A stretch of 64,000 nt of DNA from Clostridia bacterium (GTDB taxonomy: Bacteria; Bacillota; Clostridia; UBA1381; UMGS1253): contig JAZRUW010000012.1 in the NCBI GenBank assembly GCA_045652745.1, positions 2,089 through 66,088 of the forward strand. The letters are read 5' to 3'. The translations under genes were made by a program, and so were the position numbers. This document shows positions 1 through 64,000 of this stretch, piece by piece. The notes beneath the pieces were generated by a model. That model was given only the letters and a program-made list of their open reading frames with translations, made no database searches and was not told where the DNA came from. How positions within the stretch are numbered: the first letter of the stretch is position 1; every line of letters begins with the position of its first letter.

Positions 1-2
1 AG

Positions 3-605
3 AATAAATGGTGCATAATTATCGCTCATGGTGGAGATGAGTTTTCTAATTTGCCTATGCCGTATATGCGTAAGTTATACAAAAAGTTTTTGAAATTCGG
101 TGCAGATATAGTGGTTGGGCATCATCCGCACGTGGTTCAAAATTACGAAAAAGTAGGAGATAAAATAATCTTTTATTCGCTTGGTAATTTTGTTTTTGAT
201 ACAGATTATCAAAGAAAACAAAATTATAGCGAATATGGAATTTTGCTCAATTTGAGTTTTGAAAAAGATAGTTTTTCATGGGATTACCTTGCAACAAAGG
301 TAAATAGAGAAAGTCAGACCGTTGAAGCTTCAACGCCTCCCAAAATTTTTAGAGAAGTGAGAAAAAAAGACTATAGTCTGTTGTGGCCCTTGGGTGCAAA
401 GAAGTTTATAGATAATTTTATCGTGGCAAAAACTTTTGTTATACCAAAAACTCAAAATTACAAGTGGTTTAATTGGTTTAATATGCACAGAGAAAAAATC
501 GGGTTAAAAAACACGGTGTGTTTGTATTGGGGTAAATTTATTTCAAATTTTCATTTATGGAAGTTTGCAGATAAAAATCTTTGTGAGTATATTGAACAAA
601 AATAA
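3..605 (+). CDS. CapA/PgsA-family metallophosphatase (capsule / poly-gamma-glutamate synthesis type), C-terminal part; 5' end outside window
   Basis: Frame is open to the window edge (..NKWCIIIAHGGDEFSNLPMP..). Motifs GADIVVGHHPHVVQ and SLGNFVFD are typical of CapA-type metallophosphatases. The region is AT-rich. Confidence 0.6.
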   Translation, partial: NKWCIIIAHGGDEFSNLPMPYMRKLYKKFLKFGADIVVGHHPHVVQNYEKVGDKIIFYSLGNFVFDTDYQRKQNYSEYGILLNLSFEKDSFSWDYLATKVNRESQTVEASTPPKIFREVRKKDYSLLWPLGAKKFIDNFIVAKTFVIPKTQNYKWFNWFNMHREKIGLKNTVCLYWGKFISNFHLWKFADKNLCEYIEQK

Positions 606-737
606 ATTCTATGTATTTCTGATTTTAAAACGATTTTTGTTCTGAAACTGACACGATCTGGTTGTTAAAATAGACTGCATCTAAACTTTATGTGTCGCAA
701 TAAAGATGTCGAATGTTGTCGAAAGGAACTTTTGAAA

Positions 738-1391
738 ATGAAAAATTTGACTATACGATTAGAAACAAAAGAAGATTACAGAGAGGTTGAAGAGCTTACC
801 CGTGAAGCATTCTGGAATGTGTATAAGCCGGGTGCTGACGAGCACTATTATGTACACATGATGCGAAACCATCCTGATTTCATTCCTGAACTTGCCTTTG
901 TTCTTGAAAAGGACGGTAGGATTATCGGTAATATTATGTATACGAAGGCATGGCTTGAAGATGAAAATGGTGTAAGAAAAGAGATTCTTTCTTTCGGGCC
1001 TCTTTGCATTGCACCTGAATATCAGAGGCAAAAACTCGGCAAGATGCTTATTGAACATTCCTTTGATGTTGCAAGAAAAATGGGATATGATGTGAACATT
1101 AATTTCGGAAATCCCGGTAACTATGTCAGCCGAGGTTTTGTGAGTTGCAAAAAGAAAAACGTAAGTTTTGTTTTTTTCGGAAACTTCCCAACTGCGCTTT
1201 TAGTATGTGAACTTGTACCGAATGCACTTGATGGCAGAAAGTGGATGTATATTCCAAGTACCGCCGCCGACTGTTGTGAGGACATCGCTGCAGTAGAGGC
1301 GTTTGATAAAACGTTCCTGCCTAAAGAAAAGAAATGGATGCCGAGTCAGGAAGAATTCTACATCTACAGGAATTCTTCAGTAATCAGATAA
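738..1391 (+). CDS. GNAT-family N-acetyltransferase
   Basis: MKNLTIRLETKEDYREVEELTREAFWN.. with an acetyl-CoA-binding-like segment QRQKLGKMLIEHSFDVARKMGYD. The ATG at 738 is preceded by gaaagga. The track start at 690 is probably an upstream extension. Confidence 0.7.
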   Translation: MKNLTIRLETKEDYREVEELTREAFWNVYKPGADEHYYVHMMRNHPDFIPELAFVLEKDGRIIGNIMYTKAWLEDENGVRKEILSFGPLCIAPEYQRQKLGKMLIEHSFDVARKMGYDVNINFGNPGNYVSRGFVSCKKKNVSFVFFGNFPTALLVCELVPNALDGRKWMYIPSTAADCCEDIAAVEAFDKTFLPKEKKWMPSQEEFYIYRNSSVIR

Positions 1392-1462
1392 TTATACTGT
1401 TGAAAAACATTGGCAACCGCCTTATATTTTCATAGCATGAATGCCGAAAATTATCGAAATGA

Positions 1463-1753
1463 ATGAACTGTATGTTATATGGAATTATATTATTAATTGT
1501 AGTTGGCTCACTTGGTATATCCTGCATAAGCGCATTGTTTTTACTGTTCAAGAACAGAAAAAAGGAAACGATATCCGACAGACTAAAATACAATTCCATT
1601 TCGATATTCTGTATAACAGGTGTATTAATTTATTGGTATATTAATCGCGGATGGCTTAGAATAGTATTTGGATTAACTATGTTAATCATACATTCCTCAT
1701 GTTCGTGGTTATCCATATTGTTTCCAAGAAAATTGGCGAATCAAATCTTTTAA
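1463..1753 (+). CDS. hypothetical small membrane protein (possibly the 5' half of a frameshifted gene)
   Basis: 96-aa ORF with 2-3 hydrophobic helices. It overlaps the next ORF by 55 nt in the -1 frame. No recognisable family. Confidence 0.3.
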   Translation: MNCMLYGIILLIVVGSLGISCISALFLLFKNRKKETISDRLKYNSISIFCITGVLIYWYINRGWLRIVFGLTMLIIHSSCSWLSILFPRKLANQIF

Positions 1754-1956
1754 AAAGAATTGTACAAGCTACATATTATACTTATGTTTCAGCACATTTC
1801 TTTTTGCCGGACTGCTTTGAATCTATATATGTGTTTTTCAGGCTTGTACACAACGATATAGTATGTAATATATGCATGGTGATATCATGCGTTTTGTTTG
1901 CTGTAAATCTATTGTTGCTCGGGGCACAAATCATTGTGTATAAAAAACAAAGGTAG
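1699..1956 (+). CDS. hypothetical small membrane protein (possibly the 3' half of a frameshifted gene)
   Basis: 85-aa hydrophobic ORF overlapping 1463..1753. No clear RBS. Confidence 0.25.
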   Translation: MFVVIHIVSKKIGESNLLKRIVQATYYTYVSAHFFLPDCFESIYVFFRLVHNDIVCNICMVISCVLFAVNLLLLGAQIIVYKKQR

Positions 1957-1983
1957 TATTTATACGCAATCAAGAGGAATCGG

Positions 1984-2640
1984 ATGATGCATATTCAGAA
2001 TTTGCATACGCATACGGTGTATTGCGTCGGCGCAGATATGCCGGTGCAGATGGTGGAAGCTGCGTTGGAAAAGGGATTTGCATCCATAGGCTTTTCGGGG
2101 CATTCCTTTATGCGTTATTCGGATTACCTCGGCAGCGATGATAAAACTGAAGACTATAAAAAAGAGATACTGCGCCTTAAAAAAGCATATGCGGACAGAA
2201 TAAAGATTTATCTCGGCCTTGAGGTGGATATGTAACCTAAACCTGATATGCTGGGATAGGATTACTTAATCGGTTTGGTGCATTATCTGTATCGGTTTTG
2301 ACCGTGGACAAAAAGCGGTGGAGAACATTATAAACAGATTTTTCGACGGAAACGGTATGGAATATGTCAAAATTTATTACAAGACATTGGCAGAATTACC
2401 GCAATATGGCGACTTTGATATTATCGGCCATTTTGATTGGATTACAAAACATAGTGACAACGTATAATTCTTTGATGAAACATCAAAAGAATATTTAGAT
2501 GCGGCATTTGAAGCGGCTTATGCTTTAGCGGGAAAGATACCATAAATGGTTTTAAAGAAGTTGCTTTATAAATGGTGATAAAAGAGATGTTTTGGTCTGC
2601 ATATCGACAACAAAGATTGGCATTCAAATTGTGCAAGATG
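1984..2640 (+). pseudogene. PHP-family histidinol-phosphatase (HisJ/HisK-like), disrupted by stop codons and frameshifts
   Basis: The N-terminal 83 aa (MMHIQNLHTHTVYC..GFSGHSF..YLGLEVDM*) end at a premature stop at 2233-2235. Homologous continuation is visible in other frames: DYLIGLVHYL at about 2260, and FFDGNGMEYVKIYYKTLAELPQYGDFDIIGHFDWITKHSDN then FDETSKEYLDAAFEAAYALAGK at about 2339-2550. Confidence 0.65.
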
Positions 2641-2761
2641 TATGACGTATTGTACGCCCAACTGTTTAAATGCGGCTGTTGTGAAAAGATAGTCGATACT
2701 ATTTTAACGAAATTTATATAAAGGGTGAAAAAGTTTACTTCTTTTTTATTGTGTTTGGGGT

Positions 2762-3120
2762 TTGGGTATGATATACTTGAAATGTTGGATGAACCGGTTT
2801 GTTCGGTCAGGTAAAATACGGAAATTCGGCGCGTCTAACTGGACATCGGAAAGAATACATAAGGCCAATACATATGCCGCGGAAAACGGACTTATGGGTT
2901 TTTCGGCCGGTCAGCTCCGTTTTAACCCTGCTTACTGTTTGGGGGAAAGAAGCGGTCTTGTGGGCATGGATTCGGTTGAGTTTTATAAAAAAATAATATA
3001 CCGGTGGTTGCCTATTCTTCGCAGGCGAAGGGCTTTTTCTCAAAAATGGCTGAGGCGGGGGAAGGTTCCTTTTCCGGAAAAGTGAAAAAACTGTATTTGC
3101 GGAAATTTTTAAATTTGATA
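2762..3120 (+). pseudogene. aldo/keto reductase remnant (5'-truncated and frameshifted)
   Basis: SGKIRKFGASNWTSERIHKANTYAAENGLMGFSAGQLRFNP is the typical central/C-terminal AKR segment. It continues in a second frame (AYSSQAKGFFSKMAEAGEGSFSGKVKKLY). The N-terminal third or more of an AKR is missing. Confidence 0.6.
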
Positions 3121-3151
3121 TTGAATGAATTCGTATGTAAAGGAGAAAAAC

Positions 3152-5131
3152 ATGAACAACAAAACACCGATGAAACAAACACATCTGGATTTTCACACTT
3201 CGCCGGACATTGAAGGCATCGGCTCGAAGTTTTCCAAGGAAAATTTCCAGGCAGCACTCAAAAAGGGTAAGCTCGACAGCATTACCGTTTTTGCGAAGTG
3301 TCATCACGGGCACTGCTATTATCCGACGGAGGTTTCCACGATGCATCCGCATCTGGACTTTGATTTGACGGGCGCAATGGTGGATGCGGCGCATGAGGTT
3401 GGTGTGCGCGCACCGATTTATCTTACGGCCGGTTGGTCGGATTTGGATGCTATCGAGCATCCGGAGTGGGTGTTGCGTGACCGCGAAGGGAATATGTGCG
3501 TTACCGGCGGTTACGACCTGGGAGCAAGTGCGGATACACCGAAAGGGCACGTGGCATGGCACCATATGTGTCTAAACGATGTCGGCGGTTATGCCGAGCA
3601 TATTTATGCGCTCACGGAAGAGGTTTGCAAGCGTTACAAAGATGTGGACGGCATCTTTTACGATATTTGCATCATCGGTGAAACCTGTTATTGCGATTTG
3701 TGTAAAAAGTCTATGATGGAGATGGGTCTTGACCCGAAAAACGAAGCAGATGTAAAAAAACACTTTAGCATCAAACGCCGCGCGTTTATGCAAAAGTGTA
3801 TTGACATCATTAAAAAATATCATCCGGAGGCGACATATTTCTTTAACAGCGGCGGTGCAAATCCGAAAAGAACTGAGTATCACGAATACCAGACGCACTT
3901 TGAAATGGAGGATTTGCCGACGGCTTGGGGCGGTTATGACCAGTTGCCACTGCGCTCGAAATATTTTAAAAACTCCGGCAAGGGGATATTGGCAATGACG
4001 GGCAAGTTCCACCTTGCGTGGGGCGAATTCGGCGGTTTTAAACCGAAAGAGGCGCTTAAATTTGAAATTGCCATGATGGGTCTCTACGGTGTCGGTGCAT
4101 CGGTCGGCGACCACATGCATCCGGACGGCGAAATGGAAATGCAGACCTATGAAAATATAGGGTATGCGTATGATTATTTAGAAAAGATTGCGCCGTATTG
4201 CTTTGACGGCGATATGGTGGTCAATTTAGGACTTTATTTGGGTGCGGATTGGCGCGCCAATGAGGGTGTTTCGAAAATTCTGATTGAAAATCAGATTGAC
4301 TATGCGGTGGTTGCAAATAACAACTTTGATAAGTTCGACACGGTGATTGTGTCTGCGGGTGCTAAGATGGATGAGATCACGCTTGCGGCATTTCAAGCCT
4401 TTATCGACAAAGGCGGCAAGGTGCTTTTGATGGCGGATGCGCTGGTGCAGGACGGAAAATTTATGATCGACACCGGTCTTGAATATCTTGGCGCACCGGA
4501 ATTTGACTGCGACTATCTCATGACAGATGAAAACTGGGAAGATGTGCCGAATGCACCGATGCTTTGTAATCATCCGGGACATCGGACAAAGCATGTGGAT
4601 GCGCAAGTGATTGCCGAAATTATGACGCCGTATTTTTCGCGTACATACGCACATTTTTGCGGTCATAAAAACACGCCGCACAACAAGGCGGCTGTGCGCA
4701 TGCCGGGGATGGCCAAGAAAGGCAATATTGTTTATCTTGCGCACGCGCTTTCGAAGCAATATGATGGATACGGATGCATTTATCATAAAAGATATTTTAT
4801 GCATGCGCTTGGCCTTGTGTACGGCGGTGCGCCACTTTGCGTGAAAGGACTCGGTTCACAGGGCAGATGCACGGCAATTGAGCAGAAGCAAAACAGCAGA
4901 TATTGCATCAATTTGTTGTATGCCGCTCCGCATCGCAGAGGTGAGGCGGAAATTATCGAAGATATTTTGCCGGTGTACAATATTGAGATTACGCTTGCAA
5001 CGGACAAGGCAATCCAAAAGGTATACAATGCGCTTACAGGTGAAGTGCTGGCGTTTACAAAACAGGCAGACGGTATTGCGTTTACCCTGCCGAAACTCGA
5101 GTGCCACGCATCAATTGTTTGCGAATATTAA
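3152..5131 (+). CDS. glycoside-hydrolase-like protein (GHL6-type TIM-barrel N-domain with beta-galactosidase-trimerisation-like middle domain)
   Basis: MNNKTPMKQTHLDFHTSPDIEGIGSKFSKENFQAALKKGKLDSITVFAKCHHGHCYYPT is the characteristic N-terminus of the 'hypothetical glycosyl hydrolase 6' family. AGGAG lies 6 nt upstream of the ATG at 3152. Confidence 0.6.
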   Translation: MNNKTPMKQTHLDFHTSPDIEGIGSKFSKENFQAALKKGKLDSITVFAKCHHGHCYYPTEVSTMHPHLDFDLTGAMVDAAHEVGVRAPIYLTAGWSDLDAIEHPEWVLRDREGNMCVTGGYDLGASADTPKGHVAWHHMCLNDVGGYAEHIYALTEEVCKRYKDVDGIFYDICIIGETCYCDLCKKSMMEMGLDPKNEADVKKHFSIKRRAFMQKCIDIIKKYHPEATYFFNSGGANPKRTEYHEYQTHFEMEDLPTAWGGYDQLPLRSKYFKNSGKGILAMTGKFHLAWGEFGGFKPKEALKFEIAMMGLYGVGASVGDHMHPDGEMEMQTYENIGYAYDYLEKIAPYCFDGDMVVNLGLYLGADWRANEGVSKILIENQIDYAVVANNNFDKFDTVIVSAGAKMDEITLAAFQAFIDKGGKVLLMADALVQDGKFMIDTGLEYLGAPEFDCDYLMTDENWEDVPNAPMLCNHPGHRTKHVDAQVIAEIMTPYFSRTYAHFCGHKNTPHNKAAVRMPGMAKKGNIVYLAHALSKQYDGYGCIYHKRYFMHALGLVYGGAPLCVKGLGSQGRCTAIEQKQNSRYCINLLYAAPHRRGEAEIIEDILPVYNIEITLATDKAIQKVYNALTGEVLAFTKQADGIAFTLPKLECHASIVCEY

Positions 5132-5212
5132 GGATATATCAAAGCCACCATTGGGCGAGTGTTCTTAAGGATACAATGGATTTAGCCGGTAATTTACCGA
5201 AAATAGTTCACA

Positions 5213-5250
5213 AAAAATCTGCATTATACGCGAGTATAATGCAGATTTTT
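5213..5250. terminator. bidirectional rho-independent terminator hairpin
   Basis: 16-bp perfect stem aaaaatctgcattata / tataatgcagattttt with loop cgcgag. An A-run lies 5' and a T-run 3'. Confidence 0.6.
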
Positions 5251-5332
5251 ATATTCCTCTTTCCGACAAAATTCCTCGACTAAAACTGCCAACGGCACCT
5301 TAAAAGGTAATAGTTTGGATGAAGAGCAAGGC

Positions 5333-5370
5333 AAAAATGACCGACATCCTCCCGGATTTCGGTCATTTTT
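5333..5370. terminator. bidirectional terminator-like hairpin
   Basis: aaaaatgaccga ... tcggtcattttt, flanked by A and T runs. Confidence 0.5.
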
Positions 5371-5543
5371 AACACAGCTATTCGCCAAAATATTGCTTTT
5401 TAAGGCGTTTTATCCTTAAGAACACTCGCCCTTGAGATGGTGGCTTTTTGCGTATTACCCGTGCGGAAAAATGTGCAATAAATGATAAAAAACAGATGCG
5501 ATTTGGGATTGTGTTCGTGAGGGGGAAAGTATGGAATTGCTCC

Positions 5544-5572
5544 TTGAAAAATATCGTTTATTCTGTTATATT
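5544..5572 (+). promoter_or_regulatory. candidate sigma-A promoter upstream of the TetR gene
   Basis: TTGAAA (5544-5549), 17-nt spacer, TGtTATATT extended -10 (5564-5572). It implies an approximately 190-nt leader, so it is uncertain. Confidence 0.35.
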
Positions 5573-5765
5573 AAGTATGGTATAAAAATTATAAATTTCA
5601 AGTGAAGAAAGGCAATGTATATAGAAATCAAGCTATAGCCGAAATGGACATTTGAAGAAGGGATTGCTGCGTTTTAAAAAAGAAAGCTCGCTATCCGGAT
5701 GTAGGCTTTTGCTTGGATACGGCGCATACTTGCAAAAATGATGGAAGAGAAGAAGGGTGAGAAAG

Positions 5766-6353
5766 ATGTCTAAAAGGAATGACAGAAATACCAAAGGCAG
5801 AATCATCAATGCTGCATGGGATTTGTTTTATGAGCAGGGCTATGAGGATACAACCGTAGAGGAAATTATCGAAAAGTCGGGTACTTCCAAAGGCTCGTTT
5901 TATCATTATTTTGAGGGCAAGGATGCGCTTTTGGGTTCACTTTCGTATATTTTCGACGAGGAATACTCCAAGCTGCAGGGCAAGCTTACGGATGCGATGC
6001 CGAGCTTTGACAAGCTGCTGTATTTAAATCAGGAGCTGTTTTCGTTCATTGAGGACAGAATTGATATTGAACTTTTAACCAGGCTTTATTCTACCCAGCT
6101 GACCACAAAAGGTGAAAAGCATTTGCTCGACAGCAAGCGCCTGTATTACAAACTTTTAAGAAACATTGTTTCTGAGGGGCAGAAAAATGGGGAACTGACG
6201 GAGGAAATGAGCGCGAAAGAAATTGTGAAACTCTATGCAATGAGTGAGCGTGCGCTGATTTATGATTGGTGCTTATGCAACGGAGAGTATTCTTTATCTG
6301 CCTATGCCAAGAAGGCTATGCCTATGTTTTTGTCGGGAATTCGTATCAAATAG
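5766..6353 (+). CDS. TetR/AcrR-family transcriptional regulator
   Basis: N-terminal HTH TKGRIINAAWDLFYEQGYEDTTVEEIIEKSGTSKGSFYHYFEGKDALL. ATG at 5766 (GTG at 5757 is an alternative), preceded by gaagggtga. Confidence 0.85.
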   Translation: MSKRNDRNTKGRIINAAWDLFYEQGYEDTTVEEIIEKSGTSKGSFYHYFEGKDALLGSLSYIFDEEYSKLQGKLTDAMPSFDKLLYLNQELFSFIEDRIDIELLTRLYSTQLTTKGEKHLLDSKRLYYKLLRNIVSEGQKNGELTEEMSAKEIVKLYAMSERALIYDWCLCNGEYSLSAYAKKAMPMFLSGIRIK

Positions 6354-6402
6354 AGTCTGTTTTACCTTTATGATAATACTGCATATTTTATGAGTTGCAT
6401 AT

Positions 6403-6438
6403 AGAACTGAGTATAGAATACAGTCTATACTCAGTTCT
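6403..6438. promoter_or_regulatory. 14-bp perfect palindrome (candidate TetR operator)
   Basis: agaactgagtatag-N8-ctatactcagttct. It ends 4 nt before the -35 of the putP promoter. No T-run follows, so it is not a typical terminator. Confidence 0.5.
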
Positions 6439-6441
6439 CTA

Positions 6442-6470
6442 TTGCATTTAGTTTTATTATGTGCTAAAAT
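6442..6470 (+). promoter_or_regulatory. sigma-A promoter of putP
   Basis: TTGCAT (6442-6447), 17-nt spacer, extended -10 TGcTAAAAT (6462-6470). Confidence 0.6.
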
Positions 6471-6519
6471 AGCAAATGTGCAAAAAATCTTATAAAAATA
6501 TGCAAAGGAGCGTTGTAAT

Positions 6520-8052
6520 ATGGATATTTTTGCTTTTGTGCTTTACTTTATTGCCATGCTGGCAATCGGTATTTTCTTTTTCTTTAAATCCAAGGCAACT
6601 ACAGACAAGGATTATTTCCTGGGTGGGCGTGCTATGGGACCTTGGGTAACGGCAATGAGCGCACAAGCCTCGGATATGAGCGCGTGGCTTTTAATGGGCT
6701 TGCCTGGCAGTATCCTCGCGTTTGGCTTCGGCCAGGCGTGGATCGGCATCGGTTTGGCAATCGGTACTGCAGCAAACTGGATTTTGGTTGCAAAGAGACT
6801 TCGCAAGTTTTCCAGAGCGGCCAATGACTCCATTACGCTTCCGCAGTATTTGTCCAACCGTTTTGCTTCTAAAAATCCGACGGTGAGCATCATCTGCGCG
6901 GTTGTATTTTTGGTTTGCTTCACAATTTACGTTGCTTCTGCCTTTGTTGCAGGTGCGGATGTGTTTACAACATTGGTACCGGAACTTTCCAGAACAACGG
7001 CCATGCTGATTTTTGCTGCCATTGTTGTGATTTATACCTTCCTGGGCGGTTTTAATGCCGTTTGCTGGACAGACTTCTTCCAGGGCCTTCTGATGTTGGC
7101 GGCGCTTTTGATTGTGCCGATTGTTGTAGGCTTTGTAAAGGACCTGGATGTAGCGGCACTTTCGACGATCTACACCGGCCCGAACGGCGAAGAGTTTGAA
7201 TTTGTGGCGAATTTCTTTAATGCAAGCTGGAAGGATATTTTGTCCGGTCTTGGCTGGGGTCTCGGCTACTTTGGTATGCCACACATCATCGTAAGATTTA
7301 TGGCAATCGAAAAGCCGTCTATGGTGAAAAAGTCTGCGACGGTTGCGATCATCTGGGTTGTGCTGTCTTTGGCGGCTACGATTGTGATTGCTTACCTTGG
7401 CAGAATGTTTGTGTATGCGGACGGTACGGACCTTTCTGCGAAACTTTTGAGCGAAGGCAAGCAGGCAATGATTTTTGTAGAACTTGCACGTGATGTATTC
7501 CCAAGCTTTATTGCAGGTCTTTTGCTTGCGGCAATTATTGCGGCATCTATGTCCACGGCGGATTCGCAGCTTTTGGTTGCAGCGTCCTCGTTTACAAGTG
7601 ACTTATATAAGCCGATGATTCGTAAGAATGCTTCGAACAAGGAAGTGCTTTGGGTAAGCCGTTTGGTTGTACTGGCCATTGCAGTTGTTGCATACTTTAT
7701 TGCAGGCAGCAAGGGTAAGGCGGCGCAGGCAATTATGGATTTGGTATCCAATGCATGGGGTATCTTTGGTGCGGCATTTGGTCCGGTTGTGCTTTTCTCT
7801 TTGTTCTGGAAGAGATTTACATATAAGGGTGCGGTTGCCGGTATCATTGTCGGTGCGGCAGTGGATATGCTCTGGTTGTGGTTACCGATCGGTGGCGCTA
7901 CAATGACTGCCATTACGGGTATTTACGAAATCATACCTGGCTTTATCTTAGGTGGCCTTGCGGCGTTCGTTGCAACGCTTTGCGATAAGGCACCTTCCGA
8001 TGAAGTGCTCGCAATTTATGCTAAGGCTACGGACAATTCGATTGACGACTAA
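6520..8052 (+). CDS. putP: sodium/proline symporter (SSS family)
   Basis: 510 aa and polytopic. DYFLGGRAMGPWVTAMSAQASDMSAWLLMGLPG is the PutP/SSS signature region. AAAGGAG RBS. Confidence 0.85.
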   Translation: MDIFAFVLYFIAMLAIGIFFFFKSKATTDKDYFLGGRAMGPWVTAMSAQASDMSAWLLMGLPGSILAFGFGQAWIGIGLAIGTAANWILVAKRLRKFSRAANDSITLPQYLSNRFASKNPTVSIICAVVFLVCFTIYVASAFVAGADVFTTLVPELSRTTAMLIFAAIVVIYTFLGGFNAVCWTDFFQGLLMLAALLIVPIVVGFVKDLDVAALSTIYTGPNGEEFEFVANFFNASWKDILSGLGWGLGYFGMPHIIVRFMAIEKPSMVKKSATVAIIWVVLSLAATIVIAYLGRMFVYADGTDLSAKLLSEGKQAMIFVELARDVFPSFIAGLLLAAIIAASMSTADSQLLVAASSFTSDLYKPMIRKNASNKEVLWVSRLVVLAIAVVAYFIAGSKGKAAQAIMDLVSNAWGIFGAAFGPVVLFSLFWKRFTYKGAVAGIIVGAAVDMLWLWLPIGGATMTAITGIYEIIPGFILGGLAAFVATLCDKAPSDEVLAIYAKATDNSIDD

Positions 8053-8063
8053 ATTATAAAGGT

Positions 8064-8097
8064 AAACAAGACTGTTTGAAAACAAACAGTCTTGTTT
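8064..8097 (+). terminator. rho-independent terminator of putP
   Basis: aaacaagactgttt-gaaaac-aaacagtcttgttt. Confidence 0.75.
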
Positions 8098-8144
8098 AAT
8101 TATTGCATTTATGATACAATGCATTAAAAGGAGTGTGGTTTGCT

Positions 8145-9074
8145 ATGACAAAAAAAGAACTTTTGCAGGTTATCGGCTCGGTAGAGCAGGTGGGCGGCGT
8201 GCGTGATTTTACTTTCAATGACGGTAAGATGAAAGGTGTGCGCGCGATTGAAATCAATACGGGTAAGGTTCGTATTACCGTGCTTGCGGACAGATGTATG
8301 GACATTGCACAGGCGTATTATAAAGGCGAGGCGGTTGCCTGGCTTTCCAAGACGGGCATTACCGCGCCGCAGTATTATGAAAAGGATGCAAAAAACTGGC
8401 TACGCGGTTTTTACGGCGGCCTGATTACCACTTGCGGTCTTCGCAACATCGGCTCAGAAGTAGGAGAGCACGGTTTGCACGGCAGAATTGCCAATACGCC
8501 GGCACAGAAAGTCAGCGTGTTTGCCGATTGGGTTGGCGACGAATATATCATGCGTGTTTCGGGTGAGATGCGCGAAAGCAAGGTGTTCGGTGAAAATCTC
8601 GTTTTGAAAAGAACGATTACAACCAAATTGTTTGCTGAAGAGTTTACTGTGGAAGATGTTGTTGTCAACGAAGGTTTTGAAACGGAAAATACCGCGCTTT
8701 GTTATCATTGCAATTTCGGTTATCCGCTTGTAAGAGACGGCGCAAAAATGGTGGGCGTACCTGAAGAGATTGCTGGCATCCACGCACCGATTCACGGCAA
8801 GAAGGAAGAATGCATTGGTGTTGCGCACGAAGGCAATGTTGCATGTGCAGGTATTGAAAACGGCGAAATGGGCGTATACATCACCTATGAAAGAGAAAAT
8901 TTGCCGGACTTTTTGGTATGGAAGATGCTTGGTGAGAGTGAGTACGTTGTCGGTTTAGAACCGAGAACGACTTCGCACGGCGGTCCGGGCCTTGCTAAAT
9001 ATGATGCTTATGTACCGGTTGCATCTATGGATGAATATAAAACGAAGTTGACTTTCTCTTTTAAAACTTTATAA
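8145..9074 (+). CDS. aldose-1-epimerase-like protein (DUF4432 family)
   Basis: MTKKELLQVIGSVEQVGGVRDFTFNDGKMKGVRAIEINTG..GLHGRIANTPA resembles the DUF4432/mutarotase-like family. AAAGGAG lies upstream of the ATG at 8145. Confidence 0.55.
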   Translation: MTKKELLQVIGSVEQVGGVRDFTFNDGKMKGVRAIEINTGKVRITVLADRCMDIAQAYYKGEAVAWLSKTGITAPQYYEKDAKNWLRGFYGGLITTCGLRNIGSEVGEHGLHGRIANTPAQKVSVFADWVGDEYIMRVSGEMRESKVFGENLVLKRTITTKLFAEEFTVEDVVVNEGFETENTALCYHCNFGYPLVRDGAKMVGVPEEIAGIHAPIHGKKEECIGVAHEGNVACAGIENGEMGVYITYERENLPDFLVWKMLGESEYVVGLEPRTTSHGGPGLAKYDAYVPVASMDEYKTKLTFSFKTL

Positions 9075-9078
9075 AAAA

Positions 9079-9109
9079 ATCCCAACCGTGTGTGCGGTTG
9101 GGATTTTTT
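9079..9109. terminator. bidirectional terminator between convergent genes
   Basis: atcccaaccg-tgtgtg-cggttgggat, flanked by A7 and T6. Confidence 0.75.
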
Positions 9110-10082
9110 ATAGGATTTGTTTGAGTAATGCATATATACCGTCGGCCTGCGGTTTCGGCAGAGCGGCGGTCAGTGCCGCGCGTGTTGTATCTGCATCCAG
9201 CGGACAGTCGGTCAGTGCCGAGGTTACGCGTTCGGAAAGGGTTTCATCCATTGCATCGGTGAAAAGCTGTGTGTTTCGGATGATGCCTGTTTGTACGTCG
9301 AGTTGCAGCTCGGCGTGTCCCCAGTCAAAGTGCGCTTCGGCGGTTGCGGTGAAGGGGAGAGTTTTGCCGAGCAAGTATTCACGGCTTTGGTAGGCTTCGG
9401 TCAGAGTATCTATCTCTTTTGCATCACGAATTTTGATTTGTGTAGCTTTTAAACCGTAGATTTCTTCGAAAGCGGTAAGTACATATGCTTGCATTTTTTC
9501 ACACGTTAAATCCGGAGCAAGAGATTTTAAGTTGGTGACACGTGCGCGCACGGAAGTTACTCCTTTTGCGGCAAGTTTTGCTTTGGCAGGCGTGAGAAAC
9601 CGCCCCATCTTTTCCAAATCCGCATCAATGAGGAGTGTACCATGGTGATAGGCTTTGCTGCCGCTGTTATAAAAAGCGTTGCCGGAAAATTTCTTGCCGT
9701 CGGCAAGCAAATCGTTTCGCCCCGAAAATTCGGTTTCGATGCCGGCGAGGCGACAGGCAGTTTGCAGAATTTGCATATCGCGGTTTATGTCTGCGTTTTC
9801 TTTGGTATACACAAAAGTGAAATTCAAATTGCCGAGGTCGTGGAACACCGCGCCGCCACCGGATAAACGGCGCGCGAGCTTGCCGCCGGCTTCTTCCAGT
9901 TCACGGATGCGGCATTCCGCCCATGCGTTCTGGTTTTTACCGATGACGACCGTGTTTTCATTTTGCCAAAGATACAAAATACATGTATCTGCATCTACGC
10001 GGTCTAAAAGATGTTTTTCAACCGCCAGATTGTAATGCGGGTTGTGTGTATGTGCGATATAGTATTGCAGTTTTTGAATCAT
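9108..10082 (-). CDS. lplA: lipoate-protein ligase A
   Basis: MIQKLQYYIAHTHNPHYNLAVEKHLL..ILYLWQNENTVVIGKNQNAWAEC..RRLSGGGAVFHDLGNLNFTF is canonical LplA. Confidence 0.85.
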   Translation of the reverse strand: MIQKLQYYIAHTHNPHYNLAVEKHLLDRVDADTCILYLWQNENTVVIGKNQNAWAECRIRELEEAGGKLARRLSGGGAVFHDLGNLNFTFVYTKENADINRDMQILQTACRLAGIETEFSGRNDLLADGKKFSGNAFYNSGSKAYHHGTLLIDADLEKMGRFLTPAKAKLAAKGVTSVRARVTNLKSLAPDLTCEKMQAYVLTAFEEIYGLKATQIKIRDAKEIDTLTEAYQSREYLLGKTLPFTATAEAHFDWGHAELQLDVQTGIIRNTQLFTDAMDETLSERVTSALTDCPLDADTTRAALTAALPKPQADGIYALLKQIL

Positions 10083-10152
10083 ATTTTCACCCTCATGCGT
10101 GCTTTTTTTCTATTATTTTAAGGTAAATTTGCAAAAGAGTCAATAGGATTTA

Positions 10153-10181
10153 TTGACAAATGTGATATAAAATGTTAAAAT
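10153..10181 (+). promoter_or_regulatory. sigma-A promoter of the DeoR-family gene
   Basis: TTGACA (10153-10158), 17-nt spacer, TGtTAAAAT (10173-10181). The spacer contains the TGTGATATAA motif. Confidence 0.55.
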
Positions 10182-10217
10182 TGTTATAAACATGAGCTTT
10201 TGGCGGAGGTTTATAAC

Positions 10218-10967
10218 ATGAACTTAATTAGACAAGACCGCATAAAAAAATATGTAGAACAAAAAAGTGTAGCAACCATCAAGGAGCTGCAAGCGCTGTT
10301 TCCCGAGGTTTCTTTGATGACCATTCACAGGGATTTAAATGAACTTGAGCGGCAAGGGGTCATTTCCAAGCATCGCGGTATGGTGAAATTTGCACGCTAT
10401 CAGGACGATGTGGATTTTCATGTGCGCATGGGGGAAAATACGCCGGGCAAGCTTTCGATGGTGGAGAAGGCGATAAGGCTTCTGCAGCCGCACAGCTCCG
10501 TATTTTTAGATGCCGGTACATCGAATTTGTTTTTGGCAAAGAATTTGCCGGACATCAGTTTGAATGTGGTAACCACCGCGCCGGGGATTGCCATGGAGCT
10601 TTGCCGTTTGCGCAATCCGACAGTGACGGTTTGTTGCGGCACGATGAACAAAAGAAACATGTCGGTATCGGGACTCAATACGATTGAGATGCTTAAAAAA
10701 ATTAACATTGATCTTGCATTTATCGGCGTTTCAGGCTATTCGGCAAGTGCGGGTTTTACCTGCGGTACAGAGGCGGATATGTGGATTAAGAAAACCATCA
10801 TTGAAAAAGCGCGCGTGCGCGTAATGATGTGCGGCGCGGAAAAGCTCGAACGCCTGATGCCGTATACTTTTGCAACGTTGGAAGATGCGGACTATTTGAT
10901 TACGGACGAGCCTATGAGTGAAGAATTTGTGCAGATTGCAAAAAAAGCCGGGGTAATTGTATTGTAG
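10218..10967 (+). CDS. DeoR-family transcriptional regulator
   Basis: MNLIRQDRIKKYVEQKSVATIKELQALFPEVSLMTIHRDLNELERQGVISKHRG (DeoR HTH) plus a sugar-phosphate-binding-type C-domain. GGAGG lies 8 nt upstream of the ATG at 10218. Confidence 0.85.
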   Translation: MNLIRQDRIKKYVEQKSVATIKELQALFPEVSLMTIHRDLNELERQGVISKHRGMVKFARYQDDVDFHVRMGENTPGKLSMVEKAIRLLQPHSSVFLDAGTSNLFLAKNLPDISLNVVTTAPGIAMELCRLRNPTVTVCCGTMNKRNMSVSGLNTIEMLKKINIDLAFIGVSGYSASAGFTCGTEADMWIKKTIIEKARVRVMMCGAEKLERLMPYTFATLEDADYLITDEPMSEEFVQIAKKAGVIVL

Positions 10968-10984
10968 TTTCTATGTAAAAAGAA

Positions 10985-11012
10985 TTGACAAAATGTTAAT
11001 ATGTGATATAAT
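10985..11012 (+). promoter_or_regulatory. sigma-A promoter of the 2-oxoacid dehydrogenase operon
   Basis: TTGACA (10985-10990), 16-nt spacer, TGaTATAAT (11004-11012). It is embedded in repeated TGTTAWA / TGTGATATAA motifs. Confidence 0.6.
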
Positions 11013-11068
11013 GTTAAATGCAAGTGTTATAAAATGTTAAAAACAACATAAGTAAGGGGTGTTTTACT

Positions 11069-12316
11069 ATGGCAAATGCAGTAATTATGCCCAAAGCCGG
11101 TATTACGGTAGAAAGCTGTATCATCGGTACTTGGGAAAAGAAAGTCGGCGATTCGGTTAAAGTTGGCGATATTCTGTTTACTTATGAAACAGACAAAGCA
11201 AGCTTTGAATGTGAATCGACGGAAGAAGGTACATTGTTAGAAATCTTTTATCAGGAAGGCGACGAAGTGCCTTGTCTGGTAAATGTGTGCGCGGTAGGTA
11301 ATCCGGGTGAGGATGTATCCGCTCTGCGTCCGGGCGATGCTCCGGCTGAGCAAGCAGCACCGGCAGCGGAAGCTGCGCCGGCTGCTGAAGCGGCTGCACC
11401 TGTAGCTGCACCGGCTGTATCTACGGCTGTGGAAGGTGAGAAGAGCGCAATTTCGCCGAGAGCGAAAAAGCTTGCAGAACGTGCAGGTGTGGATGCGGCT
11501 GCGGCAACACCGACCGGCCCGAACGGCAGAATTATTGAACGTGACGTAAGAGAATTGATGAACAATCCGGTTTCTGCACCGGTTGCGGCTGCAGCGGCTG
11601 CGGCACCGGCAGTGGCAGAAGCGGAATACGAAGATGTGAAATTCAGCGGTATTCGCCGTGCCATCAGCAAGTCGATGCATACTTCGCTTTCGACCATGGC
11701 ACAGCTTACACACAATACATCCTTTGATGCTTCCGCAATTCTGGCTTACAGAAAGCTTTTGAAGGCATCCGAGGGTGAAACAGCAGGTATCACACTTGGT
11801 GATATCGTGTTGTACGCAGTATCGAGAACGCTTCTTAACCATCCGGATTTGAATGCACATATGCTCGATGACAACAACATTCGTCTGTTTAAGCATGTAC
11901 ATCTGGGCGTTGCGGTAGACACACCGCGCGGCTTGATGGTGCCGACAATTTTCAATGCAGACCAAAAGAGCCTTTTGGAAATCTCCAAGGAAGTTAAGGA
12001 GCTTGCAGCACAGTGCCGTGAAGGCAATATCAACCCGGATAAGCTGTCGGGCGGTACATTTACCGTATCGAACCTCGGCAATATGGGCGTAGAGTCCTTT
12101 ACACCGGTAATCAATCCGCCGCAGACGGGTATCTTGGGCGTATGCGGTACGATTGAGCGTGTACGCAAGGGTAAGGATGGCAATATCGAGATTTATCCGG
12201 CAATGGGTCTGAGTCTGACCTACGACCACCGCGCAGTAGACGGTACACCGGCGGCGCGTTTCCAGAAAGAACTCGGTCAGAATCTTGAAAACTTCACCGC
12301 GCTTTTGGCGAAATAG
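11069..12316 (+). CDS. dihydrolipoamide acyltransferase (E2 component of a 2-oxoacid dehydrogenase complex)
   Basis: Single lipoyl domain (..FTYETDKASFECES..), Ala/Pro-rich linkers, a peripheral-subunit-binding domain (ISPRAKKLAERAGVD) and a catalytic domain ending ..LSLTYDHRAVDGTPAARF. Confidence 0.9.
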   Translation: MANAVIMPKAGITVESCIIGTWEKKVGDSVKVGDILFTYETDKASFECESTEEGTLLEIFYQEGDEVPCLVNVCAVGNPGEDVSALRPGDAPAEQAAPAAEAAPAAEAAAPVAAPAVSTAVEGEKSAISPRAKKLAERAGVDAAAATPTGPNGRIIERDVRELMNNPVSAPVAAAAAAAPAVAEAEYEDVKFSGIRRAISKSMHTSLSTMAQLTHNTSFDASAILAYRKLLKASEGETAGITLGDIVLYAVSRTLLNHPDLNAHMLDDNNIRLFKHVHLGVAVDTPRGLMVPTIFNADQKSLLEISKEVKELAAQCREGNINPDKLSGGTFTVSNLGNMGVESFTPVINPPQTGILGVCGTIERVRKGKDGNIEIYPAMGLSLTYDHRAVDGTPAARFQKELGQNLENFTALLAK

Positions 12317-12327
12317 GAGGACGTGTT

Positions 12328-13695
12328 ATGGAACTGTATGATTTGATTGTCATCGGCGGCGGCCCGGGCGGTTATCTGTGCGCAGAGCGCGCAGCGCAGG
12401 CCGGTATGCATGTGGCATTGTTTGAAAAGAAGGCGCTGGGCGGCACCTGTTTAAATGAAGGTTGTATCCCGACCAAAACGCTTTTAAACTCTTCTAAAAT
12501 GTATCGCCACGCCAAGGAAAGCGAAGCTTTCGGCGTAACTGTGGGCGAGGTGAAATTTGACCACGCAAAGGTGATTGAAAGAAAAGACGGCGTTGTAAAA
12601 ACGCTGGTTGCCGGTGTCGGTGCAACGATGAAGGCAAATAAAGTAGAAGTGATTTCCGCTTCTGCAACCGTGCAGGGCCGCGGTGAAAACGGTTTTGCCG
12701 TTGCGGCAGACGGAAAAGTATACGAAGGCAAACGTCTCGTGATTGCAACCGGTTCTGAAACCGTAGTTCCGCCGGTGCCGGGTTTAAAAGAGGGCATTGA
12801 GCGCGGCTTTGTTGTAACCAACCGCGAGGTGCTGGATAAAAAGGATCTGCCGGAGAAACTGGTCGTTATCGGCGGCGGTGTTATCGGTCTGGAAATGGCA
12901 TACTACTTTGCAAGTGTAGGCGTTTCGGTAACCGTGATTGAAATGATGCCGAAAATCGCAGGCGCAACCGATGCAGACATCTGCAAGGTGCTCCAAGCCG
13001 GTTTTGAAAAGCGCGGTATGGAATTCAAACTTTCCTGCAAGGTGCTGGAAGTGAAAGAAAACAGCGTAATTTATGAAGAAAACGGCGAAAAGAAGGAGCT
13101 TGCTTGTGATGCGGTGCTTCTGTCTGCCGGCAGAAAGCCGTCTACGGCAAACATCGGTATTGAAACACTGCAACTGCAGATGGACAGAGCGGCAATTGTA
13201 ACTGACCGTCATCTGTGCACTAACGTTTCGGGCGTGTATGCCATCGGTGACTGCAACGGCAAGTTGATGCTGGCGCATACAGCGTACAGAGAAGCCGAGG
13301 TTGCCGTAAATCACATGCTCGGCAAAGCGGATGAAATGCGCTACGATGTGATTCCGTCCGTTATTTACACCGATCCGGAGGTTGCAAGCGTAGGCCTTTC
13401 CAAAGAGGAAGCACAAAAGCGCGGCATCGCGGTAAAGGAAGTTAAACTGCCGATGTCCTATGCAGGTCGTTACCTTGCGGAAACCGAGGGCGGCAAGGGC
13501 TTTATCAAGCTCGTAGTGGATACGGACAAAAACCGTTTGGTAGGTTGCCATATGGTTGGCTCGTATGCATCGGAAATTATTATGACAGCAACGATGATGG
13601 TAGATACGGAACTTTCCATTGACAGACTCAAGAAACTCGTATTCCCGCATCCGACGGTAGCGGAAATGATTCGTGAAGCTATATTTCATATTTAA
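12328..13695 (+). CDS. lpd: dihydrolipoyl dehydrogenase (E3)
   Basis: YDLIVIGGGPGGYLCAERAAQAG..GGTCLNEGCIPTKTLL shows the FAD-binding and redox-active disulfide motifs. Confidence 0.9.
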   Translation: MELYDLIVIGGGPGGYLCAERAAQAGMHVALFEKKALGGTCLNEGCIPTKTLLNSSKMYRHAKESEAFGVTVGEVKFDHAKVIERKDGVVKTLVAGVGATMKANKVEVISASATVQGRGENGFAVAADGKVYEGKRLVIATGSETVVPPVPGLKEGIERGFVVTNREVLDKKDLPEKLVVIGGGVIGLEMAYYFASVGVSVTVIEMMPKIAGATDADICKVLQAGFEKRGMEFKLSCKVLEVKENSVIYEENGEKKELACDAVLLSAGRKPSTANIGIETLQLQMDRAAIVTDRHLCTNVSGVYAIGDCNGKLMLAHTAYREAEVAVNHMLGKADEMRYDVIPSVIYTDPEVASVGLSKEEAQKRGIAVKEVKLPMSYAGRYLAETEGGKGFIKLVVDTDKNRLVGCHMVGSYASEIIMTATMMVDTELSIDRLKKLVFPHPTVAEMIREAIFHI

Positions 13696-13714
13696 TTGAA
13701 AAGGAGAGATACAT

Positions 13715-16180
13715 ATGCCTAAGAATTTATTTGTAGATCCGGCCGAGGTACGTGCGGCGGGCAAAATCACATTTGAAGACATTCCGGTAAACGTGTATAA
13801 CAAAACCGTTGCGGACGAGCGCGGTAAGTTCAGCGATGACGACCTTATGCGTATTTACCGTGATATCGCAATTTTGCGTGAGTTTGAGTCGATGCTCAAT
13901 CAGATTAAGACGCAGGGTCTTTATAACGGTATTGAAACGACCTATCCGGGTCCGGCCCATCTGTCCATTGGTCAGGAAGCTGCAGCCGTAGGTCAGGCCT
14001 ACCTGCTCGACCAGAACGACTTCTCGTTCGGTTCGCACCGCAGCCACTCCGAGATTCTTGCAAAAGCGCTTTCTTGTATCAACAAATTAAGCGAGCAGGA
14101 ACTCATGGATGTTATGGAAGGCTTTTTGGGCGGTAGTGCACTGCGCGCAACGGAAAAGCTCGGTCCGGTAAGCGATGTAAAGGAATTGGCAATCCGCTTT
14201 ATCCTCTACGGTACACTTTCCGAGATTTTTGCGCGTGAGACCGGTTTCCATAAGGGTATGGGCGGTTCGATGCATGCATTCTTCCTGCCGTTTGGTATTT
14301 ATCCGAACAACGCTATCGTTGGTGGTTCGGCTTCGATTTCCACCGGTGCTGCACTGTTTAAGAAGATTAACGAAAAGAACGGTATTGTTGTATGTAATAT
14401 CGGTGACGGTTCCATGGCGCGCGGTCCGGTTTGGGAAGCAATGAACTTTGCATCCATGGACCAGTTTAAGACGCTTTGGGAAAGCCACAACGGCGGTGTG
14501 CCGATTCTGTTTAACGTATTTAACAACTCCTACGGTATGGGCGACCAGACCCGCGGTGAAACCATGGGTTACGATATGCTCGCACGTATCGGTTCCGGCG
14601 TAAGCCCGACCCAGTTCTATGCAGAGCGTGTAGACGGCTTCAATCCGCTTGCGGTTATTGATGCAATGGAAAGAAAGCTCAAGATTTTGCGTGCAGGTGA
14701 AGGTCCGGTTATGCTCGATACACTTACATACCGCTTCTCCGGTCACTCGACTTCCGACCAAAATGCATACCGCACCAAGGAGGAACTCGATGCATGGCGC
14801 GAGGTGGATCCGCTGCTCACATACCGCAAGAATTTGGTGGATGCAGGCGTTGCAGCTGATTCTAAGTTTGAAGAAATTCTCGCTGATGTTTCTGAGCGTA
14901 TGACTATGATTTGTAAGGCAGCTTCGGATACTTCCATCAGCCCGTATGTAGATTTCAAGAAAGACCCGGCAGTGGTAGAACGTTTGATGTTCTCCAACGA
15001 AAAGGTAGATAAGTTTGACGAGCGTGAGCCGGAAGTAAATATGCCGCTTGCTGAAGTACCGGCATATAAGAAGATTAAGGAAAAGAGCCGCACACCGATT
15101 GTGAACGGCAAGCCGGTTTCCAAGATGAAGCTCTACAATCTTCGTGATGCCCTCTCTGAGGTTATCTACGACAGATTCTATGAAGATCCGACCTTGATTG
15201 CTTACGGTGAAGACTGCCGTGACTGGGGCGGCGCGTTTGCAGTATACCGCGGTATGATGGATGCTTTCCCGCACTGCAGACTCTTTAATGCTCCGATTGC
15301 TGAAGCTGCAATTGTAGGTACAGCAGTAGGTTACGCGCTTTCGGGCGGTCGTGCGATTGTAGAATTGATGTATGCAGACTTTATCGGCTGCGCAGGCGAT
15401 GAAATCTTTAACCAGATGTCCAAGTGGCAGGCAATGTCTGCGGGCATTTTGAAGATGCCGGTTGTACTCCGTGTATCCGTTGGTTCCAAGTACGGTGCAC
15501 AGCACAGCCAGGACTGGACAGCACTTTGTGCACATATCCCGGGCCTCAAGGTATGCTTCCCGGCAACGCCGTGGGAAGCAAAGGGTCTTATGGAAACTGC
15601 ACTTCGCGGCACTGACCCGGTTGTATTCTTCGAAAGCCAGAGAATTTACGACGTGGGCGAGCAGTTCCACGAAGGCGGCGTTCCGGAAGAACGTTACGAA
15701 ATCGAATTCGGTGATGTAAACAAGGTTCGTGACGGTAAGGATGTTACGATTATCACAGTTGGTGCGGTACTTTACCGCGCAGTAGAAGCGGCAAAGACAC
15801 TTTCTGAAAAGTACGGTATGGAAGCAGATGTAATTAACCTGCACTCCCTCGTACCGCTCGATTACACCAAGATTATCGAATCGGTTAAAAAGACCGGTCG
15901 CGTGGTATTGGTATCTGATGCTTGCGCACGTGGTTCGTTCATGAACGATGTTGCAAAGAACATCACCGAGCTTTGCTTTGACGATTTGGATGCACCGCCG
16001 GCAGTTGTTGGTGCGCGCAACTGGATCACCCCTCCGTTTGAATTCGACGAATTCTTCTTCCCGCAGGCAAGCTGGATTCTGGATGCAATCCATGAAAAGC
16101 TTGTTCCGCTGGCAGGCTATGTGCCGGAAAACGGCTGCACGGAGACAGAACTTATCCGTCGTGCTAAGGAAGGCGTATAA
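13715..16180 (+). CDS. fused E1 alpha/beta subunit of a 2-oxoacid (pyruvate/acetoin/branched-chain) dehydrogenase
   Basis: One 821-aa ORF. The N-half is the TPP-binding E1-alpha (..GSHRSHSEILAKAL..GGSMHAF..NIGDGS..). The C-half is the transketolase-like E1-beta (..LIAYGEDCRDWGGAFAVYRGM..FNAPIAEAAIVGTAVGYAL..). Confidence 0.85.
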   Translation: MPKNLFVDPAEVRAAGKITFEDIPVNVYNKTVADERGKFSDDDLMRIYRDIAILREFESMLNQIKTQGLYNGIETTYPGPAHLSIGQEAAAVGQAYLLDQNDFSFGSHRSHSEILAKALSCINKLSEQELMDVMEGFLGGSALRATEKLGPVSDVKELAIRFILYGTLSEIFARETGFHKGMGGSMHAFFLPFGIYPNNAIVGGSASISTGAALFKKINEKNGIVVCNIGDGSMARGPVWEAMNFASMDQFKTLWESHNGGVPILFNVFNNSYGMGDQTRGETMGYDMLARIGSGVSPTQFYAERVDGFNPLAVIDAMERKLKILRAGEGPVMLDTLTYRFSGHSTSDQNAYRTKEELDAWREVDPLLTYRKNLVDAGVAADSKFEEILADVSERMTMICKAASDTSISPYVDFKKDPAVVERLMFSNEKVDKFDEREPEVNMPLAEVPAYKKIKEKSRTPIVNGKPVSKMKLYNLRDALSEVIYDRFYEDPTLIAYGEDCRDWGGAFAVYRGMMDAFPHCRLFNAPIAEAAIVGTAVGYALSGGRAIVELMYADFIGCAGDEIFNQMSKWQAMSAGILKMPVVLRVSVGSKYGAQHSQDWTALCAHIPGLKVCFPATPWEAKGLMETALRGTDPVVFFESQRIYDVGEQFHEGGVPEERYEIEFGDVNKVRDGKDVTIITVGAVLYRAVEAAKTLSEKYGMEADVINLHSLVPLDYTKIIESVKKTGRVVLVSDACARGSFMNDVAKNITELCFDDLDAPPAVVGARNWITPPFEFDEFFFPQASWILDAIHEKLVPLAGYVPENGCTETELIRRAKEGV

Positions 16181-16212
16181 GTTAAAGCCGGAATTAAAAA
16201 ATAAAATGATGG

Positions 16213-16241
16213 AAAGGAACGGGCGTTGCCCGTTCCTTTTT
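16213..16241 (+). terminator. rho-independent terminator of the dehydrogenase operon
   Basis: aaaggaacgggc-gtt-gcccgttccttttt. Confidence 0.75.
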
Positions 16242-16308
16242 GTGTGCGCGCTTGACTTTCAATGCAAAAAGTGATATAGTAACCGAAGATGGACAGGGGA
16301 TGGTACAT

Positions 16309-17661
16309 ATGGGTACAAAAAAATATGAGATTGACTTTACGGAAGGGAAAATGCTGAAAAATATTATAGCGTTTGCTCTTCCTATTATATTGTCCGGATG
16401 GTTGCAAACACTGTTTAGTATTGCGGATATGATGGTGCTTGGTCTGTTTGTGGGCGACGGTGCGCTTGCGGCGGTCGGTTCGACCTCGTCATTGATTAAC
16501 CTGTTGGTGAACATGTTTGTCGGTCTGGCCGGCGGTGTGACGGTTGTGGTATCGCAAGGCTTTGGTGCACGCGATAATGATAAGATGAGTAAGGCAGCCC
16601 ATACGGCCATAGCAATCAGTATTTTTGCCGGTATTTTATTGGCTGTAGTCGGTGTTTTGGTTGCCAGGCCGCTTTTGCAGGCGATGGATTCTCCGGCAGA
16701 TGTGATTGGTATGTCGACTCTGTATGTGCAGGTATATTTTGCAGGTATACCGCTGATTTTGCTTTATAATTTTACAAGTTCAATTATGCGGGCGTATGGC
16801 GACAATAAAAGACCGTTGTATTTTGTGGCATTGTCCGGTGTTTTGAATGTGGTTTTGAATGTGGTAACTGTTGTGGTATTTCGCTGGAGTGTTGCCGGCG
16901 TGGCGATTGCGACTTTTGTTTCGCAGGGTGTAGCGGCACTTTTGAACTTACATTGTTTGATACATGCGGACAATGCCTGTAAAATTGATTTGAAAAAAGT
17001 GCGCTTTAATATAAAGGAGTTTTTGGAAATTTTGCGTTTCGGTATACCGATGGGGATACAGTCTATTATGTTTTCTCTGTCGAATGTATTTTTGCAATCT
17101 GCCATTAACTCTTTCGGATCGCAGACGATGGCGGCGCACGGCGCGGTAAATTATATGGGCAATGTGCTCGGGCAAATTTCGAATGGTTTCGGCAATGCAG
17201 CAACGACAGTCTGTGCGCAAAATTACGGTGCAAAGAAAAAAGATAGAGTGTTCGCCGGTTGGAAGACTTGTATTGTCGGTGTAGGCTTGGTGTTGCTCGT
17301 GTTGGGGGCAATTGCGGTTTTGATTATGCCGATTTTTATGCGGATTTTTACAAAAGAGTTATCGACGGTGGAAATCGGTTGTAAAATTGCAAGTTATTAT
17401 TTGCCGTTCTGGTTTATCGGCGGAGTTATGACAACGTCGAGTTATTCGCTTCGCGGTATCGGCTATTCCACGGTGCCGATGTTGGTGTCGATTTTCGGTA
17501 CTTGCGTGATGCGTGTGATTTGGATTTATACAGTGTTTGCGAGTTTCCGTTCGCTGCACGTGCTGTATACGTGTTATCCGGTGACGTGGCTGATTACGGC
17601 GCTTGTGCAAAATATTCTGTTTTTGTATTTCTGGCGAAAACTTGATTTTTTGAAAGAATAA
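16309..17661 (+). CDS. MATE-family efflux transporter
   Basis: GKMLKNIIAFALPIILSGWLQTLFSIADMMVLG is a typical MATE N-terminus with 12 predicted helices. AGGGGA lies 8 nt upstream of the ATG at 16309. Confidence 0.8.
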   Translation: MGTKKYEIDFTEGKMLKNIIAFALPIILSGWLQTLFSIADMMVLGLFVGDGALAAVGSTSSLINLLVNMFVGLAGGVTVVVSQGFGARDNDKMSKAAHTAIAISIFAGILLAVVGVLVARPLLQAMDSPADVIGMSTLYVQVYFAGIPLILLYNFTSSIMRAYGDNKRPLYFVALSGVLNVVLNVVTVVVFRWSVAGVAIATFVSQGVAALLNLHCLIHADNACKIDLKKVRFNIKEFLEILRFGIPMGIQSIMFSLSNVFLQSAINSFGSQTMAAHGAVNYMGNVLGQISNGFGNAATTVCAQNYGAKKKDRVFAGWKTCIVGVGLVLLVLGAIAVLIMPIFMRIFTKELSTVEIGCKIASYYLPFWFIGGVMTTSSYSLRGIGYSTVPMLVSIFGTCVMRVIWIYTVFASFRSLHVLYTCYPVTWLITALVQNILFLYFWRKLDFLKE

Positions 17662-17664
17662 AAA

Positions 17665-17703
17665 GAAAAAATAGCGGATGTCACAGACATCCGCTATTTT
17701 TTC
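17665..17703. terminator. bidirectional terminator between convergent genes
   Basis: atagcggatgtc-aca-gacatccgctat, flanked by A and T runs. Confidence 0.75.
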
Positions 17704-17713
17704 TTTGTTTGAA

Positions 17714-18499
17714 TTATTTTTCGTCTTTGTAGATTTCCTTGAAGTATTTGTAGGTGTCTACCTTGAGTTCACCGCAAGCGTCTTCGTCGCAGGCGATAAT
17801 GCCATCTTTGTGCAGCTGCAATGCGCTGATGGTCCAAGCATGGTCAACGCCGCCCTCTACGCAGTGACGCAGCGCGCGTGCCTTGTTGTGGCCGCTGATT
17901 AACAAAAGCACTTGTTTGGAATCGCAAACCGTACCTACACCAACGGAAAGTGCGGTCTTCGGTACTTTGTCCGGGTCATTGTCAAAGAAACGGGAGTTTA
18001 CAATCAATGTGTCCTGTGTCAGTGCGCGCACGCCTGTGCGGGAAGTTAAAGAGGTAAACGGCTCGTTAAATGCAATGTGGCCGTCTACGCCGCTGCCGCC
18101 GAGGAACAAATCAATGCCGCCGCAGGCAGCAATCTTTTCTTCGTAACGTGCGCATTCTGCATCTAAATCCTCAGCCATACCGTTTAAGATGTTGATGTTT
18201 TCTGCCGGAATATCAATGTGGTTAAAGAAATTGTCATGCATAAAGTACCAGTAGCTCTGGTCGTGTTCGCGCGGCAGGCCAACGTATTCGTCCATGTTGA
18301 AGGTGATTACGTTTTTGAAGGTCACCTTGCCGGCTTTGTTTAATTCGATCAACTTTTTGTACACACCGAGCGGGGAAGAGCCGGTCGGCAGACCGAGCAC
18401 GAACGGACGGTCTTCTTTGTGCGCGTTAATGGCATCGGCAATATGGTTTGCCGCCCATGCGCTCATTTCGTCATAGTTGTTTTTGATAATCAGTTTCAT
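17714..18499 (-). CDS. nagB: glucosamine-6-phosphate deaminase
   Basis: [51 protein letters not shown] is canonical NagB. The ATG at 18499 has GGAG 10 nt upstream. Confidence 0.9.
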
Positions 18500-18573
18500 T
18501 GGATTCACGCTCCGATTTTGAAATTGGCCTATGAAATTTACTCCCTACTGTAACTTTGCATAAGTCTGCTATT

Positions 18574-18602
18574 ATTATCCTACTTTCTTGCGGATTTGTC
18601 AA
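18574..18602 (-). promoter_or_regulatory. sigma-A promoter of nagB
   Basis: On the minus strand: TTGACA (18602-18597), 17-nt spacer, GATAAT (18579-18574). Confidence 0.55.
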
Positions 18603-18683
18603 GAAAATACATAGATATTTTAGCACGCAGACTTAAATTTTATTACAGATTTAAGAGATTTTTCCATATTATTACATATTCGC

Positions 18684-18914
18684 TTGCCTTATCTTTATAT
18701 GAAAGCGCTGTTTCGCCAAAAACTCGGTATGGGTGCGATGGAACATTTTATGCGCTGTAAAATTGATTGTGCCAAGCATTTGATTCGGGAAAGAGAGATG
18801 AATTTTGCGGAAATATCCGACTATCTTACCTTTACCTCGCCGCAGTATTTTTCGAGGTGCTTTAAAGAAATCAGCGGTAGGACACCGTCGGAGTATATGA
18901 AAAGTGTATTATAA
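18684..18914 (+). pseudogene. AraC-family regulator remnant (C-terminal HTH only)
   Basis: The 76 aa (..HFMRCKIDCAKHLIREREMNFAEISDYLTFTSPQYFSRCFKEISGRTPSEYMK) match only the last AraC helix-turn-helix repeat. There is no sensor domain and no RBS. Confidence 0.55.
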
Positions 18915-18941
18915 AAGGGATGTGAAGCTTACATCCCTTTT
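18913..18941. terminator. bidirectional terminator hairpin
   Basis: aaaagggatgt-gaagctt-acatccctttt. Confidence 0.6.
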
Positions 18942-18945
18942 GTGT

Positions 18946-19674
18946 TTATTGATTCGGCGTCCAAAGTTCCTTTTTATAGCGTTCGGTGTATTGTTTGAGA
19001 ATTTCTTTGAAATCGGCCGGCTCATCTATGCTGTAACTGTTGGCGAAAAATGCAATTTGGTTGATGACGTGTACCGTGTTCGGGTCAAGAAGACACTCGG
19101 TATTCAGATGTTCTTTGAATGCACCCGGGATTTCGTAAATGACCGGAAAGTGCGATCTGTCGTCCATGTTCCAGTAGTAATAGGTATCATCCGATTTGTA
19201 GGCATAGGCAAGCGCTTTTTTGGATAAATTGTGCTCGGCATAGGCTTTTTCTATGCGAAAATCACCATTGTCAAAGGCCGAAATCCATGCATTGACCTCG
19301 TGTGCTTCTTCCGGTGCTTTTCGCGGGTGCCAACGGAAAGCATCGTCTTGCAGATCCCAAAAGAATTCTACGCCATCAAATTCTATCGGTACAAGACGGT
19401 TTTCGGTAGTCGGGAAAGTAAAACTTTGCTTGGTAGCACCGCTTTTGTCGGTCGCATCCTTTTCGTAGACATCAAATTCAAAAACCAAGCTGTCCTCATA
19501 AATACATATGTGCAGCGGCACAAAGGTTTTTTCTCCGACTGTGATGGCTCTGCCCATCAGTTCAACCATTTGGATTTCGCGAACCGGCATCTTTTCCGGC
19601 GACTGTATTGTTTCCGCTTCGGGTGCGTATTTCGGTTTTCTTTTAAAAAGGGACTTAAAAATATTCATGGTCAT
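18946..19674 (-). CDS. hypothetical protein (no recognisable family)
   Basis: 242-aa ORF with coding-like composition, bounded by a terminator. No motif recognised. Confidence 0.55.
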   Translation of the reverse strand: MTMNIFKSLFKRKPKYAPEAETIQSPEKMPVREIQMVELMGRAITVGEKTFVPLHICIYEDSLVFEFDVYEKDATDKSGATKQSFTFPTTENRLVPIEFDGVEFFWDLQDDAFRWHPRKAPEEAHEVNAWISAFDNGDFRIEKAYAEHNLSKKALAYAYKSDDTYYYWNMDDRSHFPVIYEIPGAFKEHLNTECLLDPNTVHVINQIAFFANSYSIDEPADFKEILKQYTERYKKELWTPNQ

Positions 19675-19905
19675 CCTCCGTATTTGTCTTTGCTATATTA
19701 TACTTTATTTCCGGCGGTTTTTCAAGAAAAGAATTAAAAAACGGATACCTTGTTGTATAATGCGTGCAAATAAAAAACGAAAGGGGGAATACGGCTCTGA
19801 ATATATCAATGGGAATCTACCGACTCTATGACAATGTATGTATCATATGTATAATTTCTTTTTGGCGTTATTACAGCAACCGGTCAAGTGAAAGGTAAAC
19901 GGAAA

Positions 19906-19934
19906 TTGACGAAAGCGGGAATGTTTGGTATACT
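19906..19934 (+). promoter_or_regulatory. sigma-A promoter
   Basis: TTGACG (19906-19911), 17-nt spacer, TGgTATACT (19926-19934). It is followed by an approximately 130-nt leader. Confidence 0.55.
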
Positions 19935-20065
19935 AAAACAGAGGTATAAATTTATGAGATAAAAACTTTTGTTTCAGGATAACTGGTTGTTTTACGAAGG
20001 AGAAATTGGGTTGGATGCCCCAAAGATAACAGCGAATATTCTGTGTGGATTGTGAGGAGGTAAAC

Positions 20066-20227
20066 ATGGCGGATTTGATTTTGATTGCGGTTTTAATTGT
20101 AGTTTTCGTTGTGGCCGCATGGTATACATTTAAAAAGAAAAAGAGCGGTTGCGGCGGCTGTGGTGGCTGTCCGCATGCGGGCGCATGCAGCAAGTCTGCG
20201 TGTGACTGTGAAAACAAGAAAAAATGA
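20066..20227 (+). CDS. FeoB-associated Cys-rich membrane peptide family
   Basis: MADLILIAVLIVVFVVAAWYTFKKKKSGCGGCGGCPHAGACSKSACDCENKKK is one TM helix plus a CGGCGGC tail, typical of this family. GAGGAGG RBS. Confidence 0.65.
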   Translation: MADLILIAVLIVVFVVAAWYTFKKKKSGCGGCGGCPHAGACSKSACDCENKKK

Positions 20228-20231
20228 CCAA

Positions 20232-20259
20232 GAGCGAAGTTGTCCGGCTTCGCTTTTTT
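20232..20259 (+). terminator. rho-independent terminator
   Basis: agcgaag-N8-cttcgct followed by tttttt. Confidence 0.6.
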
Positions 20260-20318
20260 GTGTGCAGATTGACATAAAAGGGAAAATATGCTATTCTTTC
20301 TACATGGAGGAAGGACTT

Positions 20319-20816
20319 ATGCATGAGCCATTGGAGATTGAACGTAAATATTTAATTGCCTATCCGGATGAAGCGGTTTTGCTTGCCCAGAAGGGCTGCG
20401 CGAAAACGCAAATTCACCAGACCTATCTAAATGCCGGTGCGGACGGTGCCGAGCGGCGCGTGCGGATGCGCAGCGGCGCGGAGGGTGCAGTGTATACTTA
20501 TACGGAAAAGGTGTTTTTGTCAGCGATGCGCCGCATTGAACGTGAGCGCGAAATCGGCGAAACGGAGTATGAGCGTTTGTTGTTTGAAGCAGAGCCGTCT
20601 ATGCAGACGCTTGAAAAATTTCGCTACTGTATTCCGGTTGGCGATATTGTATACGAAATTGATGTGTATCCGCAAATTCAAGATTGGGCGATTTTGGAAA
20701 TTGAACTGGAGGATGAAAATCAGAAAGTTTGTCTGCCGGACTTTGTGCAGGTTTTGCGTGAGGTAACGGGGGAGAAGGAATACAGCAACAAATACTTGGC
20801 AAGAAGGAAAAAATAA
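20319..20816 (+). CDS. CYTH-domain protein (triphosphate tunnel metalloenzyme / class IV cyclase-like)
   Basis: N-terminal MHEPLEIERKYL carries the ExExK signature, with later EREREIGETEYE and WAILEIELEDE acidic strands. GGAGG lies 8 nt upstream of the ATG at 20319. The track ORF from 20109 is an extension. Confidence 0.75.
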   Translation: MHEPLEIERKYLIAYPDEAVLLAQKGCAKTQIHQTYLNAGADGAERRVRMRSGAEGAVYTYTEKVFLSAMRRIEREREIGETEYERLLFEAEPSMQTLEKFRYCIPVGDIVYEIDVYPQIQDWAILEIELEDENQKVCLPDFVQVLREVTGEKEYSNKYLARRKK

Positions 20817-20817
20817 T

Positions 20818-21186
20818 ATGAATAAACTTGAAAAATATATTGATGTATGCGATTTTGAGGGCGAAGGGTATTCGCATGTGGTGGATTTCGGCGCATGGAC
20901 AGCAGCGGTCATCAACTACGCACCGCGCTTTGATGAAGCGGAGTTTAAGAAAATGGAGCGCCATAACGAAACCGATGAGGTGTTTATCTTGGTAGAGGGC
21001 AGTGCAAAACTCTACTACGGCGGTGATCCGGCAAAACCGGAGAGCGTAGAGATGATTCCGCACAAATTCTACAATGTGCGCAAGGGAATGTGGCACGGCA
21101 TTACGGTTAGCCGCGATGCGCGCGTGATTCTTGTGGAAAATGCGGATACCGGCACGGCGAATTCCGACTACTATTATTTTAAATAA
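20818..21186 (+). CDS. cupin-fold protein (ureidoglycolate-lyase-like)
   Basis: MERHNETDEVFILVEGSAKLYYGG..WHGITV resembles small cupins. The start lies 1 nt after the CYTH stop, so the two are translationally coupled. Confidence 0.5.
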   Translation: MNKLEKYIDVCDFEGEGYSHVVDFGAWTAAVINYAPRFDEAEFKKMERHNETDEVFILVEGSAKLYYGGDPAKPESVEMIPHKFYNVRKGMWHGITVSRDARVILVENADTGTANSDYYYFK

Positions 21187-21190
21187 GCAC

Positions 21191-21219
21191 AAAAAAGCCG
21201 ATGCAGGTCGGCTTTTTTT
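21191..21219 (+). terminator. rho-independent terminator
   Basis: aaaaaagccga-tgcagg-tcggctttttt. Confidence 0.75.
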
Positions 21220-21301
21220 GTGTGTTTTCGTCTATTGATTTTGTTTTTCGACAGGCGTATAATAAAATAATGTGAAAAGTATATAAGGGGGATGTTTTTG
21301 C

Positions 21302-22963
21302 TTGATTAAAAAATATGTCCGGGATTTAAAGAAAGAATTTTTCGGTTATAACGCATCGAAATTTACAAAAGACTTGATGGCGGGTATTACGGTTGCGGCA
21401 GTTGCGCTCCCGTTTGCATTGGCATTCAGCGTCAGCGCAGGGGCGGATGCAGCGGCAGGCTTGATTACTGCGATTTTTTCCGGTATTTTGGTCGGCGGTC
21501 TGGGCGGCGCGTCGTTTCAGATTTCCGGACCGACGGGTACAATGTCGGCGGTTTTGCTTGTCCTGGCGATGACTTACGGCATTACGGGTATTTTAACGGC
21601 CGGTCTTATTGCCGGCGCGATTATGCTGTTGTTTGCGCTCTTTAGAGTCGGCAAGCTGGTTTCGTATATACCGAATGCGGTTATTATGGGCTTTACATCC
21701 GGTGTGGCAATTATTATTGCACTTAGTCAGGTGGATAGCTTTTTTGGAACAACCTCTGCAGGTGCGACAACGCTTGAAAAGATTGCATCGTATTTTCAAA
21801 ACGGATTTGACATCCACATGCCGACGATGTTGTTTGGTTTGGCCGTTGTTTTGCTGATGGTGATTTATCCGAAAAAGTGGCAGGAAAAATTCCCGTCTTC
21901 GCTGGCGGCCCTGATTGTAACTTTGGTTGCAAATATGCTGATTTTCCCGCAGGGCGGAGTGGTTGCCGAGGTGGGTGATATTCCGAAAAGCCTGATGACG
22001 GATAGCGCACTTTTGAAAACGGGCATTGATTTTCAAAACATTTCCGCCTACCTTGCACCGGCGTTTTCCGTTGCGGTTTTAGGTATGGTAGAAAGCCTTT
22101 TGTGCGGTGCCAGTGCCGGTAAAATGAAAGGTGAAAAGATTGATTTGCAACGCGAATTGGTGGCGCAGGGTATCGGCAATATGGTGATTCCGCTCTTTGG
22201 CGGTGTACCGACGGCGGCGGTGATTGCGCGCACCAGTGTCGGTATTAAAAACGGCGGGCAGACCCGATTGGTTAACGTTATTCATTCCATTACTTTGATT
22301 TTGTCTATGTTCTTGCTCGGCCCGATTATGAAGCGTATTCCGCTTTCGGCGCTGGCCGGTATTTTGATGGTAACGGCTTGGCGCCTCAACAACTGGAAAA
22401 ACATCGGCGATTTGTTTAAGGGTAAAAGACATACGGAGAGTGCGCAGTTTTTGATTACGATGCTTTCTACCGTGGTATTCGATTTGGCAACGGCGATTGT
22501 CATCGGTATTGTATTTTCGGCACTGGTGTTTATCGTGCAAAGTTGTAATCTGCGTGTGTCCGTCTGCAATGTCGACAGAGAAAAGACACAACAGCAAGGC
22601 ATTGTTGGCAGTTATAAGTATACGAAAATCGTGTATTTGTCCGGCCCGATGTTTTTCGGTACGCAGGACAGATTGACGGAAGCACTTGATGAAATTGAGG
22701 CAGATACCTTAGATGTGATTTTCTCCATGCGTGGTGTGCCGAGCATCGATGCAAGTGCGATGATTGAGCTTGAAGACATTTATGATGATTTTAAGAAAAA
22801 AGGGATTCGTGTATTGTTTAGCGGATTAAATGAGCGTGTGAGCACAGAGTTTGAGCAAAGCGGTTTTGCCGATAAAATCGGCAGAGAAAGCATCCATTGG
22901 GATGCGGTTGCAGCGATGCGTGTGATTGAACGCGAAGTATTTATTCCGGCACAAAGTGAATGA
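21302..22963 (+). CDS. SulP-family anion transporter with C-terminal STAS domain
   Basis: FTKDLMAGITVAAVALPFALAFSVSAGA is the SulP N-terminus. The C-terminal STAS region is IVYLSGPMFFGTQDRL..IFSMRGVPSIDASAM. TTG start. Confidence 0.85.
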   Translation: MIKKYVRDLKKEFFGYNASKFTKDLMAGITVAAVALPFALAFSVSAGADAAAGLITAIFSGILVGGLGGASFQISGPTGTMSAVLLVLAMTYGITGILTAGLIAGAIMLLFALFRVGKLVSYIPNAVIMGFTSGVAIIIALSQVDSFFGTTSAGATTLEKIASYFQNGFDIHMPTMLFGLAVVLLMVIYPKKWQEKFPSSLAALIVTLVANMLIFPQGGVVAEVGDIPKSLMTDSALLKTGIDFQNISAYLAPAFSVAVLGMVESLLCGASAGKMKGEKIDLQRELVAQGIGNMVIPLFGGVPTAAVIARTSVGIKNGGQTRLVNVIHSITLILSMFLLGPIMKRIPLSALAGILMVTAWRLNNWKNIGDLFKGKRHTESAQFLITMLSTVVFDLATAIVIGIVFSALVFIVQSCNLRVSVCNVDREKTQQQGIVGSYKYTKIVYLSGPMFFGTQDRLTEALDEIEADTLDVIFSMRGVPSIDASAMIELEDIYDDFKKKGIRVLFSGLNERVSTEFEQSGFADKIGRESIHWDAVAAMRVIEREVFIPAQSE

Positions 22964-22970
22964 TTTTACG

Positions 22971-22996
22971 AAAAAAGCGACTTGGTCGCTTTTTTG
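22971..22996 (+). terminator. rho-independent terminator
   Basis: aaaaagcgac-ttg-gtcgcttttt. Confidence 0.7.
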
Positions 22997-23097
22997 TGTT
23001 TTGTAAAGAAACTTTTAACAATTCAAAAAGATACTTTCCATTTAAAGTAAATTGTGGTAGAGTATAAAAGCGAATTTGAAATCGGAGGGAGTTTGCC

Positions 23098-24948
23098 GTG
23101 CAAGTAAAAGAAAAAATGAAGGAAATTGTATCCGGCGTGCAGAAAAAGAACGGCGGTAAAGGAAAAAAGAGATGGGTTCGCCTTGGCATAATCGCATTGA
23201 TTGTAGCTGCAATTTTAATTGGCGTGCTACGCTGCGCTCTGCCGAAAGAGGAGAAAACATCGGCGGCGGTGATTTCCGCCAGCGCAGTTACGCGCGGCGA
23301 TGTGGTCAATTATCTGACGGGCAGCGGTATGATTGAAGCGATGGATTCTTATGACATCGTTGCAAAGGTACAGGGCGATATTTTGTCCTCACCGTTTGAA
23401 GAGGGGCAGATTGTAAACAAAGATGATGTGCTCTACGTTTTTGACAGTGAGGATGCACAGCAGTCGCTTCGCAGTCAGCAAAACAGCTATGATTCTCAAA
23501 AGATTTCTTATGATACAGAGCAAAAGAAATGGGAGAAGTTTACGGTGACGGCGCCGGTGAGCGGCTATGTAAAAGACATAGACGCGGCTTTGCGTGTCGG
23601 CGATGAGGTTGCAAACGGCACACGTCTTGCGACGGTCAATGCGCAGACGGTGGAGGTCAGCCTTCCGTTTGCGGCATCGGCAAAGGATTTGGTTGCGGTC
23701 GGCACAAGCGTGCAACTCTCCAGTTCGAAATATATGACCAATGCACTTTACGGCACGGTCAGCAAAGTGGGCGGTGTGTATGCCGGCAGCTTTGATGTAA
23801 CTGTAAGCTTTACCAATCCCGGACAGATGGAGGAGGGCGATGTCCTCGGTGCGCGTATTGGTTCGGTGCAGTCTTCCGGTACAGGCAAATGCCGTGTGGC
23901 CAATGCAGTTGAAGCGGAAATTTCCGGCGAAATTGCATCCATCTGCGTAAAAAACGGCGACTTTGTGCAGAAAGGTACGGTGCTGTTTACGTTAGAGGAT
24001 GAGGACACCAAAAATGATTTGCGCAGAAGCCAGATCAATTTTGACAATGCAGGCATTTCGCTTCAAAAGGCTTATGATACATTAGATAATTATACGATTT
24101 TATCTCCGATTACGGGAACGGTCATTCAAAAGAATTACAAAGCCGGAGATACACTCGGCAATTCCGCAAACTCTGCAGTGCTTGCGACGATTGCGGATAT
24201 TTCCAATATGAAGTTTACTATCAATGTGGATGAATTGGACATTTCGGGCGTGCAGCTCGGACAAAAAGTCGAGGTTGTGGCGGACGCTATTGCGGACACC
24301 GTGTTTGAAGGTGAAATTACAAAAATTATTCAGCAGGGCAGCGGCTCGAGCGGCGTAACCACCTATCCGGTGGAGGTGACTATTGCCGAGCCGGGGGCGC
24401 TGAAAATCGGCATGAATGTAACGGCGACGGTGCAGATGGCGGCGGCGCAGAATGTAGTTAAGGTGCCGCTGGAGGCCGTGAGTATGCGCGGCGGTAAGAC
24501 TTATGTGCAGGTGCTGAAAAAGTCGGTGCAGGAAAAGGTATTCGGCATGGCCGTGAAAGAAGATGCGCAGAAAGGCGAGGTGCCGCCGATGGGTGAAATG
24601 CCGAAGCGGGATTTTGCGCAGAAAGCGGATACAGAGAAGCAAACCGCAGAAAAGAAAACAGAGTATACATATACAGACGATGATTTTGAATTGCGCGAAG
24701 TGACAACTGGCGTCAGCAGCGATGCGGAAATTGAAATTGTCAGCGGTCTTGAGGTTGGTGCGTATGTCAAAATTGTGCAGACGGTCAACAACCGCACGAA
24801 TATGGGCTTTGGTGGCATGAGTGGTATCGGCGCAATGCACAGCGGCATGAGGGGCGGCGGTATGCGAACCGGCGGTATGAGCGGCGGCATGGGCAGCAAC
24901 ATGCCTTCGGGCGGTATGCGAACCGGCGGTATGAGCGGAGGTAGATAA
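23098..24948 (+). CDS. efflux periplasmic adaptor (HlyD/MacA-like) with a Gly/Met-rich C-terminal tail
   Basis: N-terminal TM helix, then barrel-sandwich/lipoyl-like segments (..ILSPITGTVIQKNYKAGD..). It lies in an operon with a MacB-type ATPase and FtsX-type permease. GTG start 7 nt after GGAGGGAG. Confidence 0.8.
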   Translation: MQVKEKMKEIVSGVQKKNGGKGKKRWVRLGIIALIVAAILIGVLRCALPKEEKTSAAVISASAVTRGDVVNYLTGSGMIEAMDSYDIVAKVQGDILSSPFEEGQIVNKDDVLYVFDSEDAQQSLRSQQNSYDSQKISYDTEQKKWEKFTVTAPVSGYVKDIDAALRVGDEVANGTRLATVNAQTVEVSLPFAASAKDLVAVGTSVQLSSSKYMTNALYGTVSKVGGVYAGSFDVTVSFTNPGQMEEGDVLGARIGSVQSSGTGKCRVANAVEAEISGEIASICVKNGDFVQKGTVLFTLEDEDTKNDLRRSQINFDNAGISLQKAYDTLDNYTILSPITGTVIQKNYKAGDTLGNSANSAVLATIADISNMKFTINVDELDISGVQLGQKVEVVADAIADTVFEGEITKIIQQGSGSSGVTTYPVEVTIAEPGALKIGMNVTATVQMAAAQNVVKVPLEAVSMRGGKTYVQVLKKSVQEKVFGMAVKEDAQKGEVPPMGEMPKRDFAQKADTEKQTAEKKTEYTYTDDDFELREVTTGVSSDAEIEIVSGLEVGAYVKIVQTVNNRTNMGFGGMSGIGAMHSGMRGGGMRTGGMSGGMGSNMPSGGMRTGGMSGGR

Positions 24949-24950
24949 GT

Positions 24951-25685
24951 ATGGGACTTGAGCTTATATCCGATGCAGAATATATGGTAGACATCCGTGA
25001 TATGTATAAGATTTATCAGATGGGTGACAACGAAGTGCGCGCACTCGACGGTGTGAACTTGAAAATCAAGCCGCACGAATTTGTGTCCATCATCGGTCCG
25101 TCCGGTTCGGGCAAATCGACGCTGATGAATATGATTGGCTGTCTGGATACGCCGACGAGCGGTGCGTATTATATTGACGGCAATGAAGCGGAGGCGCTCG
25201 ATGATGATGCCCAGGCGTTTATCCGCAATAAAAAAATCGGCTTTATTTTTCAGCAGTACAATCTGCTTCCGAAGCTGACGGTGGAGGAAAATGTGGAACT
25301 GCCGCTGATTTATGCGGGCTACAGTGCAGAGGAACGCAAGGAAATGACGCGTGTGGCATTGGAACGTGTCGGTTTATATGACCGAAGAAAACATAAGCCG
25401 TCCGAGCTTTCCGGCGGACAGCAGCAGAGAACCTCCATTGCACGTGCGCTTGCGGCACGTCCGCCGATGATTTTAGCGGATGAACCGACCGGTGCGCTTG
25501 ATTCCAAAACGGGTGCAGAGGTTTTGGCGATGCTTAAAGAATTGCACGCCGACGGTAAAACCGTTGTGCTCATTACGCACGACAACACGATTGCCCATCA
25601 GGCGGACAGAATTGTGCGCATTATGGACGGAAAAATCGTGTTTGACAGTTTAACCGACGGCGGTAAAGAACAAGTGCATGTCTGA
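24951..25685 (+). CDS. ABC transporter ATP-binding protein (MacB/LolD type)
   Basis: Walker [10 protein letters not shown], signature LSGGQQQR, Walker [12 protein letters not shown]. Confidence 0.9.
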
Positions 25686-25699
25686 AGGAGGGGGAAACG

Positions 25700-26878
25700 T
25701 TGAACTTTTCACAATGCCTGAAAATGGCGATTAAAAGTATACTGTCCAACAAAGTACGTTCTCTTCTGACAATGCTCGGAACGATTATCGGTGTAGCCTC
25801 GGTGATTGCGCTGATGGCCATCGGTCAGGGAACGACCAATACAATCACAGATACGATTGCGTCGGCGGGAACAGATATTGTTACGCTGATGATTCCGGGG
25901 CGCGGCGACAAGACCCTGGAGCCGGAGGAATTAAACGAGTTTGTGGAAAACAATCCGACTTATTTTACGGCGGCGGTGCCGGTGATTTCGGCATCGGCAA
26001 CTGTAAAAAACGGCAATAAGAATACGGAAGGTTCTACGTCGTTGACCGGCACGGGCGCGGCGTATCAGACCATCAAAGAGCAGGAGCTTGAAAACGGCCG
26101 ATATTTAACGGATATTGATGTGGCTGAACGAAAACGAAATGCGGTCATCGGTACATATATCAAGCAGGAGCTGTTCGGCGGGTCGAACCCCATCGGTGCA
26201 ACGGTCAAAGTCAACGGCGAACCGTTTCGCGTGGTCGGTGTTTTGGAAGAAACGGCAGACAGCGAGGAGGGCAGCGCTGATGATACGATTGTAATTCCGT
26301 ACTCGGTGGCGGCGCGAATTCTGCGCAATGCGCGCCTCAGCAATTTTACCTTGCAGTTGACGGATGAAACTTTGCACGAACAGGCGACAGAGGTGCTCGA
26401 AAATCATTTGTACAAGAAATTTTCGGATGAAAATGCATACCGCGTGATTGCAAATGCGACACTCATTGATGCGCTGGGGGATGCACTCGACACCATGGTG
26501 GGCATGCTTGCCGGTATTGCGGCAATTTCTTTGTTGGTTGCAGGTATTGGTATTATGAATATTATGCTTGTTTCCGTTACGGAGCGTACGCGCGAAATCG
26601 GTATCCGCAAGGCTATCGGTGCAAAGCGAAAAAACATCCTTTTGCAGTTTTTGGTGGAAGCGATTATGATCAGTTCGCTCGGCGGCGTTGTGGGTATACT
26701 GCTCGGTGTCGGTTTGGGTGCGCTGATGGGCTCGCTGATGGGCATATCGGCGATGCCGGGTGTCGGAACGATTATTTTGTCGTTCGGCTTTTCGATGGCG
26801 ATGGGCATCTTTTTCGGATTTCATCCGGCCAATAAGGCATCCAAGCTGAATCCGATTGATGCGCTTAAGTTTGAATAG
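25700..26878 (+). CDS. ABC transporter permease (FtsX/MacB family)
   Basis: MAIKSILSNKVRSLLTMLGTIIGVASVIA at the N-terminus, a large extracytoplasmic loop and a C-terminal FtsX domain (..RTREIGIRKAIGAKRKNIL..). TTG start after GGAGGGGG. Confidence 0.85.
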   Translation: MNFSQCLKMAIKSILSNKVRSLLTMLGTIIGVASVIALMAIGQGTTNTITDTIASAGTDIVTLMIPGRGDKTLEPEELNEFVENNPTYFTAAVPVISASATVKNGNKNTEGSTSLTGTGAAYQTIKEQELENGRYLTDIDVAERKRNAVIGTYIKQELFGGSNPIGATVKVNGEPFRVVGVLEETADSEEGSADDTIVIPYSVAARILRNARLSNFTLQLTDETLHEQATEVLENHLYKKFSDENAYRVIANATLIDALGDALDTMVGMLAGIAAISLLVAGIGIMNIMLVSVTERTREIGIRKAIGAKRKNILLQFLVEAIMISSLGGVVGILLGVGLGALMGSLMGISAMPGVGTIILSFGFSMAMGIFFGFHPANKASKLNPIDALKFE

Positions 26879-26887
26879 AGGTGATTT

Positions 26888-29209
26888 GTGGTGAAAAAAA
26901 TAACAGCTCTTTTACTTTCGTTTGTCCTGTTGCTTAGTGCTTGCCCGTTTGCGGGTGCGGCACAGTTTTCGGATGTGCAGACGGAGGATTATTTCTATGA
27001 AGAAGCACAGATGCTCTGTGCCATGGGTATAGTATCCGGCGATAGTGCGGGTACGCTTCGTCCGTACGATGCGCTTTCGCGCGGTGAGTTTGCCAAACTG
27101 ACCGTCGGCATGCTCAACAAAATGGAGGAGGCCGCAGCTGAACGCGGTGCCAGCCGTTTTGCAGACGTTGACAATGCGCACTGGGCGGTGCCATATATCA
27201 ACTATGTGGCAAAAAGCAACATTATTGTCGGCTATCCGGACGCTACATTTCACGCAGACGCGTCCATCAGTTACGGACAGGCGATTACGGTTGTTTTGCG
27301 TGCACTCGGTTATGATGAAACCGTGGTGGAGGGTTTTTGGCCGGACAGTTATGTCAGCAAAGCAAAGGCTTTGGAGTTGACCGAGGGTATGGACTTTGAT
27401 GCGTATGCAGACATCACGCGCGCAGATGCGTTTGTGCTGATTTGCCGCGCGCTGGAAACCGAGATGTATAACACAAAGACGAAACTTGCGGCATCCTTTG
27501 GCTATACGATTTTGGAAAATGCAGTTATCTTATCGACCTATCTTACTGATGATGCCTTGGCGGCAGGGGAGATTAAAACGGCGACGGGTGTTTATAAAAC
27601 AACACAGGCTGTAGACTGCACAAACGTTGAAGGTAAAAAAGTAAAACTGTACTTGAATGAAAAGCAGGAAGTGGCGGCGTTTGCTGCGTACCGCGATTAC
27701 CCGACGTCACTTGTCATTAAAAAGCATCTTGGCGGCAACGACTATCTTTGCGCGCAGGGTACAGCTGAGGTGGAATATCGGTTTTCGGATGCAATGACGG
27801 TGTATAGTGCAGACGGTAAGAGCAGTTTTGCACAGCAACGCGGTGCATTTACTGCCGGTGCAAAAATTACCTTGCACGGAGAAACGGCACAGATGCACGA
27901 CTACGCGTATTTGCAAGATGCAGATGACATTGTGCCTGTGGTGGCGACAAAAGATTATGCTCCGGGCGATGTCAGCATCGGCGGTATTTTTCCGGAGGAT
28001 ATGGACAGCATTGTGGTTTACCGCGACGGTTACAACGCGACGCTTTCGGATATTCGCGTAAATGATGTGATTTATTACAATCCGGCGATACAGACGATGG
28101 AGGTATACACCGATAAGGTAACCGGGCTGTATGAAGAGGCTTTGCCGAGCAAAGCCAATGTGACGCAGGTGGTTGTCGGCGGCAGGACCTTTGAAGTCGG
28201 CTCTGCGGCGGCAACCAGACAGCTTGATGAGTCGTCCGGCAGTTTTAAAATTGACGATGTGGTTACCTTGCTTTTAGGTAAAAACGGAGATGTGGTCGGC
28301 GTTTGCAACAGCCGCACATCCGCGCTTACGGGTGTCTATGGTGTTCTGATTTCGGCAGGCAGCTACATAACGGATTCCGTCACAGATACAGGCACGACAA
28401 AATTGCACGTGCAGCTGATGATGGCGGACGGCAACGTATACACCTACGATACCGCCAAGGATTATACAGAGTATAAAGGACAGTTGGTGCGCATTGCATT
28501 TTCAAACGGCCTTGCACAGCTCAGCAAAGTATCGGGCGGGAAATTCAGCGGACAGGTTTCGCAGTACAGCCGAAAAATCGGCGATACGGCAATTGCAAGC
28601 GGGGCGGTACTCTTTGATTTGGTTTCCAATCCGGACGGCGGCGCGGCAACTGTGGTGAAAATTGATTTTGAGGATTTAAAGGAAATCAATATCGGTGCAG
28701 AGTCGGTGATTGCTTCGGTTAAGGAGAGCGGCTTTAATGAAGCGGCGGTTATTTTGTTTGACAATGTGCTTCGTACGAACGTAAAATACGGTCTGGTGGA
28801 GAAAGTTAAAGCGGTATCGACGTATGACCGGGAAGGCAACGTGGATGCAACCACACGCACCTATACGGTTTTGGTGGACGGCGCACAGGTGAGCGTGTCG
28901 AAAAAAGGTACGTTTTCCGTAGCGGCCGGTACACCGGTCGCGGTAAATTATGCGGAAGGCCGCGTAGAGTCGTTGACGGCGCTCGGCAAAGCGGACAGCG
29001 CCAATAAAATTCAGGCGCTTGACTACAATCGCATCAAAATCAACAATAAGGTATACACTCTGGGCAGTGACCTGCTGATTTATTATCAGGCGGATGTGCA
29101 GGAGTACAGAACACTGTCGAGAGCGGAACTCGAGAAGACAGACGTCAAGAGCATCACACTCTATAAAGATTTTACAAATCAAATCCGAGCGGTTTATGTA
29201 AGCTTTTAA
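26888..29209 (+). CDS. SLH-domain cell-surface protein
   Basis: Signal peptide, then three S-layer-homology repeats (FSDV..EEAQMLCAMGIVSG, FADVDNAHWAVPYINYVAKSNIIVGYPD, ..). The remaining roughly 550 aa have no recognisable family. Confidence 0.8.
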   Translation: MVKKITALLLSFVLLLSACPFAGAAQFSDVQTEDYFYEEAQMLCAMGIVSGDSAGTLRPYDALSRGEFAKLTVGMLNKMEEAAAERGASRFADVDNAHWAVPYINYVAKSNIIVGYPDATFHADASISYGQAITVVLRALGYDETVVEGFWPDSYVSKAKALELTEGMDFDAYADITRADAFVLICRALETEMYNTKTKLAASFGYTILENAVILSTYLTDDALAAGEIKTATGVYKTTQAVDCTNVEGKKVKLYLNEKQEVAAFAAYRDYPTSLVIKKHLGGNDYLCAQGTAEVEYRFSDAMTVYSADGKSSFAQQRGAFTAGAKITLHGETAQMHDYAYLQDADDIVPVVATKDYAPGDVSIGGIFPEDMDSIVVYRDGYNATLSDIRVNDVIYYNPAIQTMEVYTDKVTGLYEEALPSKANVTQVVVGGRTFEVGSAAATRQLDESSGSFKIDDVVTLLLGKNGDVVGVCNSRTSALTGVYGVLISAGSYITDSVTDTGTTKLHVQLMMADGNVYTYDTAKDYTEYKGQLVRIAFSNGLAQLSKVSGGKFSGQVSQYSRKIGDTAIASGAVLFDLVSNPDGGAATVVKIDFEDLKEINIGAESVIASVKESGFNEAAVILFDNVLRTNVKYGLVEKVKAVSTYDREGNVDATTRTYTVLVDGAQVSVSKKGTFSVAAGTPVAVNYAEGRVESLTALGKADSANKIQALDYNRIKINNKVYTLGSDLLIYYQADVQEYRTLSRAELEKTDVKSITLYKDFTNQIRAVYVSF

Positions 29210-29215
29210 ATAAGA

Positions 29216-29256
29216 AACAAGGACATTTACGGTTGTAAATGTCCTTGTTGTTTTTT
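29216..29256. terminator. terminator hairpin after the SLH gene
   Basis: aacaaggacatttac-ggtt-gtaaatgtccttgtt followed by tttttt. Confidence 0.7.
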
Positions 29257-29421
29257 CTGGGCTGTTTCTTTTTCCTTTATGTAGTTTTCCAGTTTCTCCA
29301 CGGTTTCGGCCAGCGCAAGCGCGGTCTGAAACTTTCCGCTTTTGCGTACCTCTTCTAACTTTTCGTTTAATAAATCTGCAATCTCGTGTAAGGCTTGCAG
29401 TTTTTCGTTCGTTTCTGTCAT
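29227..29421 (-). CDS. hypothetical small coiled-coil protein
   Basis: 64 aa, MTETNEKLQALHEIADLLNEKLEEVRK... AAAGGAAG RBS 8 nt upstream. Its 3' end runs into the terminator hairpin. Confidence 0.4.
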   Translation of the reverse strand: MTETNEKLQALHEIADLLNEKLEEVRKSGKFQTALALAETVEKLENYIKEKETAQKKQQGHLQP

Positions 29422-29585
29422 TGTGCTCGCTTCCTTTCAACAACAGCCTAGCACAGTCCTTGGCGGAATGCAAGAGAAAATGACAGACAAAAGTTGCGTG
29501 TTTTACACACGTATCTACAAGATATTGTTATTTGTGACACGATGTGACAAAATACGGATGCAAGTACACAGCGTGTGAACTAAGG

Positions 29586-30950
29586 TTAGGTGCCGTAACG
29601 AAGAAAATCTTCGTAATCCGACATCTCGGATTCTTCCGTGTTGACGCTTGCGAGCAAATCAATCTCCGGCGTGTAGGGGATGTGTACGGAAGCGGTAAAG
29701 CCGCGAAGCGCATCCGGCGCGTGCGTCAGCTCGTGCGGATGCAGCGCCGTATCGTTTGGATTTTTTTCGTCAAAACACAGCGCCGGCAGGGTGCGGATTA
29801 AGTTTTTGCAGTTTCTGAAAATGCGCAGGCGCGGGCGCATGCAACCGTCCGTATCCACCACGGGACGCAGCCATTCCTTGACGGAGTACCAACCGCGCAC
29901 GCGGTTGTTGTCTGCCTTGTAAAAGGAAAGTCCGTGCGCGGCAAAAATGTCAATCGCACTTTGTCCCGTTTCCTGACGCCGGTTAAACAGGTCCGGCGGT
30001 GCGTAAGCGGCGCGTAAGGGTTCACCGCAGTTGTATTCAGCAATTTTCTGGGCCGCTTCGGATAAAATCAATCCGTTTTGATACAGTTCGCGGTAGACAA
30101 AGGCGTGTCCGTAACGGTCCACGGCAATCCACAGGCAGGCGAGCATGTCCAGACCGTAGTCGATGCTGATGTAGCGCGATACATCGGACGGCAATTCAAA
30201 CGGCTCGACGACGTGCGCTTCGCGGTCAAACTCTGCAAAATACTGCCCTTCGAACACATCCCAATCGCCGTCGAGCATCGCTTTTCTTCGATTGGGCGGT
30301 AAGTTTTCGAGTGTGCGCACATAGTCGGGCGAGTTTTGCAGCAGAAACGGATTGTCGTACACGCGCGAGGGGATAAAAGTATAATCCGAAGCGCGTTCGC
30401 TGTTTTTATAGTTTTTGTCTATGAACAGACGTTTTACCCAGCCGTGCCCGATGCCGCCGGGATTGCACGTAAAGTACATCCGCGGGGCAAAGGGCTTTTT
30501 TAACAGGCCGCTGGTACGGTTAGATTCGGTGAGCGCCGTAAAAACAAATTCGGAAAACTGCGTTGCCTCCTCCATAAAGATGGCATCGTAGCTTTGTCCC
30601 TGATATTGCAGTACGTCGCGGTCGGCGGCGCAGTAGCCGAGTACGATGCGGCTCCCGTTTTCAAAAACAAAACAGCGCGTGGCCGATTTGTACTCGGCGA
30701 TATCCTTTAAAAGTGCCATTAACGGATAGATGTGGTTTTCACGCAGGGATTGCAAATCGCGGCGCAAAAGCAGAATTTGAATGCCGTCGTACTCTAAGGC
30801 AAGTAAAACGGCCTTGATTCTTGCCGCCCAGCTTTTGCCGCCGCCGCGTGCGCCGCCGTAGGCAATGTAGCGCGTGTCTGCGGTGAAAAAAGCCTCCTGC
30901 TTTGGATACGGCTTTGTGAGCGCTAAGATGCGCTCGTTTACGTTGCCCAT
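29586..30950 (-). CDS. phage terminase large subunit
   Basis: Walker A YGGARGGGKSWA near the N-terminus, IFMEEATQF (Walker B-like), and a C-terminal nuclease-type region. At 454 aa it is intact. Confidence 0.85.
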   Translation of the reverse strand: MGNVNERILALTKPYPKQEAFFTADTRYIAYGGARGGGKSWAARIKAVLLALEYDGIQILLLRRDLQSLRENHIYPLMALLKDIAEYKSATRCFVFENGSRIVLGYCAADRDVLQYQGQSYDAIFMEEATQFSEFVFTALTESNRTSGLLKKPFAPRMYFTCNPGGIGHGWVKRLFIDKNYKNSERASDYTFIPSRVYDNPFLLQNSPDYVRTLENLPPNRRKAMLDGDWDVFEGQYFAEFDREAHVVEPFELPSDVSRYISIDYGLDMLACLWIAVDRYGHAFVYRELYQNGLILSEAAQKIAEYNCGEPLRAAYAPPDLFNRRQETGQSAIDIFAAHGLSFYKADNNRVRGWYSVKEWLRPVVDTDGCMRPRLRIFRNCKNLIRTLPALCFDEKNPNDTALHPHELTHAPDALRGFTASVHIPYTPEIDLLASVNTEESEMSDYEDFLRYGT

Positions 30951-31255
30951 TTTTCAACCTCCTCCGTCATCATTACACGCACCGCTCCGGACATGGTCGT
31001 ATCACTTTTGGCATCGGACAATGCTTTTGCGATATCCAGCAAATCGTCGGTGGAGAGGAGGAAATAACTGTTGATTTTGCCGAGAAGTGCCTTTTTTTCC
31101 GTGGCGGTAAGGTCGGCGTCGCCCTCAATTTTTTCAATGAGCTCAAAGCACTTTCCGGCATTTCGTTTGGAAAAGTTTATTCTTTGCAGAAGCATCGCCA
31201 ATGTGCGTTTTACGATGTCTGCCTTCATTTGTTCGGGTGTTACATTGTTTTTCAT
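30938..31255 (-). CDS. putative terminase small subunit / phage packaging accessory protein
   Basis: About 105 aa and alpha-helical. Its stop overlaps the TerL start by 13 nt, the classic terS-terL arrangement. No family recognised by eye. Confidence 0.35.
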   Translation of the reverse strand: MKNNVTPEQMKADIVKRTLAMLLQRINFSKRNAGKCFELIEKIEGDADLTATEKKALLGKINSYFLLSTDDLLDIAKALSDAKSDTTMSGAVRVMMTEEVEKWAT

Positions 31256-31285
31256 AGTTTGTCCTTTCAATTTGTTGTTGATGCG

Positions 31286-31696
31286 TTATGCCGCAAGCCG
31301 CAGACCGCGCGCCTCGGCAAACAGCCGTCTGCATAAGGCCAGGTGGCGGTAGGCACGTGCGGGCGAAATATGGGTTTGTATCGTAGAATACAACACGCGG
31401 TTTTCGATTTCGCCGCGGCGAAGCTCTCCGTTCGGATTCCAAAAATATACGTCATGGAGTGTTGCTAAAATCTCTTCGCCGTTTTGCTTGCTTTGAAGCA
31501 AATGGATGGTGTCGATTACGGCATATACATCCTGCAGCGCGGCCTCTGCGGCGCGCAAGTCAGCACTTTTCAAACCGCGTTTGAGTGTTTTTCGTTGCAA
31601 GGCAAAACGCGCGGCGGCTTTTTCCGGCTTGCACTGCAAAGATGCATAAAAACGAAACGCATCTACAGCATAGTCTCTAATGTTGTCTTTTTTCAT
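31286..31696 (-). CDS. putative phage late-gene regulator (sigma-70 region-4-like HTH)
   Basis: The C-terminal ..THISPARAYRHLALCRRLFAEARGLR resembles sigma-like/ArpU-type phage regulators, and it lies upstream of the terminase genes. The AGGAGG sits 17 nt from the ATG, which is unusually far. Confidence 0.35.
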   Translation of the reverse strand: MKKDNIRDYAVDAFRFYASLQCKPEKAAARFALQRKTLKRGLKSADLRAAEAALQDVYAVIDTIHLLQSKQNGEEILATLHDVYFWNPNGELRRGEIENRVLYSTIQTHISPARAYRHLALCRRLFAEARGLRLAA

Positions 31697-31723
31697 TTGT
31701 ATGTATAAAAGTGCCTCCTTTCA

Positions 31724-31936
31724 TTAAGACAATAAAATGTCTTTCGGTGTCGCGTACCAGTAATGGTCCATGACATAGTCGCTTTCGCAGTTTTCACATA
31801 CGGTTTCGCCTTCAAAGCAGTAGCAGGCCTCGCCGTCATAGATTTCGCGTTCGCAAACGGTGCAGATATGCTTGTTGCTTGCGTAAAATGCATCTTCCTG
31901 CGCAAAACTTGTCATGATTTCGCATTCGTAATCCAT
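31724..31936 (-). CDS. small Cys-rich (zinc-ribbon-like) protein
   Basis: MDYECEIM..CTVCEREIYDGEACYCFEGETVCENCESDY contains CxxC pairs. A GGAGAGGGGG RBS precedes the ATG at 31936. Confidence 0.4.
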   Translation of the reverse strand: MDYECEIMTSFAQEDAFYASNKHICTVCEREIYDGEACYCFEGETVCENCESDYVMDHYWYATPKDILLS

Positions 31937-31978
31937 CAAGGTTTTCCCCCTCTCCGACAAAAACCTCTGACAAAAATA

Positions 31979-32007
31979 ATTATAATAAACGAACATATGT
32001 TTGTCAA
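31979..32007 (-). promoter_or_regulatory. perfect-consensus sigma-A promoter driving the phage-remnant module
   Basis: On the minus strand: TTGACA (32007-32002), 17-nt spacer, TATAAT (31984-31979). Confidence 0.65.
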
Positions 32008-32095
32008 TAGGCTTTTGTAAATTTTGTTTTCCCGATCGAGTTGCCTCTATTGTAACACAGAAAAAAGGTCTACTACTATCAACTTTAAATTTTTG

Positions 32096-32124
32096 TTGAG
32101 AAAGTTAAGCGGATGTGATAGAAT
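32096..32124 (+). promoter_or_regulatory. candidate addBA promoter
   Basis: TTGAGA (32096-32101), 17-nt spacer, TGaTAGAAT (32116-32124). Confidence 0.45.
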
Positions 32125-32149
32125 AGATTTAACGGAGTTAAATCTATTC
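32121..32149. promoter_or_regulatory. 13-bp perfect palindrome overlapping the -10/+1 of the addBA promoter
   Basis: gaatagatttaac-gga-gttaaatctattc. Confidence 0.5.
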
Positions 32150-32150
32150 A

Positions 32151-32217
32151 GCGATATAAATTCCTGACGGAATTTGCGATATACCTTGTGGTGCGATATA
32201 TCCTGCGGATGCGATAT
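32151..32217 (+). repeat. four direct copies of GCGATAT in the addB leader
   Basis: GCGATAT at 32151, 32176, 32193 and 32211. The last three occur as TGCGATAT(A/G) with 17-18-nt spacing. Confidence 0.6.
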
Positions 32218-32272
32218 GTCCATTACGACAAACTATAATCACAGAACAATTATTTACAAAGGAGAAAGTGCC

Positions 32273-35200
32273 TTGAAAATTATTTACGGAAGAGCGCACA
32301 GCGGAAAAACGGCGGCGATGCTGGATGCCTTGGAGAAGACTTCCGCGCGTGGTGAAAAGTGCATAGTCATTGTGCCGGATCAGATTAGCTTTCGCACGGA
32401 GCAGATGCTTGCGTCGAAGTCCTTTTTCGGCGGTTTTGCGCAGGTGCTGACCTTTACAAAACTGGCAAAACGTATGGTGGCACAGCGCGCAGACGCGCGC
32501 AAGCCGATTTCCGCCTGCGGAAAAACCATGCTGATGTATCGCGCGCTTGCAAAGGTAAGCTCGAAGCTGAAGATGTACCGCGATGCGGCAAACAAAGCGG
32601 GCCTTGCGCCAAAACTTTTAAGTCTTGCAGAGGAGTTTTCGCACCTCGGCATTGACAGTGCGACTTTGTCTGCGTGCATCAAGGATGAAAAGCCGCTTTC
32701 CGTAAAACTGATGGATTTGACGGAGATTTTCGGCGCGTACGAACAACTTTTGTCCGGCGAGTATGCAGATACGGACGAGATGCTTCGTCTGTGCGCCGCG
32801 GCGATAGAAAACAGCGATGAATACAAAGACACACATATATATATTTCTGGGTTTTCGGATTTTTCGGTACCGCACTTTTCGGTGGTATCGGCTTTGGTAG
32901 GGCGCGCAAAATCCGTGACGGTGTTTGTGTGCGCGGACGAAAAATTGGATGCGCAGGGCTTTTTTGCGCCGGGCGCAGTAACGGTGCAAAAACTTAAAAA
33001 AGCCTTTCCGGATGCAGAAACAGTGTATTTGCAAAAAGCATATACGGATGGCGCGCTTGCGCATTTTGAGCGTGGTTACACAAAATATGCGTCTGCGGTA
33101 TATGCACATGCCCAGTCGGCGCTTGCGGTTTTTGAGGGCAGAAACCCGTATGCGGAAATTCACTTTGCCGCAAATGAAATTTTGCGCCTTTGCAGGGAAG
33201 AGGGATACCGTTTCCGTGATTTTGCGGTTGTTGCCGGAGACGGCGACCGTTATTTTGATACGGTTTCGTATATCTTTTCGCGCTACGGCATTCCGTTTTT
33301 CGTTTCTGCCAAGAAAAGCGCGGCTTCGCATCCTTTGGCGCTCGCGCTGCTTTCCGCCTTGGAAATCATTGAGCGCGGTTTTCAACACGATGCGGTATTT
33401 GCCTATTTGAAATCCGGCTTTTCCAATTTGAATGCCTATGAGGTGGATTTTCTGGAAAACTATGTTTTGGCCACGGGCATTGGCGCAAAGCACTGGACAA
33501 AGGATGAGGCTTGGAATTACAAGACATCTTATTTTGAGGAGAAAAATGCAATGGATGCCGCGCGTGCGGATACGCTTCGTCGTCGGGTAATCGAGCCGAT
33601 ATTGCAGCTCAAAGCCGGCATCGGTATCGGCAAAACCGTAAAAGAAAGCGCACAGGCGATTTACGCCTTTATGTGCGCCGTCGGGATGCGCGAAAAGACG
33701 GAAAAGCACATTGCGGCGCTTCGTGAGCAGAAAGTATTTGCCGCGGCAAGTATTTACCGCGGTACATATAACGGCATTGTGCACGTGCTTGAACAGATGT
33801 CCGTCTTGTGCGGCGAGGAAAAGTGCGGTGTTGCACGTCTGCGCAACATGCTGTCGGCAGGCCTGCTCGGTCAAAACCAGGCCATTGTGCCGCAACGCGT
33901 GGATGAAGTCGGCGTAACGGATGTGGCGCAGGGCAGATTTGCCGCTTGTAAAATTATGTTTGCGCTCGGCACAAACACGGGCGCGTTTAACGGTTTTTCC
34001 GGCAGCGAGGGCATTTTGTCCGATGCGGACCGTTTCGGACTGCGCGAAGGCGGTTTGGAAGTTTTGCCGACGGCAAGGCACAAGGCCTTCGACCATCGGT
34101 TTACGGTGTATAAGGCACTTACGGCGGCAACGGACAGATTATATATTTGCTATGCGGCATCGGATATGGACGGCAAGCCCTTTTCCGTTTCGGCGGTGGC
34201 GATGAAAGCAAAAAAGTTGTTTTCCGAATTGCCGGTGATGACGCAGGATGATTTTGAAGGGGCATTGCGCTCTCCACAGGAGGCAAGGGCGGCTTTAGCT
34301 GCTGAAATCGGACGCGCGCGTGACATCAAGCGCATCGGTGCAACGGGCGCAGCAATTTACAAGGTATTAAAAGAGAAAGAGCCTGGGTTTGCTAAGTTGC
34401 TTTCGCATTGCACGGACGGTGTGGTGCAGGCAAAAAAACTCGACAAATCTCAGGTAGAAAAATTGTATCCGCAGGACATTTCTATGTCCATTACCAGACT
34501 GGAAAAATACAGCGGATGTCCGTTTTCCTATTTTATGACCTATATGCTTTCGGCGCAGGAGAGAAAAATCAGCCGCATCGGTGCGCCGGATATTGGCACA
34601 ATGGTGCATCGTGCGTTAGAGTATTTTGTGGATGCGGCAAGAGAGAACAATGAAAGTATTGCAAAGATGCCGCCGGCGCGCGTGTATGCGCTCATCGGCG
34701 AGGTCAGTGGGCGCGTAACGCAGGAAATGTTTGAGGGTATGGCCGGTGTCAGCAAGGCATCGGAATATTTTGCCAAGCGCCTGCGCGTGAATCTGGAGCG
34801 TTGTGTGCAGATTTTGGTGCGCCATATTGCGCTCGGCAAATTTGAGCCGATCGGCAGTGAGGTGCATTTCGGCGATGACGGCGAGCTTAAGGCGGTTGCG
34901 GTCAGCTTAACGAGCGGCAAAAAAATTAAAATCCACGGTGTAATCGACCGTTTGGATAAGTATGAAGGCAAAGACGGCACATACTATCGCGTAATTGACT
35001 ACAAGACGGGGGCCAAGAGTTTTTCGCTCGACAACATTGCCAACGGCCTTGACTATCAGCTCATGGTTTACATGGAGGCGGCGCTCGGGGATGCTCCGAA
35101 TAAAAAACCGGCGGCGGTGATGTATTTTAAAATCAAAGAGCCGATGCTTTCCAAGCCGTCTATGACGGATGTAGATACCATTGCGGCGGAAATTCGAAAA

Positions 35201-35596
35201 AGCATGCGCCTCGACGGCAGATGCATTGATACGCCGGAAATTTTAGAGGCGATGGACAGTTCGGGTGCGACGGAAAGTGAAGTATTTAAACTCAAATACA
35301 ACAAAGACGGCAGCCTTGCCGCGCGTGGTGTGGATGTGTGCAGCATGCAGATGTTTTCGTGCATGGCCAAGCGCGTGCGCCGCAGTATCCGCGAGGTGGG
35401 CGATGCGCTTTTGCGCGGCGAAATTTCCATTTTGCCCGTACGCACGGCCAAGACGGATGCCTGCCGGTACTGTCCGCACAAGCCGGTATGTTTAAATGCG
35501 GGTGAGCGCGCGTTTGAACGCGAGTTTACTGACAGTGAACTCAGTGCGGAAGAAAGAATTTTAAAGGAAGGTGACGGGGATGCAATGGACAAGTGA
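32273..35596 (+). CDS. addB: helicase-exonuclease AddAB, subunit B
   Basis: LKIIYGRAHSGKT N-terminus (TTG start 5 nt after AAAGGAGAAA). C-terminal RecB-type nuclease with Fe-S cysteines (..CRYCPHKPVC..). Confidence 0.9.
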   Translation: MKIIYGRAHSGKTAAMLDALEKTSARGEKCIVIVPDQISFRTEQMLASKSFFGGFAQVLTFTKLAKRMVAQRADARKPISACGKTMLMYRALAKVSSKLKMYRDAANKAGLAPKLLSLAEEFSHLGIDSATLSACIKDEKPLSVKLMDLTEIFGAYEQLLSGEYADTDEMLRLCAAAIENSDEYKDTHIYISGFSDFSVPHFSVVSALVGRAKSVTVFVCADEKLDAQGFFAPGAVTVQKLKKAFPDAETVYLQKAYTDGALAHFERGYTKYASAVYAHAQSALAVFEGRNPYAEIHFAANEILRLCREEGYRFRDFAVVAGDGDRYFDTVSYIFSRYGIPFFVSAKKSAASHPLALALLSALEIIERGFQHDAVFAYLKSGFSNLNAYEVDFLENYVLATGIGAKHWTKDEAWNYKTSYFEEKNAMDAARADTLRRRVIEPILQLKAGIGIGKTVKESAQAIYAFMCAVGMREKTEKHIAALREQKVFAAASIYRGTYNGIVHVLEQMSVLCGEEKCGVARLRNMLSAGLLGQNQAIVPQRVDEVGVTDVAQGRFAACKIMFALGTNTGAFNGFSGSEGILSDADRFGLREGGLEVLPTARHKAFDHRFTVYKALTAATDRLYICYAASDMDGKPFSVSAVAMKAKKLFSELPVMTQDDFEGALRSPQEARAALAAEIGRARDIKRIGATGAAIYKVLKEKEPGFAKLLSHCTDGVVQAKKLDKSQVEKLYPQDISMSITRLEKYSGCPFSYFMTYMLSAQERKISRIGAPDIGTMVHRALEYFVDAARENNESIAKMPPARVYALIGEVSGRVTQEMFEGMAGVSKASEYFAKRLRVNLERCVQILVRHIALGKFEPIGSEVHFGDDGELKAVAVSLTSGKKIKIHGVIDRLDKYEGKDGTYYRVIDYKTGAKSFSLDNIANGLDYQLMVYMEAALGDAPNKKPAAVMYFKIKEPMLSKPSMTDVDTIAAEIRKSMRLDGRCIDTPEILEAMDSSGATESEVFKLKYNKDGSLAARGVDVCSMQMFSCMAKRVRRSIREVGDALLRGEISILPVRTAKTDACRYCPHKPVCLNAGERAFEREFTDSELSAEERILKEGDGDAMDK

Positions 35597-38500
35597 CCAG
35601 GAAAAAGCGATAACCTTGCGCGATTGTAACGTGCTGGTTGCCGCGGCGGCCGGCTCGGGTAAAACGGCTGTATTGGTAGAGCGTATTATCCAACTGATCA
35701 CCGACCCCGAAAAACCGACCGATATAGACAGAATGCTGATTACCACCTTTACGGAGGCGGCGGCATCGAAAATGAAATATGAGATTGCGCAGGCATTGGA
35801 AAAGCGTCTGGAGGTTACGCCGGATGACAAAAATCTTTCTCGCCAGCTTGTGCTTTTAGATAATGCGAAAATTTGCACGGTACATGCTTTTTGTATGCGA
35901 TTGGTACGTGCAGGCTTTCAAAGCCTGGATATTGAGCCGGATTTCGGTATCGGTGACGACGGAGAAATGAAGTTATTGTTAAATAAATCCGTAGATGCGT
36001 TGTTTGAAGAACTCTATGAAAACGGCGACGCAGGTTTTCTGGATTTGATGGAAAGTTATGCGACGGCGCGCAGCGACAGCGGACTGCGTGAGATTTTGCT
36101 GGCGCTGTATCGGTTTGCATCCAGTCTGCCGTTTAAGGATAGTTATTTTGATGATGCAAATGCGCTGTATACGGTCGAGCAAGCCGAGTCGCATCCGTGG
36201 TTTGTGCAGATTGCGCAGATGTCGGTTTTGCGCTTGCAAAGCTGCATCGTGCAGATGCGCCGTTTGCATGCAAGTGCGCTTTTGTATGACGGCATGGTGA
36301 AATATGCCGCCGCGCTCGAAGAAGAGATTGCGCATCTTTGCCATATAGAAACGGTGCTTCAAAAAGGAGAATTCGAGCGCGCGGGTGCTTTGGCGCGCAG
36401 TTTTGCACCGGCTTCCCCGCGTGTGGTCAAGGGCGATGTGTCCGACCTTTTAAAAATGCAAATCAGCGAGGTGCGCAAAACGGCAAAAGAGCTGACGCAG
36501 GAAATCGGGGACAGTTGTTTTCCGGAGGATACGGCGCGTGTGTTTGCGGATTTGCGTGCCTGCGGCGAAAAGGGCGAAACCATCAGCCGTATGGTACTGC
36601 GCTTAGATGAACTGTTTACCGAGGAGAAAAAGCGCCGCGGTGTACTGGATTTTTCGGATTTGGAGCATCTGGCGGTGCGCCTGCTGTGCCATAAAGATGA
36701 CGAAGGCAACATCGTACAAAGTGCGCAGGCCAAGGAAATTGCCGAAGGACTTGACTATATTTTGGTCGATGAATTTCAAGATACCAACGAATTGCAGGAA
36801 ACGATATTTACGATGATTTCGCGCGGCGACAATCTGTTTATGGTCGGCGATGTCAAGCAGAGTATTTACCGGTTTCGCCATACGAATCCATATATTTTCA
36901 AATCGAAAAAGGATACATACAGTGACGATGACGGCATCAACCGCCGCGTCATTATGTCGAAAAACTTCCGTAGCCGTGACAGCGTGATTGCCGGTGTCAA
37001 CTGTGTGTTTGAACGAGTGGCCAGCGAGCAGGTTGGCGAAATCACCTATGATGAAACAGAGCGGCTCAATGCGGCCTTTCCGTATCCGCCGGCAGACGGA
37101 AAAACGTGCGGCGGCAAGACGGAAATTTTAATCGGCACGGGTGCGCGCGAAGATATGAGCGAAGACGAACTTGAAGCGCATATGATTGCACAGCGCATTG
37201 TCAAGCTTTTAAGCGAGGGCTACATGCTCTATGATGCTAAAAAGCAACAGATGCGCCCTGCTACGTATAAAGACATTGTGCTTTTGATGCGTTCGTACAG
37301 GTTCAGCGCACCGACTTATGTCAAGGTACTCGAAAGCTACGGCATCCCGTGTTATGCGGATTCCGGCGGCGGGTATTTTGAAAACAACGAAGTGACGTTT
37401 ATGCTTTCGCTTTTAAAAGTCATCGACAATCCGTATCAGGATATTGAACTGATTGCGATGTTGCGCGGTGTGCTTTTCGGCTTTGACGAAAATGAGCTTC
37501 TTAAAATCCGTCTGGCGGACAAGCAGGCGCCGTTTTTCGATTGCGTGCGCAAATGCGCGGGCGGGGAGGATGCGCTCGCCGAAAAGTGCAAACATTTTGT
37601 TGATAAACTGTCCGTATGGCGCGGTTATGTGCGCTATATGTCTACATATGAGTTAATCGGCGCTCTGTATCGCGAAACGGATTACGATTTGTTTGCGCTC
37701 GGACAGCCGGGCGGTGAATACAGAAGAGAAAATCTGAATATGTTATTTGAAAGAGCGCGTGCGTTTGATTCCACGGGCTTTAAGGGTTTGTTTAACTTTA
37801 TTACCTATGTGGACGGCCTGCGCGATGCGCAGACGGGCGACGGGGATGCAAAACTTATTTCCGAAACACAGGACGTTGTGCGCATTATGAGTATTCACAA
37901 AAGTAAGGGTCTGGAGTTCGGCGTGGTCTTTTTGGCGCACGCGACGAAGGCATTTAATATGCGCGATTTAAATTCGGTACTGTTGATGCACAAAACACTC
38001 GGTCTTGGTTTTGATGTGGTGGACAAGGAAAACTGCTACAAATACCCAAGTGTGGCAAAACTGGCCATTCGCGAAAAACTGCGTATGGAGAATTTGAGCG
38101 AGGAACTGCGTATTTTGTATGTAGGCATGACCCGTGCACGCGAAAAACTGATTGTGACGGGTGTGAAAGAAAAGTTTGAATTTGAAGCGTATAGTGTGGA
38201 AAATGAAAACGGCGTATTGCCGCTGTTTGTTCCGGCAACGGCGAACTGCTATATGGATTGGATTTTGCCCGCGATGCTGATGCGGACAAACGGCGTAAGT
38301 GACGCAAGTGTTTGGGAAGACAATCATATTGTAACCGAATTGTTTGAGGCGCGCACCTTTACGCAGAGTGCGCTGGAAAAAGAGGCGAAAAAGGGCGCAG
38401 ATGCGCCGTCTGAACCTCCGAAACCCGATGCAGTCGAGGTGGACAAAGCGGAAAAGGTGCTTGCATACGCATACCCGTATCTGGCCGACACAACCTTGCC

Positions 38501-39134
38501 GAGCAAGGTGTCTGTCACGGAGGTAAAGCGTATGGCCGAGTTGGAAACAGACCCCGAGGCCGTGGGTTGGTACGATGCGGGTACGCTTGCAGAGCCGCAG
38601 TTTGACGAGCCGAAAGAAATTGTCGGTGCGGCGCGCGGCACGGTGGTGCATTTTGTGATGCAGCATATAGATTTTGCGCAGGGAACGGATGCAAAATCCG
38701 TTGCGGCGCAAATTCGGAAAATGCAGGAAGATGGTCTTTTGAACGCAGCGGAGGCCGCGGCGGTATCGCCTGCGGCAATTGCGGAATTTTTCGCATCGCC
38801 GCTCGGGTGCAGGATGGTTGCAAGTGCTCATGTAGAGCGCGAGTTTCCGTTTGAAATTCAGGTGCCTGCCGCCGACCTTTTTAAGACATACACAGGGGAC
38901 TGTCCTTTGCTTTTGCAGGGAATCATCGACTGCTTCTTTGAAGAGGACGGCGAGGTTGTTTTGGTCGATTACAAAACCGACCGTGCCACAAATGATGCAG
39001 AGATTGCGGACATCCGCGCACGTTATGCGGTGCAGCTTCAATATTATGCGCAGGCGATTGAACAAATTACGGGCAAGCATGTGAAAGAGAAATATTTATA
39101 TCTGTTTTCGGCACGGCGCGCCGTAGAGATGTAA
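35580..39134 (+). CDS. addA: helicase-exonuclease AddAB, subunit A (UvrD-type helicase plus nuclease)
   Basis: [36 protein letters not shown], then DEFQDTN, then C-terminal ..[23 protein letters not shown]. It overlaps the addB stop by 17 nt. Confidence 0.9.
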   Translation: [1184 protein letters not shown]

Positions 39135-39149
39135 CGGGAGTGAACAGTT

Positions 39150-39509
39150 ATGATTCGAAACGGAATTTACAGTACGAATGTGAAAAAGGAAAAACCGGTC
39201 GCACGTATTCTGGCAACGGTATTCGGCATTCTGGTCGGGCTTTTGCTCATTTTTATAATTTGGTGTGCGGCAACATTTTCGGGCGAAGATGCGGCATATG
39301 TGCCGCAGGCTGAGCAAATCAGCGCGCTTAAAGTGCAAGTGGAAACGCAGACGCAGACCATTGATGATTTGCGCGCCGGAATTACGGATTTGAAAAATCA
39401 GTTGGAGGAAGAAAAGCGCAAAACCGCAGAGTTGGTGCGCCCGGAAGAGCCGCCGGCCGATGAAACGGACCAGCCGATTTCGGGTGAAAATGTGGAAGAA
39501 AATGAATAA
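39150..39509 (+). CDS. hypothetical membrane-anchored coiled-coil protein
   Basis: One TM helix (ILATVFGILVGLLLIFIIW), then a heptad-like, acidic tail. Confidence 0.5.
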   Translation: MIRNGIYSTNVKKEKPVARILATVFGILVGLLLIFIIWCAATFSGEDAAYVPQAEQISALKVQVETQTQTIDDLRAGITDLKNQLEEEKRKTAELVRPEEPPADETDQPISGENVEENE

Positions 39510-39515
39510 AAAAAT

Positions 39516-39550
39516 CGGCGTAGCCAAACACATGGTTGCGCCGTTTTTTT
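39516..39550 (+). terminator. rho-independent terminator
   Basis: cggcgtagcc-N8-ggttgcgccg followed by ttttttt. Confidence 0.6.
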
Positions 39551-39601
39551 ATTCTTCAATCCGTTTAAATCTTTTCAGTGAAGAGAAAATAGGTAAAAAG
39601 T

Positions 39602-39631
39602 AAAACTGACAAGTCGAAACTTGTCAGTTTT
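39602..39631. terminator. bidirectional terminator hairpin abutting the tRNA 3'-end fragment
   Basis: aaaactgacaag-tcgaaa-cttgtcagtttt. Confidence 0.6.
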
Positions 39632-39648
39632 GGCGGAGAAGGAGGGAT
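39631..39648 (-). repeat. 18-nt exact duplicate of the tRNA-Ser 3' end (att-like scar)
   Basis: tggcggagaaggagggat at 39631-39648 is identical to 39844-39861 (T-arm 3' strand, acceptor 3' strand and CCA). Identity stops at the next base. Confidence 0.8.
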
Positions 39649-39802
39649 ACTCTGTGCACTCGTTTTTTCGACCGCTTCGGGCGGTTCCCGAAAAAACTTC
39701 GGTGCTCGAGACTACGCAGATTGCAAAGCCGGTCGCGGCTCTGACAGTCCACCGGACTGTCATTCACTACCGCTCCTTCGAATCCCATCCAAAAACTTCC
39801 TA

Positions 39803-39840
39803 CAACAACAAAAGGCACCCACAAAGTGGATGCCTTTTAT
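39803..39840 (-). terminator. terminator immediately downstream of tRNA-Ser
   Basis: On the minus strand: aaaggcatccac-ttt-gtgggtgccttt, then ttgttgttg. Confidence 0.6.
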
Positions 39841-39843
39841 TAT

Positions 39844-39935
39844 TGGCGGAGAAGGAGGGATTCGAACCCTCGAACCGCTTTTGACGGTTACACGATTTCC
39901 AATCGTGCGCGCTCGACCAGCTACGCGACTTCTCC
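39844..39935 (-). tRNA. tRNA-Ser (anticodon GGA), class II with long variable arm, encoded CCA
   Basis: The reverse complement folds by hand. Acceptor GGAGAAG/CTTCTCC. D-arm GCGT..GCGC with a GG loop. Anticodon stem CACGA/TCGTG with loop TTGGAAA. Variable arm AACCGTCAAAAGCGGTT. T-arm GAGGG-TTCGAAT-CCCTC. Ends in GCCA. Length 92 nt. Confidence 0.9.
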
Positions 39936-39964
39936 ATTTATGTCGTCTTTTCGTCAACGCACAT

Positions 39965-39994
39965 TAGTTTACCACAAAAAATTTAACGTGTCAA
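39965..39994 (-). promoter_or_regulatory. candidate promoter of tRNA-Ser
   Basis: On the minus strand: TTGACA (39994-39989), 18-nt spacer, TGgTAAACT (-10 hexamer at 39970-39965). Confidence 0.5.
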
Positions 39995-40053
39995 TATATT
40001 TTTCAATTTTTTCGTAAAGACGTGGAGTTTTGCAAGCAAATTCAACCCAACAC

Positions 40054-40124
40054 CGTAGGGCAGGGGCTTGCTCCTGCCGTGCGTTTATGCGATATTCGCG
40101 GGCGATTCGTGAATCGCCCCTACG
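40054..40124. repeat. GC-rich composite hairpin (REP-like) element
   Basis: cgtaggg ... ccctacg outer arms enclose two hairpins: ggcagg-ggcttgct-cctgcc and gggcgattc-gtg-aatcgccc. It also contains another TGCGATAT motif at 40088-40095. Confidence 0.5.
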
Positions 40125-40303
40125 CACAAATTTAAAATGGAGAAAATAATGATGTACAAAACTACAAACACCACATGGTCCACGACATTTCCGCTGGACA
40201 AATCAAGAAAAAAGGATTATACTGAACGCACAAGAACACAGCTCAATTTATCGGCTTTTGATGATATGCAATACTTATTAGGCTTATAAAGGAGCATATA
40301 AAA

Positions 40304-40669
40304 ATGAAAAAAATTTTTAAGGTTATATGTATCTTAGGATTAATTGTTTTCGCTTTTTGGGGAAGCAGTATGCTCAAATGCGAATATCTTACCTCGCGAC
40401 ACGGTCACGAGTTCAACTTTTCGGTTGTAACAAAAGAAAACACTATGATTTCTGAGCCGGAATGGGTTAAAATTCTTTCATACAATCCTAACAACGCGAA
40501 AGTTTACTACATTGAGAAGAATTTTTCGGTCGGACATATATTTGCATTCAAAAAAGAACAAGGTCAATGGAAATATGACGGGTGGGAAAAGACGGTCTGG
40601 TCTTCTCTCGGCGGCTCTGCCGATGATGATGTGTGGCCTTATTTTTGGCATAGCTTTAAATACAGATAG
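40304..40669 (+). CDS. hypothetical secreted/membrane-anchored protein
   Basis: AAAGGAG RBS. N-terminal signal/anchor MKKIFKVICILGLIVFAFWG. AT-rich. No family recognised. Confidence 0.5.
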   Translation: MKKIFKVICILGLIVFAFWGSSMLKCEYLTSRHGHEFNFSVVTKENTMISEPEWVKILSYNPNNAKVYYIEKNFSVGHIFAFKKEQGQWKYDGWEKTVWSSLGGSADDDVWPYFWHSFKYR

Positions 40670-40831
40670 CCTTAAGATTTGCATGCTATAACAAGGTAGT
40701 TCTGTTTCAAATCAAACATATTAACGAAAGCGGCAGTTTTTACTGCTCCTTTTTGTATGCACACAATGTTATTGCGAAAAAGACGTTTTCATAGTATAAT
40801 GATGGCAGAAACATTTGGGAGGGGAACGCTT

Positions 40832-42088
40832 ATGAAAAAGAAAGTATTGGCCATAGCTTTGGGTGTGTTGCTTCTTGTTTTCTGCATCGGCTTGACTGCT
40901 TTTGCGGCGGCGCCGGAAGATGTTGTGGTCAGCTTGCAGATAGATAATCCCATTATGGAAGTCAATGGCGTACAAACCGAGATTGACCCGGGCAGGACGA
41001 CCGCGCCGGTTGTCCATAACGGCAGAACGCTTGTGCCGATTCGGGCGATTGTGGAGGCGTTCGGCGGCACGGTCGGTTGGAATGGTGATACACAAACCGT
41101 AATACTGACAATGGAAGAAGATGTTATACATCTTACCATTGACAATACCGTGGCGCAGCTTAACCATCAGGCAATGGCGCTCGATGTTGCGCCGACGGTG
41201 ATTAACGAACGCACTATGCTTCCTGTTCGCTTTGTTGCCGAAGGTTTTAATTTGGGCGTGGCGTGGGAAGAGGAAACGCGCACGGTTTCGGTCATCCGCA
41301 ACGGATTTGACGAGGCGGAATATGCGCTCGTCAAAAGTCTGGTGCCAGCGTATAGCGGGCAGGCGCATGTGCAACTTAACGGCAACAAACCGTTTTTTAA
41401 GGACTATGAACTGATAGAAGGCTCTTTTGAGTTTTATGCAAAATTGGATGATCTGGGGCGCTGTGATGCTGCGATGGCCTCGGTTGGCGCGGATTTGATG
41501 CCGACGGGGGAGAGAGAAAGCATTAGTTCGGTCACACCGACAGGTTGGATCAATGCAAGTTACGATGTGATATCCGGCGGTTATCTTTATAACCGATGCC
41601 ATTTAATCGGCTATCAGTTAACCGGTGAAAATGCCAATGCACGAAACTTAATTACGGGCACGCGCTATTTAAATATAGACGGGATGTTGCCGTTTGAAAA
41701 TTTGATTGATGCTTATGTGGAGCGTACGGATAACAATGTGGTGTACCGTGTTACGCCGGTGTTTTCGGGCAATAATCTTGTGGCTGACGGCGTGCTTTTG
41801 GAGGCGTACTCGGTAGAAGACAACGGTGCCGGCATTGCGTTTTGCGTGTATTGCTACAATGTGCAACCGTATATAACCATTGATTATGCTACGGGTGCAA
41901 GTGCGCTTGCAGGCGGAAGTCTGCAGCCGTCCGTCCCGCAGGAAAACAAAGCTTCGTCGGTATACAGGACGCCGTCGGGCAAGCGGTATCATCTTGATGC
42001 AGACTGCGGCGGTAAAAACAGTTATAAAACGACATTGCGGGAGGCAACTGCCGCAGGCCTGACACCGTGTGCGAAATGTGCAAAGTAA
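40832..42088 (+). CDS. secreted DNA/RNA non-specific (DNA-entry-type) nuclease with N-terminal copper-amine-oxidase-like domain and C-terminal Cys motif
   Basis: Signal peptide MKKKVLAIALGVLLLVF... Stalk domain ..HNGRTLVPIRAIVEAFGGTVGWNGDTQTV.. / ..INERTMLPVRFVAEGFNLGVAWEE... Nuclease core ..GGYLYNRCHLIGYQLTGENANARNLITGTRYLN..VVYRVTPVF... C-terminal YRTPSGKRYHLDADCGG..LTPCAKCAK. Confidence 0.75.
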   Translation: MKKKVLAIALGVLLLVFCIGLTAFAAAPEDVVVSLQIDNPIMEVNGVQTEIDPGRTTAPVVHNGRTLVPIRAIVEAFGGTVGWNGDTQTVILTMEEDVIHLTIDNTVAQLNHQAMALDVAPTVINERTMLPVRFVAEGFNLGVAWEEETRTVSVIRNGFDEAEYALVKSLVPAYSGQAHVQLNGNKPFFKDYELIEGSFEFYAKLDDLGRCDAAMASVGADLMPTGERESISSVTPTGWINASYDVISGGYLYNRCHLIGYQLTGENANARNLITGTRYLNIDGMLPFENLIDAYVERTDNNVVYRVTPVFSGNNLVADGVLLEAYSVEDNGAGIAFCVYCYNVQPYITIDYATGASALAGGSLQPSVPQENKASSVYRTPSGKRYHLDADCGGKNSYKTTLREATAAGLTPCAKCAK

Positions 42089-42170
42089 AAAACCATACGG
42101 CAATTTCGTGACTTTACATGTCTTGCCGGTATAGGATACAATATTTACAAATAAGCAATTGGGGGAAGAA

Positions 42171-42779
42171 ATGATGTACATTATACATAAAACAGCAACG
42201 CCGGTCGCGGATATGCATGCACCGGAATGGGAAAAGGCCGAGCTTGCGGAAGTGGCAACGCTAAACTGGCCGGAATTGTACGACTTTAATCCGGGGATGC
42301 AGGCGCGTATTTTATACAGCGATTTCGGTTTGCATGTGAAATTCACTACACAGGAAAAGCCTCTTCTGGCGAGAGCGACGGAGCAAAACGGAGAAATCTA
42401 CAAGGACAGCTGTATGGAGTTTTTCTTCAGACCAAAGGCGGATGACCCCCGCTACATCAATTTTGAAATCAATCCGTTCGCTACGATGTATCTTGCAATT
42501 CGTACCGGCCGCAAAGACGCTGCATTTCCGGCAGAGGATAAAAAGTATTTTGGCATTGTCAGCGAGGTAGAGGACGGTGCGTGGAGCCTGATGTTTACCG
42601 TGCCGTTTGAATTTATTGACCGCAATTTCGGCGGTATCGACAAAACGTTTTACGGCAATATCTATAAGTGCGGCAATGAAACCGTACATAAACACTATGT
42701 AACCTATTATCCGATGAACATCAATCCGCCAGATTTCCACCGTCCGGATTGCTTCGGGCCGTTTGTATTGGAGGCATAA
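42171..42779 (+). CDS. carbohydrate-binding family 9-like (DOMON-like) cytoplasmic protein
   Basis: ..APEWEKAELAEV..ARILYSDFGLHVKF..EIYKDSCMEFFFRP..YINFEINP.. fits the CBM9-like pattern. No signal peptide. Confidence 0.5.
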   Translation: MMYIIHKTATPVADMHAPEWEKAELAEVATLNWPELYDFNPGMQARILYSDFGLHVKFTTQEKPLLARATEQNGEIYKDSCMEFFFRPKADDPRYINFEINPFATMYLAIRTGRKDAAFPAEDKKYFGIVSEVEDGAWSLMFTVPFEFIDRNFGGIDKTFYGNIYKCGNETVHKHYVTYYPMNINPPDFHRPDCFGPFVLEA

Positions 42780-43059
42780 GCATATGTGTCAGTATCCGAA
42801 CATCGCCTTAAATGGTAAAAATCATATTTTTCTGCGTTGTAGAGCTTGAAATACGCGAGTATTCCTTCGCTCTTCAGCCTTGAAAAATTATAATTTTTTC
42901 GCATTTAAGGTCAGTATTGATTTTTGTCAGGCATTTTTCAGGCGATGCAAGGCAAAAACGGAGCGAATACTGTCGTATTTGCGAGTATTTTAACACAGCA
43001 GCGGCGAAAAATTCCGACAAAAACGGGTTCGGATACTAACGCATCTGCTTAAGCATATG
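42777..43059. repeat. Intergenic element bounded by inverted repeats, copy 2 (about 280 bp), flanked by a 10-bp direct repeat
   Basis: Arms 42779-42802 aagcatatgtgtcagtatccgaac and 43027-43050 gttcggatactaacgcatctgctt match at 21 of 24 positions. TAAGCATATG occurs at 42777-42786 and 43050-43059. It shares internal blocks with 5141..5447. Confidence 0.65.
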
Positions 43060-43118
43060 AAACGGATTTTTTTGGACCGCCCGACCGCGGACTGTTCAAA
43101 ACGCGTGAGGTGAATTAG

Positions 43119-43796
43119 ATGCAAGAAAAGAGAAAAATCGCACTGCTTTGTGCGGCGGTGCTCGTGTGCTGTATTTTGATGGCACTTGTGGACGGCGTAT
43201 GGCAGCCGCACTATTTTGTCAAATCTGCAATCAAACTGGTGTTGTTTTTGTTGGTGCCCGTTTTATATGCACGCACGAATAAAACATTACGGCTCGGCGA
43301 GATGTTTCGCATAGAGAAAAAGGGATTGGCATTTGCGCTGGCGCTCGGCGTTGCGGTTTATGCGGTGATTCTGGGCGGTTATTTTCTGTTGCGCGGGGTA
43401 TTTGATTTTTCCAATATTACAAATTCGCTGACAGCAGGCATTGGTGTGCATAAAGAAAATTTTGTGTATGTCGCGTTGTATATCTCTTTTGTCAATTCAC
43501 TTTTGGAGGAATTCTTTTTCCGCGGCTTTGCGTTTCTGGGACTTAGAAAAATTGCGGGACTGCGGTTTGCATATTTGCTCAGTGCAGGTGCATTTGCTGT
43601 ATACCATGTGGCGATGATGCTCGGCTGGTTTTCGCCGATGGCCTTCGTTTTGGTGATGGCGGGATTGTTTGCCGGCGGTTTGATTTTTAACGCGCTTAAT
43701 GCAAAATGGGGCTCGGTGTACCCGTCGTGGCTGATGCATATGTTTGCAAATTTTGCCATCAATACGGTCGGGTTTATTCTGTTTGGAATTTTATGA
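43119..43796 (+). CDS. CPBP-family intramembrane glutamic endopeptidase (CAAX protease/Abi-like)
   Basis: Polytopic. Motif 1 is SLLEEFFFRGFAF. Later AVYHV and HMFANFAIN histidine motifs follow. Confidence 0.8.
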   Translation: MQEKRKIALLCAAVLVCCILMALVDGVWQPHYFVKSAIKLVLFLLVPVLYARTNKTLRLGEMFRIEKKGLAFALALGVAVYAVILGGYFLLRGVFDFSNITNSLTAGIGVHKENFVYVALYISFVNSLLEEFFFRGFAFLGLRKIAGLRFAYLLSAGAFAVYHVAMMLGWFSPMAFVLVMAGLFAGGLIFNALNAKWGSVYPSWLMHMFANFAINTVGFILFGIL

Positions 43797-43804
43797 AAAA
43801 ATGC

Positions 43805-43833
43805 TTGACAAGACAGTCAGAGTATGCTATATT
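43805..43833 (+). promoter_or_regulatory. sigma-A promoter of the T-box operon
   Basis: TTGACA (43805-43810), 17-nt spacer, TGcTATATT (43825-43833). Confidence 0.65.
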
Positions 43834-43839
43834 TATCTC

Positions 43840-44122
43840 ATTATGAAAACGCTGTGATGCGGAATAGTACGCGAAAAGTTTTCGCCTGGAGAGAGATGCC
43901 GGACGGTGCGAGGCATTGGGAAGGTTTTGCAGAACTCACCGCGGAGCGGCTGCCGTGAAAAATAAAGTAGAGGCAGACGGGAACTCCCGTTACAGAGTCA
44001 AGATGTGTTAGCATCTAAAGGGCATCCCGAAGGATGAAGAAGAGTGGTACCGCGGAAGCAAAAAACAGTTAATGTTATGCTTTCGTCTCTTTCAAAACTA
44101 AAAGAGACGAAAGCATTTTTTT
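43840..44122 (+). promoter_or_regulatory. T-box riboswitch leader, specifier codon CUC (Leu)
   Basis: Stem I has a K-turn-like GCTGTGATGCGG / CCGCGGAGCGGC base, an AGTA element, a GGAGAGAG bulge and a GGTGCGAG distal loop. The specifier loop gcagaaCTCa places CTC at 43935-43937. The conserved T-box sequence AAGAGTGGTACCGCG is at 44039-44055. A 16-bp terminator (44077-44116) plus a T-run follows. Confidence 0.85.
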
Positions 44123-44158
44123 GTATCTTTCGTTTCAAAAAGGAAAGGGAGAAAAATT

Positions 44159-45547
44159 ATGAGAACAATCCATGTAACAGACATTACGCTCAAGAAATTG
44201 GCGGCAGAGCGCGCAGTTTCGCTGTTGTTTCGTGAAAAGACCGCGATTGCGGCCTGTGCAGATTCTATCGGTGCAGATGCGATAGAGCTTGCGGCGATTT
44301 CGAGCCTCAGAGAGGATACGATTATTTATAAGACTATTTCCCAAAACGTACAAAACAGCATCTTGGCGATTCCGGTCGGCTTTTCGGCGCAGGAGGTTTG
44401 CGATGCGTGGGAATGTGTAAAGGAAGCCGCAAAGCCGAGATTGCAAATTGAGGTACCGACTTCGACGGTGCAGATGGAGTATATGTATCATGTCAAAGCC
44501 GATAAGATGGCAGAAAAAATCGGTGCGCTGACCAAACAGGCAAAGGCACTTTGCGCGGATGTGGAGTTTGTTGCGTTGGATGCAACACGTGCGGATGAAG
44601 AATTTTTGATTGCCGCATGTAAGAGCGCAGAGGAAAACGGTGCAAATCTTGTGACGGTTTGTGATGATACAGGGATGGCACTTCCGGAGGAAATCGCGGC
44701 ATTGGTCGGCAAGGTAAAGGCGGCCGTATCCGTGCCGGTGTATGTATCCGTATGCGACGGTATAGGTATGGCAAACGCGGCGGCTGTGGCGGCAATTTCT
44801 GCCGGTGCAGACGGCGTAAAGTGCGCGATGGCAGGTGCAAAAGTACTGCAGATGGGCACTTTTAGCGCGGCGATGACAGCGCGCGGCGATGCCCTCGGCG
44901 TAAACTGCGGTTTGGTGAACACAAAAATTCATGCAAGTATTGAGGACTTATTGTCTAAAATCAATCACGAGGCGTATGAAAGTGCGGACAGCGTGAGCGA
45001 AAAGAAAAAGATTTTGCTTGACGAGGATTCCACAATTTCCGATGTGGCCCATGCTGCAAATGTGCTTGGCTACGATTTGTCCGATGAGGACAACGGCAAG
45101 GTGCATAAGGCGCTTATGCAGGTTTGTGAAAAGAAAGGCTCCGTCGGTGCTAAGGAGTTTGAGGCACTCATTGCAAGCAGTGCGATGCAGGCGCCGTCTA
45201 CCTATCATTTTGAAAGTTATTCGACGAGCTGCGGCAATCTGACGAGTGCAATGTCGCAGGTAACGCTCAGATGCGGCGACGAGCTTTTGTGCGGTGTGAG
45301 CACGGGCGACGGCCCGATTGACTCGGTATTCCGCGCCATCGAGCAGAGCATCGGATATCACTATGAACTCGACGATTTCCAGATTCAGTCCGTGACGGAC
45401 GGCAAAGAAGCACTCGGCTCAGCGTTGGTAAAACTGCGTGTGGGCGGCAAACTCTATTCCGGTAACGGTAGTTCGACTGACATTGTAGCGGCGAGCATCC
45501 GTGCGTATATCAATGCGCTCAATAAGATTGTATTTGAGGAGGCGTAA
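44159..45547 (+). CDS. 2-isopropylmalate-synthase-like protein with degenerate catalytic motifs and an intact LeuA allosteric (dimerisation) domain
   Basis: The HMGL-like barrel aligns by eye (DVEFVALDATRADEEFL..NLVTVCDDTGMALPEE), but DTTLRDGEQ is DITLKKLAA, HxHNDxG is VSVCDGIG and GIGERAGN is AGAKVLQM. The C-terminal GDGPIDSVFRAIE..SVTDGKEALGSALVKL..GNGSSTDIVAASIRAYINALNKI is a canonical LeuA_dimer domain. Confidence 0.75.
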   Translation: MRTIHVTDITLKKLAAERAVSLLFREKTAIAACADSIGADAIELAAISSLREDTIIYKTISQNVQNSILAIPVGFSAQEVCDAWECVKEAAKPRLQIEVPTSTVQMEYMYHVKADKMAEKIGALTKQAKALCADVEFVALDATRADEEFLIAACKSAEENGANLVTVCDDTGMALPEEIAALVGKVKAAVSVPVYVSVCDGIGMANAAAVAAISAGADGVKCAMAGAKVLQMGTFSAAMTARGDALGVNCGLVNTKIHASIEDLLSKINHEAYESADSVSEKKKILLDEDSTISDVAHAANVLGYDLSDEDNGKVHKALMQVCEKKGSVGAKEFEALIASSAMQAPSTYHFESYSTSCGNLTSAMSQVTLRCGDELLCGVSTGDGPIDSVFRAIEQSIGYHYELDDFQIQSVTDGKEALGSALVKLRVGGKLYSGNGSSTDIVAASIRAYINALNKIVFEEA

Positions 45548-45550
45548 GCG

Positions 45551-48010
45551 ATGAAACTGACCTTTTCAACGAAAAACGTGCATCGTCCTACCTTTCTGGA
45601 TACCTGCCGTTATGCATATGATTACGGCTATGCAGGTTTTGAAATTTATGACGCTGTTGCGGAACGTAAGCAGCACCACGACAGTATTTTAAGAACAGAT
45701 CGCGTGGCGGATGCAAAACGCAAGTTGTTTAATCGCGGTTTGGCAGTATCTGCGCTGCGCTACCCGTACGAAGTGGAAAGCGAACTGGCCTGTGCACAGA
45801 CACTTGAAAAATATGTTGATATGGCGAGAAATGCGGGCATTGAACGTGTCATCGTACGTGTTTGGGAAGAACCGGACAAGGCGCTGCTTTATGAGAAGCT
45901 GATGCCGGCAATTCAGCGTGCGGAAAAAGCGGATATACAGATTTTGTTTGAAACGGCCGGCTACCTGGCGCAGACGGAGCATGTGATTGATTTAATCAAT
46001 CTATTTTCGTCGGCAGCAATCGGGGTTTCGTGGAACACGAGAGAAACCTATTTCCGTGCCGGTGAGAGTGCCGATAAGACCATTAAAACCTTAGGTGCGT
46101 ATATCAAATATGTGCGACTCGGCGATATGGCGGACGGCAAAAAAGTGCTCATCGGTGAGGGAGAATTGCCGGTGACCAATGTAATTAACGCGCTTTCTTC
46201 GCTCAATTTTGACGGCTATATTTGTGTGGCATGGAATGAAGAAATTCAGGATGCAGATATTGTTTTGACGCATTTTATAAATTATATCGCCAGCCTTTCG
46301 CGCCGCCGCAAGGAAAAAGACGGCGCGTACTATAACCGCGATAAGTCGGGTACATTTGTCTGGAAAAAGTATGATGTCATTGATGCAACATTTTCCGATG
46401 TGCTCGATACGATGGTAGAAAAGTATCCGGACCAGTATGCCTTTAAGTATACGACCTTGGATTATACCCGTACTTATGCGCAATTCCGCCGCGATGTGGA
46501 TGAATGTGCGGCGGCGCTGATTTCGCTGGGTGTAAAAGCGGGCGACCATGTTGCCGTGTGGGCAACCAATGTGCCGGCGTGGTTTATTACCTTCTGGGCA
46601 ACCACGAAAATCGGTGCGGTACTCGTTACGGTAAACACGGCTTATAAAATTCACGAAATTGAATATCTTTTAAAGCAGTCGGATACCCATACGCTGGTGA
46701 TGATTGAAGATTGTAAGGACATCAACTATAAAGAAATTATCGAAGAACTTTGTCCGGAATTAAAGGGATTGAAACCGGGCACACCGCTCTATTCGAAAAA
46801 CCTGCCGTTTTTGCGCAATGTCGTTACGGTAGGCTTTGAGATGGACGGATGTCTTACCTGGGAGAAGATGCTTTCGCGCAGCAGCATGGTGCCGCAGGAG
46901 GAAGTGCGCAGACGCGCATCGCTTGTAAAGCCGGACGATGTGTGCAACATGCAGTACACTTCGGGTACAACCGGTTTTCCGAAAGGTGTTATGCTGACGC
47001 ACAGAAACATTGTAAACAACGGTAAAACCATCGGCGACCGCATGGATTTGTCCACGGCGGACCGCATGATGATTCAGGTGCCGATGTTCCATTGTTTCGG
47101 CATGGTTTTGTCGATGACATCTATGATGACGCACGGCGGCACGCTCTGTCCGATGCCGTACTTTTCGCCGAAATCGTCGCTGGCATGTGTAAATGATGAG
47201 CATATTACCTGCTTTAACGGCGTGCCGACGATGTTTATTGCGATGTTTAACCATGCAGATTTCGCGAAGACCGATTTTTCGTATATGCGTACGGGCATTA
47301 TGGCCGGTGCAAACTGTCCGGCGGATTTGATGCGCCGCGCGGCAGAAGAAATGAATATGCGTGAGATTATTTCCGTGTACGGGCAGACCGAGGCTTCGCC
47401 GGGCTGTACGATGGGTGAGGTCAATGAAGACCTTGACCACCGTGTGGAAACGGTAGGCTCGGCTTTTCCGGGTGTGGAGTGTAAGATTATCGATCCGGAA
47501 ACCGGAGAGGAATTGCCGGACGGCGAGAGCGGCGAGTTTGTAGCGCGCGGCTTTAACATCATGAAGGGGTACTACAAGATGCCGGAGGCAACCGCGCAGA
47601 CGATTGATGCGGACGGCTGGCTCCATTCGGGCGACATTTGCTGCCGTACACCGGATGGCTATTACAAGGTAACGGGCCGACTCAAGGATATGATTATTCG
47701 CGGCGGCGAAAATCTCTATCCGCGTGAAATCGAAGAATTTTATCTTACACATCCGAAGGTGCGCGATGTGCAGGTGGTTGGTGTGCCGGATGAGCGTTAC
47801 GGCGAAGAATGCTGTGCGTGGATTATTTTGCACAAGGGCGAAGAAGCGGACGAAAACGAAATGCGCGAATTTGGTAATGCTTCCATTGCGCGCCATAAAG
47901 TACCGCGCTACTTTGTGTTTGTCAAGGAATTTCCGATGAACGCCGCAGGCAAAATTTTGAAATATAAAATGCGTGACGAATCCGTGGAAATACTCGGATT
48001 GAAAAAATGA
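45551..48010 (+). CDS. fusion protein: xylose-isomerase-like TIM-barrel domain plus AMP-forming acyl-CoA synthetase/ligase
   Basis: Single uninterrupted 819-aa ORF. Residues 1 to about 255 are AP-endonuclease-2/sugar-phosphate-isomerase-like (GYAGFEIYD, ILFETAGY, YIKYVRLGD, NFDGYICVAW). The rest is an adenylate-forming enzyme (MQYTSGTTGFPKGVMLTHRNIV, ..GWLHSGD.., ..RLKDMIIRGGENLYPREIE.., C-terminal ..AAGKILKYKMRD). Confidence 0.8.
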   Translation: MKLTFSTKNVHRPTFLDTCRYAYDYGYAGFEIYDAVAERKQHHDSILRTDRVADAKRKLFNRGLAVSALRYPYEVESELACAQTLEKYVDMARNAGIERVIVRVWEEPDKALLYEKLMPAIQRAEKADIQILFETAGYLAQTEHVIDLINLFSSAAIGVSWNTRETYFRAGESADKTIKTLGAYIKYVRLGDMADGKKVLIGEGELPVTNVINALSSLNFDGYICVAWNEEIQDADIVLTHFINYIASLSRRRKEKDGAYYNRDKSGTFVWKKYDVIDATFSDVLDTMVEKYPDQYAFKYTTLDYTRTYAQFRRDVDECAAALISLGVKAGDHVAVWATNVPAWFITFWATTKIGAVLVTVNTAYKIHEIEYLLKQSDTHTLVMIEDCKDINYKEIIEELCPELKGLKPGTPLYSKNLPFLRNVVTVGFEMDGCLTWEKMLSRSSMVPQEEVRRRASLVKPDDVCNMQYTSGTTGFPKGVMLTHRNIVNNGKTIGDRMDLSTADRMMIQVPMFHCFGMVLSMTSMMTHGGTLCPMPYFSPKSSLACVNDEHITCFNGVPTMFIAMFNHADFAKTDFSYMRTGIMAGANCPADLMRRAAEEMNMREIISVYGQTEASPGCTMGEVNEDLDHRVETVGSAFPGVECKIIDPETGEELPDGESGEFVARGFNIMKGYYKMPEATAQTIDADGWLHSGDICCRTPDGYYKVTGRLKDMIIRGGENLYPREIEEFYLTHPKVRDVQVVGVPDERYGEECCAWIILHKGEEADENEMREFGNASIARHKVPRYFVFVKEFPMNAAGKILKYKMRDESVEILGLKK

Positions 48011-48013
48011 TTC

Positions 48014-48049
48014 AAAAAGACAGATTTTTCTCAAAAATCTGTCTTTTTT
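48014..48049 (+). terminator. rho-independent terminator of the T-box operon
   Basis: aaaaagacagattttt-ctc-aaaaatctgtcttttt. Confidence 0.75.
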
Positions 48050-48052
48050 GTG

Positions 48053-48081
48053 TTGACTTTACAAACAGCCTGTAATATAAT
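48053..48081 (+). promoter_or_regulatory. sigma-A promoter of the 1506-aa surface-protein gene
   Basis: TTGACT (48053-48058), 17-nt spacer, TATAAT (48076-48081). TGTAATATA is repeated at 48071 and 48082. Confidence 0.65.
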
Positions 48082-48124
48082 TGTAATATATGTTTTGACA
48101 AACTGAGCCAAAGGGGAGACGAGT

Positions 48125-51100
48125 ATGAAAAAAATTCTGAGTATGATTTTGACGGTGTGTATGCTTATAAGCGTACTGCCGACAAGCTTTGTATGGGCGG
48201 CGTCCGAGCCGGTCGTGCTGTTTGACTATGACTTTGAGGATTGTGTTCTTGGAGACAACGTGCCGCTCAAGGCGGATTCGCTTACGGATTGGTCAAGCGG
48301 TCTATTTGGGGAACTGCCCCGCATCGAGGCGGTAAAAGATGCCGAGCACGGCACAGTAGTCAAATATTATAGAAAGGAAGGGTCAGGTGCACCGAGACTG
48401 GACAAAGTATTGTACGCAGGCGGTATGACCAATATGACCGTATCTTTTGAGGCAAAACAAGCCGGCGGATCAAAACTGATATGCAGGCTGTATTATGCGG
48501 ATGGAACATCTTATGATGAGTTTACATCGGTTAATCAAACTACATGGACGAAGTTTGAGGTTAAGTTCAATTTTACCGACGGTACATATTCTGTAAATGG
48601 CGGTCAAACTAAAACTATGGCAAGTACAGATACATCTGAACTGACTTTGCGTTTTAGTGCCAGTGTTAGCACGGAGAAATATGCTTATTTAGATGATGTC
48701 TTGGTGACAACAACGGATAATGTGACTCCGGAGGATGTATCCAACGGCGATGTCGGTGTGCGTACACCTGAGGAGATTATGGCGCCGTTTGCGCAGTATA
48801 CGAAGGCACCGGCAACTGCCGTGCCGGATGGCAAGTATAAGCTCTTTGCCTATGACGGCAGTCTGAATACAAACGACGGCGTTGCTACGGGTACGGATGC
48901 ACTCTGGACGAATGTATCCAGAGCAAAGTCGGCCGTTTTGGATGAGGACAACCTCATTCGTTTTACAAATGATAGACGAAGCATGCAAAATGCTTATGTA
49001 ACCAAGAAGCTTGCGGTTGGTACAAATCCGGGCACGGTGTGCATGGAATATTATACCGTGCTTTCGGACAGCAAGGCGTATGTGTCGCTGGCGGCCAATG
49101 AACAAACGGATACAGGTACGACGAACACGACATTGGTGGAGACAAATACAATTACGAAATCGACCGCCGGCGTAAATGCAGACGCATGGAATCTGGTGAA
49201 AGCTGAGTTTGATTTTACAAACGGGCAATATAAGATTTATGTCAATGATACGCTTGCGGAGCAGGGGGCGTTTAAAGCATCCATGCCGGAAGGCGCGTAT
49301 GAAGTCACCATCGGTGCACGCGCAAAGCTTGCAGGGGCAGACACTATGCTGGTCGATAACTTTGTAATGTATCAGGACAGCGAGCCGGAAGTGTCAGGCG
49401 AAAAATACTACGGTACCACGGGTACAACTTGGAGGAAAGTGACGGAGGGCATTAAACTTGATGCGAATAGTTATGTATACAAACTGCGTTCGCATCCGAG
49501 ACTTTTGATTACCAGCCGTCAGGCGGTTTTGGATAAAATTGCTGCAGACCCGAAAGTGGCGGCATGGTATAAAGCTGTTAAAGAGGATGCGGATAAAGAT
49601 TTGGGGAAAGACCCGCAGAAATATGAGTTTTCCAACGGCAGAAATATTAAAAAAGAAGCCAGTGTGATTTCCGGTCGAATCACCCGCCTGGCGTTGGTGT
49701 ATCTGGTAGCGCAAGAAGACAAATATTTTGAGCGTGCGCTTTTAGAAATCCGTAACGCGGGCACATTTCCGGACTGGTCCAATTCGGCGCCGATTCTGGC
49801 ATCGGGCATTATGTACAGTATTGCATGCTTTTACGACTGGTGCTATGACGCGCCGGGTATGACAGCTGCAGTTAAAACAGAGATTATTGACATTGTCAAG
49901 AAACAGGCGCTCTGGCAGTTTGCACGTTCGTATGACGGCGTAATCAACGTAGAAATTGCAAACGGTAACACAAACAGAACGACGGTTGCCAATGCCTGCG
50001 GTGCGGGTATGGCAATTGCAATGGCGGACGAAGAGCAGCTGCTTGCACAATATTTGATTGATAATGCGATTAAGTGCACCCAGCAGACGGTAAATGCGTA
50101 TAGTACGGACGGTGCATTTTCGGAGGGTACATCCTACTGGGAATATGCAAATGACAGTATGTTTAACTTCCTTGCGCAGATGGACAGCGCAACGGTGGAG
50201 GGCTATGAAAAGCCGCAGGCACTGCAGTGGTATTATGAGTCAGGAGAGTTGTACAATACACCCGATTACTGGGCATATATGTCCGGTCCGGCCGGTAATT
50301 TTGACTACGGCGATTCCAATCCGGAATTTTCGGGACATCCGTTAATCTACTGGTATTCCCAGCGTAACAACAGACCGTTTTACAGTTGGTTTTTGGAAAG
50401 AACGCTGCAGAGAATCGGTTCTTCGGTAGGCAGCAAAAAGTTTGCGATTGCTTATTACGATAACACTTTTGAAAGCTACAATGACGGCACGATGCCGCTG
50501 GATAAAACCTTTAATGCAACCGCTTTGGCGCAGGTAGCGAGCATGCGCTCGTCCTGGACTGCAGGCGATGCTCTGTATGCGGCAATCCAGGGCGGTGACA
50601 ACCAAGCGAGCCATATGGCAAAATCGCTCGGTACATTTGTGCTCGATGCAAACGGCAAGCGCTTTGTACGCCAGATTGGGCATGTGGATTATGGTTCACT
50701 GTATGATTCGCATCTGTATTACATGGAGCGTGCCGAGGGTAATAATACCATTATCGCGAACCCGAACTTGGATGGCGAGAGCTTTGACCAAAACGAGAAT
50801 GCCATCGCAAGATTTATCAAACATGCAGAGGCGGAAAACGAAGCCTACACCGTGCTGAATATGACGGAAACAAACGATGCATTTACCGATGCAAAGCGCG
50901 GTATGTATATGACCAAGGGCAGAAACTCGGTTGTGCTTCAGGATGAAATCGAAACAAATACACCGTCCGAAATCTGGTGGTTTGCGCATACGGATGCAGA
51001 GCTTACGTTAACAGAGGACAAAAAGGGCGCAATCATGCGTATCGGCAACGAAAAGGTGTATGCGAGAATTACGAGCGGCCCTGCGGATGCGGTCTTTACC

Positions 51101-52645
51101 GTAATGGAAGCCGAGTCGATGATGGATGAGGAGCTTCGTGCACCGGACGAAATTGCGGTAAATTGTCAGAAGCTTGCTATTCATATGCAAAATGTTTCCG
51201 ACCTTACATTGACAGTGGAATTTATTCCGCTTCGTACAGGAGAAGGTGTACCGACTGCATTTACCGAGGTTAAGCCGATTGAGAACTGGAGCGTATCGGA
51301 TAATACAATCTCTGCAAAGCGTCAGGCAGGCGATGCCGTTGTGATGCTTGCAAACAGTCCGATGGCGATTGCATATGAATCCAAAGTTGCCATTAACGAA
51401 AACGATACAAATGTTGCGCCGTTTGTGCAAGACGAGGTGCTCTATGTACCGGCGATTCGCACGGCGGAACTTGCTTACGGCAAGGCAACATTTAAAGACG
51501 GCAACCTCAGCGTAACGAGAGATTATGTAACCAACACAATCAGCGAAGGCTTATTGACGCGGGACGATGTGGTATATGCACCGGCAACGGCGCTTGCAAC
51601 GGCGCTCGGCATGCAGCTTTACACCTACGAAAACAGCATGTTTGCTTTTGCGGACAGAGACCCTGCCTATACGGATGCAGAAAAGGCAGCCGTATACACG
51701 GAGCTCAATACCCATGTTTACTTAAACGAGGAGCTGTTTACAGGTTTCAGCACGGAAAAAACGACCTATTTCATCCCGAATGACATTTCGATGCCGACCG
51801 TGCGCGTGTCGAGCGGTGAGACAGTGACCAAGACAAAGGATAGCGCAAGCTTTACGGTAAACGGACAGACTTATAATTTCTATCGCACGGACGTCGTGGA
51901 TGCGGTAGCCCGCTACAATGTTGCTCTCGGCAAAGTATTGACGGCGAATAAGGAAATGGGTGGCACAAACATAGTGGATTATATAACGGATGGCGATATG
52001 AGCACCTTCGGCGGTGTAAAGTACACAACCGTAAAGAATGTAACCTTTACGCTCGAACTGGAAGGCCCGCACTATATAGAATCTCTGCAACTGACCGATA
52101 GAAGACCGGAAGCTGCTTCAGTTATGGAGAAGGTTGTATACACCGGTATTCTGGAAGACGGCAGCAAGGTGAACCTCGGCGGAATTGAAAACATGGATGT
52201 TGCCGGCGAACTTTCAGGCGAACGCCGCTTAAATGTTGTACAGTGTGCGGTTGAGCAGCCGGTTACTGCCATTGAAATGTATCTGGAAGATACCAACGGT
52301 TCTGTCAATGGTGAGAACGATGACAGAATCTCTATCTATGAATTTGAGGTTATCGGCATCAAGGCAAGTACAGAGCCGATTGTTCCGGAAACCTATACGA
52401 CGTATGCAAAGACTGACGGAGGGTATGCTTTCAGCACGGAATTTGCCGGTTTGATACCGCAGAGCGGTTATCTGATTGCTGTCGCCTATAACGGTGACAA
52501 GCAGGTTGGTATGAGAATCGTGCCGTGTACAGGCAAAGAAAAGGAAGAATACACAATGGAATGTACAGCACTTGATAAGGTGCAGATTATGCTGTTGGAG
52601 TCGTTTTACACAATGCGGCTTCTTGCAAATCCGGAAATTTTATAA
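48125..52645 (+). CDS. large secreted heparinase II/III-family (polysaccharide-lyase-like) multidomain protein
   Basis: Signal peptide, then two ConA/LamG-like modules (FDYDFEDCVLGD.., ..VDNFVMYQD). The heparinase II/III-like core runs LRSHPRLLITSRQAVLDKIAADPKVAAWY.., FPDWSN.., ..GDNQASHMAKSLGTFVLDANGKRF... A copper-amine-oxidase-like stalk segment and a discoidin/F5-8-type-C-like module lie near the C-terminus. Confidence 0.7.
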   Translation: MKKILSMILTVCMLISVLPTSFVWAASEPVVLFDYDFEDCVLGDNVPLKADSLTDWSSGLFGELPRIEAVKDAEHGTVVKYYRKEGSGAPRLDKVLYAGGMTNMTVSFEAKQAGGSKLICRLYYADGTSYDEFTSVNQTTWTKFEVKFNFTDGTYSVNGGQTKTMASTDTSELTLRFSASVSTEKYAYLDDVLVTTTDNVTPEDVSNGDVGVRTPEEIMAPFAQYTKAPATAVPDGKYKLFAYDGSLNTNDGVATGTDALWTNVSRAKSAVLDEDNLIRFTNDRRSMQNAYVTKKLAVGTNPGTVCMEYYTVLSDSKAYVSLAANEQTDTGTTNTTLVETNTITKSTAGVNADAWNLVKAEFDFTNGQYKIYVNDTLAEQGAFKASMPEGAYEVTIGARAKLAGADTMLVDNFVMYQDSEPEVSGEKYYGTTGTTWRKVTEGIKLDANSYVYKLRSHPRLLITSRQAVLDKIAADPKVAAWYKAVKEDADKDLGKDPQKYEFSNGRNIKKEASVISGRITRLALVYLVAQEDKYFERALLEIRNAGTFPDWSNSAPILASGIMYSIACFYDWCYDAPGMTAAVKTEIIDIVKKQALWQFARSYDGVINVEIANGNTNRTTVANACGAGMAIAMADEEQLLAQYLIDNAIKCTQQTVNAYSTDGAFSEGTSYWEYANDSMFNFLAQMDSATVEGYEKPQALQWYYESGELYNTPDYWAYMSGPAGNFDYGDSNPEFSGHPLIYWYSQRNNRPFYSWFLERTLQRIGSSVGSKKFAIAYYDNTFESYNDGTMPLDKTFNATALAQVASMRSSWTAGDALYAAIQGGDNQASHMAKSLGTFVLDANGKRFVRQIGHVDYGSLYDSHLYYMERAEGNNTIIANPNLDGESFDQNENAIARFIKHAEAENEAYTVLNMTETNDAFTDAKRGMYMTKGRNSVVLQDEIETNTPSEIWWFAHTDAELTLTEDKKGAIMRIGNEKVYARITSGPADAVFTVMEAESMMDEELRAPDEIAVNCQKLAIHMQNVSDLTLTVEFIPLRTGEGVPTAFTEVKPIENWSVSDNTISAKRQAGDAVVMLANSPMAIAYESKVAINENDTNVAPFVQDEVLYVPAIRTAELAYGKATFKDGNLSVTRDYVTNTISEGLLTRDDVVYAPATALATALGMQLYTYENSMFAFADRDPAYTDAEKAAVYTELNTHVYLNEELFTGFSTEKTTYFIPNDISMPTVRVSSGETVTKTKDSASFTVNGQTYNFYRTDVVDAVARYNVALGKVLTANKEMGGTNIVDYITDGDMSTFGGVKYTTVKNVTFTLELEGPHYIESLQLTDRRPEAASVMEKVVYTGILEDGSKVNLGGIENMDVAGELSGERRLNVVQCAVEQPVTAIEMYLEDTNGSVNGENDDRISIYEFEVIGIKASTEPIVPETYTTYAKTDGGYAFSTEFAGLIPQSGYLIAVAYNGDKQVGMRIVPCTGKEKEEYTMECTALDKVQIMLLESFYTMRLLANPEIL

Positions 52646-52658
52646 GCATAGCGTAATG

Positions 52659-52691
52659 AAAGCACCGAGCAAAGGATTTGCTCGGTGCTTT
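52659..52691. terminator. bidirectional terminator between convergent genes
   Basis: aaagcaccgagcaaa-gga-tttgctcggtgcttt. Confidence 0.7.
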
Positions 52692-52696
52692 ACAAT

Positions 52697-53614
52697 TTAT
52701 TTTGTTATATCAAAGTAGGCATAATAGAGCTCCGGCTCGTAGGTGTGGCCTTGTCTGAAATCTGCAACTTTTTTGCTGATGCGGTACGCGCCCGGCGGAA
52801 GCGTACCGTAAATATAAGACCAGTCGAGGTTGCTTTCGGTTATCTCGTTTCGGGGGATGATAAACGCCGGCATAGTCCAGACGGCCTCGTTGGCATAGGG
52901 GACATCCTGCCATCCGCCGTATTCATTTTGCTTTTCTATGGTATACGGATTGCCGTATTGCAATGTGCCTTCTACCGTGCCGCCGAACTGTTCGAAACGA
53001 AGCGTGCATCCTGTTGACGTAACGTTCGTTGCCGTCAGGGTCAAACCCCATTTGTCTGTTTCTGCTGTGCGGTCATCGAGTGTGCAGGTTTGATATTTGG
53101 GCTTTGTAAACGCCTGCGAGGACAGCATAGGCCAGAAAATGTCCCGTACGGTAACTTCCATGGATTCGGATAAAATCATCAGGACGCAATCTTTGGCGGC
53201 ATTCGGAAGTCTGCCCGTTAAGGTCATACAGAAGGGAAGGGTGTGAAAGCTTTCCGTTGGTACATCCGCTTTTTTAAAGATGCACCAGCCTTCACCGTCT
53301 ATCGGCACTTCCTTTGTAATGGAGGTTGCGTTTTGATAACCGTCTGCACCTTCAAAGTTACATTCGCCATCCTTTTGCGGTGTCTGATAATCTTCGAGTG
53401 TTTTTGTAAACTTGCCGTCTAAGGTGCCGCAACGCGGTGTGTTTTCGCTGACAAGCCCCGTATCATAGTACAAACATCCGTCCGCGACAAAAGCGCGAAG
53501 CGGCGTATGCGTATCACCCGATGTATCTGTCGGTACGGCACTGTTTTTTGGCGGCGCCGCGCAAGCAGTAAGGCAAACACAAAACGCACAAAAAACGAAA
53601 AACAATCTTTTCAT
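52697..53614 (-). CDS. lipoprotein, function unknown
   Basis: MKRLFFVFCAFCVCLTAC carries the lipobox LTAC. AAGGAGG lies 7 nt upstream of the ATG at 53614. Confidence 0.65.
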   Translation of the reverse strand: MKRLFFVFCAFCVCLTACAAPPKNSAVPTDTSGDTHTPLRAFVADGCLYYDTGLVSENTPRCGTLDGKFTKTLEDYQTPQKDGECNFEGADGYQNATSITKEVPIDGEGWCIFKKADVPTESFHTLPFCMTLTGRLPNAAKDCVLMILSESMEVTVRDIFWPMLSSQAFTKPKYQTCTLDDRTAETDKWGLTLTATNVTSTGCTLRFEQFGGTVEGTLQYGNPYTIEKQNEYGGWQDVPYANEAVWTMPAFIIPRNEITESNLDWSYIYGTLPPGAYRISKKVADFRQGHTYEPELYYAYFDITK

Positions 53615-53652
53615 ACAATGACCTCCTTTACGTGTACAGACGTAAAAAAATG

Positions 53653-55038
53653 TCAAATGTTCCCTTTGCTCTCGCTTTTTATAATCAAATGAAATTCTTT
53701 TAAAACCTTAATTTGAATCGGGACGGCACAAAGCACGGCGGCGAAGTCGGCGCAGGCCTGTGCAATCTGAATGCCGAACAAATCTAAAAAATGCGGCAAA
53801 ATCAAGATGGCCGGGATAAAGAACAGTCCCTGTCTTGCCATCGCCAGAAAAGAGGCAGGCAAGGTGCGTTTGATGGTTTGGAGCATCATGTTGCTCATAA
53901 ACACCCATGACAAAAGGGGCAGAGGAATTGCCTGCATACGCAGGGCAAATGCACCGATGGAAATTACGCTTGTTTCATTCGGGTCTGTGTGGAACAAAGC
54001 GACGAGCTCAGGCGCAAATACGAGAGCGCCCACAGCCATTACCGTTAAAAAGCAAAAGCTGACCTTTACGGAAAACCAAAAGGCTTTTATCATACGGTCG
54101 TAGCGTTTTGCGCCGTAGTTAAAACCGCATACCGGCTGAAAACCCTGGCCGAAGCCGATGGTGGTGGATACGGCAAACATCATAATGCGCGATACTATCG
54201 ACATGGCTGCGATGGTCGCATCGCCAAAGGGGCGCGCCATTGTATTGAGTGCAACCACAGCAAAGCTGTTTAAGCCTTGACGCAAAAGAGAGGGAAGACC
54301 GCCGCCGGACATTTCTTTGAAAAAGTACAGATTTGGTTTGAAGTTCTTAAAACGGATGCGGATATTTTCGCCGCGGTGGCACATAAACAGCAGAATGCAA
54401 AAACTTACAATCTGGCCGACGATGGTTGCGAGCGCCGCACCGGCAATGCCCATCTTAAAAGTGAAGATAAAGAGCGGGTCGAGGGCGATATTTAAAAGAC
54501 CGCCCGTAATGATACCGACCATGGCATAGGTCGCGCTGCCTTGAAAGCGTAGTTGGTTGTTGAGTACGAGGGAGGCCATCATAAACGGTGCACCGAGTAC
54601 GATAATACGCATATAGTCGAGTGCGTAGGGGGCGATCGTATCGGTTGCACCGAGCAGCCATACTAAAGACGGCGCAAACAGTGTGCCGAAAAGTGCAATA
54701 AGAAGGCCGAAAATGATGGCAGAGAAAAAGCCTGTTGCGGCCATAATTTCGCTTTCTTTGCGGTTGCCCGAACCTAAACTGCGCGAAATAAAATTGCCCG
54801 AGCCGTGGCCGAAGAAAAAGCCGAAGGCCTGGATGATAGACATCAGCGGCAGTACGACACCGACACCGCCGGTGGCGCTGGTCGAGCGCATCTGCCCGAC
54901 GAAATAGGTGTCGGCCATATTGTAAAACGTGGTGATGAGCATACTTAAAATGGTCGGAATGGCCAATGAGGTGATGAGCCGTTCTACCGGCTCGGTGGTC
55001 ATGCGTTCCAGTTTGTTTGTCTTTTGCATTGTGTCCAC
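53653..55038 (-). CDS. MATE-family efflux transporter
   Basis: ..PVERLITSLAIPTILSMLITTFYNMADTYFVGQ.. is a typical MATE N-terminus, with 12 helices. Confidence 0.8.
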   Translation of the reverse strand: MDTMQKTNKLERMTTEPVERLITSLAIPTILSMLITTFYNMADTYFVGQMRSTSATGGVGVVLPLMSIIQAFGFFFGHGSGNFISRSLGSGNRKESEIMAATGFFSAIIFGLLIALFGTLFAPSLVWLLGATDTIAPYALDYMRIIVLGAPFMMASLVLNNQLRFQGSATYAMVGIITGGLLNIALDPLFIFTFKMGIAGAALATIVGQIVSFCILLFMCHRGENIRIRFKNFKPNLYFFKEMSGGGLPSLLRQGLNSFAVVALNTMARPFGDATIAAMSIVSRIMMFAVSTTIGFGQGFQPVCGFNYGAKRYDRMIKAFWFSVKVSFCFLTVMAVGALVFAPELVALFHTDPNETSVISIGAFALRMQAIPLPLLSWVFMSNMMLQTIKRTLPASFLAMARQGLFFIPAILILPHFLDLFGIQIAQACADFAAVLCAVPIQIKVLKEFHLIIKSESKGNI

Positions 55039-55239
55039 TCTTTTCTAAACTGATTTAGCATTATTTTACCATTTTTTTGCCCCGACCGCAAGACGTATAT
55101 TAAAACCTTATCTGCAAAGAGCGAAGTAGCATAGCGGTTTGAATGTGATTTTGCTGGATGCCATGGAAAACCTGTCGATTTTATATGCCAAAGAACATAA
55201 AAATTTTCATTTTGCACATACTGGAACAGAGGTGCAAAT

Positions 55240-56487
55240 ATGAAAAAAATTATTGTTAAAAAATCGCCGCCGCTGTGCGGTAGTATAACCGTCGGCGGTG
55301 CAAAAAATGCGGCGTTGCCGATTTTGGCGGCAACGCTTTTGTGCGAGGGGACATCGGTGATTTCCAATGTGCCGGATTTGTCGGACATAGAAGATATGTG
55401 TGCTATTTTAAGCGCTGTCGGGGCAAAGGTTGAGCGTAAGCAGCACACAGTTACCGTGCAGCCGCGTATTGCGAAAACCACGGTGCCGTATGCACTTTTG
55501 TCCAAAATGCGCGCATCGTTTCTGGTGATGGGGCCGCTTGTTGCAAGGGCGCAGACGGCGCAGCTGAGTCTGCCGGGCGGGTGCCCGATCGGGGTGCGGC
55601 CGATTGATTTGCATTTAAAAGGATTTGCGGCGCTCGGTGCACGGATTAAAACGGGGCACGGTGGCATCTGCGTCAGCGCACGCCGCTTGTGCGGCGCAAG
55701 AATTTATCTGGATTTTCCGAGCGTGGGTGCCACGGAGAACATTTTAATGGCGGCGGTGCTTGCCGAAGGTAAAACCGTGATTGAAAATGCGGCAACGGAG
55801 CCGGAAATTGAAAATTTAGCGGCTTTTTTAACTAAAGCCGGCGCGAAAATCAAGGGTGCAGGCGGACGCACAATTACGGTAGAGGGTGTAACAAAACTGG
55901 TCGGTGTGGCGCACAGCGTTATTCCCGACCGCATTGAAGCCGGCACATTTATGACGGCGGCGGCAATGACGCGAGGACAAGTTACGCTGCGCGGTGTAAA
56001 CTGTGCGCATCTAAAGCCGGTTACGGCAAAATTTCGCGAAATCGGTATCGAGGTCTGTGAAGGCAAAAATCAGCTGACGGTAGATGCATCGGGAAAACTT
56101 TGTCCCGTGCATATTAAAACGCTCCCGTTTCCGGGGTTTCCTACGGATATGCAGGCACAGATGGCGGCGCTCATGTGCCTTTGTGAAGGTACCTCCACCG
56201 TAACGGAAACGGTGTTTGAAAACCGGTTTTTATATGTGTCTGAACTTGGACGCATGGGAGCACATATCCAGGTGGAGGGGCGGTGCGCCATTGTGGAGGG
56301 TGTAAAGAGTTTTGACGGCGCGTGTGTGCGCGCAACGGACTTGCGTGCCGGTGCGGCTCTGGTTTTGGCAGGGCTTGCGGCGAAAGGGGATACGGAGGTG
56401 GGTGATGTTTACCATATTGAGCGCGGCTATGAGGATTTTGCGGGAAAGTTATCTGCACTCGGCGGCAGGGTAGTGGCTGTGGACTAA
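55240..56487 (+). CDS. murA: UDP-N-acetylglucosamine 1-carboxyvinyltransferase
   Basis: MKKIIVKKSPPLCGSITVGGAKNAALPILAATLL.. and ..LPGGCPIGVRPIDLHLKGF.. (active-site Cys loop). Confidence 0.9.
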   Translation: MKKIIVKKSPPLCGSITVGGAKNAALPILAATLLCEGTSVISNVPDLSDIEDMCAILSAVGAKVERKQHTVTVQPRIAKTTVPYALLSKMRASFLVMGPLVARAQTAQLSLPGGCPIGVRPIDLHLKGFAALGARIKTGHGGICVSARRLCGARIYLDFPSVGATENILMAAVLAEGKTVIENAATEPEIENLAAFLTKAGAKIKGAGGRTITVEGVTKLVGVAHSVIPDRIEAGTFMTAAAMTRGQVTLRGVNCAHLKPVTAKFREIGIEVCEGKNQLTVDASGKLCPVHIKTLPFPGFPTDMQAQMAALMCLCEGTSTVTETVFENRFLYVSELGRMGAHIQVEGRCAIVEGVKSFDGACVRATDLRAGAALVLAGLAAKGDTEVGDVYHIERGYEDFAGKLSALGGRVVAVD

Positions 56488-56690
56488 GAGGGGAATATCC
56501 TTATAAAATCGGAAAATTTTTTATATTATCTGTTTTTAAATGCAAGAAAACGAAATTTCATGACAAAAAATAGTAGATTTTTTGCCTTGTCTGTGTTATA
56601 TTTAAAGGGAACATATCAAGTTACTTTGGACCAAAAGATGTGGTGAAACGACCTGATAAAAGAACATATTTTATATAGGAGGTAGGAAAC

Positions 56691-59600
56691 ATGAGATCGA
56701 TGATGAAAAGTGTATGTCTTATTTTGTGCCTGACGCTTTTGTGCAGTGTGCTGCCGATGGGCGTATTTGTAGCGGCGGCGAAGGAAAACGTAATTTTTTC
56801 CTTTGACTTTGAAGACTGCGCCGTAGGCGAAGGAATTACGCAGGACAGAGCGAATGTGAATGGTTGGTACACACTTACGATTAAGCAGAATAATGCGCCG
56901 TTGATTGTGCAAAGTGAAAAGGGACGCGGCAATTATGCCTATATCGAAAATATTTCTGATGCTGCATCGGGTCCGAAGCTTATGAAGATGATAAACTTAG
57001 GGGCGCTGACCAATCTGCGTGTATCCTATGAGTGTAAGGGCAACAGATATGTCGGTTTTTCCATGAAGGATGATGCGGAAAAGGTTTCGATAAAAACCAA
57101 GGCCTATACGGAATGGACGAGCGTCGTTGTGGATATTGATGTTGAAAATGCGAAGTTTACGACAACCATCGGCGGCGAAGTGACGCAGAAGGATGTAGCA
57201 TTTAGTATGTTTGCCGATCCGTCACAGATTCAGTTCGAGTTTGGCGGCAGTCTGAGTGCGGGAGAGTATTTTTATATCGATAATGTAAAGATTACTACGA
57301 CAGATGATATTACTGCCGAAGCGGCGCAAAGTGCGAAAACGGCAGCGCATCCGGCAAATCAAAAATACATAGAGGCGGCGCAGAAGGCGCAGGAAGAAAA
57401 ACTCAACGTGCAGTTTGAGTCCCGTGCGCCGGCGGCAATTTCCGTACCGGAGGGTCAAAACTACATTGTTTTGGAGGACTTTGAAGGTTACGGCGAAGTT
57501 TTAAAGTATGACAACTGGTCGATCGTCGGCAATAAAACGTATGTAAATCCGGCAAAGGAGGCCGGCAATCAGTTTGTAGCCATTTCCAATACGGACAGAG
57601 AGATGCACACGCCGCGTTTTAACCGTCCGCTCAAGAATTTAAATCTCAATACCATGACGTTTGAACTTGATTTTGCGGCAAATCCGGCGCTGGATTTGAT
57701 TGTGTATGTGAAAAATGCGGATAAATCCGTGCAGATTGCCAGACCGGGAGAGACCTACGGTGACGGCAAGTGGCATCACCTTAAGGCAGAGGTCAACTTT
57801 AAGGATAAAAAGTTTGTAAGCTATATTGACGGTGCCGAGGTAAAGAGCGGTGACCTTGTGGAGCTGATGACGGCAGATGCGTGGAAAACGATGGAAATTC
57901 AGATTTCCGCACAGCTTGGCGCCGGTGCAAAGGGCAGATTGGATAATACGGTTGCATATACGCCCGACAGCGTGGCAAACGCCGTGTTTGACTATCAAAA
58001 CAACATCAACTGGGATATGGTAAAAACCGATAACCCGACCGGTTATACCGAGATTGTCCGTGAAGAACATCCGCGACTGATTATAAACGACTGGGATGTC
58101 ATCCGTGAAAAAATTAAAAACGATTACTGGTGCGGTCTGTGGTGGCAGTCGGTCAAGAATGCGGCAGACAGTTATATCCGTGACAATGCTATGGTGCCCT
58201 ACAGAGTGAATGAACGCGGTAACATTCAGGAAACCAGCCAGGATATCCGCATCAAGAGCTATGTGCTTTCGTTTGTTGCCGGTGTGACCGGCGAAAGAAA
58301 ATATGCGGAGCATATGTATAAAATCTTAAAAGACGTACATGATACGTTCCCGGACTGGAGCGAAAATCTTGCGCTTTTGAGTGCAAACTTCATCGGTGCA
58401 TATGCTTACGCTTATGACTGGGCATACCATGTGTTTACACCGGAGGAGCGTGCGGATGTACTTCGCATGACGATAAACCGCGGTGTAAGCATTGCCGTAC
58501 AGGGTTATGAAAACAAACTTGCAGAAGCGTATATGACGATGATGAATCGAGGCAATAATCAGTCGTCAACAGCCAATAGAGCCAATATCTGCCTGGCGGT
58601 TGCGATTGCAACCGAATATCCGCAGATTGCAGAGTATCTGCTCGATAATGCCTCTAAAGGTCTGCCAAACGTATTTGCAGAGTTTTTCCCGGACGGCGCA
58701 TTTATAGAAACAACGGACTATTGGGATGCCAGTGCCACTGACGTTATGCAGGCGATTGCGGTATTGGAGTCCGGCGCTAAAGAGGGTGCAAAACTGCCGG
58801 AAAGACTCGACTGGGCAAACACGATTCCGGGCTTTGTCAATACCGGTGACTTTCCGATTTATTACAGCGGTGCAACGGCATCGTTTAACTACGGCGATAC
58901 GACCTCGAGATTTATTTCTTCCACCTCGTTTTTGTATCTGTCCGCACGTTGGGGTGAGCCGAAGTATGCGTGGTATGAGATGACACGCAATCAGGTGAAC
59001 AGTCCCTTTACAACCAGACGTATTCCGTTTGCGATTGCGTGGTACGATCCGGCAAATGCAGTATGCAGTCCGGGCGAATTCCCGCTCGATAAGTTCTATC
59101 AGCATTTGGAAGACGGCGGTGTAAACGGTATTTCGATGCGTTCATCCTGGGAAGATGAAGATATGCTCTTTGTTGCAATGCAGGGCGGTGACAATGGCGC
59201 AATGCACCAAAACCCGTCGCTCGGTACATTTGTTATGGACTATGCCGGCAAGCGCTGGTTTATGCTCACGGGTAAAAACTCGCTGACGGGTACTTATACG
59301 ATTGTCAGCCGACACGACGGCGATGAATCCGAAATCTGGCATGAGAGAACGGAATCGAACAATACCCTTATCATCAATCCGGATAAGACGGCAGGACAGG
59401 ACAGCGATGCGTTTGCTCCGCTGGTACGCTATGATACTGCGGCAAATGCCGCTTACGGCATTTTGGATATTTCCGATGCAAGAGAGGATATTCAAAAATG
59501 GGAGCGCGGCGTAATGCTCTACGACAACCGCGAGCGTGTGATTATCCGTGATGAAATCACGATGCATATGCCGTCCGAAATCAACTGGTTCGGACATACC

Positions 59601-60575
59601 AATGCACAAATTGACATTGCGGCGGACGGACAGAGTGCAATGATGACCATTGACGATGCAAAAATGTACGTGCGCTTAAATGAGGCACCGGCAGGTGCGG
59701 TATTGGCTGTTCGGGATATTTCGCCGCTTCCGACTTCGCCGAATCCGCCGGCACAGCACGGTGAGTATCTGCCGGAACATTCTGGCGATAAGACGTTATA
59801 TGTAAAACTTGAGGGCGTAACAAATGCAACGATCGAGCTTGAGTTTATCCCGATTAAAGACGGCTTTGCCGTACCGAGTGATACCCCGGCGCGCAAGACG
59901 CTGGCAAACTGGTCGGTAGAGGAAAGTCAGCCGTTTACGGCGCAGGCGCTCGGCAATGCCGTAGCATTAAAGCTCGGCACACCGGTAAGCTTTGCCAAGG
60001 GTCAGAGAACCTATGTAGACAAAGACAATATGGATGTTGTACCGTTTACGGAAAACTCCAGAACGCTCGTGCCGGTACGCTATATTGCGGAATCCTTCGG
60101 TGCAACCGTAGGCTGGAATGATGCGACGCAGGCGGTGACCGTAGATTACTTAAATAAACACATCGAACTGCAAATCGGTTCGAATCAGATGCTTGTCAAC
60201 GGGCAGGCTACGACGCTGGATGTTGTAGCAAACACCTACAACAGCCGTACCTTTATTCCGCTTCGAGCACTGGTGGAAGCACTTGGCAAGGTAGTATTGT
60301 GGGATGACCGTGGTTTGATTGTGATTTCGGATATGGAAATGGGTTATAGCGCACAGACGCTGACGGCGGCTTGTGCATACTTAGATATCCGTATCTTTGC
60401 AGGCGACGATGAAATTGCATTTGACCCGGCAAAAACAACGTATTATCTCAAAGGCGCACCGCGCGCAATCCGCACATTGCAAAATAACAATTCTGCGGTA
60501 ATTACGGTGACGGACGGTCAGCCGGCGACGGTAACGATTGATGGAAAGGTATACACATTCTATTTTGAAAGCTGA
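56691..60575 (+). CDS. large secreted heparinase II/III-family multidomain protein (paralog of 48125..52645)
   Basis: Same architecture. Signal peptide, then FSFDFEDCAVGEG.. LamG-like modules. Core EEHPRLIINDWDVIREKIKNDYWCGLWW.., FPDWSEN.., ..GDNGAMHQNPSLGTFVMDYAGKRW... C-terminal copper-amine-oxidase-like domain (..RTLVPVRYIAESFGATVGWNDATQAV.., ..RTFIPLRALVEALGKVVLWDD). Confidence 0.7.
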   Translation: MRSMMKSVCLILCLTLLCSVLPMGVFVAAAKENVIFSFDFEDCAVGEGITQDRANVNGWYTLTIKQNNAPLIVQSEKGRGNYAYIENISDAASGPKLMKMINLGALTNLRVSYECKGNRYVGFSMKDDAEKVSIKTKAYTEWTSVVVDIDVENAKFTTTIGGEVTQKDVAFSMFADPSQIQFEFGGSLSAGEYFYIDNVKITTTDDITAEAAQSAKTAAHPANQKYIEAAQKAQEEKLNVQFESRAPAAISVPEGQNYIVLEDFEGYGEVLKYDNWSIVGNKTYVNPAKEAGNQFVAISNTDREMHTPRFNRPLKNLNLNTMTFELDFAANPALDLIVYVKNADKSVQIARPGETYGDGKWHHLKAEVNFKDKKFVSYIDGAEVKSGDLVELMTADAWKTMEIQISAQLGAGAKGRLDNTVAYTPDSVANAVFDYQNNINWDMVKTDNPTGYTEIVREEHPRLIINDWDVIREKIKNDYWCGLWWQSVKNAADSYIRDNAMVPYRVNERGNIQETSQDIRIKSYVLSFVAGVTGERKYAEHMYKILKDVHDTFPDWSENLALLSANFIGAYAYAYDWAYHVFTPEERADVLRMTINRGVSIAVQGYENKLAEAYMTMMNRGNNQSSTANRANICLAVAIATEYPQIAEYLLDNASKGLPNVFAEFFPDGAFIETTDYWDASATDVMQAIAVLESGAKEGAKLPERLDWANTIPGFVNTGDFPIYYSGATASFNYGDTTSRFISSTSFLYLSARWGEPKYAWYEMTRNQVNSPFTTRRIPFAIAWYDPANAVCSPGEFPLDKFYQHLEDGGVNGISMRSSWEDEDMLFVAMQGGDNGAMHQNPSLGTFVMDYAGKRWFMLTGKNSLTGTYTIVSRHDGDESEIWHERTESNNTLIINPDKTAGQDSDAFAPLVRYDTAANAAYGILDISDAREDIQKWERGVMLYDNRERVIIRDEITMHMPSEINWFGHTNAQIDIAADGQSAMMTIDDAKMYVRLNEAPAGAVLAVRDISPLPTSPNPPAQHGEYLPEHSGDKTLYVKLEGVTNATIELEFIPIKDGFAVPSDTPARKTLANWSVEESQPFTAQALGNAVALKLGTPVSFAKGQRTYVDKDNMDVVPFTENSRTLVPVRYIAESFGATVGWNDATQAVTVDYLNKHIELQIGSNQMLVNGQATTLDVVANTYNSRTFIPLRALVEALGKVVLWDDRGLIVISDMEMGYSAQTLTAACAYLDIRIFAGDDEIAFDPAKTTYYLKGAPRAIRTLQNNNSAVITVTDGQPATVTIDGKVYTFYFES

Positions 60576-60580
60576 GTAAA

Positions 60581-60615
60581 AAAACAGGACTGCGAGTTTT
60601 TCGCAGTCCTGTTTT
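60581..60615. terminator. bidirectional terminator between convergent genes
   Basis: aaaacaggactgcga-gtttt-tcgcagtcctgtttt. Confidence 0.75.
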
Positions 60616-60622
60616 GCAATAT

Positions 60623-61501
60623 TTATTTTACGAGTACCTGAAGCCGTTTCGGTAAAACTTCTATCTGAACCGGTTGGGTTTCTTTCATAAGTTCACCGTC
60701 AATGTTGACCGGTAAATCTTTTCCGACGGTCAGTGTGCATTTTTTACAATGGATAATTTTAGCGTATTTTTTGATTTCGGCAATTTTGCCTTTGAAGAAC
60801 TTAAGCAGCACACCCGGAAGTGCGGCATAGGTGAGTTTTTTGATAACCACCAAATCCATGTACCCGTCCGTCGCCGTAGCCGCCGGACAAATCGGCAGGC
60901 CGCCGCCGTAGAATCTGCCGTTTGCGGCCGCAAGCAGGAAAATCTCTTCGTCTACGGTTTCACCGGTGTCTGTTGTCAGGGTTACCGGCGTGAATTCCAG
61001 TTTAAGCAGAGAACGTGCCAGCGCAAGTGTATAGCTTGCACTGCCTTTGTATATTTTGCGGATTTTTTCTTCCTGTAACAGCACATTTACGTCAAAGCCA
61101 GTACCGGCAACATTCAAACAGCGTCTTCCATTGACACTTAACATATCGTAGAGTTTCACCTTGCCGTTTACAGCGGACAAAACCGCCTCGGTTGTATCCT
61201 TCGGCAAAGCTGCACCGCTCACAAAGTCATTACCCGTGCCGGCCGGCACGAAGGCAACGGGGACAGATAAATCCATACCGGAAACGACTTCGTTAAATGT
61301 GCCGTCACCGCCGATGGCGATGATGCGGCGGCAATTCAAATCCGCACACGCCTGTTTGGAAAGCACGGTAGAATGTCCGGCGTATTCGGAAACAAGTGTG
61401 GTAAATTCCACGTTTTGTTCTTTTAAAATCTCTTCGGTTTTTTGAAGGCAAGCCGCACCTTTACCACCACCGGAAAGTTTGTTTGCAATAATGTATACCA
61501 T
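60623..61501 (-). CDS. diacylglycerol/lipid kinase (DagK/YegS family)
   Basis: MVYIIANKLSGGGKG.., ..IIAIGGDGTFNEV.., ..VPAGTGNDF... The ATG at 61501 follows GGGGGA. Confidence 0.8.
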   Translation of the reverse strand: MVYIIANKLSGGGKGAACLQKTEEILKEQNVEFTTLVSEYAGHSTVLSKQACADLNCRRIIAIGGDGTFNEVVSGMDLSVPVAFVPAGTGNDFVSGAALPKDTTEAVLSAVNGKVKLYDMLSVNGRRCLNVAGTGFDVNVLLQEEKIRKIYKGSASYTLALARSLLKLEFTPVTLTTDTGETVDEEIFLLAAANGRFYGGGLPICPAATATDGYMDLVVIKKLTYAALPGVLLKFFKGKIAEIKKYAKIIHCKKCTLTVGKDLPVNIDGELMKETQPVQIEVLPKRLQVLVK

Positions 61502-61534
61502 GGAAAAATCCCCCGTAGAAAAATCTTCATACAA

Positions 61535-61562
61535 AGTATAACATACTGTCGTTTTTTGTCAA
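61535..61562 (-). promoter_or_regulatory. candidate promoter of the lipid-kinase gene
   Basis: On the minus strand: TTGACA (61562-61557), 16-nt spacer, TATACT (61540-61535). Confidence 0.45.
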
Positions 61563-61580
61563 GATTTGTCGAACGGAAAC

Positions 61581-61610
61581 TTGACAAAATAAGCAAAATT
61601 TTTGTATACT
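61581..61610 (+). promoter_or_regulatory. candidate promoter of the ABC exporter gene
   Basis: TTGACA (61581-61586), 18-nt spacer, TATACT (61605-61610). It lies back-to-back with the minus-strand promoter. Confidence 0.5.
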
Positions 61611-61645
61611 AATCAGGTGAATACGTAGTATTGAGGTAAGAAATC

Positions 61646-63397
61646 ATGAAAAAATCCACATGGAAGATGTTTTTAAAGTTTATACCGTATTATAAGCCGT
61701 ATCTGGGCATTGTCGGGGTAGATTTGCTGTGTGCGGCGCTGACAACGGTTTGCGAACTGGTATTTCCGATGCTGGTGCGCTATATCACCGACCTTGCACA
61801 AAACAATCCCGAGGCGCTCGTTTTAAGTTCCGTGCTTCGGTTGGGTGCGCTCTATCTGTTTTTGCGTCTGGTGGATACGGCGGCCAATTACTATATGGCT
61901 TACGTTGGACACGTGATGGGCACAAAACTGGAAACGGATATGCGCCGGGACATTTTTGCGCATTTGCAGACGCTTTCGTATAACTTTTTTGACAACACCA
62001 AGGTCGGACAGATTATGACGCGCGTGACGACGGATTTGTTTGATATTACGGAGTTTTCGCACCATTTTCCGGAGGAAATGTTTATTGCCGGCATCAAAAT
62101 GATTGGTGCGTTTATCATTTTAAGCGGCATCAATTTGTGGCTGACACTGCTCATTTTCCTTGTTTTGCCGCTTATGCTGGTTTCGGTGGCACTTTTCCGC
62201 AAGGGTATGAAAAATGCATTTAAAGAGCAGCGCGTACAGGTCGGCGAGCTTAATGCCGATTTGGAAGACAGCCTTTTAGGTGTGCGCGTGGTCAAAAGCT
62301 TTGCCAATGAGGAAAGAGAGAAGGAAAAGTTTAACCGCGGAAATCAGCGCTTTTTTAAAGCCAAGAAAAAGGCGTATGTGTATATGGCGCGCTTCCAGGC
62401 AGCCAACCGCTTCTTTGACGGTTTGATGTATGTAGTCGGCATCGTGCTCGGCTCGGTATTTATGATTTACGGCTACATTCAGCCGGCGGATTTGATTGCC
62501 TATATTTTGTATATCCAGACGCTGATTGCGTCCATTCGTAAGATTGTGGAGTTTACCGAGCAGTTCCAGCGCGGTATGACGGGCATTGAGCGTTTTACGG
62601 AGATTATGGATGAAATTCCGGACATCCGAGATTGTGAAGATCCGATAGAGCTTGGCGATGTGCGCGGCGAAATCGAATTCAAGGATGTATGCTTTAAATA
62701 TAACGACAGCGCAGATGATGTGCTGACGAATATCAAACTGCACGCAAAGCCGGGCGAAAACATTGCCTTGGTCGGTCCATCGGGCGGCGGCAAGACCACG
62801 CTGTGTAACTTAATCGGGCATTTTTATGAAATTCAGTCGGGCGAAATTCTGCTCGACGGTACGGATATCCGCAAAATTTCATTAAAGAGTCTGCGTGACC
62901 ATATCGGTGTTGTAGCGCAGGATGTGTATATGTTCTGCGGTACGGTGAAGGAAAACATCTGTTACGGCAAGGAAAATGCAACGGAGGAAGAAATTGTTGA
63001 GGCGGCAAAGCTTGCCGGTGCGCATGAATTTATCCTGGGCTTGACCGACGGATATGACACCTACATCGGTGAGCGCGGTATCAAGCTTTCGGGCGGCCAA
63101 AAGCAAAGACTGGCCATTGCGCGTGTGTTTTTGAAAAACCCGCCGATACTGATTTTAGACGAGGCAACGAGTGCGCTCGACAACGAGAGCGAATTGATTG
63201 TGCAGCAATCGCTTGAAAAACTGGCGAAGGGGAGAACAACCTTTACGGTGGCGCACCGTCTGACCACCATCCGCAATGCAGACAAGATTGTTGTGCTCTC
63301 CGACGAGGGCATCGTCGAAGAGGGAACGCATACGGAGCTGATGGACAAAGGTGGCATGTATGCGGGACTTTATAGTATGTATACGAAAATTAAATAA
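61646..63397 (+). CDS. ABC exporter, fused permease/ATPase (MsbA/multidrug type)
   Basis: Six-helix TMD, then an NBD with GPSGGGKTT, LSGGQKQRLAIAR and ILILDEATSALD. Confidence 0.85.
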   Translation: MKKSTWKMFLKFIPYYKPYLGIVGVDLLCAALTTVCELVFPMLVRYITDLAQNNPEALVLSSVLRLGALYLFLRLVDTAANYYMAYVGHVMGTKLETDMRRDIFAHLQTLSYNFFDNTKVGQIMTRVTTDLFDITEFSHHFPEEMFIAGIKMIGAFIILSGINLWLTLLIFLVLPLMLVSVALFRKGMKNAFKEQRVQVGELNADLEDSLLGVRVVKSFANEEREKEKFNRGNQRFFKAKKKAYVYMARFQAANRFFDGLMYVVGIVLGSVFMIYGYIQPADLIAYILYIQTLIASIRKIVEFTEQFQRGMTGIERFTEIMDEIPDIRDCEDPIELGDVRGEIEFKDVCFKYNDSADDVLTNIKLHAKPGENIALVGPSGGGKTTLCNLIGHFYEIQSGEILLDGTDIRKISLKSLRDHIGVVAQDVYMFCGTVKENICYGKENATEEEIVEAAKLAGAHEFILGLTDGYDTYIGERGIKLSGGQKQRLAIARVFLKNPPILILDEATSALDNESELIVQQSLEKLAKGRTTFTVAHRLTTIRNADKIVVLSDEGIVEEGTHTELMDKGGMYAGLYSMYTKIK

Positions 63398-63398
63398 A

Positions 63399-63437
63399 AT
63401 AAGGGTGTGAAAAACTTGGTTTTTCACACCCTTATTT
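63399..63437. terminator. bidirectional terminator between convergent genes
   Basis: ataagggtgtgaaaaac-ttg-gtttttcacacccttat. Confidence 0.75.
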
Positions 63438-63449
63438 ATCTTACTTGTC

Positions 63450-64000
63450 TTACAGATTGTAATACTTATCAAATTCAGCCGGATGCGGAATGGTGGAGAG
63501 CTGACGGCATTCTTCACGCTTGGTTGCGATAAAGTTTTTGAGAAGCTCTTGAGGGAACACCCCGCCTGCGGTGAGGTAGTCGTGGTCTGCTTCGAGCGCA
63601 TCGAGCGCTGCCTCGAGCGAGGTCGGCAGGTGCTTTAACTTGGCCTTTTCCTCGTCGCTTAAGTGGAAGAGGTTCATATCGTACGGACCCCAGCCGTTTT
63701 CGTGCGGGTCGATTTGGTTTTTGATACCGTCAATGCCGGCCATCAAAATTGCCGCATAGCAGAAATACGGGTTGCAGGTTGCGTCCGGATTTCTAAGCTC
63801 GAAGCGGCGAAGCTCCGGAGATTTTGCATATGCCGGAATGCGGATTACGGCACTTCTGTTCGAGGTTGCATAACCCACGGTCACCGGTGCTTCAAAGCCC
63901 GGCACAAGGCGCTTAAAGGAGTTCGTGGACGGGTTGGTGAGGGCACAAAGCGATGCGATGTGCTTTAAAAGTCCGCCCATAAACCAATGCGCTTCCTTGC
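63450..64000 (-). CDS. glnA: glutamine synthetase type I, C-terminal part (5' end outside window)
   Basis: ..FMGGLLKHIASLCALTNPSTNSFKRLVPGFEAPVTVGYATSNRSAVIRIP..ELRNPDATCNPY.. is a canonical GlnA C-terminal domain. The frame is open to the window edge. Confidence 0.85.
   Translation of the reverse strand, partial: KEAHWFMGGLLKHIASLCALTNPSTNSFKRLVPGFEAPVTVGYATSNRSAVIRIPAYAKSPELRRFELRNPDATCNPYFCYAAILMAGIDGIKNQIDPHENGWGPYDMNLFHLSDEEKAKLKHLPTSLEAALDALEADHDYLTAGGVFPQELLKNFIATKREECRQLSTIPHPAEFDKYYNL

Follow-up and report, generated by a model that had tools for sequence, protein, structure and literature searches.

A leucine T-box operon of gut Clostridia encoding a predicted LeuA-derived pseudoenzyme and a TIM barrel–acyl-CoA ligase fusion, with a candidate role in isovalerate activation

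We describe a self-contained two-gene operon (43805–48048: promoter, T-box leader, ORF1, ORF2 and terminator) within the 64,000-nt stretch of Clostridia bacterium DNA analyzed here (the window). A leucine T-box precedes genes for a predicted LeuA-derived pseudoenzyme (ORF1) and a TIM barrel fused to an acyl-CoA ligase (ORF2), and the trio recurs in other gut Clostridia. Gene context and regulatory logic point to a leucine-specific activation of isovalerate for reductive carboxylation, doubly gated and with ORF1 as feedback subunit, a function that we consider probable, if only just. The operon comprises the following features:

43805–43833, + strand, sigma-70-type promoter (TTGACA, 17-nt spacer, extended −10 TGcTATATT; 11/12 matches)
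43845–44093, + strand, T-box leader RNA (Stem I with specifier loop, Stem III, and antiterminator including the T-box sequence)
43935–43937, + strand, specifier codon CUC (Leu), in the context GAA-CUC-A
44043–44054, + strand, T-box sequence AGUGGUACCGCG, conserved element within the antiterminator
44077–44123, + strand, leader intrinsic terminator (hairpin 44077–44116 plus T-run; 16-bp stem, 8-nt loop)
44159–45547, + strand, ORF1, 462 aa (Pfam HMGL-like and LeuA_dimer)
45551–48010, + strand, ORF2, 819 aa (Pfam AP_endonuc_2, AMP-binding and AMP-binding_C)
45551–46300, + strand, ORF2 N-terminal domain (about aa 1–250), xylose-isomerase-like (AP_endonuc_2) TIM barrel
46376–48010, + strand, ORF2 C-terminal part (aa 276–819), ANL-family adenylate-forming acyl-CoA ligase
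48014–48054, + strand, operon terminator (palindromic; hairpin 48014–48048 plus TTTTTTG)
48053–48081, next promoter, after the operon terminator

The leader, which starts 12 nt downstream of the promoter, matched the full RF00230 model of Rfam (positions 1–219) at 123.6 bits (E = 6.4e-27; gathering score 93). It is a T-box typical of its class, and its specifier is CUC, as the first-pass annotation of this DNA had claimed. Of 58 related T-box loci, 57 have the codon at the equivalent position, distant ones (L081, L082 and L085) among them. The UGGU of AGUGGUACCGCG, found in 58/58 related loci, pairs with the tRNA 3′ end ACCA, fitting discriminator A73. As read from the RF00230 match and the sequence, the 5′ arm of the leader terminator shares bases with the 3′ strand of the antiterminator, so the two structures would be mutually exclusive. 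ORF1 and ORF2 are as tightly packed as originally described, with a 3-nt gap, and the ORF2 ribosome-binding site (GAGGAGG) lies within the last ORF1 codons, a layout that shows predicted translational coupling. The description of a clean unit held for the layout and the consensus-like promoter; calling the operon terminator strong was generous, because its 16-bp hairpin is AT-rich with only three G-C pairs.

Relatives of ORF1 occur in 376 species-level genomes, and the 80 ORF1 loci that we read all belong to gut Clostridia. In every one of the 80 genome loci that has space for it, ORF2 lies directly 3′ of ORF1, and it follows ORF1 also in L081, L082, L084 and L085; that is, the pair is syntenic wherever the sequence permits viewing. 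No other gene in the neighborhood is universally conserved. The recurrence of the T-box/ORF1/ORF2 trio in dozens of other genomes, for which a synteny check had been proposed, argues against a chance association.

The annotation had further proposed that ORF1 is LeuA-like, with the substrate and metal motifs lost and the allosteric domain kept. Alignment with three LeuA crystal-structure sequences and with E. coli LeuA confirmed the prediction of a LeuA-derived pseudoenzyme, whose DRE-TIM barrel lacks the catalytic and metal residues. ORF1 shares fold and domain order with the DRE-TIM metallolyase superfamily enzyme LeuA (E. coli b0074; the structures from M. tuberculosis and N. meningitidis), retaining subdomain II and the LeuA_dimer allosteric domain, but the R-D pair, the catalytic Glu, the HxH metal ligands, the GIGERAGN loop and the 30-residue HSSGIHQDG segment (subdomain I) are present in LeuA only. 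E. coli LeuA R13, D14, E141, H202 and H204 align with K, K, L, S and C, and across the ORF1 family the former catalytic positions vary (K/N/R, K/R/A/S, S/Q/K and C/S/L). Conservation is lowest in the HxH region and highest in the allosteric/dimerization domain, with a median amino acid identity to the window's ORF1 of 0.85 in the regulatory domain versus 0.67 in the barrel. The C-terminal regulatory domain is 31% identical to that of E. coli LeuA with no internal gaps, and its invariant G420 aligns with E. coli LeuA G462. Foldseek ranked a plant methylthioalkylmalate synthase (a LeuA relative) first, followed by LeuA structures, and the best equivalog model scored 235 bits (cut-off 532). In M. 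tuberculosis IPMS, R80K and E218A abolish activity (PMC10464499). With a pN of about 0.1–0.23 against a pS of about 0.8, ORF1 is under purifying selection; judged from its sequence, it is catalytically dead as a synthase and has lost the capacity for Claisen condensation, yet it is a maintained protein.

Pfam domains and motifs agree with the initial view of ORF2 as an acyl-CoA ligase fused to a TIM barrel. The AP_endonuc_2 match reached 54.8 bits (cut-off 31.1), with a predicted model of residues 1–250 at a pLDDT of about 90, and AMP-binding matched at E = 2e-95, with the ligase core motifs YTSGTTGFPKG, YGQTE, SGD, GRLKDMIIRGGENLYP and AAGK intact. The ligase is 91%–97% identical between species, with saturated synonymous sites. 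It lies nearest the PRK12583 subgroup; the best NCBIfam match (NF009233, 676 bits) fell below its cut-off of 832, ORF2 passed no NCBIfam equivalog cut-off, and homology assigned no substrate. More remote TIM–ligase fusions occur without a LeuA-like partner or T-box, so a tie to leucine is not intrinsic to the fusion.

The link to a pathway comes from relatives, where the pair adjoins genes for an IlvE-type branched-chain aminotransferase (BCAT; NF009897, 502 bits, cut-off 307) and a VorB-type 2-oxoacid:ferredoxin oxidoreductase (VOR; NF005507, 546 bits, cut-off 399) in at least four gene orders. These genes, together with those for ferredoxin and for the TPP and gamma subunits, sit directly downstream of the pair in a leader-peptide clade (L083) and in two T-box loci (L024 and L054). 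In L037, L040 and L085 they are directly upstream, and in L031 they are divergent. Such neighbors occur in about 26 of 82 loci, many sharing ancestry and amounting to roughly four independent arrangements; VOR and BCAT are absent from the flanks in this window and in most T-box loci, so the link to a pathway depends on a minority of loci. The claim that the operon has no canonical leucine enzyme stands for the window, but in relatives BCAT, the last enzyme of leucine synthesis, is next door. The BCAT–VOR clusters contain AMP-forming ligases, and ptb-buk is not among the genes listed for the three loci whose tables carry Pfam annotation, which fits the acid-to-amino-acid direction. About a dozen loci, including some of these clusters, carry a second, MbcS-like ligase, which could be the real isovalerate activator instead of ORF2.

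The T-box itself is replaced in 19 loci by a promoter, a 32–36-aa leader ORF and a terminator. The leader peptide, with the pattern ILL(I/L)NAIIIL...NSA(I/V)CRV, is Ile/Leu-rich and has more Ile than Leu codons; indels in its ORF are multiples of three, and the stop codon falls just past a segment able to pair with the terminator. A conserved candidate antiterminator pairing contains three to five G-U pairs; MFE folding predicted no antiterminator for this element, and Rfam gave no match to it. As in the E. coli leuL and S. aureus ilv-leu attenuators (the latter with a Leu-rich peptide; PMC5794164), an Ile/Leu-codon ORF lies between promoter and terminator, here in the place of the T-box and with a candidate antiterminator. 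The element is absent from this window. In L024 and L054, ORF1–ORF2 keep the Leu T-box and the BCAT–VOR genes have a leader of their own, in which 10–13 Ile codons and not one for Leu occur; Leu control thus goes with ORF1–ORF2.

The BCAT/VorB adjacency and the Ile/Leu leader peptides support the route through isovaleryl-CoA to 2-oxoisocaproate and leucine that the first-pass annotation had suggested. Transcription would pass the leader terminator only with tRNA-Leu(GAG) uncharged. The ORF2 ligase domain would then convert isovalerate (3-methylbutyrate) and ATP to isovaleryl-CoA, from which the VorB-type oxidoreductase would form 4-methyl-2-oxopentanoate by reductive carboxylation and the aminotransferase would make leucine; in this genome, both enzymes would have to be encoded elsewhere. 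Methanogens have an anabolic VOR. Less firmly, we infer that ORF1 probably forms a complex with ORF2 and, as a leucine-sensing subunit, would apply free-leucine feedback to the committed step, and the ORF2 TIM barrel, its metal site lost, may be a docking module. The pathway would thus have two gates, tRNA charging acting on transcription and leucine acting on the enzyme. HisZ, a dead histidyl-tRNA-synthetase paralogue, is the histidine-sensing subunit of the short-form ATP phosphoribosyltransferase HisG, and this pair is the closest precedent for the proposed ORF1 role: A pseudoenzyme keeps an amino-acid-binding module, controls the first committed enzyme of amino-acid supply and is encoded adjacent to it. 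The protein families are entirely unlike ORF1–ORF2, and for ORF1 the likeness is a functional analogy only.

Isovalerate and other branched acids might instead be activated as leucine-sparing lipid primers, giving branched acyl-CoA for iso-fatty acids with no return to leucine. Branched short-chain acyl-CoA synthetases so used are an established family (NCBIfam equivalog model NF047394, S. aureus MbcS), an MbcS-like ligase is present in some clusters, oxidative BCAT plus VOR yields identical acyl-CoAs, and the T-box would still be sensible as a leucine-sparing trigger. MbcS, like the proposed ORF2, is an ANL-family ligase for exogenous branched short-chain acids, but ORF2 has an N-terminal TIM barrel and a LeuA-like partner, and its ligase shares only about 25% identity with the MbcS-like neighbor. 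We think the lipid role unlikely, however: Leader peptides apparently switch on the adjoining BCAT–VOR genes under Ile or Ile/Leu starvation, which suits the making of those amino acids and not their breakdown; the neighborhood of the pair has no conserved fatty-acid-synthesis genes; and the kept LeuA allosteric domain better suits control of leucine supply.

We also doubt that the ligase serves another or a broad substrate range (for instance 2-methylbutyrate, isobutyrate, phenylacetate, or short/medium acids in general) and that the pair is an all-purpose acid activator, the Leu T-box marking only one of several uses. Homology leaves room for this in giving no substrate, the leader peptide of the 19 loci favors Ile over Leu codons, and VorB-type enzymes are generally able to use several branched 2-oxoacids. 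Set against these points are the CUC specifier in 57/58 T-box loci, distant members included, the assignment of Leu to ORF1–ORF2 and Ile to BCAT–VOR where both controls coexist, the separate MbcS-like ligase for other acids, and the descent of ORF1 specifically from a leucine-pathway enzyme. That both TIM barrels are active in new chemistry, as a multi-step enzyme for a non-isovalerate leucine precursor or for further acyl-CoA processing, is very unlikely: Purifying selection on both, invariant polar barrel-end residues (the ST.QMEY and DATRAD blocks of ORF1; E134, W161, R164, E172, R189, D192 and H241 of ORF2) and an extreme ligase conservation (94%) that hints at unusual constraints speak for it, but all residues known to be necessary for DRE-TIM catalysis are replaced by variable ones, most loosely in the HxH region of ORF1, the barrels evolve four to five times faster than the ligase, and ORF2 has specifically lost the metal ligands (D, HH, H and E) that distant fusions retain.

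The nearest regulatory parallel to the operon is the Bacillus subtilis ilv-leu T-box, which shares the riboswitch class, the CUC specifier, the terminator/antiterminator logic and the purpose of restoring leucine supply when tRNA-Leu is uncharged; further Leu T-boxes precede leuS, leuA and yvbW (Marta et al. 1996; Wels et al. 2008; both via PMC2494555). The cargo differs, being here a dead LeuA paralogue and a TIM–acyl-CoA ligase in place of a synthetase, canonical enzyme or transporter, and neither appears in that T-box survey. Databases name the proteins only "hypothetical protein" or "AMP-binding protein"; neither these names nor the literature searched gave the pair a characterized function unrelated to leucine. 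The first-pass annotation had named no described T-box/ORF1/ORF2 system, and our literature search found none.

Carboxylation of isovalerate to leucine was reported in rumen bacteria (Allison 1962, 1966, as cited in PMC7356843). The chemistry proposed here is the same, from isovalerate through isovaleryl-CoA and 2-oxoisocaproate to leucine, as is the habitat (ruminant and other animal guts), but that pathway was defined by labeling and physiology; the literature searched yielded no account at the gene level of the activation step or of any pseudoenzyme partner. Relatives place the pair beside enzymes that lead from branched fatty acids to amino acids, which makes ORF1 and ORF2 candidate genes for a 60-year-old isovalerate-to-leucine pathway.

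The LeuA-derived pseudoenzyme gene (ORF1) and the gene for a TIM-barrel::acyl-CoA ligase fusion (ORF2) lie together in a leucine T-box operon, the elements of which are listed below.

Features of the transcription unit in the window
43805-43833, + strand: near-consensus promoter (TTGACA, 17 nt, TGcTATATT), read from the sequence
43845-44093, + strand: T-box leader (Rfam RF00230)
43932-43938, + strand: specifier loop GAA-CUC-A, with CUC at 43935-43937 (RF00230 alignment)
44043-44054, + strand: T-box sequence AGUGGUACCGCG with UGGU (RF00230 alignment)
44077-44116, + strand: leader terminator, a hairpin with a 16-bp stem, then a T-run
44159-45547, + strand: ORF1, 462 aa (ORF call and Pfam)
45551-48010, + strand: ORF2, 819 aa (ORF call and Pfam)
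48014-48048, + strand: operon terminator, a palindromic hairpin then TTTTTTG, which ends the unit
48053-48081, + strand: promoter of the next gene, read from the sequence

The first-pass annotation had described a promoter, a T-box with a CUC (Leu) specifier, two ORFs, and a terminator. All of these were found where it had placed them, and the T-box was borne out by a search with the RF00230 covariance model, which matched over its full length (model positions 1-219) with 123.6 bits against a gathering score of 93 (E = 6.4e-27). The leucine specifier in the ilv-leu T-box from Bacillus subtilis is likewise CUC, according to PMC2494555, which cites Marta et al. 1996. The UGGU of the window T-box would pair with the ACCA end of the tRNA, and the antiterminator 3' strand (UUCGUCUCUUUC) is contained in the 5' arm of the leader terminator, making the two structures mutually exclusive. 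ORF1 and ORF2 are separated by 3 nt, and the ribosome-binding site GAGGAGG lies inside the final ORF1 codons, suggesting that the two are translationally coupled.

ORF1 matches HMGL-like (PF00682) at residues 20-242 (E = 2.8e-25) and LeuA_dimer (PF08502) at residues 331-457 (E = 1.1e-28). Its best NCBIfam match, the LeuA model NF002086, scores 235.4 bits where the equivalog cut-off is 532, and so falls short of it. We aligned ORF1 to three LeuA crystal-structure sequences and to E. coli LeuA from MG1655, and found the catalytic and metal-binding residues replaced.

LeuA residues and their counterparts in ORF1
LRDGEQ motif of LeuA: LKKLAA in ORF1
R13 of E. coli LeuA: K12 in ORF1; K/N/R in other family members
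D14 of E. coli LeuA: K13 in ORF1; K/R/A/S in other family members
E141 of E. coli LeuA (catalytic Glu): L140 in ORF1; invariant L in the family
H202 of E. coli LeuA (metal ligand): S197 in ORF1; Q/K in other family members
H204 of E. coli LeuA (metal ligand): C199 in ORF1; S/L in other family members

The GIGERAGN loop of LeuA is shortened by 4 residues in ORF1, and the subdomain I stretch HSSGIHQDG (HxxGIHxDG motif) is gone, with a 30-residue deletion in every aligned member of the ORF1 family. In M. tuberculosis IPMS, activity is abolished even by R80K and by E218A (review PMC10464499). The regulatory domain is the best-conserved part of ORF1. Its identity to E. coli LeuA is 31%, and the alignment runs without internal gaps from the NRENYE-equivalent as far as LNxI, a motif close to the C-terminus. 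G462 of E. coli LeuA, the site of the classic feedback-resistant allele (G462D), aligns to ORF1 G420, which is invariant in the family. No solved structure for leucine-residue mapping of this domain was detectable by sequence. The AlphaFold model of ORF1 (pLDDT 73.7) gave Foldseek matches to the LeuA family (E down to 5e-19), with a plant methylthioalkylmalate synthase at the top followed by LeuA structures, including leucine-bound M. tuberculosis LeuA. The idea that ORF1 works as an enzyme of the citramalate, homocitrate, or HMG-CoA-lyase type was rejected because the catalytic residues are missing. Judged from these alignments, ORF1 is a LeuA descendant predicted to be unable to act as a synthase, its barrel dead and its allosteric domain preserved.

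The C-terminal 545 residues of ORF2 match AMP-binding (PF00501, E = 2.1e-95) and AMP-binding_C (PF13193, E = 9.8e-17). All of the ANL core motifs are readable (YTSGTTGFPKG, YGQTE, SGD, the hinge GRLKDMIIRGGENLYP, and AAGK), and the ligase aligns to the solved CoA ligases 8weu/8wev; by these marks it is intact. We found no equivalog-level NCBIfam match for ORF2, the nearest being subfamily NF009233 (PRK12583), with 675.9 bits against a cut-off of 832. The names of relatives gave no substrate either, since the nearest standalone ligases (~53% identity) and the fused relatives are only generically named.

The N-terminal 250 residues of ORF2 match AP_endonuc_2 (54.8 bits against a Pfam cut-off of 31.1) and were modeled as a barrel with a pLDDT of ~90. 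A structure search with the full ORF2 model, in which the ligase half is poor (pLDDT < 50 over residues 461-725), returned a list dominated by ligase matches, none of them informative on the TIM domain; by family profile, the closest solved relative of that domain is MJ1311 (3wqo, E = 5.7e-8). The canonical metal-ligand set of AP_endonuc_2 is Glu, Asp, His, and Glu; dinuclear members have one further His. Compared with MJ1311 and D-tagatose 3-epimerase, the sole ligand left in the ORF2 TIM is E134: The Asp has become N162 (Asp in some members), HH has become RE, the His has become R189, and the last Glu was lost together with a 4-aa deletion. Most telling are two more distant TIM::ligase fusions from other genomes, L087 and L088, whose ligases are 55% and 46% identical, respectively. 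They keep all ligands, in the form WD.HH, VHVKD, and (L/Y)EW; the ORF2 family has W(N/D).RE and VR(L/I/F)GD, with the third-position Glu replaced and then a 4-residue deletion. The retention of metal ligands in the distant fusions indicates that their loss in the ORF2 family is derived. No LeuA-like gene or T-box was found upstream of either distant fusion (L087 270-2792; L088 161-2638). The genes that come after the fusion in L088 encode a 2-oxoacid_dh acyltransferase and an HTS homologue. Both proteins are much as the first-pass annotation had read them: a LeuA-like protein in which R-D, Glu, and HxH are all replaced and the allosteric domain is kept, and an acyl-CoA ligase fused to a sugar-phosphate-isomerase-type TIM barrel, each half of the fusion matching its Pfam family.

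A genome collection (one genome per species) was scanned with ORF1. A relative is encoded in 376 species-level genomes, of which the best 80 loci were read. These best 80 are all from uncultured gut Clostridia, many of them from goat, sheep, and deer, and belong to Oscillospiraceae, Acutalibacteraceae, Ructibacterium, and Candidatus Aphodoplasma. The TIM::ligase gene follows ORF1 in every one of the 80 loci having downstream sequence, and the order is also kept in the distant loci L081, L082, and L085, where TIM identity is only 46%-62%. When all neighboring ORFs were clustered, ORF1 and ORF2 were the only universally conserved genes. The two thus form a conserved, obligate module, named in public annotation as 'hypothetical protein' and 'AMP-binding protein'.

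Synonymous sites are saturated in all domains (pS ~0.78). The median amino-acid identity of relatives to the window proteins is 0.94 for the ORF2 ligase, 0.85 for the ORF1 regulatory domain, 0.70 for the ORF2 TIM barrel, and 0.67 for the ORF1 TIM barrel. Between species, the ligase domain (window 46376-48007; L001-L085) is 91%-97% identical and the fused TIM domain 63%-86%. Both barrels are maintained proteins and not decaying genes, but the constraint on them is 4-5 times weaker than on the ligase. Strong purifying selection led us to discard the pair as a pseudogene remnant, and horizontal transfer was discarded as the source of the 94% ligase identity because synonymous sites are saturated and the TIM of the same gene is only ~70% identical. 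The ligase evolves remarkably slowly, which is unusual for an acyl-CoA ligase.

A T-box lies upstream of the pair in 58 of the 77 loci with enough upstream sequence and is absent from the other 19. CUC occupies the specifier position in 57 of these 58 loci, and UGGU is found in all 58. The one exception (L051) has CCC in an otherwise identical context (GAACCCACC), which may reflect a variant from sequencing or assembly, or else a genuine change of specifier. The distant L081, L082, and L085 also carry a T-box, read as CUC in the L081 and L082 alignments. No other riboswitch was detected near the pair in 12 loci scanned with Rfam at the gathering threshold, and an Rfam E-value scan of the leader region of L007, a T-box-less locus, returned nothing.

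In the 19 T-box-less loci, a conserved promoter and an RBS precede a leader ORF of 32-36 codons, and an intrinsic terminator comes directly before ORF1. The leader ORF has the core I-L-L-(I/L)-(N/I)-A-I-I-I-L and the end NSA(I/V/F)CRV, and its indels are multiples of three.

Positions of the leader-peptide element
L007 5740-5990
L008-L011, L013-L019, L021, L022, L025, L030, L046, L049, L057
L083 from 9783

The Ile-codon run of the leader ORF pairs with a downstream AAUAGCG segment, and the codons before its stop (GCGCUNUUUGUCG) can pair with the terminator across its left arm and loop (12-13 of 13 pairs, with 3-5 G-U). The candidate antiterminator was found by direct complementarity checks only; MFE folding under a 'stalled ribosome' mask left the terminator in place and predicted no antiterminator. 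The small ORF was rejected as an unrelated membrane peptide gene, as there is no space for a separate promoter and it sits in the T-box position. Its layout fits a candidate classical leader-peptide attenuator, and a Leu-rich attenuator peptide is known from another Firmicute, S. aureus (PMC5794164).

The neighbors of the pair in other genomes suggest a link to reductive carboxylation. In the leader-peptide clade (related loci with an Ile/Leu-rich leader ORF in T-box position, such as L083), the operon continues after the pair in the following order.

Genes after the pair in the leader-peptide clade
First: branched-chain aminotransferase, BCAT (NF009897, 502 bits, cut-off 307)
Next: ParA-like P-loop protein, then 4Fe-4S ferredoxin
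Next: VorB of a VorB-type 2-oxoacid:ferredoxin oxidoreductase, VOR (NF005507, 546 bits, cut-off 399)
Next: TPP and gamma subunits, HTH/cupin protein, MbcS-like ligase

The same BCAT and VOR genes are downstream of the pair in the T-box loci L024 and L054, upstream of it in L037, L040, and L085 (with the T-box between BCAT and ORF1), and divergent from it in L031. The adjacency of ligase, VOR, and BCAT is thus recurrent, occurring in at least four gene orders among related loci. Turning a branched acid into a branched amino acid takes exactly this set of enzymes: a ligase that consumes ATP, a 2-oxoacid oxidoreductase dependent on ferredoxin, and a transaminase. Physiological work on rumen bacteria described such a route (Allison et al. 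1962, 1966, as cited in PMC7356843). Within the 64-kb window we found no BCAT or VOR, the ligase being the only one of the three there.

Several further genes and elements were noted around these loci. A ParA/CbiA-like P-loop protein of 219-229 aa is conserved with BCAT and VOR (L083 14939-15628; L085 3055-3714) and has no NCBIfam match; its location immediately upstream of ferredoxin-VOR suggests an accessory or maturation factor. L085 carries, at 2620-3020, five copies of a degenerate ~35-nt direct repeat (CGAGCCTTGCC(C/T)AA(C/T)T(C/T)GTTTCTA...) spaced by 67-108 nt, in the 480-nt gap upstream of its ParA-like/VOR/BCAT genes. About a dozen loci (L076 10250-12553; L083 18272-20555; L035, L041, L043, L044, L055, L065, L067, L069, L074, L080) have, just downstream of the module, a gene for an MbcS-like acyl-CoA synthetase. 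Either this synthetase carries an N-terminal HTH and cupin as a fusion (767 aa), or a separate HTH/cupin gene stands before it. At 9108-16180, the window itself encodes a lipoate-protein ligase on the minus strand and a DeoR regulator, together with a 2-oxoacid dehydrogenase complex (11069-16180). The E2 of this complex has 415 aa, its E3 has 455 aa, and its E1 alpha-beta is one fused polypeptide of 821 aa; the complex does not belong to the T-box unit. A phage terminase large-subunit homologue (29586-30950, minus strand) stands isolated, flanked by an S-layer-homology protein and by addB/addA, and may be what is left of a prophage. GC is 0.34 at window positions 1-2000 versus 0.43-0.51 elsewhere in the window.

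Leader control differs between the pair and its pathway neighbors in two loci, L024 and L054, where the pair keeps its Leu T-box and a second leader ORF lies between the TIM::ligase gene and BCAT-VOR (L024 9854-10010; L054 4462-4610). BCAT-VOR there has its own promoter, leader ORF, and terminator. The leader, MT(I/F)INIITVISIIIIGGII...KNNAVCHV (TIINIITVISIIIIGG...KNNAVCHV), has 10-13 Ile codons and 0 Leu codons, and shows a candidate antiterminator in the same register, with one compensatory G-C to A-U change. In loci where one leader governs the whole operon, that leader holds both Leu and Ile codons. The Leu signal therefore follows ORF1-ORF2 and the shared enzymes answer to isoleucine, a split seen in two loci only. 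This is the pattern expected if the ligase were the leucine-specific (isovalerate) entry point. A less likely rival reading is a ligase with a broader or different substrate. In its favor, no equivalog cut-off was passed in the NCBIfam searches, so homology gives ORF2 no substrate; the split between Leu and Ile control counts against it.

The mechanism that we propose starts from isovalerate as the probable substrate of ORF2, as the first-pass annotation had also suggested, with carbon flux presumably directed toward leucine; a less likely rival is a leucine-sparing supply of lipid primers. ORF1 may be a leucine-sensing subunit bound to ORF2, in a complex analogous to HisZ-HisG. Unrecognized catalysis by the two barrels is a further, less likely rival. 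The most far-reaching version of the proposal is judged less likely than not: The LeuA pseudoenzyme would be the leucine-sensing subunit of an isovalerate-CoA ligase, with the TIM as docking module, giving two-layer control (a tRNA-Leu T-box and free leucine) of a salvage route that would be a main leucine source in hundreds of gut Clostridia species. The first-pass annotation knew of no described system with this composition, and we found no published description of the module in the literature searched or in database names. The T-box itself is ordinary; its cargo and apparent logic are not described in that literature. The module is a plausible new case of a pseudoenzyme regulator, in which two TIM barrels that have lost their metal sites are maintained by purifying selection next to a ligase of unusually slow evolution.

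That anaerobes of the rumen and gut make their leucine, isoleucine, and valine out of branched short-chain fatty acids has been known since the 1960s; in the literature searched, neither the genes behind the activation step of this route nor its control were pinned down. The module provides concrete gene candidates for the activation step, conserved in at least 376 species-level genomes, and itself predicts both the specificity (Leu) and the condition that induces it. The module is relevant to branched-acid cross-feeding in gut communities and to ruminant nutrition, in which branched volatile fatty acids serve fiber degraders as growth factors. A further gain would be a clear example of an enzyme repurposed as a regulator.

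Follow-up and report, generated by a model that had tools for sequence, protein, structure and literature searches.

A non-catalytic LeuA paralogue as a putative leucine-sensing partner of an acyl-CoA ligase in rumen and gut Clostridia

The short-form LeuA of bacteria (TIGR00973/PRK00915) is a DRE-TIM metallolyase that is tied to leucine supply and found behind Leu T-boxes. In histidine synthesis, HisZ is a dead paralogue of histidyl-tRNA synthetase that keeps its amino-acid-binding part and acts as the regulatory subunit of the short-form ATP phosphoribosyltransferase HisG, and thus provides another enzyme, the one at the committed step, with allosteric sensing of the end product. It has also been known since the 1960s that rumen and gut anaerobes use isovalerate, 2-methylbutyrate and isobutyrate as starting material for leucine, isoleucine and valine, and such 'isoacids' are fed to dairy cattle on account of this amino-acid building. 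Our literature search, with most subscription journals outside its scope, found no paper naming the genes of the activation step or explaining the separate control of the three branches, no ligase genes or LeuA-like partner assigned to the carboxylation route, and no description of the protein family or ligase genes reported below.

The window analysed here is a 64-kb stretch of Clostridia DNA, in which an intact ORF at 44159..45547(+) encodes a protein of 462 aa. Judged from its alignments, this product is a non-catalytic paralogue of LeuA, which we have named pLeuA. Like LeuA, it is tied to leucine supply, lies behind a Leu T-box, and has the same fold and domain order at both ends. Unlike LeuA, it is without the metal ligands (Asp and His-x-His), the GERAGN motif and an accessory subdomain, and its relatives are usually without the substrate Arg and catalytic Glu as well. 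It is also around 50 residues shorter, and has as its constant partner an acyl-CoA ligase instead of leuBCD.

The leader of the locus is a canonical, full-length T-box that is unusual only in what it controls. A promoter-like site at 43805..43833(+) (TTGACA, 17 nt, TATATT, with an extended -10 TG; 11/12 matches in a consensus scan) ends 12 nt 5' of the leader at 43845..44093(+), which matches Rfam RF00230 over its full length with 123.6 bits (E 6.4e-27) against a gathering score of 93. The specifier is CUC (Leu) at 43935-43937, read as 'GAA-CUC-A' in the Rfam alignment, and the T-box sequence AGUGGUACCGCG lies at 44043-44054. A terminator scan places the intrinsic terminator of the expression platform at 44077..44123(+); its 16-bp stem precedes a T run, and the 3' end of the RF00230 match reaches into it. 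With its stem I and specifier loop, T-box sequence, terminator and Leu codon, the leader belongs to RF00230 as a Leu-specific T-box. The ORF begins with ATG at 44159, and GGGAG stands 7 nt upstream. The initial annotation had described an intact ORF with a good ribosome-binding site under a Leu T-box, and these descriptions hold.

Based on Pfam, PDB alignments and an AF2 model, aa 1-246 of pLeuA (44159..44896(+)) form an HMGL-like (DRE-TIM) barrel, with the PF00682 match running over aa 20-242 (E 2.8e-25). A linker of aa 247-330 (44897..45148(+)) was delimited by alignment with true LeuAs, by the split in the NCBIfam matches and by pLDDT. It is followed by the LeuA_dimer (allosteric) domain, aa 331-462 with the stop codon (45149..45547(+)), which Pfam recognises as PF08502 at aa 331-457 (E 1.1e-28). 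The AF2 model (pLDDT 92.6) can be superposed through its barrel on 3ewb and 3rmj with an rmsd of 1.7 A; residues 272-281 are predicted to be disordered (pLDDT < 50). The co-linear likeness to isopropylmalate/citramalate synthases that was first noted by eye, including the quoted stretches DVEFVALDATRADEEFL and VTVCDDTGMALPEE, both present in the ORF, is confirmed by both Pfam domains. The best family and structure matches of pLeuA are LeuAs, but its scores with the NCBIfam LeuA equivalogs lie far under the cut-offs and reach less than half of each (235 of 532 bits for NF002086, the best match, and 212 of 598.7 bits for TIGR00973). Taking representatives at 50% identity gave a family of about 107 full-length proteins, 34-50% identical and all of 453-497 aa. 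The family also comprises more than 120 clusters at 73-100% identity, is spread over many families of Clostridia with uniform lengths, and those members that carry a name are called "hypothetical protein".

Site replacements were read from alignments to the solved LeuAs 3eeg, 3rmj and 3ewb (HMMER) and to three true LeuAs (MAFFT). The protein contains DITLKKLAA (aa 8-16), VSVCDG (aa 196-201) and AGAKVLQM (aa 225-232) in place of the three catalytic signatures, as the initial annotation had proposed, and both the alignments and a site table of the 107 representatives bear this out. The substrate Arg and metal Asp of LRDG have become K12 and K13, the catalytic Glu of xED is L140, the two metal His of His-x-His are S197 and C199, and GERAGN is replaced with its Glu deleted. 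Neither metal His is kept in any of the 107 representatives, and the metal Asp is kept in only nine. The GERAGN Glu is deleted in 106/107 and its Asn kept in 0/107, while the substrate Arg survives in 34/107 (R or K in 62/107) and the catalytic Glu in 25/107. Loss of the catalytic residues is, on these alignments, family-wide and no quirk of the window gene. In M. tuberculosis LeuA, activity is listed as destroyed by each of the substitutions R80A, R80K and E218A (PMC10464499), and pLeuA has K and L at the positions equivalent to R80 and E218. Retention of the ligands at shifted positions, a possibility raised at the outset, is ruled out by MAFFT, HMMER and the AF2/Foldseek superposition, which put non-ligand residues there.

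A further difference, not mentioned in the initial annotation, is the deletion, in the linker region, of a post-barrel accessory subdomain of about 40 residues with the motif HxxGIHQDG (PF22617/PF22615), as seen by alignment with true LeuAs. Pfam did not find PF22617 in pLeuA and did find it in the true LeuA of a related locus (L083), and the NCBIfam matches to pLeuA fall into two stretches that skip LeuA positions ~231-321. In a solved LeuA, this subdomain adjoins the catalytic domain of the partner chain (PMC9860122).

The regulatory half of the protein has been conserved, as was originally suggested: the PF08502 match covers profile positions 4-130 of 131, and this is the most constrained part of pLeuA. 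Compared with a 90%-identical orthologue, the whole gene has a dN/dS of 0.052, which rises to 0.089 in the barrel and falls to 0.017 in the regulatory domain, and 55% of regulatory-domain columns are invariant versus 24% in the barrel, the faster-evolving half. The domain has a GDGPID loop (aa 383-388) and the pattern STDI..AS..AY..ALNK; in 91 representatives G383 and G385 do not vary, and conservation reaches at least 90% at each of P386, D388 and A389. The GxGPxDA loop of LeuA_dimer is the effector-binding loop of LeuA. PF08502 binds isoleucine in citramalate synthase, so the fold does not guarantee the identity of the pLeuA ligand. A regulatory domain of this isoleucine type is nonetheless unsupported, as the C-terminal 173 residues of pLeuA match only LeuA models and no citramalate synthase models. 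The PDB sequence set contained no short-form LeuA with its regulatory domain; searched with the pLeuA profile, it yielded 1sr9 and 3fig through the barrel only and 3f6g over 49 residues only. The regulatory domain is of the LeuA type, with leucine as its putative ligand. An isolated PF08502 domain is able to serve as an amino-acid sensor (PMC13381585).

In the window, a second gene begins 4 nt 3' of pLeuA and encodes an 819-aa protein in which a TIM barrel of the xylose-isomerase-like type, poorly conserved (aa 1-260, 45551..46330(+); Pfam AP_endonuc_2, 20-230), is fused to a highly conserved AMP-forming acyl-CoA ligase (aa 276-819, 46376..48010(+); Pfam AMP-binding and AMP-binding_C). The initial annotation had suggested that the protein may be a pseudoenzyme turned sensor or scaffold; it did not mention this ligase, which gives that idea a definite candidate partner. 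A palindromic, terminator-like hairpin found by the terminator scan at 48014..48048, with no strand assigned, closes the two-gene operon, and the next promoter-like site lies at 48053-48081. Counted from the pLeuA loci, the TIM-ligase lies directly 3' of pLeuA in all 85 of the 85 loci with downstream sequence, with 65 of the gaps between -4 and +9 nt, and the genes flanking the pair vary from locus to locus.

Across all loci the ligase domain is 69-95% identical. Only 12% of positions in the TIM domain are at least 90% conserved, and alignment with 4kw2 places R at the expected His and A at the expected Glu, suggesting that this domain is probably non-catalytic. The ligase domain matches PF00501 (E 2e-95) and PF13193 (E 1e-16), which places it among the AMP-forming acyl-CoA ligases, and its PDB matches are acyl-CoA synthetases. 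Its best NCBIfam match, PRK12583 (E 4e-203), is under the cut-off and not substrate-specific. Regulation and neighbouring genes point to an isovalerate-CoA ligase. A mirror-tree comparison of pLeuA with the TIM domain gave partial correlations of 0.42-0.58 when controlling for the ligase domain, a weak signal that is confounded by phylogeny and that we have left out of the evidence for this reason.

The Leu T-box of the window is also usual in the family. One was found upstream of pLeuA in 64/85 evaluable loci, with the specifier CUC or CUG (Leu) in 64/64 (61 read by script with a strict pairing rule and three by eye; eight were checked against Rfam alignments), and the other 21/85 have no T-box directly upstream. 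Many loci also hold two HTH-cupin-ligase paralogues, one behind Ile and the other behind Val T-boxes. The Ile ligase orthogroup is always behind AUC T-boxes (~29 cases) and the Val orthogroup behind GUA or GUC T-boxes (~18 cases), such that Leu, Ile and Val T-boxes each govern one ligase orthogroup. A catabolic (Stickland) role for the ligase that follows pLeuA is rejected, because T-boxes turn genes on in amino-acid starvation.

A LeuA that is dead across its family, a retained regulatory domain, a constant ligase neighbour and a usual Leu T-box together suggest that pLeuA is probably a leucine sensor. We give roughly even odds to the fuller proposal that it is the leucine-sensing regulatory partner of the TIM-ligase, which would activate isovalerate for leucine synthesis. 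Adjacency and tight spacing suggest a putative physical complex between pLeuA and the ligase. The same strict adjacency and spacing would be expected if pLeuA did not sense leucine and were instead a subunit that the ligase requires for its structure or specificity, acting as a scaffold or chaperone in the way that MbtH-like partners serve adenylating enzymes, with LeuA_dimer kept only for dimerising the complex. The C-terminal domain of true LeuA is also a dimerisation element, according to its Pfam name, and the barrel and the ligase TIM domain are both fast-evolving, as interface or scaffold modules can be. However, the invariant residues of the regulatory domain include the loop that binds the effector in LeuA, and the constraint on this domain is five times that on the barrel. 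Moreover, the Ile and Val ligase paralogues have a cupin, a small-molecule-type module, at the equivalent place, which suggests that each branch has its own sensor. We therefore consider a purely structural role unlikely.

About 38 loci have a class IV aminotransferase and the alpha and beta subunits of a 2-oxoacid:ferredoxin oxidoreductase within 10 kb, and L024 was confirmed to have the gamma subunit as well. Both there and in L009, the genes for the aminotransferase and the oxidoreductase lie 3' of a Val-T-box ligase on the same strand and with short gaps. Based on this, it seems probable that they are starvation-induced, which fits synthesis rather than breakdown. In L083 the pLeuA/ligase pair adjoins leuC, leuD, a true leuA and leuB. 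In rumen bacteria, isovalerate, 2-methylbutyrate and isobutyrate are known precursors of leucine, isoleucine and valine (PMC7356843), and the classical work on this route (Allison and co-workers, as cited in PMC7356843) was physiological and based on labelling. The gene sets described here occur in rumen and gut Clostridia and supply exactly the steps that the route needs, namely three ligases, each under a Leu, Ile or Val T-box, a 2-oxoacid:ferredoxin oxidoreductase and a branched-chain aminotransferase. These comparisons between loci argue strongly for assigning the pair to the conversion of isovalerate to leucine.

The oxidoreductase and aminotransferase were not found within the 64-kb window, and their absence from its neighbourhood would also fit the same partnership serving another end. 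In this reading, isovaleryl-CoA would not feed leucine synthesis but serve mainly as a primer for the branched-chain fatty acids of membrane lipids at times when primers derived from leucine run short, and pLeuA would still report leucine status. Firmicutes are known to possess short branched acyl-CoA synthetases with which branched acids are salvaged as lipid primers, and T-box induction at leucine shortage fits a shortage of primers too. Against this, the aminotransferase and oxidoreductase lie in many loci 3' of a Val-T-box ligase, on the same strand and closely spaced, and their probable induction by amino-acid starvation points to amino acids being made and not consumed. In addition, the pair in L083 clusters with leuCD-leuA-leuB. 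A main role in lipid priming thus appears distinctly unlikely.

Returning to leucine synthesis as the preferred reading, we propose the following model. Uncharged tRNA-Leu would open the CUC T-box, so that the pLeuA and ligase genes are transcribed and translated together. The ligase would convert isovalerate, ATP and CoA to isovaleryl-CoA, which the 2-oxoacid:ferredoxin oxidoreductase would reductively carboxylate to 2-oxoisocaproate, and the class IV aminotransferase would complete the synthesis of leucine. The latter two enzymes, encoded beside the pair in many relatives, would be encoded elsewhere in the genome from which the window comes. As they would be common to the valine and isoleucine branches, the ligase would be the sole leucine-specific step. 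Leucine binding to the LeuA_dimer domain of pLeuA would then throttle the ligase, with docking probably occurring through the dead barrel onto the poorly conserved TIM domain.

Regulation of this kind would follow the same logic as HisZ, in which a dead paralogue responds to the same amino acid, although the two are not homologous. The HisZ complex and its inhibition by histidine are established by experiment, whereas for pLeuA the complex and the binding of leucine are predictions from genome comparison. More tentatively, and with somewhat less than even confidence, we suggest that pLeuA and the TIM domain form a leucine-gated switch on an isovalerate-CoA ligase, as one arm of a three-branch Leu/Ile/Val system in which sensor-equipped ligases under T-boxes feed a shared oxidoreductase and aminotransferase. 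Such a system would account genetically for the way in which rumen and gut Clostridia make amino acids from branched-chain fatty acids, and pLeuA would be the first DRE-TIM enzyme known as an allosteric subunit of an adenylate-forming enzyme.

Although the LeuA active site has been lost, the barrel may still bind something, given that polar residues at its mouth are conserved (D8, T10, S102, E107, Y108, D141, R144 and D169, each at least 90%) and that the substrate Arg position is R or K in most representatives. The same residues, with the Arg and catalytic Glu retained in a minority of representatives, could be taken as a new, metal-independent active site, possibly shared with the ligase TIM domain and acting on isovaleryl-CoA or a 2-oxoacid. 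Yet the conserved mouth residues are mostly conserved in true LeuAs too, variation falls precisely on the catalytic positions, and the barrel shows no new cluster of invariant polar residues. With the accessory subdomain deleted and the barrel the faster-evolving half, a new enzymatic activity seems very improbable.

The chance that pLeuA is a decaying leuA pseudogene still open by accident is negligible, as only the loss of catalytic motifs favours it, while dN/dS values of 0.05-0.10, a deep family of uniform length in many families of Clostridia, conserved regulation and partner gene, and orthologues in which no frameshifts were seen (alignments being full length except where contig ends cut them) all stand against it. 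The initial annotation had likewise argued against simple decay, and the comparison of orthologues indicates that pLeuA is under purifying selection.

If our proposal is correct, pLeuA would offer a clear example from nature of an enzyme whose chemistry has been lost and whose allosteric domain has been retained for the control of another enzyme, and would be of interest both for pseudoenzyme evolution and for the building of leucine biosensors. As to annotation, isopropylmalate synthase is the wrong name for pLeuA proteins when the metabolism of gut MAGs is reconstructed. The pLeuA locus and its relatives provide testable candidates for the synthesis of amino acids from isoacids in rumen and gut Clostridia: three ligases, each marked by its own T-box, to which the leucine branch would add a sensor protein of its own, taken over from the classical pathway of leucine synthesis.

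The gene at 44159-45547 of the window (plus strand) encodes pLeuA, an intact protein of 462 aa with an ATG start and GGGAG 7 nt upstream. Pfam assigns an HMGL-like barrel to residues 20-242 (E 2.8e-25) and an essentially full-length LeuA_dimer domain to residues 331-457 (profile positions 4-130 of 131, E 1.1e-28). Ahead of the gene lie a promoter-like site (43805-43833), a full-length T-box leader (43845-44093; Rfam, 123.6 bits, E 6e-27) with the leucine codon CUC at the specifier (nt 43935-43937, Rfam alignment reading 'GAA-CUC-A') and, 3' of the leader, a terminator with a T run (44077-44116). The initial annotation had described an intact ORF with a ribosome binding site and a conserved C-terminal regulatory domain beneath a Leu T-box; each of these features was recovered, and every peptide it quoted was found in pLeuA. 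LeuA equivalogs head the NCBIfam matches, but their scores do not reach half the cut-off (235 vs 532 bits). Just 5' of the operon, at 43119-43796, is an Rce1-like CAAX protease gene, also present in the two closest related loci from other genomes (L085 and L086) and absent from more distant ones.

The catalytic positions were read from HMMER alignments to the solved LeuAs 3eeg, 3rmj and 3ewb and from a MAFFT alignment with three true LeuAs, which agree on the fate of every catalytic element. In the window protein the substrate Arg and metal Asp of LRDG are K12 and K13, the catalytic Glu of xED is L140, the first and second metal His are S197 and C199, the Glu of GERAGN is deleted and its Asn is V229. 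The replacement of the catalytic signatures claimed initially therefore holds, and extends across the family: among 107 representatives the substrate Arg is R in 34 and K in 28, the metal Asp is D in 9, the catalytic Glu is E in 25, neither metal His nor the Asn is kept in any, and the Glu of GERAGN is deleted in 106. In M. tuberculosis LeuA, R80A, R80K and E218A are listed as abolishing activity (PMC10464499). The MAFFT alignment also revealed a deletion that the initial annotation overlooked: the accessory subdomain after the barrel (about 40 residues, HxxGIHQDG, Pfam PF22617) is absent from the pLeuA family. In solved LeuA this subdomain abuts the other chain's catalytic domain (PMC9860122).

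An AlphaFold2 model of pLeuA, built from an alignment of 91 family members, is confident (pLDDT 92.6), with disorder only at residues 272-281. Foldseek searches with it returned LeuA and its relatives, the barrel superposing on 3ewb and 3rmj with an rmsd of 1.7 A and the full-length model matching M. tuberculosis LeuA. As the structure matches LeuA and the catalytic elements are gone, pLeuA has the LeuA fold without the LeuA chemistry. One relative (P0245, 516 aa, 34% identical) has RDG, HxH and G-DRAGN but no HxxGIHQDG accessory motif, and could represent either an intermediate in evolution or an enzyme family of its own.

In a word-indexed search pLeuA matched over 120 clusters (73-100% identity), nearly all of 461-463 aa; the few with a name, from MAGs of Oscillospiraceae or Ruminococcaceae, are called 'hypothetical protein'. 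When representatives clustered at 50% identity were searched exhaustively, about 107 further full-length members came to light (34-50% identity, 453-497 aa), true LeuAs reaching only about 30-34% in the same search. Scanning one genome per species yielded 80 loci; with few exceptions their hosts are Clostridia of gut and rumen (including Acutalibacteraceae, Oscillospiraceae, Christensenellaceae, Lachnospiraceae, Ruminococcus and Faecousia), and the alignments are full length save those cut by a contig end. Measured against a single 90%-identical orthologue (dS about 1), the gene as a whole has a dN/dS of 0.052, the barrel 0.089 and the regulatory domain 0.017; invariant columns among close relatives make up 55% of the regulatory domain vs 24% of the barrel. 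In the GxGPxDA loop, LeuA's effector loop, the deep family shows no variation at G383 and G385 and at least 90% conservation at P386, D388 and A389. Isopropylmalate synthase models are the only ones matched by the C-terminal 173 residues; no citramalate synthase model is. The family falls under no NCBIfam model, and in NCBI its members go by 'hypothetical protein'.

A T-box precedes pLeuA in 64 loci, and its specifier is CUC or CUG in all 64 (61 read by a pairing-based script and three by eye; eight, in the window, L001, L019, L029, L036, L044, L072 and L081, were verified on Rfam alignments). No T-box was found directly upstream in 21 loci (L003, L004, L006, L030, L037-L040, L045, L047, L048, L050, L052, L059, L062, L068, L070, L071, L076, L077 and L083), nor by an Rfam scan covering ten of them; in some, such as L040, pLeuA lies 3' of an aminotransferase gene in a longer operon. 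L072 carries a second T-box (236-468, minus strand; AUC, Ile) that faces outward from the pLeuA operon; the gene ahead of it is truncated by the contig end.

Four nucleotides after the pLeuA stop codon begins the gene for TIM-ligase (45551-48010, 819 aa), in which an N-terminal xylose-isomerase-like TIM barrel (AP_endonuc_2, residues 20-230) is fused to an AMP-forming acyl-CoA ligase (best NCBIfam match PRK12583, E 4e-203). A palindromic terminator (48014-48048) closes the two-gene operon. Directly after it, with its own promoter-like site, lies a 1506-aa ORF (48125-52645) with a signal-peptide-like N-terminus and no Pfam match at E below 1e-4. Elsewhere in the window are a minus-strand gene for a phage terminase large subunit (29586-30950), which adjoins addB/addA (32174-39134) and may be a prophage remnant, and a minus-strand tRNA-Ser (39844-39935, anticodon GGA).

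Among 87 loci examined, including the window, 85 have downstream sequence, and TIM-ligase directly follows pLeuA in every one, with a gap of -4 to +9 nt in 65; the genes flanking the pair vary from locus to locus. Identity in the ligase domain stays at 69-95% even where it falls to 40-45% in pLeuA and 28-31% in the TIM domain, and positions at least 90% conserved make up 12% of the TIM domain vs 55% of the ligase domain. Against its nearest solved relative, 4kw2, the TIM domain (45551-46330) has R and A for the expected metal His and Glu, so that it too looks non-catalytic. The mirror-tree signal between pLeuA and the TIM domain is weak and confounded by shared phylogeny. In two MAGs (L037:3396-5906 and L077:3527-5416) the TIM-ligase gene is broken into two or three ORFs beside an intact pLeuA, through either frameshift or assembly error.

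Within 10 kb, about 38 loci also encode a class IV (branched-chain) aminotransferase, a 2-oxoacid:ferredoxin oxidoreductase (alpha and beta subunits, with gamma confirmed in L024) and a CbiA/ParA-like P-loop NTPase, together with one or two additional ligases of about 770 aa that have an XRE-type HTH and a cupin domain in place of the TIM barrel (for example L009:13908-19108 and L024:2027-4570). These ligases fall into two orthogroups: one always has an AUC (Ile) T-box ahead of it (about 29 cases), while the second lies behind T-boxes reading GUA or GUC (Val; about 18 cases). The complete layout is seen in L009: Leu T-box, pLeuA and TIM-ligase; Ile T-box and HTH-cupin-ligase; Val T-box and HTH-cupin-ligase; then aminotransferase, NTPase and, cut off early by the end of the examined sequence, the oxidoreductase alpha subunit. 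Downstream of the Val T-box ligase of L024, on the same strand and with short gaps, come the NTPase, oxidoreductase alpha, beta and gamma and the aminotransferase. The NTPase (about 220 aa; L024:4570-5232, L003:10918-11610, L009:20188-20856), conserved between the ligases and the oxidoreductase genes, may help to mature the oxidoreductase. Since their HTH-ligase fusion recalls BirA-type enzyme/repressor proteins, the HTH-cupin-ligases may be both enzymes and regulators. Neither oxidoreductase nor aminotransferase was found within the 64-kb window. Searches of full texts, in a collection that misses most subscription journals, gave no description of a non-catalytic LeuA, of this TIM-barrel/ligase fusion or of T-box-controlled branched-chain fatty acid ligases.

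In rumen bacteria, carboxylation and amination of isovalerate, 2-methylbutyrate and isobutyrate are known to yield Leu, Ile and Val (PMC7356843, citing Allison and co-workers). Most simply read, these acids would be activated by the three ligases; the shared oxidoreductase would then reductively carboxylate the acyl-CoAs, and the shared aminotransferase would perform the last step of all three branches. As the oxidoreductase and aminotransferase are common to the three branches, the ligase would be the only branch-specific step, and branch-specific control must therefore act there; for transcription, the T-boxes supply it.

The part of LeuA that senses leucine is the part of pLeuA under strongest constraint, and a PF08502 domain standing alone has proved able to function as an amino-acid sensor (PMC13381585). 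Taken with the ligase as control point, this leads us to propose, with confidence about evenly balanced, that pLeuA is the leucine-sensing regulatory subunit of the isovalerate-CoA ligase; complex, ligand and effect on the ligase are each an inference. A purely structural or specificity subunit that senses nothing is unlikely, though the strongest of the alternatives. Somewhat less probable is the same partnership supplying isovaleryl-CoA mainly as a primer for branched-chain lipids, against which stand the co-transcription of aminotransferase and oxidoreductase, likely induced by starvation, and the leu-operon neighbourhood in an Eggerthellaceae MAG (L083:9992-18546). There the pLeuA/TIM-ligase pair lies immediately upstream of leuC, leuD, true leuA (529 aa, with the PF22617 accessory domain) and leuB, so that dead and live LeuA coexist in one cluster. 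We consider a new, metal-independent catalytic activity improbable: some polar residues at the barrel mouth remain conserved, but these are mostly common to true LeuAs, and the former catalytic positions vary freely. A decaying pseudogene is refuted, the initial view that this is not simple decay being upheld by the low dN/dS and the full-length alignments across the family; pLeuA is a selected gene, not a wreck.

As a leucine-sensing subunit, pLeuA would dock onto the poorly conserved TIM domain of the ligase by way of its dead barrel and the linker; in the Ile and Val branches, the counterpart may be the cupin domains of their ligases. HisZ follows the same regulatory logic with HisG, and it is in this logic that the likeness to the putative pLeuA/TIM-ligase complex lies. 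pLeuA would be a member of the LeuA family that has taken on a new role and a new partner, built on a principle that is already known, the pseudoenzyme as allosteric subunit.

Follow-up and report, generated by a model that had tools for sequence, protein, structure and literature searches.

Since the 1960s it has been known that anaerobes of the rumen and gut require isovalerate, isobutyrate and 2-methylbutyrate, which they carboxylate to leucine, valine and isoleucine, respectively; our literature searches found no paper assigning an activating enzyme or a mode of regulation to this branched-acid carboxylation. Isovaleryl-CoA is also the primer of iso-odd fatty acids. In the Firmicutes, Leu-class T-boxes precede leuS and the ilv-leu operon, and in petrobactin synthesis the barrel dehydratase AsbF makes an acid that the adenylating enzyme AsbC then activates. 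External branched short-chain acids are scavenged in Staphylococcus aureus by MbcS, an AMP-forming methylbutyryl-CoA synthetase (PMC10026030), which prefers 2-methylbutyrate and isobutyrate, takes isovalerate as a poor substrate and feeds fatty-acid primers (PMC10026030).

The window, that is, the whole 64,000-nucleotide stretch of Clostridia bacterium DNA analysed here, encodes a protein that we propose, with moderate confidence, to be an isovalerate-CoA ligase that would start the reductive-carboxylation salvage of leucine under the control of a Leu T-box, and whose N-terminal barrel would act as a metal-free module. Its open reading frame (45551..48010, + strand) encodes 819 aa from an ATG start, without internal stops, and bears three Pfam matches: PF01261 (AP_endonuc_2) at residues 20-230, with 54.8 bits against a cut-off of 31.1, and, also above their cut-offs, PF00501 (AMP-binding) at residues 288-675 with 320.2 bits and PF13193 (AMP-binding_C) at residues 726-801 with 62.1 bits. 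The initial annotation had described a single continuous fusion of a barrel with a complete adenylate-forming ligase, and this anatomy is observed directly. An N-terminal xylose-isomerase-like TIM barrel (residues 1-250; 45551..46300, + strand), identified by PF01261, an AF2 model, Foldseek and ligand typing, is followed by a flexible linker and a conserved N-terminal extension of the ligase (46301..46411, + strand; from alignments and the model), and then by the AMP-forming acyl-CoA ligase proper (residues 288-819; 46412..48010, + strand; PF00501 and PF13193). Linker residues 251-257 have a pLDDT below 50, the conserved extension reads YYNRxxxGxFVWKKYxVIDxTF, and the relative placement of barrel and ligase is uncertain in the full model (pTM 0.63). 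The motifs quoted in the initial annotation are all present: in the barrel, LFETAG (with E134), WNTRET (161-166) and YVRLGD (187-192); in the ligase, on the + strand, A3 YTSGTTGFPKG (residues 469-479; 46955-46987), A8 RGGENLYP (residues 717-724; 47699-47722) and the A10 Lys801 of AAGKILK (47951-47953).

The barrel belongs to PF01261 both by its score, above the Pfam gathering threshold, and by its predicted (beta/alpha)8 fold. When the sequence of the window's barrel was compared by itself with the PDB, no match was significant, but profile and fold searches did give such matches: with the AF2 model (pLDDT 96.4, pTM 0.93), Foldseek matches UlaE (3cqj, TM 0.84) and also YcjR, DPEase and AsbF (3dx5). 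To our knowledge, every one of these characterised members of the fold uses a Glu-Asp-His-Glu divalent-metal site. The suspicion that the window's barrel is non-canonical at these positions was borne out by alignment with relatives that have the canonical site, the assignment of the ligand columns being checked against MJ1311 (3wqo). E134 is kept and the other three of the four ligands are lost (Asp to N162, His to R189 and Glu to A227): WNTRET occupies the position of WD..HH, YVRLGD that of HVHxKD and CVAW that of SLEW, the CVAW strand region having also undergone a 4-residue deletion. The resulting pocket is made up of E134, N162, R164, E165, R189, G191, D192 and A227. Across the 39 species of group A, E134, R164 and D192 are invariant (39/39), N162 is found in 38/39 and R189 in 37/39, while the fourth ligand position varies (A, D, S, L or N), as does position 165. 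Mean pairwise identity across these species is 86.6% for the ligase and 59.6% for the barrel, and both domains are under purifying selection, with dN/dS values of 0.031 and 0.089, respectively. Since the replacements are near-fixed in 39 species and the dN/dS of the barrel is 0.09, its pocket has been remodelled and is not decaying. Sequence thus suggests that in the window's lineage the barrel is most likely metal-free and not a metal enzyme, and that it is probably a binding or regulatory module.

The state of the barrel varies with its genomic partner. A Leu (CUC) T-box leader precedes an operon of two genes, of which the first encodes a LeuA-like protein, hereafter LeuA*, and the second is the fusion. 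In the 30 fusions found without LeuA*, the barrel site always reads EDHHDE, the canonical metal site, whereas only 23 of the 94 fusions with LeuA* keep the four ligands (Fisher 1e-14, a comparison not corrected for phylogeny). The rule is hence one-sided: fusions without LeuA* always keep the metal site. Its converse, that canonical-barrel fusions never occur with LeuA*, is true within the GTDB family and was rejected in the wider sample on account of those same 23 loci. Elsewhere, a Lys or Arg replaces the first Glu in another clade (KDHHDE in 10 cases, RDHHDE in one), and a further clade has the site pattern ENAHDV. Because LeuA*-free fusions keep a perfect metal site, the ancestral barrel is suggested to have had an activity for which the leucine-salvage scheme does not account, a point against that scheme.

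This pattern bears on the alternative that the barrel is still an enzyme, its Glu134/Asn162/Arg164/Arg189/Asp192 pocket catalysing, without a metal, a reaction of a carboxylate or thioester, which would make the fusion bifunctional; candidate reactions are the enolisation or tautomerisation of a 2-oxoacid and a proofreading step in which the wrong acyl-CoA or adenylate is hydrolysed. The near-invariance of the pocket residues in 39 species, the low dN/dS and the perfect catalytic-type site of all 30 LeuA*-free fusions are in keeping with such an activity, as is the placement of a cation in or next to the old metal site, through Arg for both His in the window's clade and, in the other, through Lys or Arg at the position of the first Glu. 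So is the Amidohydro_2 TIM-barrel gene that lies 3' of the fusion in 28 of 67 loci, with a higher frequency among loci with a lost barrel site (24/46) than among those that keep it (4/21; p 0.016). Nonetheless, we consider an active barrel unlikely, for the characterised members of the fold (UlaE, YcjR, DPEase, AsbF) all depend on the E-D-H-E site, the fourth ligand position and position 165 drift, and the three-step route proposed below needs none of the candidate reactions.

The operon offers a more specific view of what the metal-free module and its ligase may be doing. It opens with a sigma-70-type promoter (43805..43833, + strand; TTGACA-17-TATATT with a TG extended -10), which matches the consensus at 11 of 12 positions and is a consensus match only, and continues with a T-box leader RNA (43845..44093, + strand) that scores 123.6 bits against the RF00230 gathering score of 93. 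At sequence level the leader has the full set of Leu-class T-box features: Stem I; a Leu specifier CUC followed by A (43935-43937, + strand), as read from the Rfam alignment and from alignments with nine relatives; a UGGU bulge (44045-44048, + strand) that pairs with the ACCA end of tRNA; and an intrinsic terminator with a 16-bp stem and a T run (44077..44116, + strand), the 5' half of which overlaps the antiterminator. Stem I folded alone gives no significant z-score. The genome encodes a tRNA-Leu(GAG) with an A73-CCA end, the counterpart of the UGGU bulge. The leader is followed by LeuA* (462 aa; 44159..45547, + strand; HMGL-like and LeuA_dimer), whose stop lies 4 nt before the start of the fusion, and the operon is closed by a hairpin terminator (48014..48048), which the scan called on the minus strand and which has a palindromic stem with its T run on the + strand.

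LeuA*, the sole LeuA homologue of the genome, matches HMGL-like with 89.6 bits and LeuA_dimer with 100.2 bits, and falls below every NCBIfam cut-off. Aligned with the isopropylmalate synthase 3eeg, it reads KKLAA for RDGEQ and VC-DG for HCHND, so that neither the Asp/Arg of RDGxQ nor the HxH metal ligands of 2-isopropylmalate synthase are there. As judged from this alignment, LeuA* is a 2-isopropylmalate-synthase paralogue without catalytic residues that has kept its LeuA_dimer regulatory domain. The genome, which is 95% complete and in which gene absences are therefore strong and not absolute, has no detectable IlvD; it has no LeuC, its only aconitase-family gene adjoining IDH, and no LeuB candidate, its two Iso_dh matches being IDH and a DmlA-like gene. 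Canonical leucine biosynthesis (LeuA to LeuBCD) was accordingly rejected as a role for the operon.

This arrangement is conserved among relatives, in which specifiers were read with a covariance model of Stem I (R1), regex screens having been discarded as too noisy. Of 71 species loci, 60 have a T-box immediately 5' of LeuA*, with 56 CUC and 4 CUG specifiers, all of them Leu; with the R1 model none was detected in the other 11. Sixteen of 40 further loci from the class sample have a T-box (15 CUC and one CUU), and three LeuA*-free fusions of the same GTDB family have CUC T-boxes as well. Linkage extends to downstream enzymes. The operon of locus L085 comprises LeuA*, the fusion, Aminotran_4 (BCAT), a P-loop ATPase, a 2x[4Fe-4S] ferredoxin and OFOR alpha and beta, an arrangement that recurs in five more loci (six in all), where the genes that reductive carboxylation would require (ligase, OFOR/VOR and BCAT) are thus present and linked. 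In L093 a Leu T-box is followed by ATPase, ferredoxin and OFOR alpha, beta and gamma, and in L093, L098 and L116 the OFOR genes lie downstream of the fusion with no aminotransferase. The window's genome encodes orthologues of the BCAT and the OFOR alpha of the L085 operon, with 58% and 76% identity, respectively; in the window's genome the aminotransferase gene is not linked to the fusion, and OFOR belongs to the Val operon instead of the Leu one. Two other T-boxes of this genome, one for Ile (AUC) and one for Val (GUA), each govern an HTH-cupin-ligase gene, the Val operon continuing into OFOR, and a further one, for Tyr (UAC), governs a transporter, Amidohydro_2, a ligase and IorAB. An Ile T-box adjoins the Leu operon in 27 of 80 loci, and in 24 of these 27 an HTH-cupin-ligase gene sits beside it (tblastn).

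It is the Leu T-box, the dead LeuA partner and the aminotransferase/oxidoreductase linkage, a context absent from the initial annotation, that give the fusion a specific probable role. They also weigh on the possibility of a general branched- or short-chain acyl-CoA synthetase making isovaleryl-, isobutyryl- and 2-methylbutyryl-CoA as primers for branched-chain fatty acids and not for amino acids. The use of isovaleryl-CoA to prime iso-odd fatty acids speaks for it, and MbcS provides the precedent of a bacterial AMP-forming ligase that scavenges branched acids for lipid primers (PMC10026030). But the Leu T-box of those 60/71 and 16/40 loci makes expression depend on how far tRNA-Leu is charged rather than on the state of the membrane, L085-type operons put the ligase with BCAT and OFOR, and the window's genome has separate T-box ligases for Ile and Val, all of which makes the supply of lipid primers quite an unlikely primary role.

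As to the leucine-linked ligase itself, it satisfies the definition of an AMP-forming acyl-CoA synthetase of the ANL superfamily, with both Pfam domains and all the core motifs, namely A3 (469-479), A5 YGQTE (610-614), A7 HSGD (692-695), A8 RLKDMIIRGGENLYP (710-724) and the A10 GK801, which are invariant in 71 orthologues. The confident model of its two-domain fold can be superposed on 4CL, FadD13 and MatB, and the nearest solved structures are generic ANL enzymes with 25-32% identity. It reaches none of the curated NCBIfam cut-offs, the nearest model (NF009233/PRK12583; residues 277-817) giving 675.9 bits against a cut-off of 832. The substrate is most likely a branched short-chain acid, isovalerate, an assignment that we infer from context, as sequence alone cannot give specificity. 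The 156 bits by which the nearest curated model is missed, the versatility of ANL enzymes and the chance that the ancestral metal barrel prepared such a substrate might all point instead to another leucine-related acid (2-hydroxyisocaproate, 4-methyl-2-oxopentanoate or isocaproate), or to adenylation for an acceptor other than CoA. We deem this very unlikely: linkage to OFOR and BCAT agrees with an acyl-CoA that has one carbon fewer than the 2-oxoacid, A8, A10 and the C-terminal domain are of the CoA-ligase type, and the operon has no carrier-protein or transferase gene.

The initial annotation had presented the fusion as unusual, and in the sense of rare this does not stand. At least 595 species genomes have the fusion at full length, as do at least 37% of the 400 Clostridia in an even sample, and it is common in gut and rumen Clostridia. 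The best 150 barrel matches in that 400-genome sample are all in 820-900 aa open reading frames or cut by contig ends, and in a search of a representative library barrel matches are mostly fragments or frameshifted pieces of fusions, with distant fusions also present. Literature searches returned no published characterisation, in agreement with what had been supposed, and the only name given in the sources is "AMP-binding protein". The artefactual merging of two genes by sequencing or assembly, the error against which the initial annotation had warned, was looked for and has a vanishingly small probability: nothing was found in its favour, the same full length (819-840 aa) and the same three domains recur in more than 120 protein clusters at 85-100% identity, in 70 complete orthologues from other species in independent assemblies and, as to the frame, in single-contig genomes of the class sample, and dN/dS points to selection along the whole frame.

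Under the proposed salvage of leucine from isovalerate, uncharged tRNA-Leu(GAG) would bind the leader at its CUC specifier and UGGU bulge, blocking terminator formation and allowing LeuA* and the fusion to be co-transcribed. The ligase would then convert isovalerate, its presumptive substrate, through an acyl-adenylate to isovaleryl-CoA, which a four-subunit 2-oxoacid:ferredoxin oxidoreductase, working in the presumed reductive direction, would carboxylate to 4-methyl-2-oxopentanoate, and a class IV aminotransferase would turn the latter into leucine. The rebuilt Glu/Asn/Arg/Arg/Asp pocket of the barrel would most likely bind an anionic ligand or provide a docking site for the co-translated LeuA*, and the intact leucine-type regulatory domain of LeuA* would impose feedback control, presumably by leucine, on the ligase.

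More tentatively, barrel and dead LeuA can be read jointly as a two-pseudoenzyme control module on an acyl-CoA ligase. The ancestral metal site would have been catalytic or ligand-sensing, and its task would have become dispensable upon recruitment of a LeuA copy whose leucine-binding domain is intact, the site then being lost or rebuilt in several ways. The changes that would fall under this joint reading are E-N-R-R-D in the window's clade, ENAHDV in another and, in a third, the replacement of the first Glu by Lys or Arg. If it is true, the feedback inhibition typical of LeuA has been transplanted onto the first step of isovalerate salvage. The fusions also provide a natural series from a catalytic TIM barrel to a non-catalytic module, with the site intact, partly lost or rebuilt as an Arg-lined pocket, and the state of the barrel along this series correlates with the gain of a pseudoenzyme partner. 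More generally, the operon, present in a large share of Clostridia, provides a definite set of genes on which the leucine branch of branched-acid carboxylation can be tested, and it belongs to a modular regulon in which T-boxes for Leu, Ile, Val and Tyr control ligases, all within one small genome. Practical interest lies in the supplementation of ruminants with branched-chain volatile fatty acids and in the prediction of amino-acid auxotrophies for uncultured gut bacteria.

Among known systems, the ligase resembles the ACSF2/YngI-type enzymes (NF009233, PRK12583; ANL) in matching their model over its full length (residues 277-817) and in having all the ANL core motifs, and it departs from them in scoring 676 bits, below the cut-off of 832, in its 250-aa N-terminal barrel and extension, in its Leu T-box and in its pairing with a dead LeuA. 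MbcS is its nearest characterised functional analogue, a likeness of function and not one drawn from sequence comparison, and lacks a barrel, a LeuA partner and a T-box. The PF01261 barrels (UlaE, YcjR, D-psicose 3-epimerase and AsbF) are alike in fold (TM 0.72-0.84, Foldseek probability 1.0) and share the E-D-H-E metal site with the fusion's relatives, whereas the window's barrel is 11-16% identical to them, has N162, R189 and A227 in place of ligands and a 4-residue deletion in the LEW strand, and is fused to a ligase. The leader is like the Leu-class T-box leaders of Firmicutes (RF00230) in its complete Stem I, CUC, UGGU and competing terminator and antiterminator, but the genes under its control, a pseudo-LeuA and a ligase fusion, are neither canonical biosynthesis genes nor those of a tRNA synthetase or a transporter. 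AsbF and AsbC, finally, set a precedent for the functional coupling of the two folds of the fusion, AsbF (3dx5) being among the fold matches; they differ in being separate proteins that act on an aromatic substrate and have no link to leucine, whereas the window's barrel has no catalytic metal site.

Translation of positions 45551-48010 on the plus strand yields a single open frame of 819 residues without interruption, in which Pfam recognizes a TIM barrel of the xylose-isomerase-like kind (PF01261) at residues 20-230, scoring 54.8 bits where the cut-off is 31.1, an AMP-binding domain (PF00501, residues 288-675, 320 bits) and an AMP-binding_C domain (PF13193, residues 726-801). The AlphaFold2 prediction for the full fusion, based on 71 orthologues, is a two-part model of good confidence (mean pLDDT 86.4, below 50 only at residues 251-257, 470-477 and 511-515), and the barrel on its own reaches a pLDDT of 96.4 and a pTM of 0.93. 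Superposed on UlaE, YcjR, D-psicose 3-epimerases and AsbF, the barrel model shows TM-scores of 0.72-0.84 at merely 11-16% identity, and the ligase part matches ANL enzymes. The frame and its three domains bear out the initial annotation, which had proposed one uninterrupted fusion of barrel and ligase, and every motif it quoted is found in the sequence. The artefactual merger of two genes that it had considered is not borne out: the same length and domains recur in over 120 protein clusters (85-100% identity), annotated in the sources as 'AMP-binding protein' and nothing further. The initial annotation named no characterised ligase with this fusion, and none was found: no source gives a function for the architecture and a full-text literature search found no paper on the fusion, on its partner LeuA* or on their regulation. 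When each species was represented by a single genome, relatives were recovered in at least 595 genomes, the best 80 of which hold full-length fusions, mostly of ruminant-gut origin, in uncultured Oscillospiraceae, Acutalibacteraceae, Christensenellaceae, Faecousia and other Clostridia. The barrel profile was matched in 228 of 400 genomes drawn evenly from the class Clostridia (threshold 1e-10), the best 150 matches all lying in ORFs of 820-900 aa or being cut by a contig end, and the fusion is present in 17 of the 19 genomes of the window's GTDB family. From the clusters, the species scan and the class sample, the architecture is therefore common, contrary to its first description as unusual.

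The operon opens with a putative promoter (43805-43833), followed by a T-box leader (RF00230, 43845-44093, 123.6 bits) with its terminator (44077-44116), the gene for LeuA* (44159-45547), a LeuA-like protein of 462 aa whose stop lies 4 nt ahead of the fusion start, the fusion itself and, 3' of it, an operon-end terminator (48014-48048). The T-box specifier is CUC with A as the next base, the antiterminator bulge is UGGU, and a tRNA-Leu(GAG) with an A73-CCA end is encoded in the genome; the leader itself is ordinary, and it is its cargo that is unusual. Aligned to isopropylmalate synthase 3eeg, LeuA* carries KKLAA for RDGEQ and VC-DG for HCHND, and has thus lost its metal and substrate residues; the LeuA_dimer regulatory domain is retained (100 bits). 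Elsewhere in the window, a 1506-aa protein (48125-52645, plus strand) has no NCBIfam match, a weak heparinase II/III C-terminal match below cut-off (21.9 bits) and five paralogues in the 1.5-Mb genome, including the protein at 56691-60575. A 443-aa protein (40757-42088, plus strand) contains both a domain resembling the copper-amine-oxidase N-terminus and a DNA/RNA endonuclease domain of the non-specific type.

The order T-box, LeuA*, fusion is kept in seven of seven close relatives within the family, and LeuA* lies upstream of the fusion in all of the best 80 species loci having upstream sequence. Of the 71 loci with sufficient flank, 60 have a T-box immediately upstream of LeuA* according to a covariance model of T-box Stem I (R1), and the specifiers are leucine codons throughout (56 CUC and 4 CUG). 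Forty additional class-sample loci, 16 with LeuA* and 24 without, contributed a further 16 T-boxes (15 CUC and 1 CUU). Across the family, expression of the fusion is therefore coupled to the charging of tRNA-Leu. No T-box was detected before LeuA* in 11 loci, five of which (L084, L085, L086, L092 and L099) are near-identical loci of group B and must be regulated differently from the T-box loci; in L084, L085, L092 and L099 the Leu operon has its own genes for an aminotransferase and a 2-oxoacid:ferredoxin oxidoreductase (OFOR), and the barrel still reads EDHHDE. Two other structured RNAs were seen in relatives. One is a SAM riboswitch (RF00162, L034:9031-9119, 50.6 bits), which shares the strand of the Leu T-box and precedes it by about 460 nt. 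The other is an ornate large extremophilic (OLE) RNA (RF01071, 480 bits; L040:4014-4648, genome G012, contig C49) from a gut Clostridia MAG, about 1.7 kb away from a T-box-controlled fusion gene.

Relatives with the family metal site have E in ILxET, D and H in WDxHH, H and D in HVHxKD and E in SLEW. The window's barrel has E134, N162, R164, E165, R189, G191, D192 and A227, and 4 residues are deleted beyond the last strand; the assignment of site columns is consistent with MJ1311 (3wqo). Compared with relatives keeping the site, the barrel is indeed non-canonical at these positions, as first suspected: its sequence and fold place it in PF01261, but it lacks the defining metal site. Among 39 species of the window's clade, E134, R164, G191 and D192 are invariant, N162 occurs in 38 and R189 in 37 (plus one K), drift among site positions being confined to 165 and 227. 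Over 18 unsaturated pairs, the Nei-Gojobori dN/dS ratio comes to 0.089 in the barrel versus 0.031 in the ligase, and pairwise identity within the clade averages 59.6% versus 86.6%. Because the site residues are fixed and dN/dS is low, the change of the pocket is not free decay, and these data together with the clade identities therefore indicate a barrel kept under selection, its pocket rebuilt, lined with Arg and presumably free of metal. The fusion is real, uncharacterised and non-canonical, yet common.

Across 124 fusions, the state of the metal site is associated with the presence or absence of LeuA*. All 30 fusions without LeuA* have EDHHDE at the six site positions, whereas the 94 with it keep four ligands in 23 cases, three in 14 (mainly through replacement of the first Glu by Lys or Arg), two in 11 and one in 46 (Fisher's exact p 1e-14, treating the fusions as unrelated and ignoring phylogeny). 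At least three kinds of degenerate pattern (ENxRDx, ENAHDV and KDHHDE) point to repeated change, and our reading is that an ancestral task of the metal site, catalytic or sensory, became dispensable once LeuA* was present. A PF04909-like Amidohydro_2 gene, 27-35% identical to that of the Tyr operon in the window's genome, lies 16-270 nt past the fusion stop in 28 of 67 loci (L049, L051, L054-L056, L058-L063, L069, L073, L075, L079, L080, L087, L089-L091, L094, L095, L102, L103, L107, L108, L110, L111 and L119), comprising 24 of 46 site-lost loci versus 4 of 21 others (p 0.016).

Four of the seven T-boxes of the window's genome (Leu, Ile, Val and Tyr) control acyl-CoA ligases. Besides the Leu (CUC) operon with LeuA* and the fusion, and outside the window, the Ile (AUC) T-box on contig C15 precedes an HTH-cupin-ligase of 791 aa, a paralogue of the one under the Val (GUA) T-box (C3:1-4523, minus strand), where a 768-aa HTH-cupin-AMP-ligase is followed by a P-loop ATPase, a 2x[4Fe-4S] ferredoxin and an OFOR alpha subunit truncated by the contig end. 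The Tyr (UAC) operon (C4:8700-15389, minus strand) encodes a sodium:solute symporter, Amidohydro_2, an AMP-binding ligase, IorA and IorB, and looks like a salvage route from an arylacetate, perhaps 4-hydroxyphenylacetate, to tyrosine. An Ile T-box stands beside the Leu operon in 27 of 80 loci, adjoined in 24 of these by an HTH-cupin-ligase gene (tblastn), and a Val T-box additionally in four. On the most parsimonious view, the acid activated by each ligase corresponds to the amino acid of its own T-box; for Leu it would be isovalerate.

Linkage to further enzymes is found in the relatives. In L085, an arrangement common to six loci, the fusion is followed by a class IV aminotransferase, a P-loop ATPase, a 2x[4Fe-4S] ferredoxin and OFOR alpha and beta; L098, L116 and L093 have OFOR genes downstream of the fusion and no aminotransferase, L093 carrying ATPase, ferredoxin and OFOR alpha, beta and gamma behind its Leu T-box. 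Ligase, OFOR and aminotransferase together make up the reductive-carboxylation route, in whose three steps an acid is converted to its acyl-CoA, the acyl-CoA and CO2 to a 2-oxoacid, and the 2-oxoacid to an amino acid. At 1.54 Mb and 95% completeness, the window's genome encodes an aminotransferase and an OFOR alpha subunit 58% and 76% identical to those of the L085 operon. The same genome has lost the de novo leucine pathway: it contains no detectable IlvD, no aconitase-family gene beyond the one adjoining isocitrate dehydrogenase, no LeuA homologue other than LeuA* and no LeuB candidate, its two Iso_dh matches being isocitrate dehydrogenase and a DmlA-like gene with a LysR regulator as its neighbour.

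In the proposed mechanism OFOR would run in the anabolic direction, LeuA* and the fusion may form a complex, as their 4-nt spacing and strict co-occurrence suggest, leucine feedback would act via the regulatory domain of LeuA*, and the barrel pocket might serve anion binding or docking. With this operon, a nutritional pathway of long standing becomes open to direct testing. Among curated models, NF009233 of NCBIfam (PRK12583, fatty acid CoA ligase family) comes closest to the fusion, which, unlike members of that family, scores under the cut-off (676 bits against 832). Its ligase is predicted to work like the short or medium-chain acyl-CoA synthetases of the ACSF2/YngI type and like those of the MbcS type, MbcS being its nearest characterised analogue (PMC10026030).
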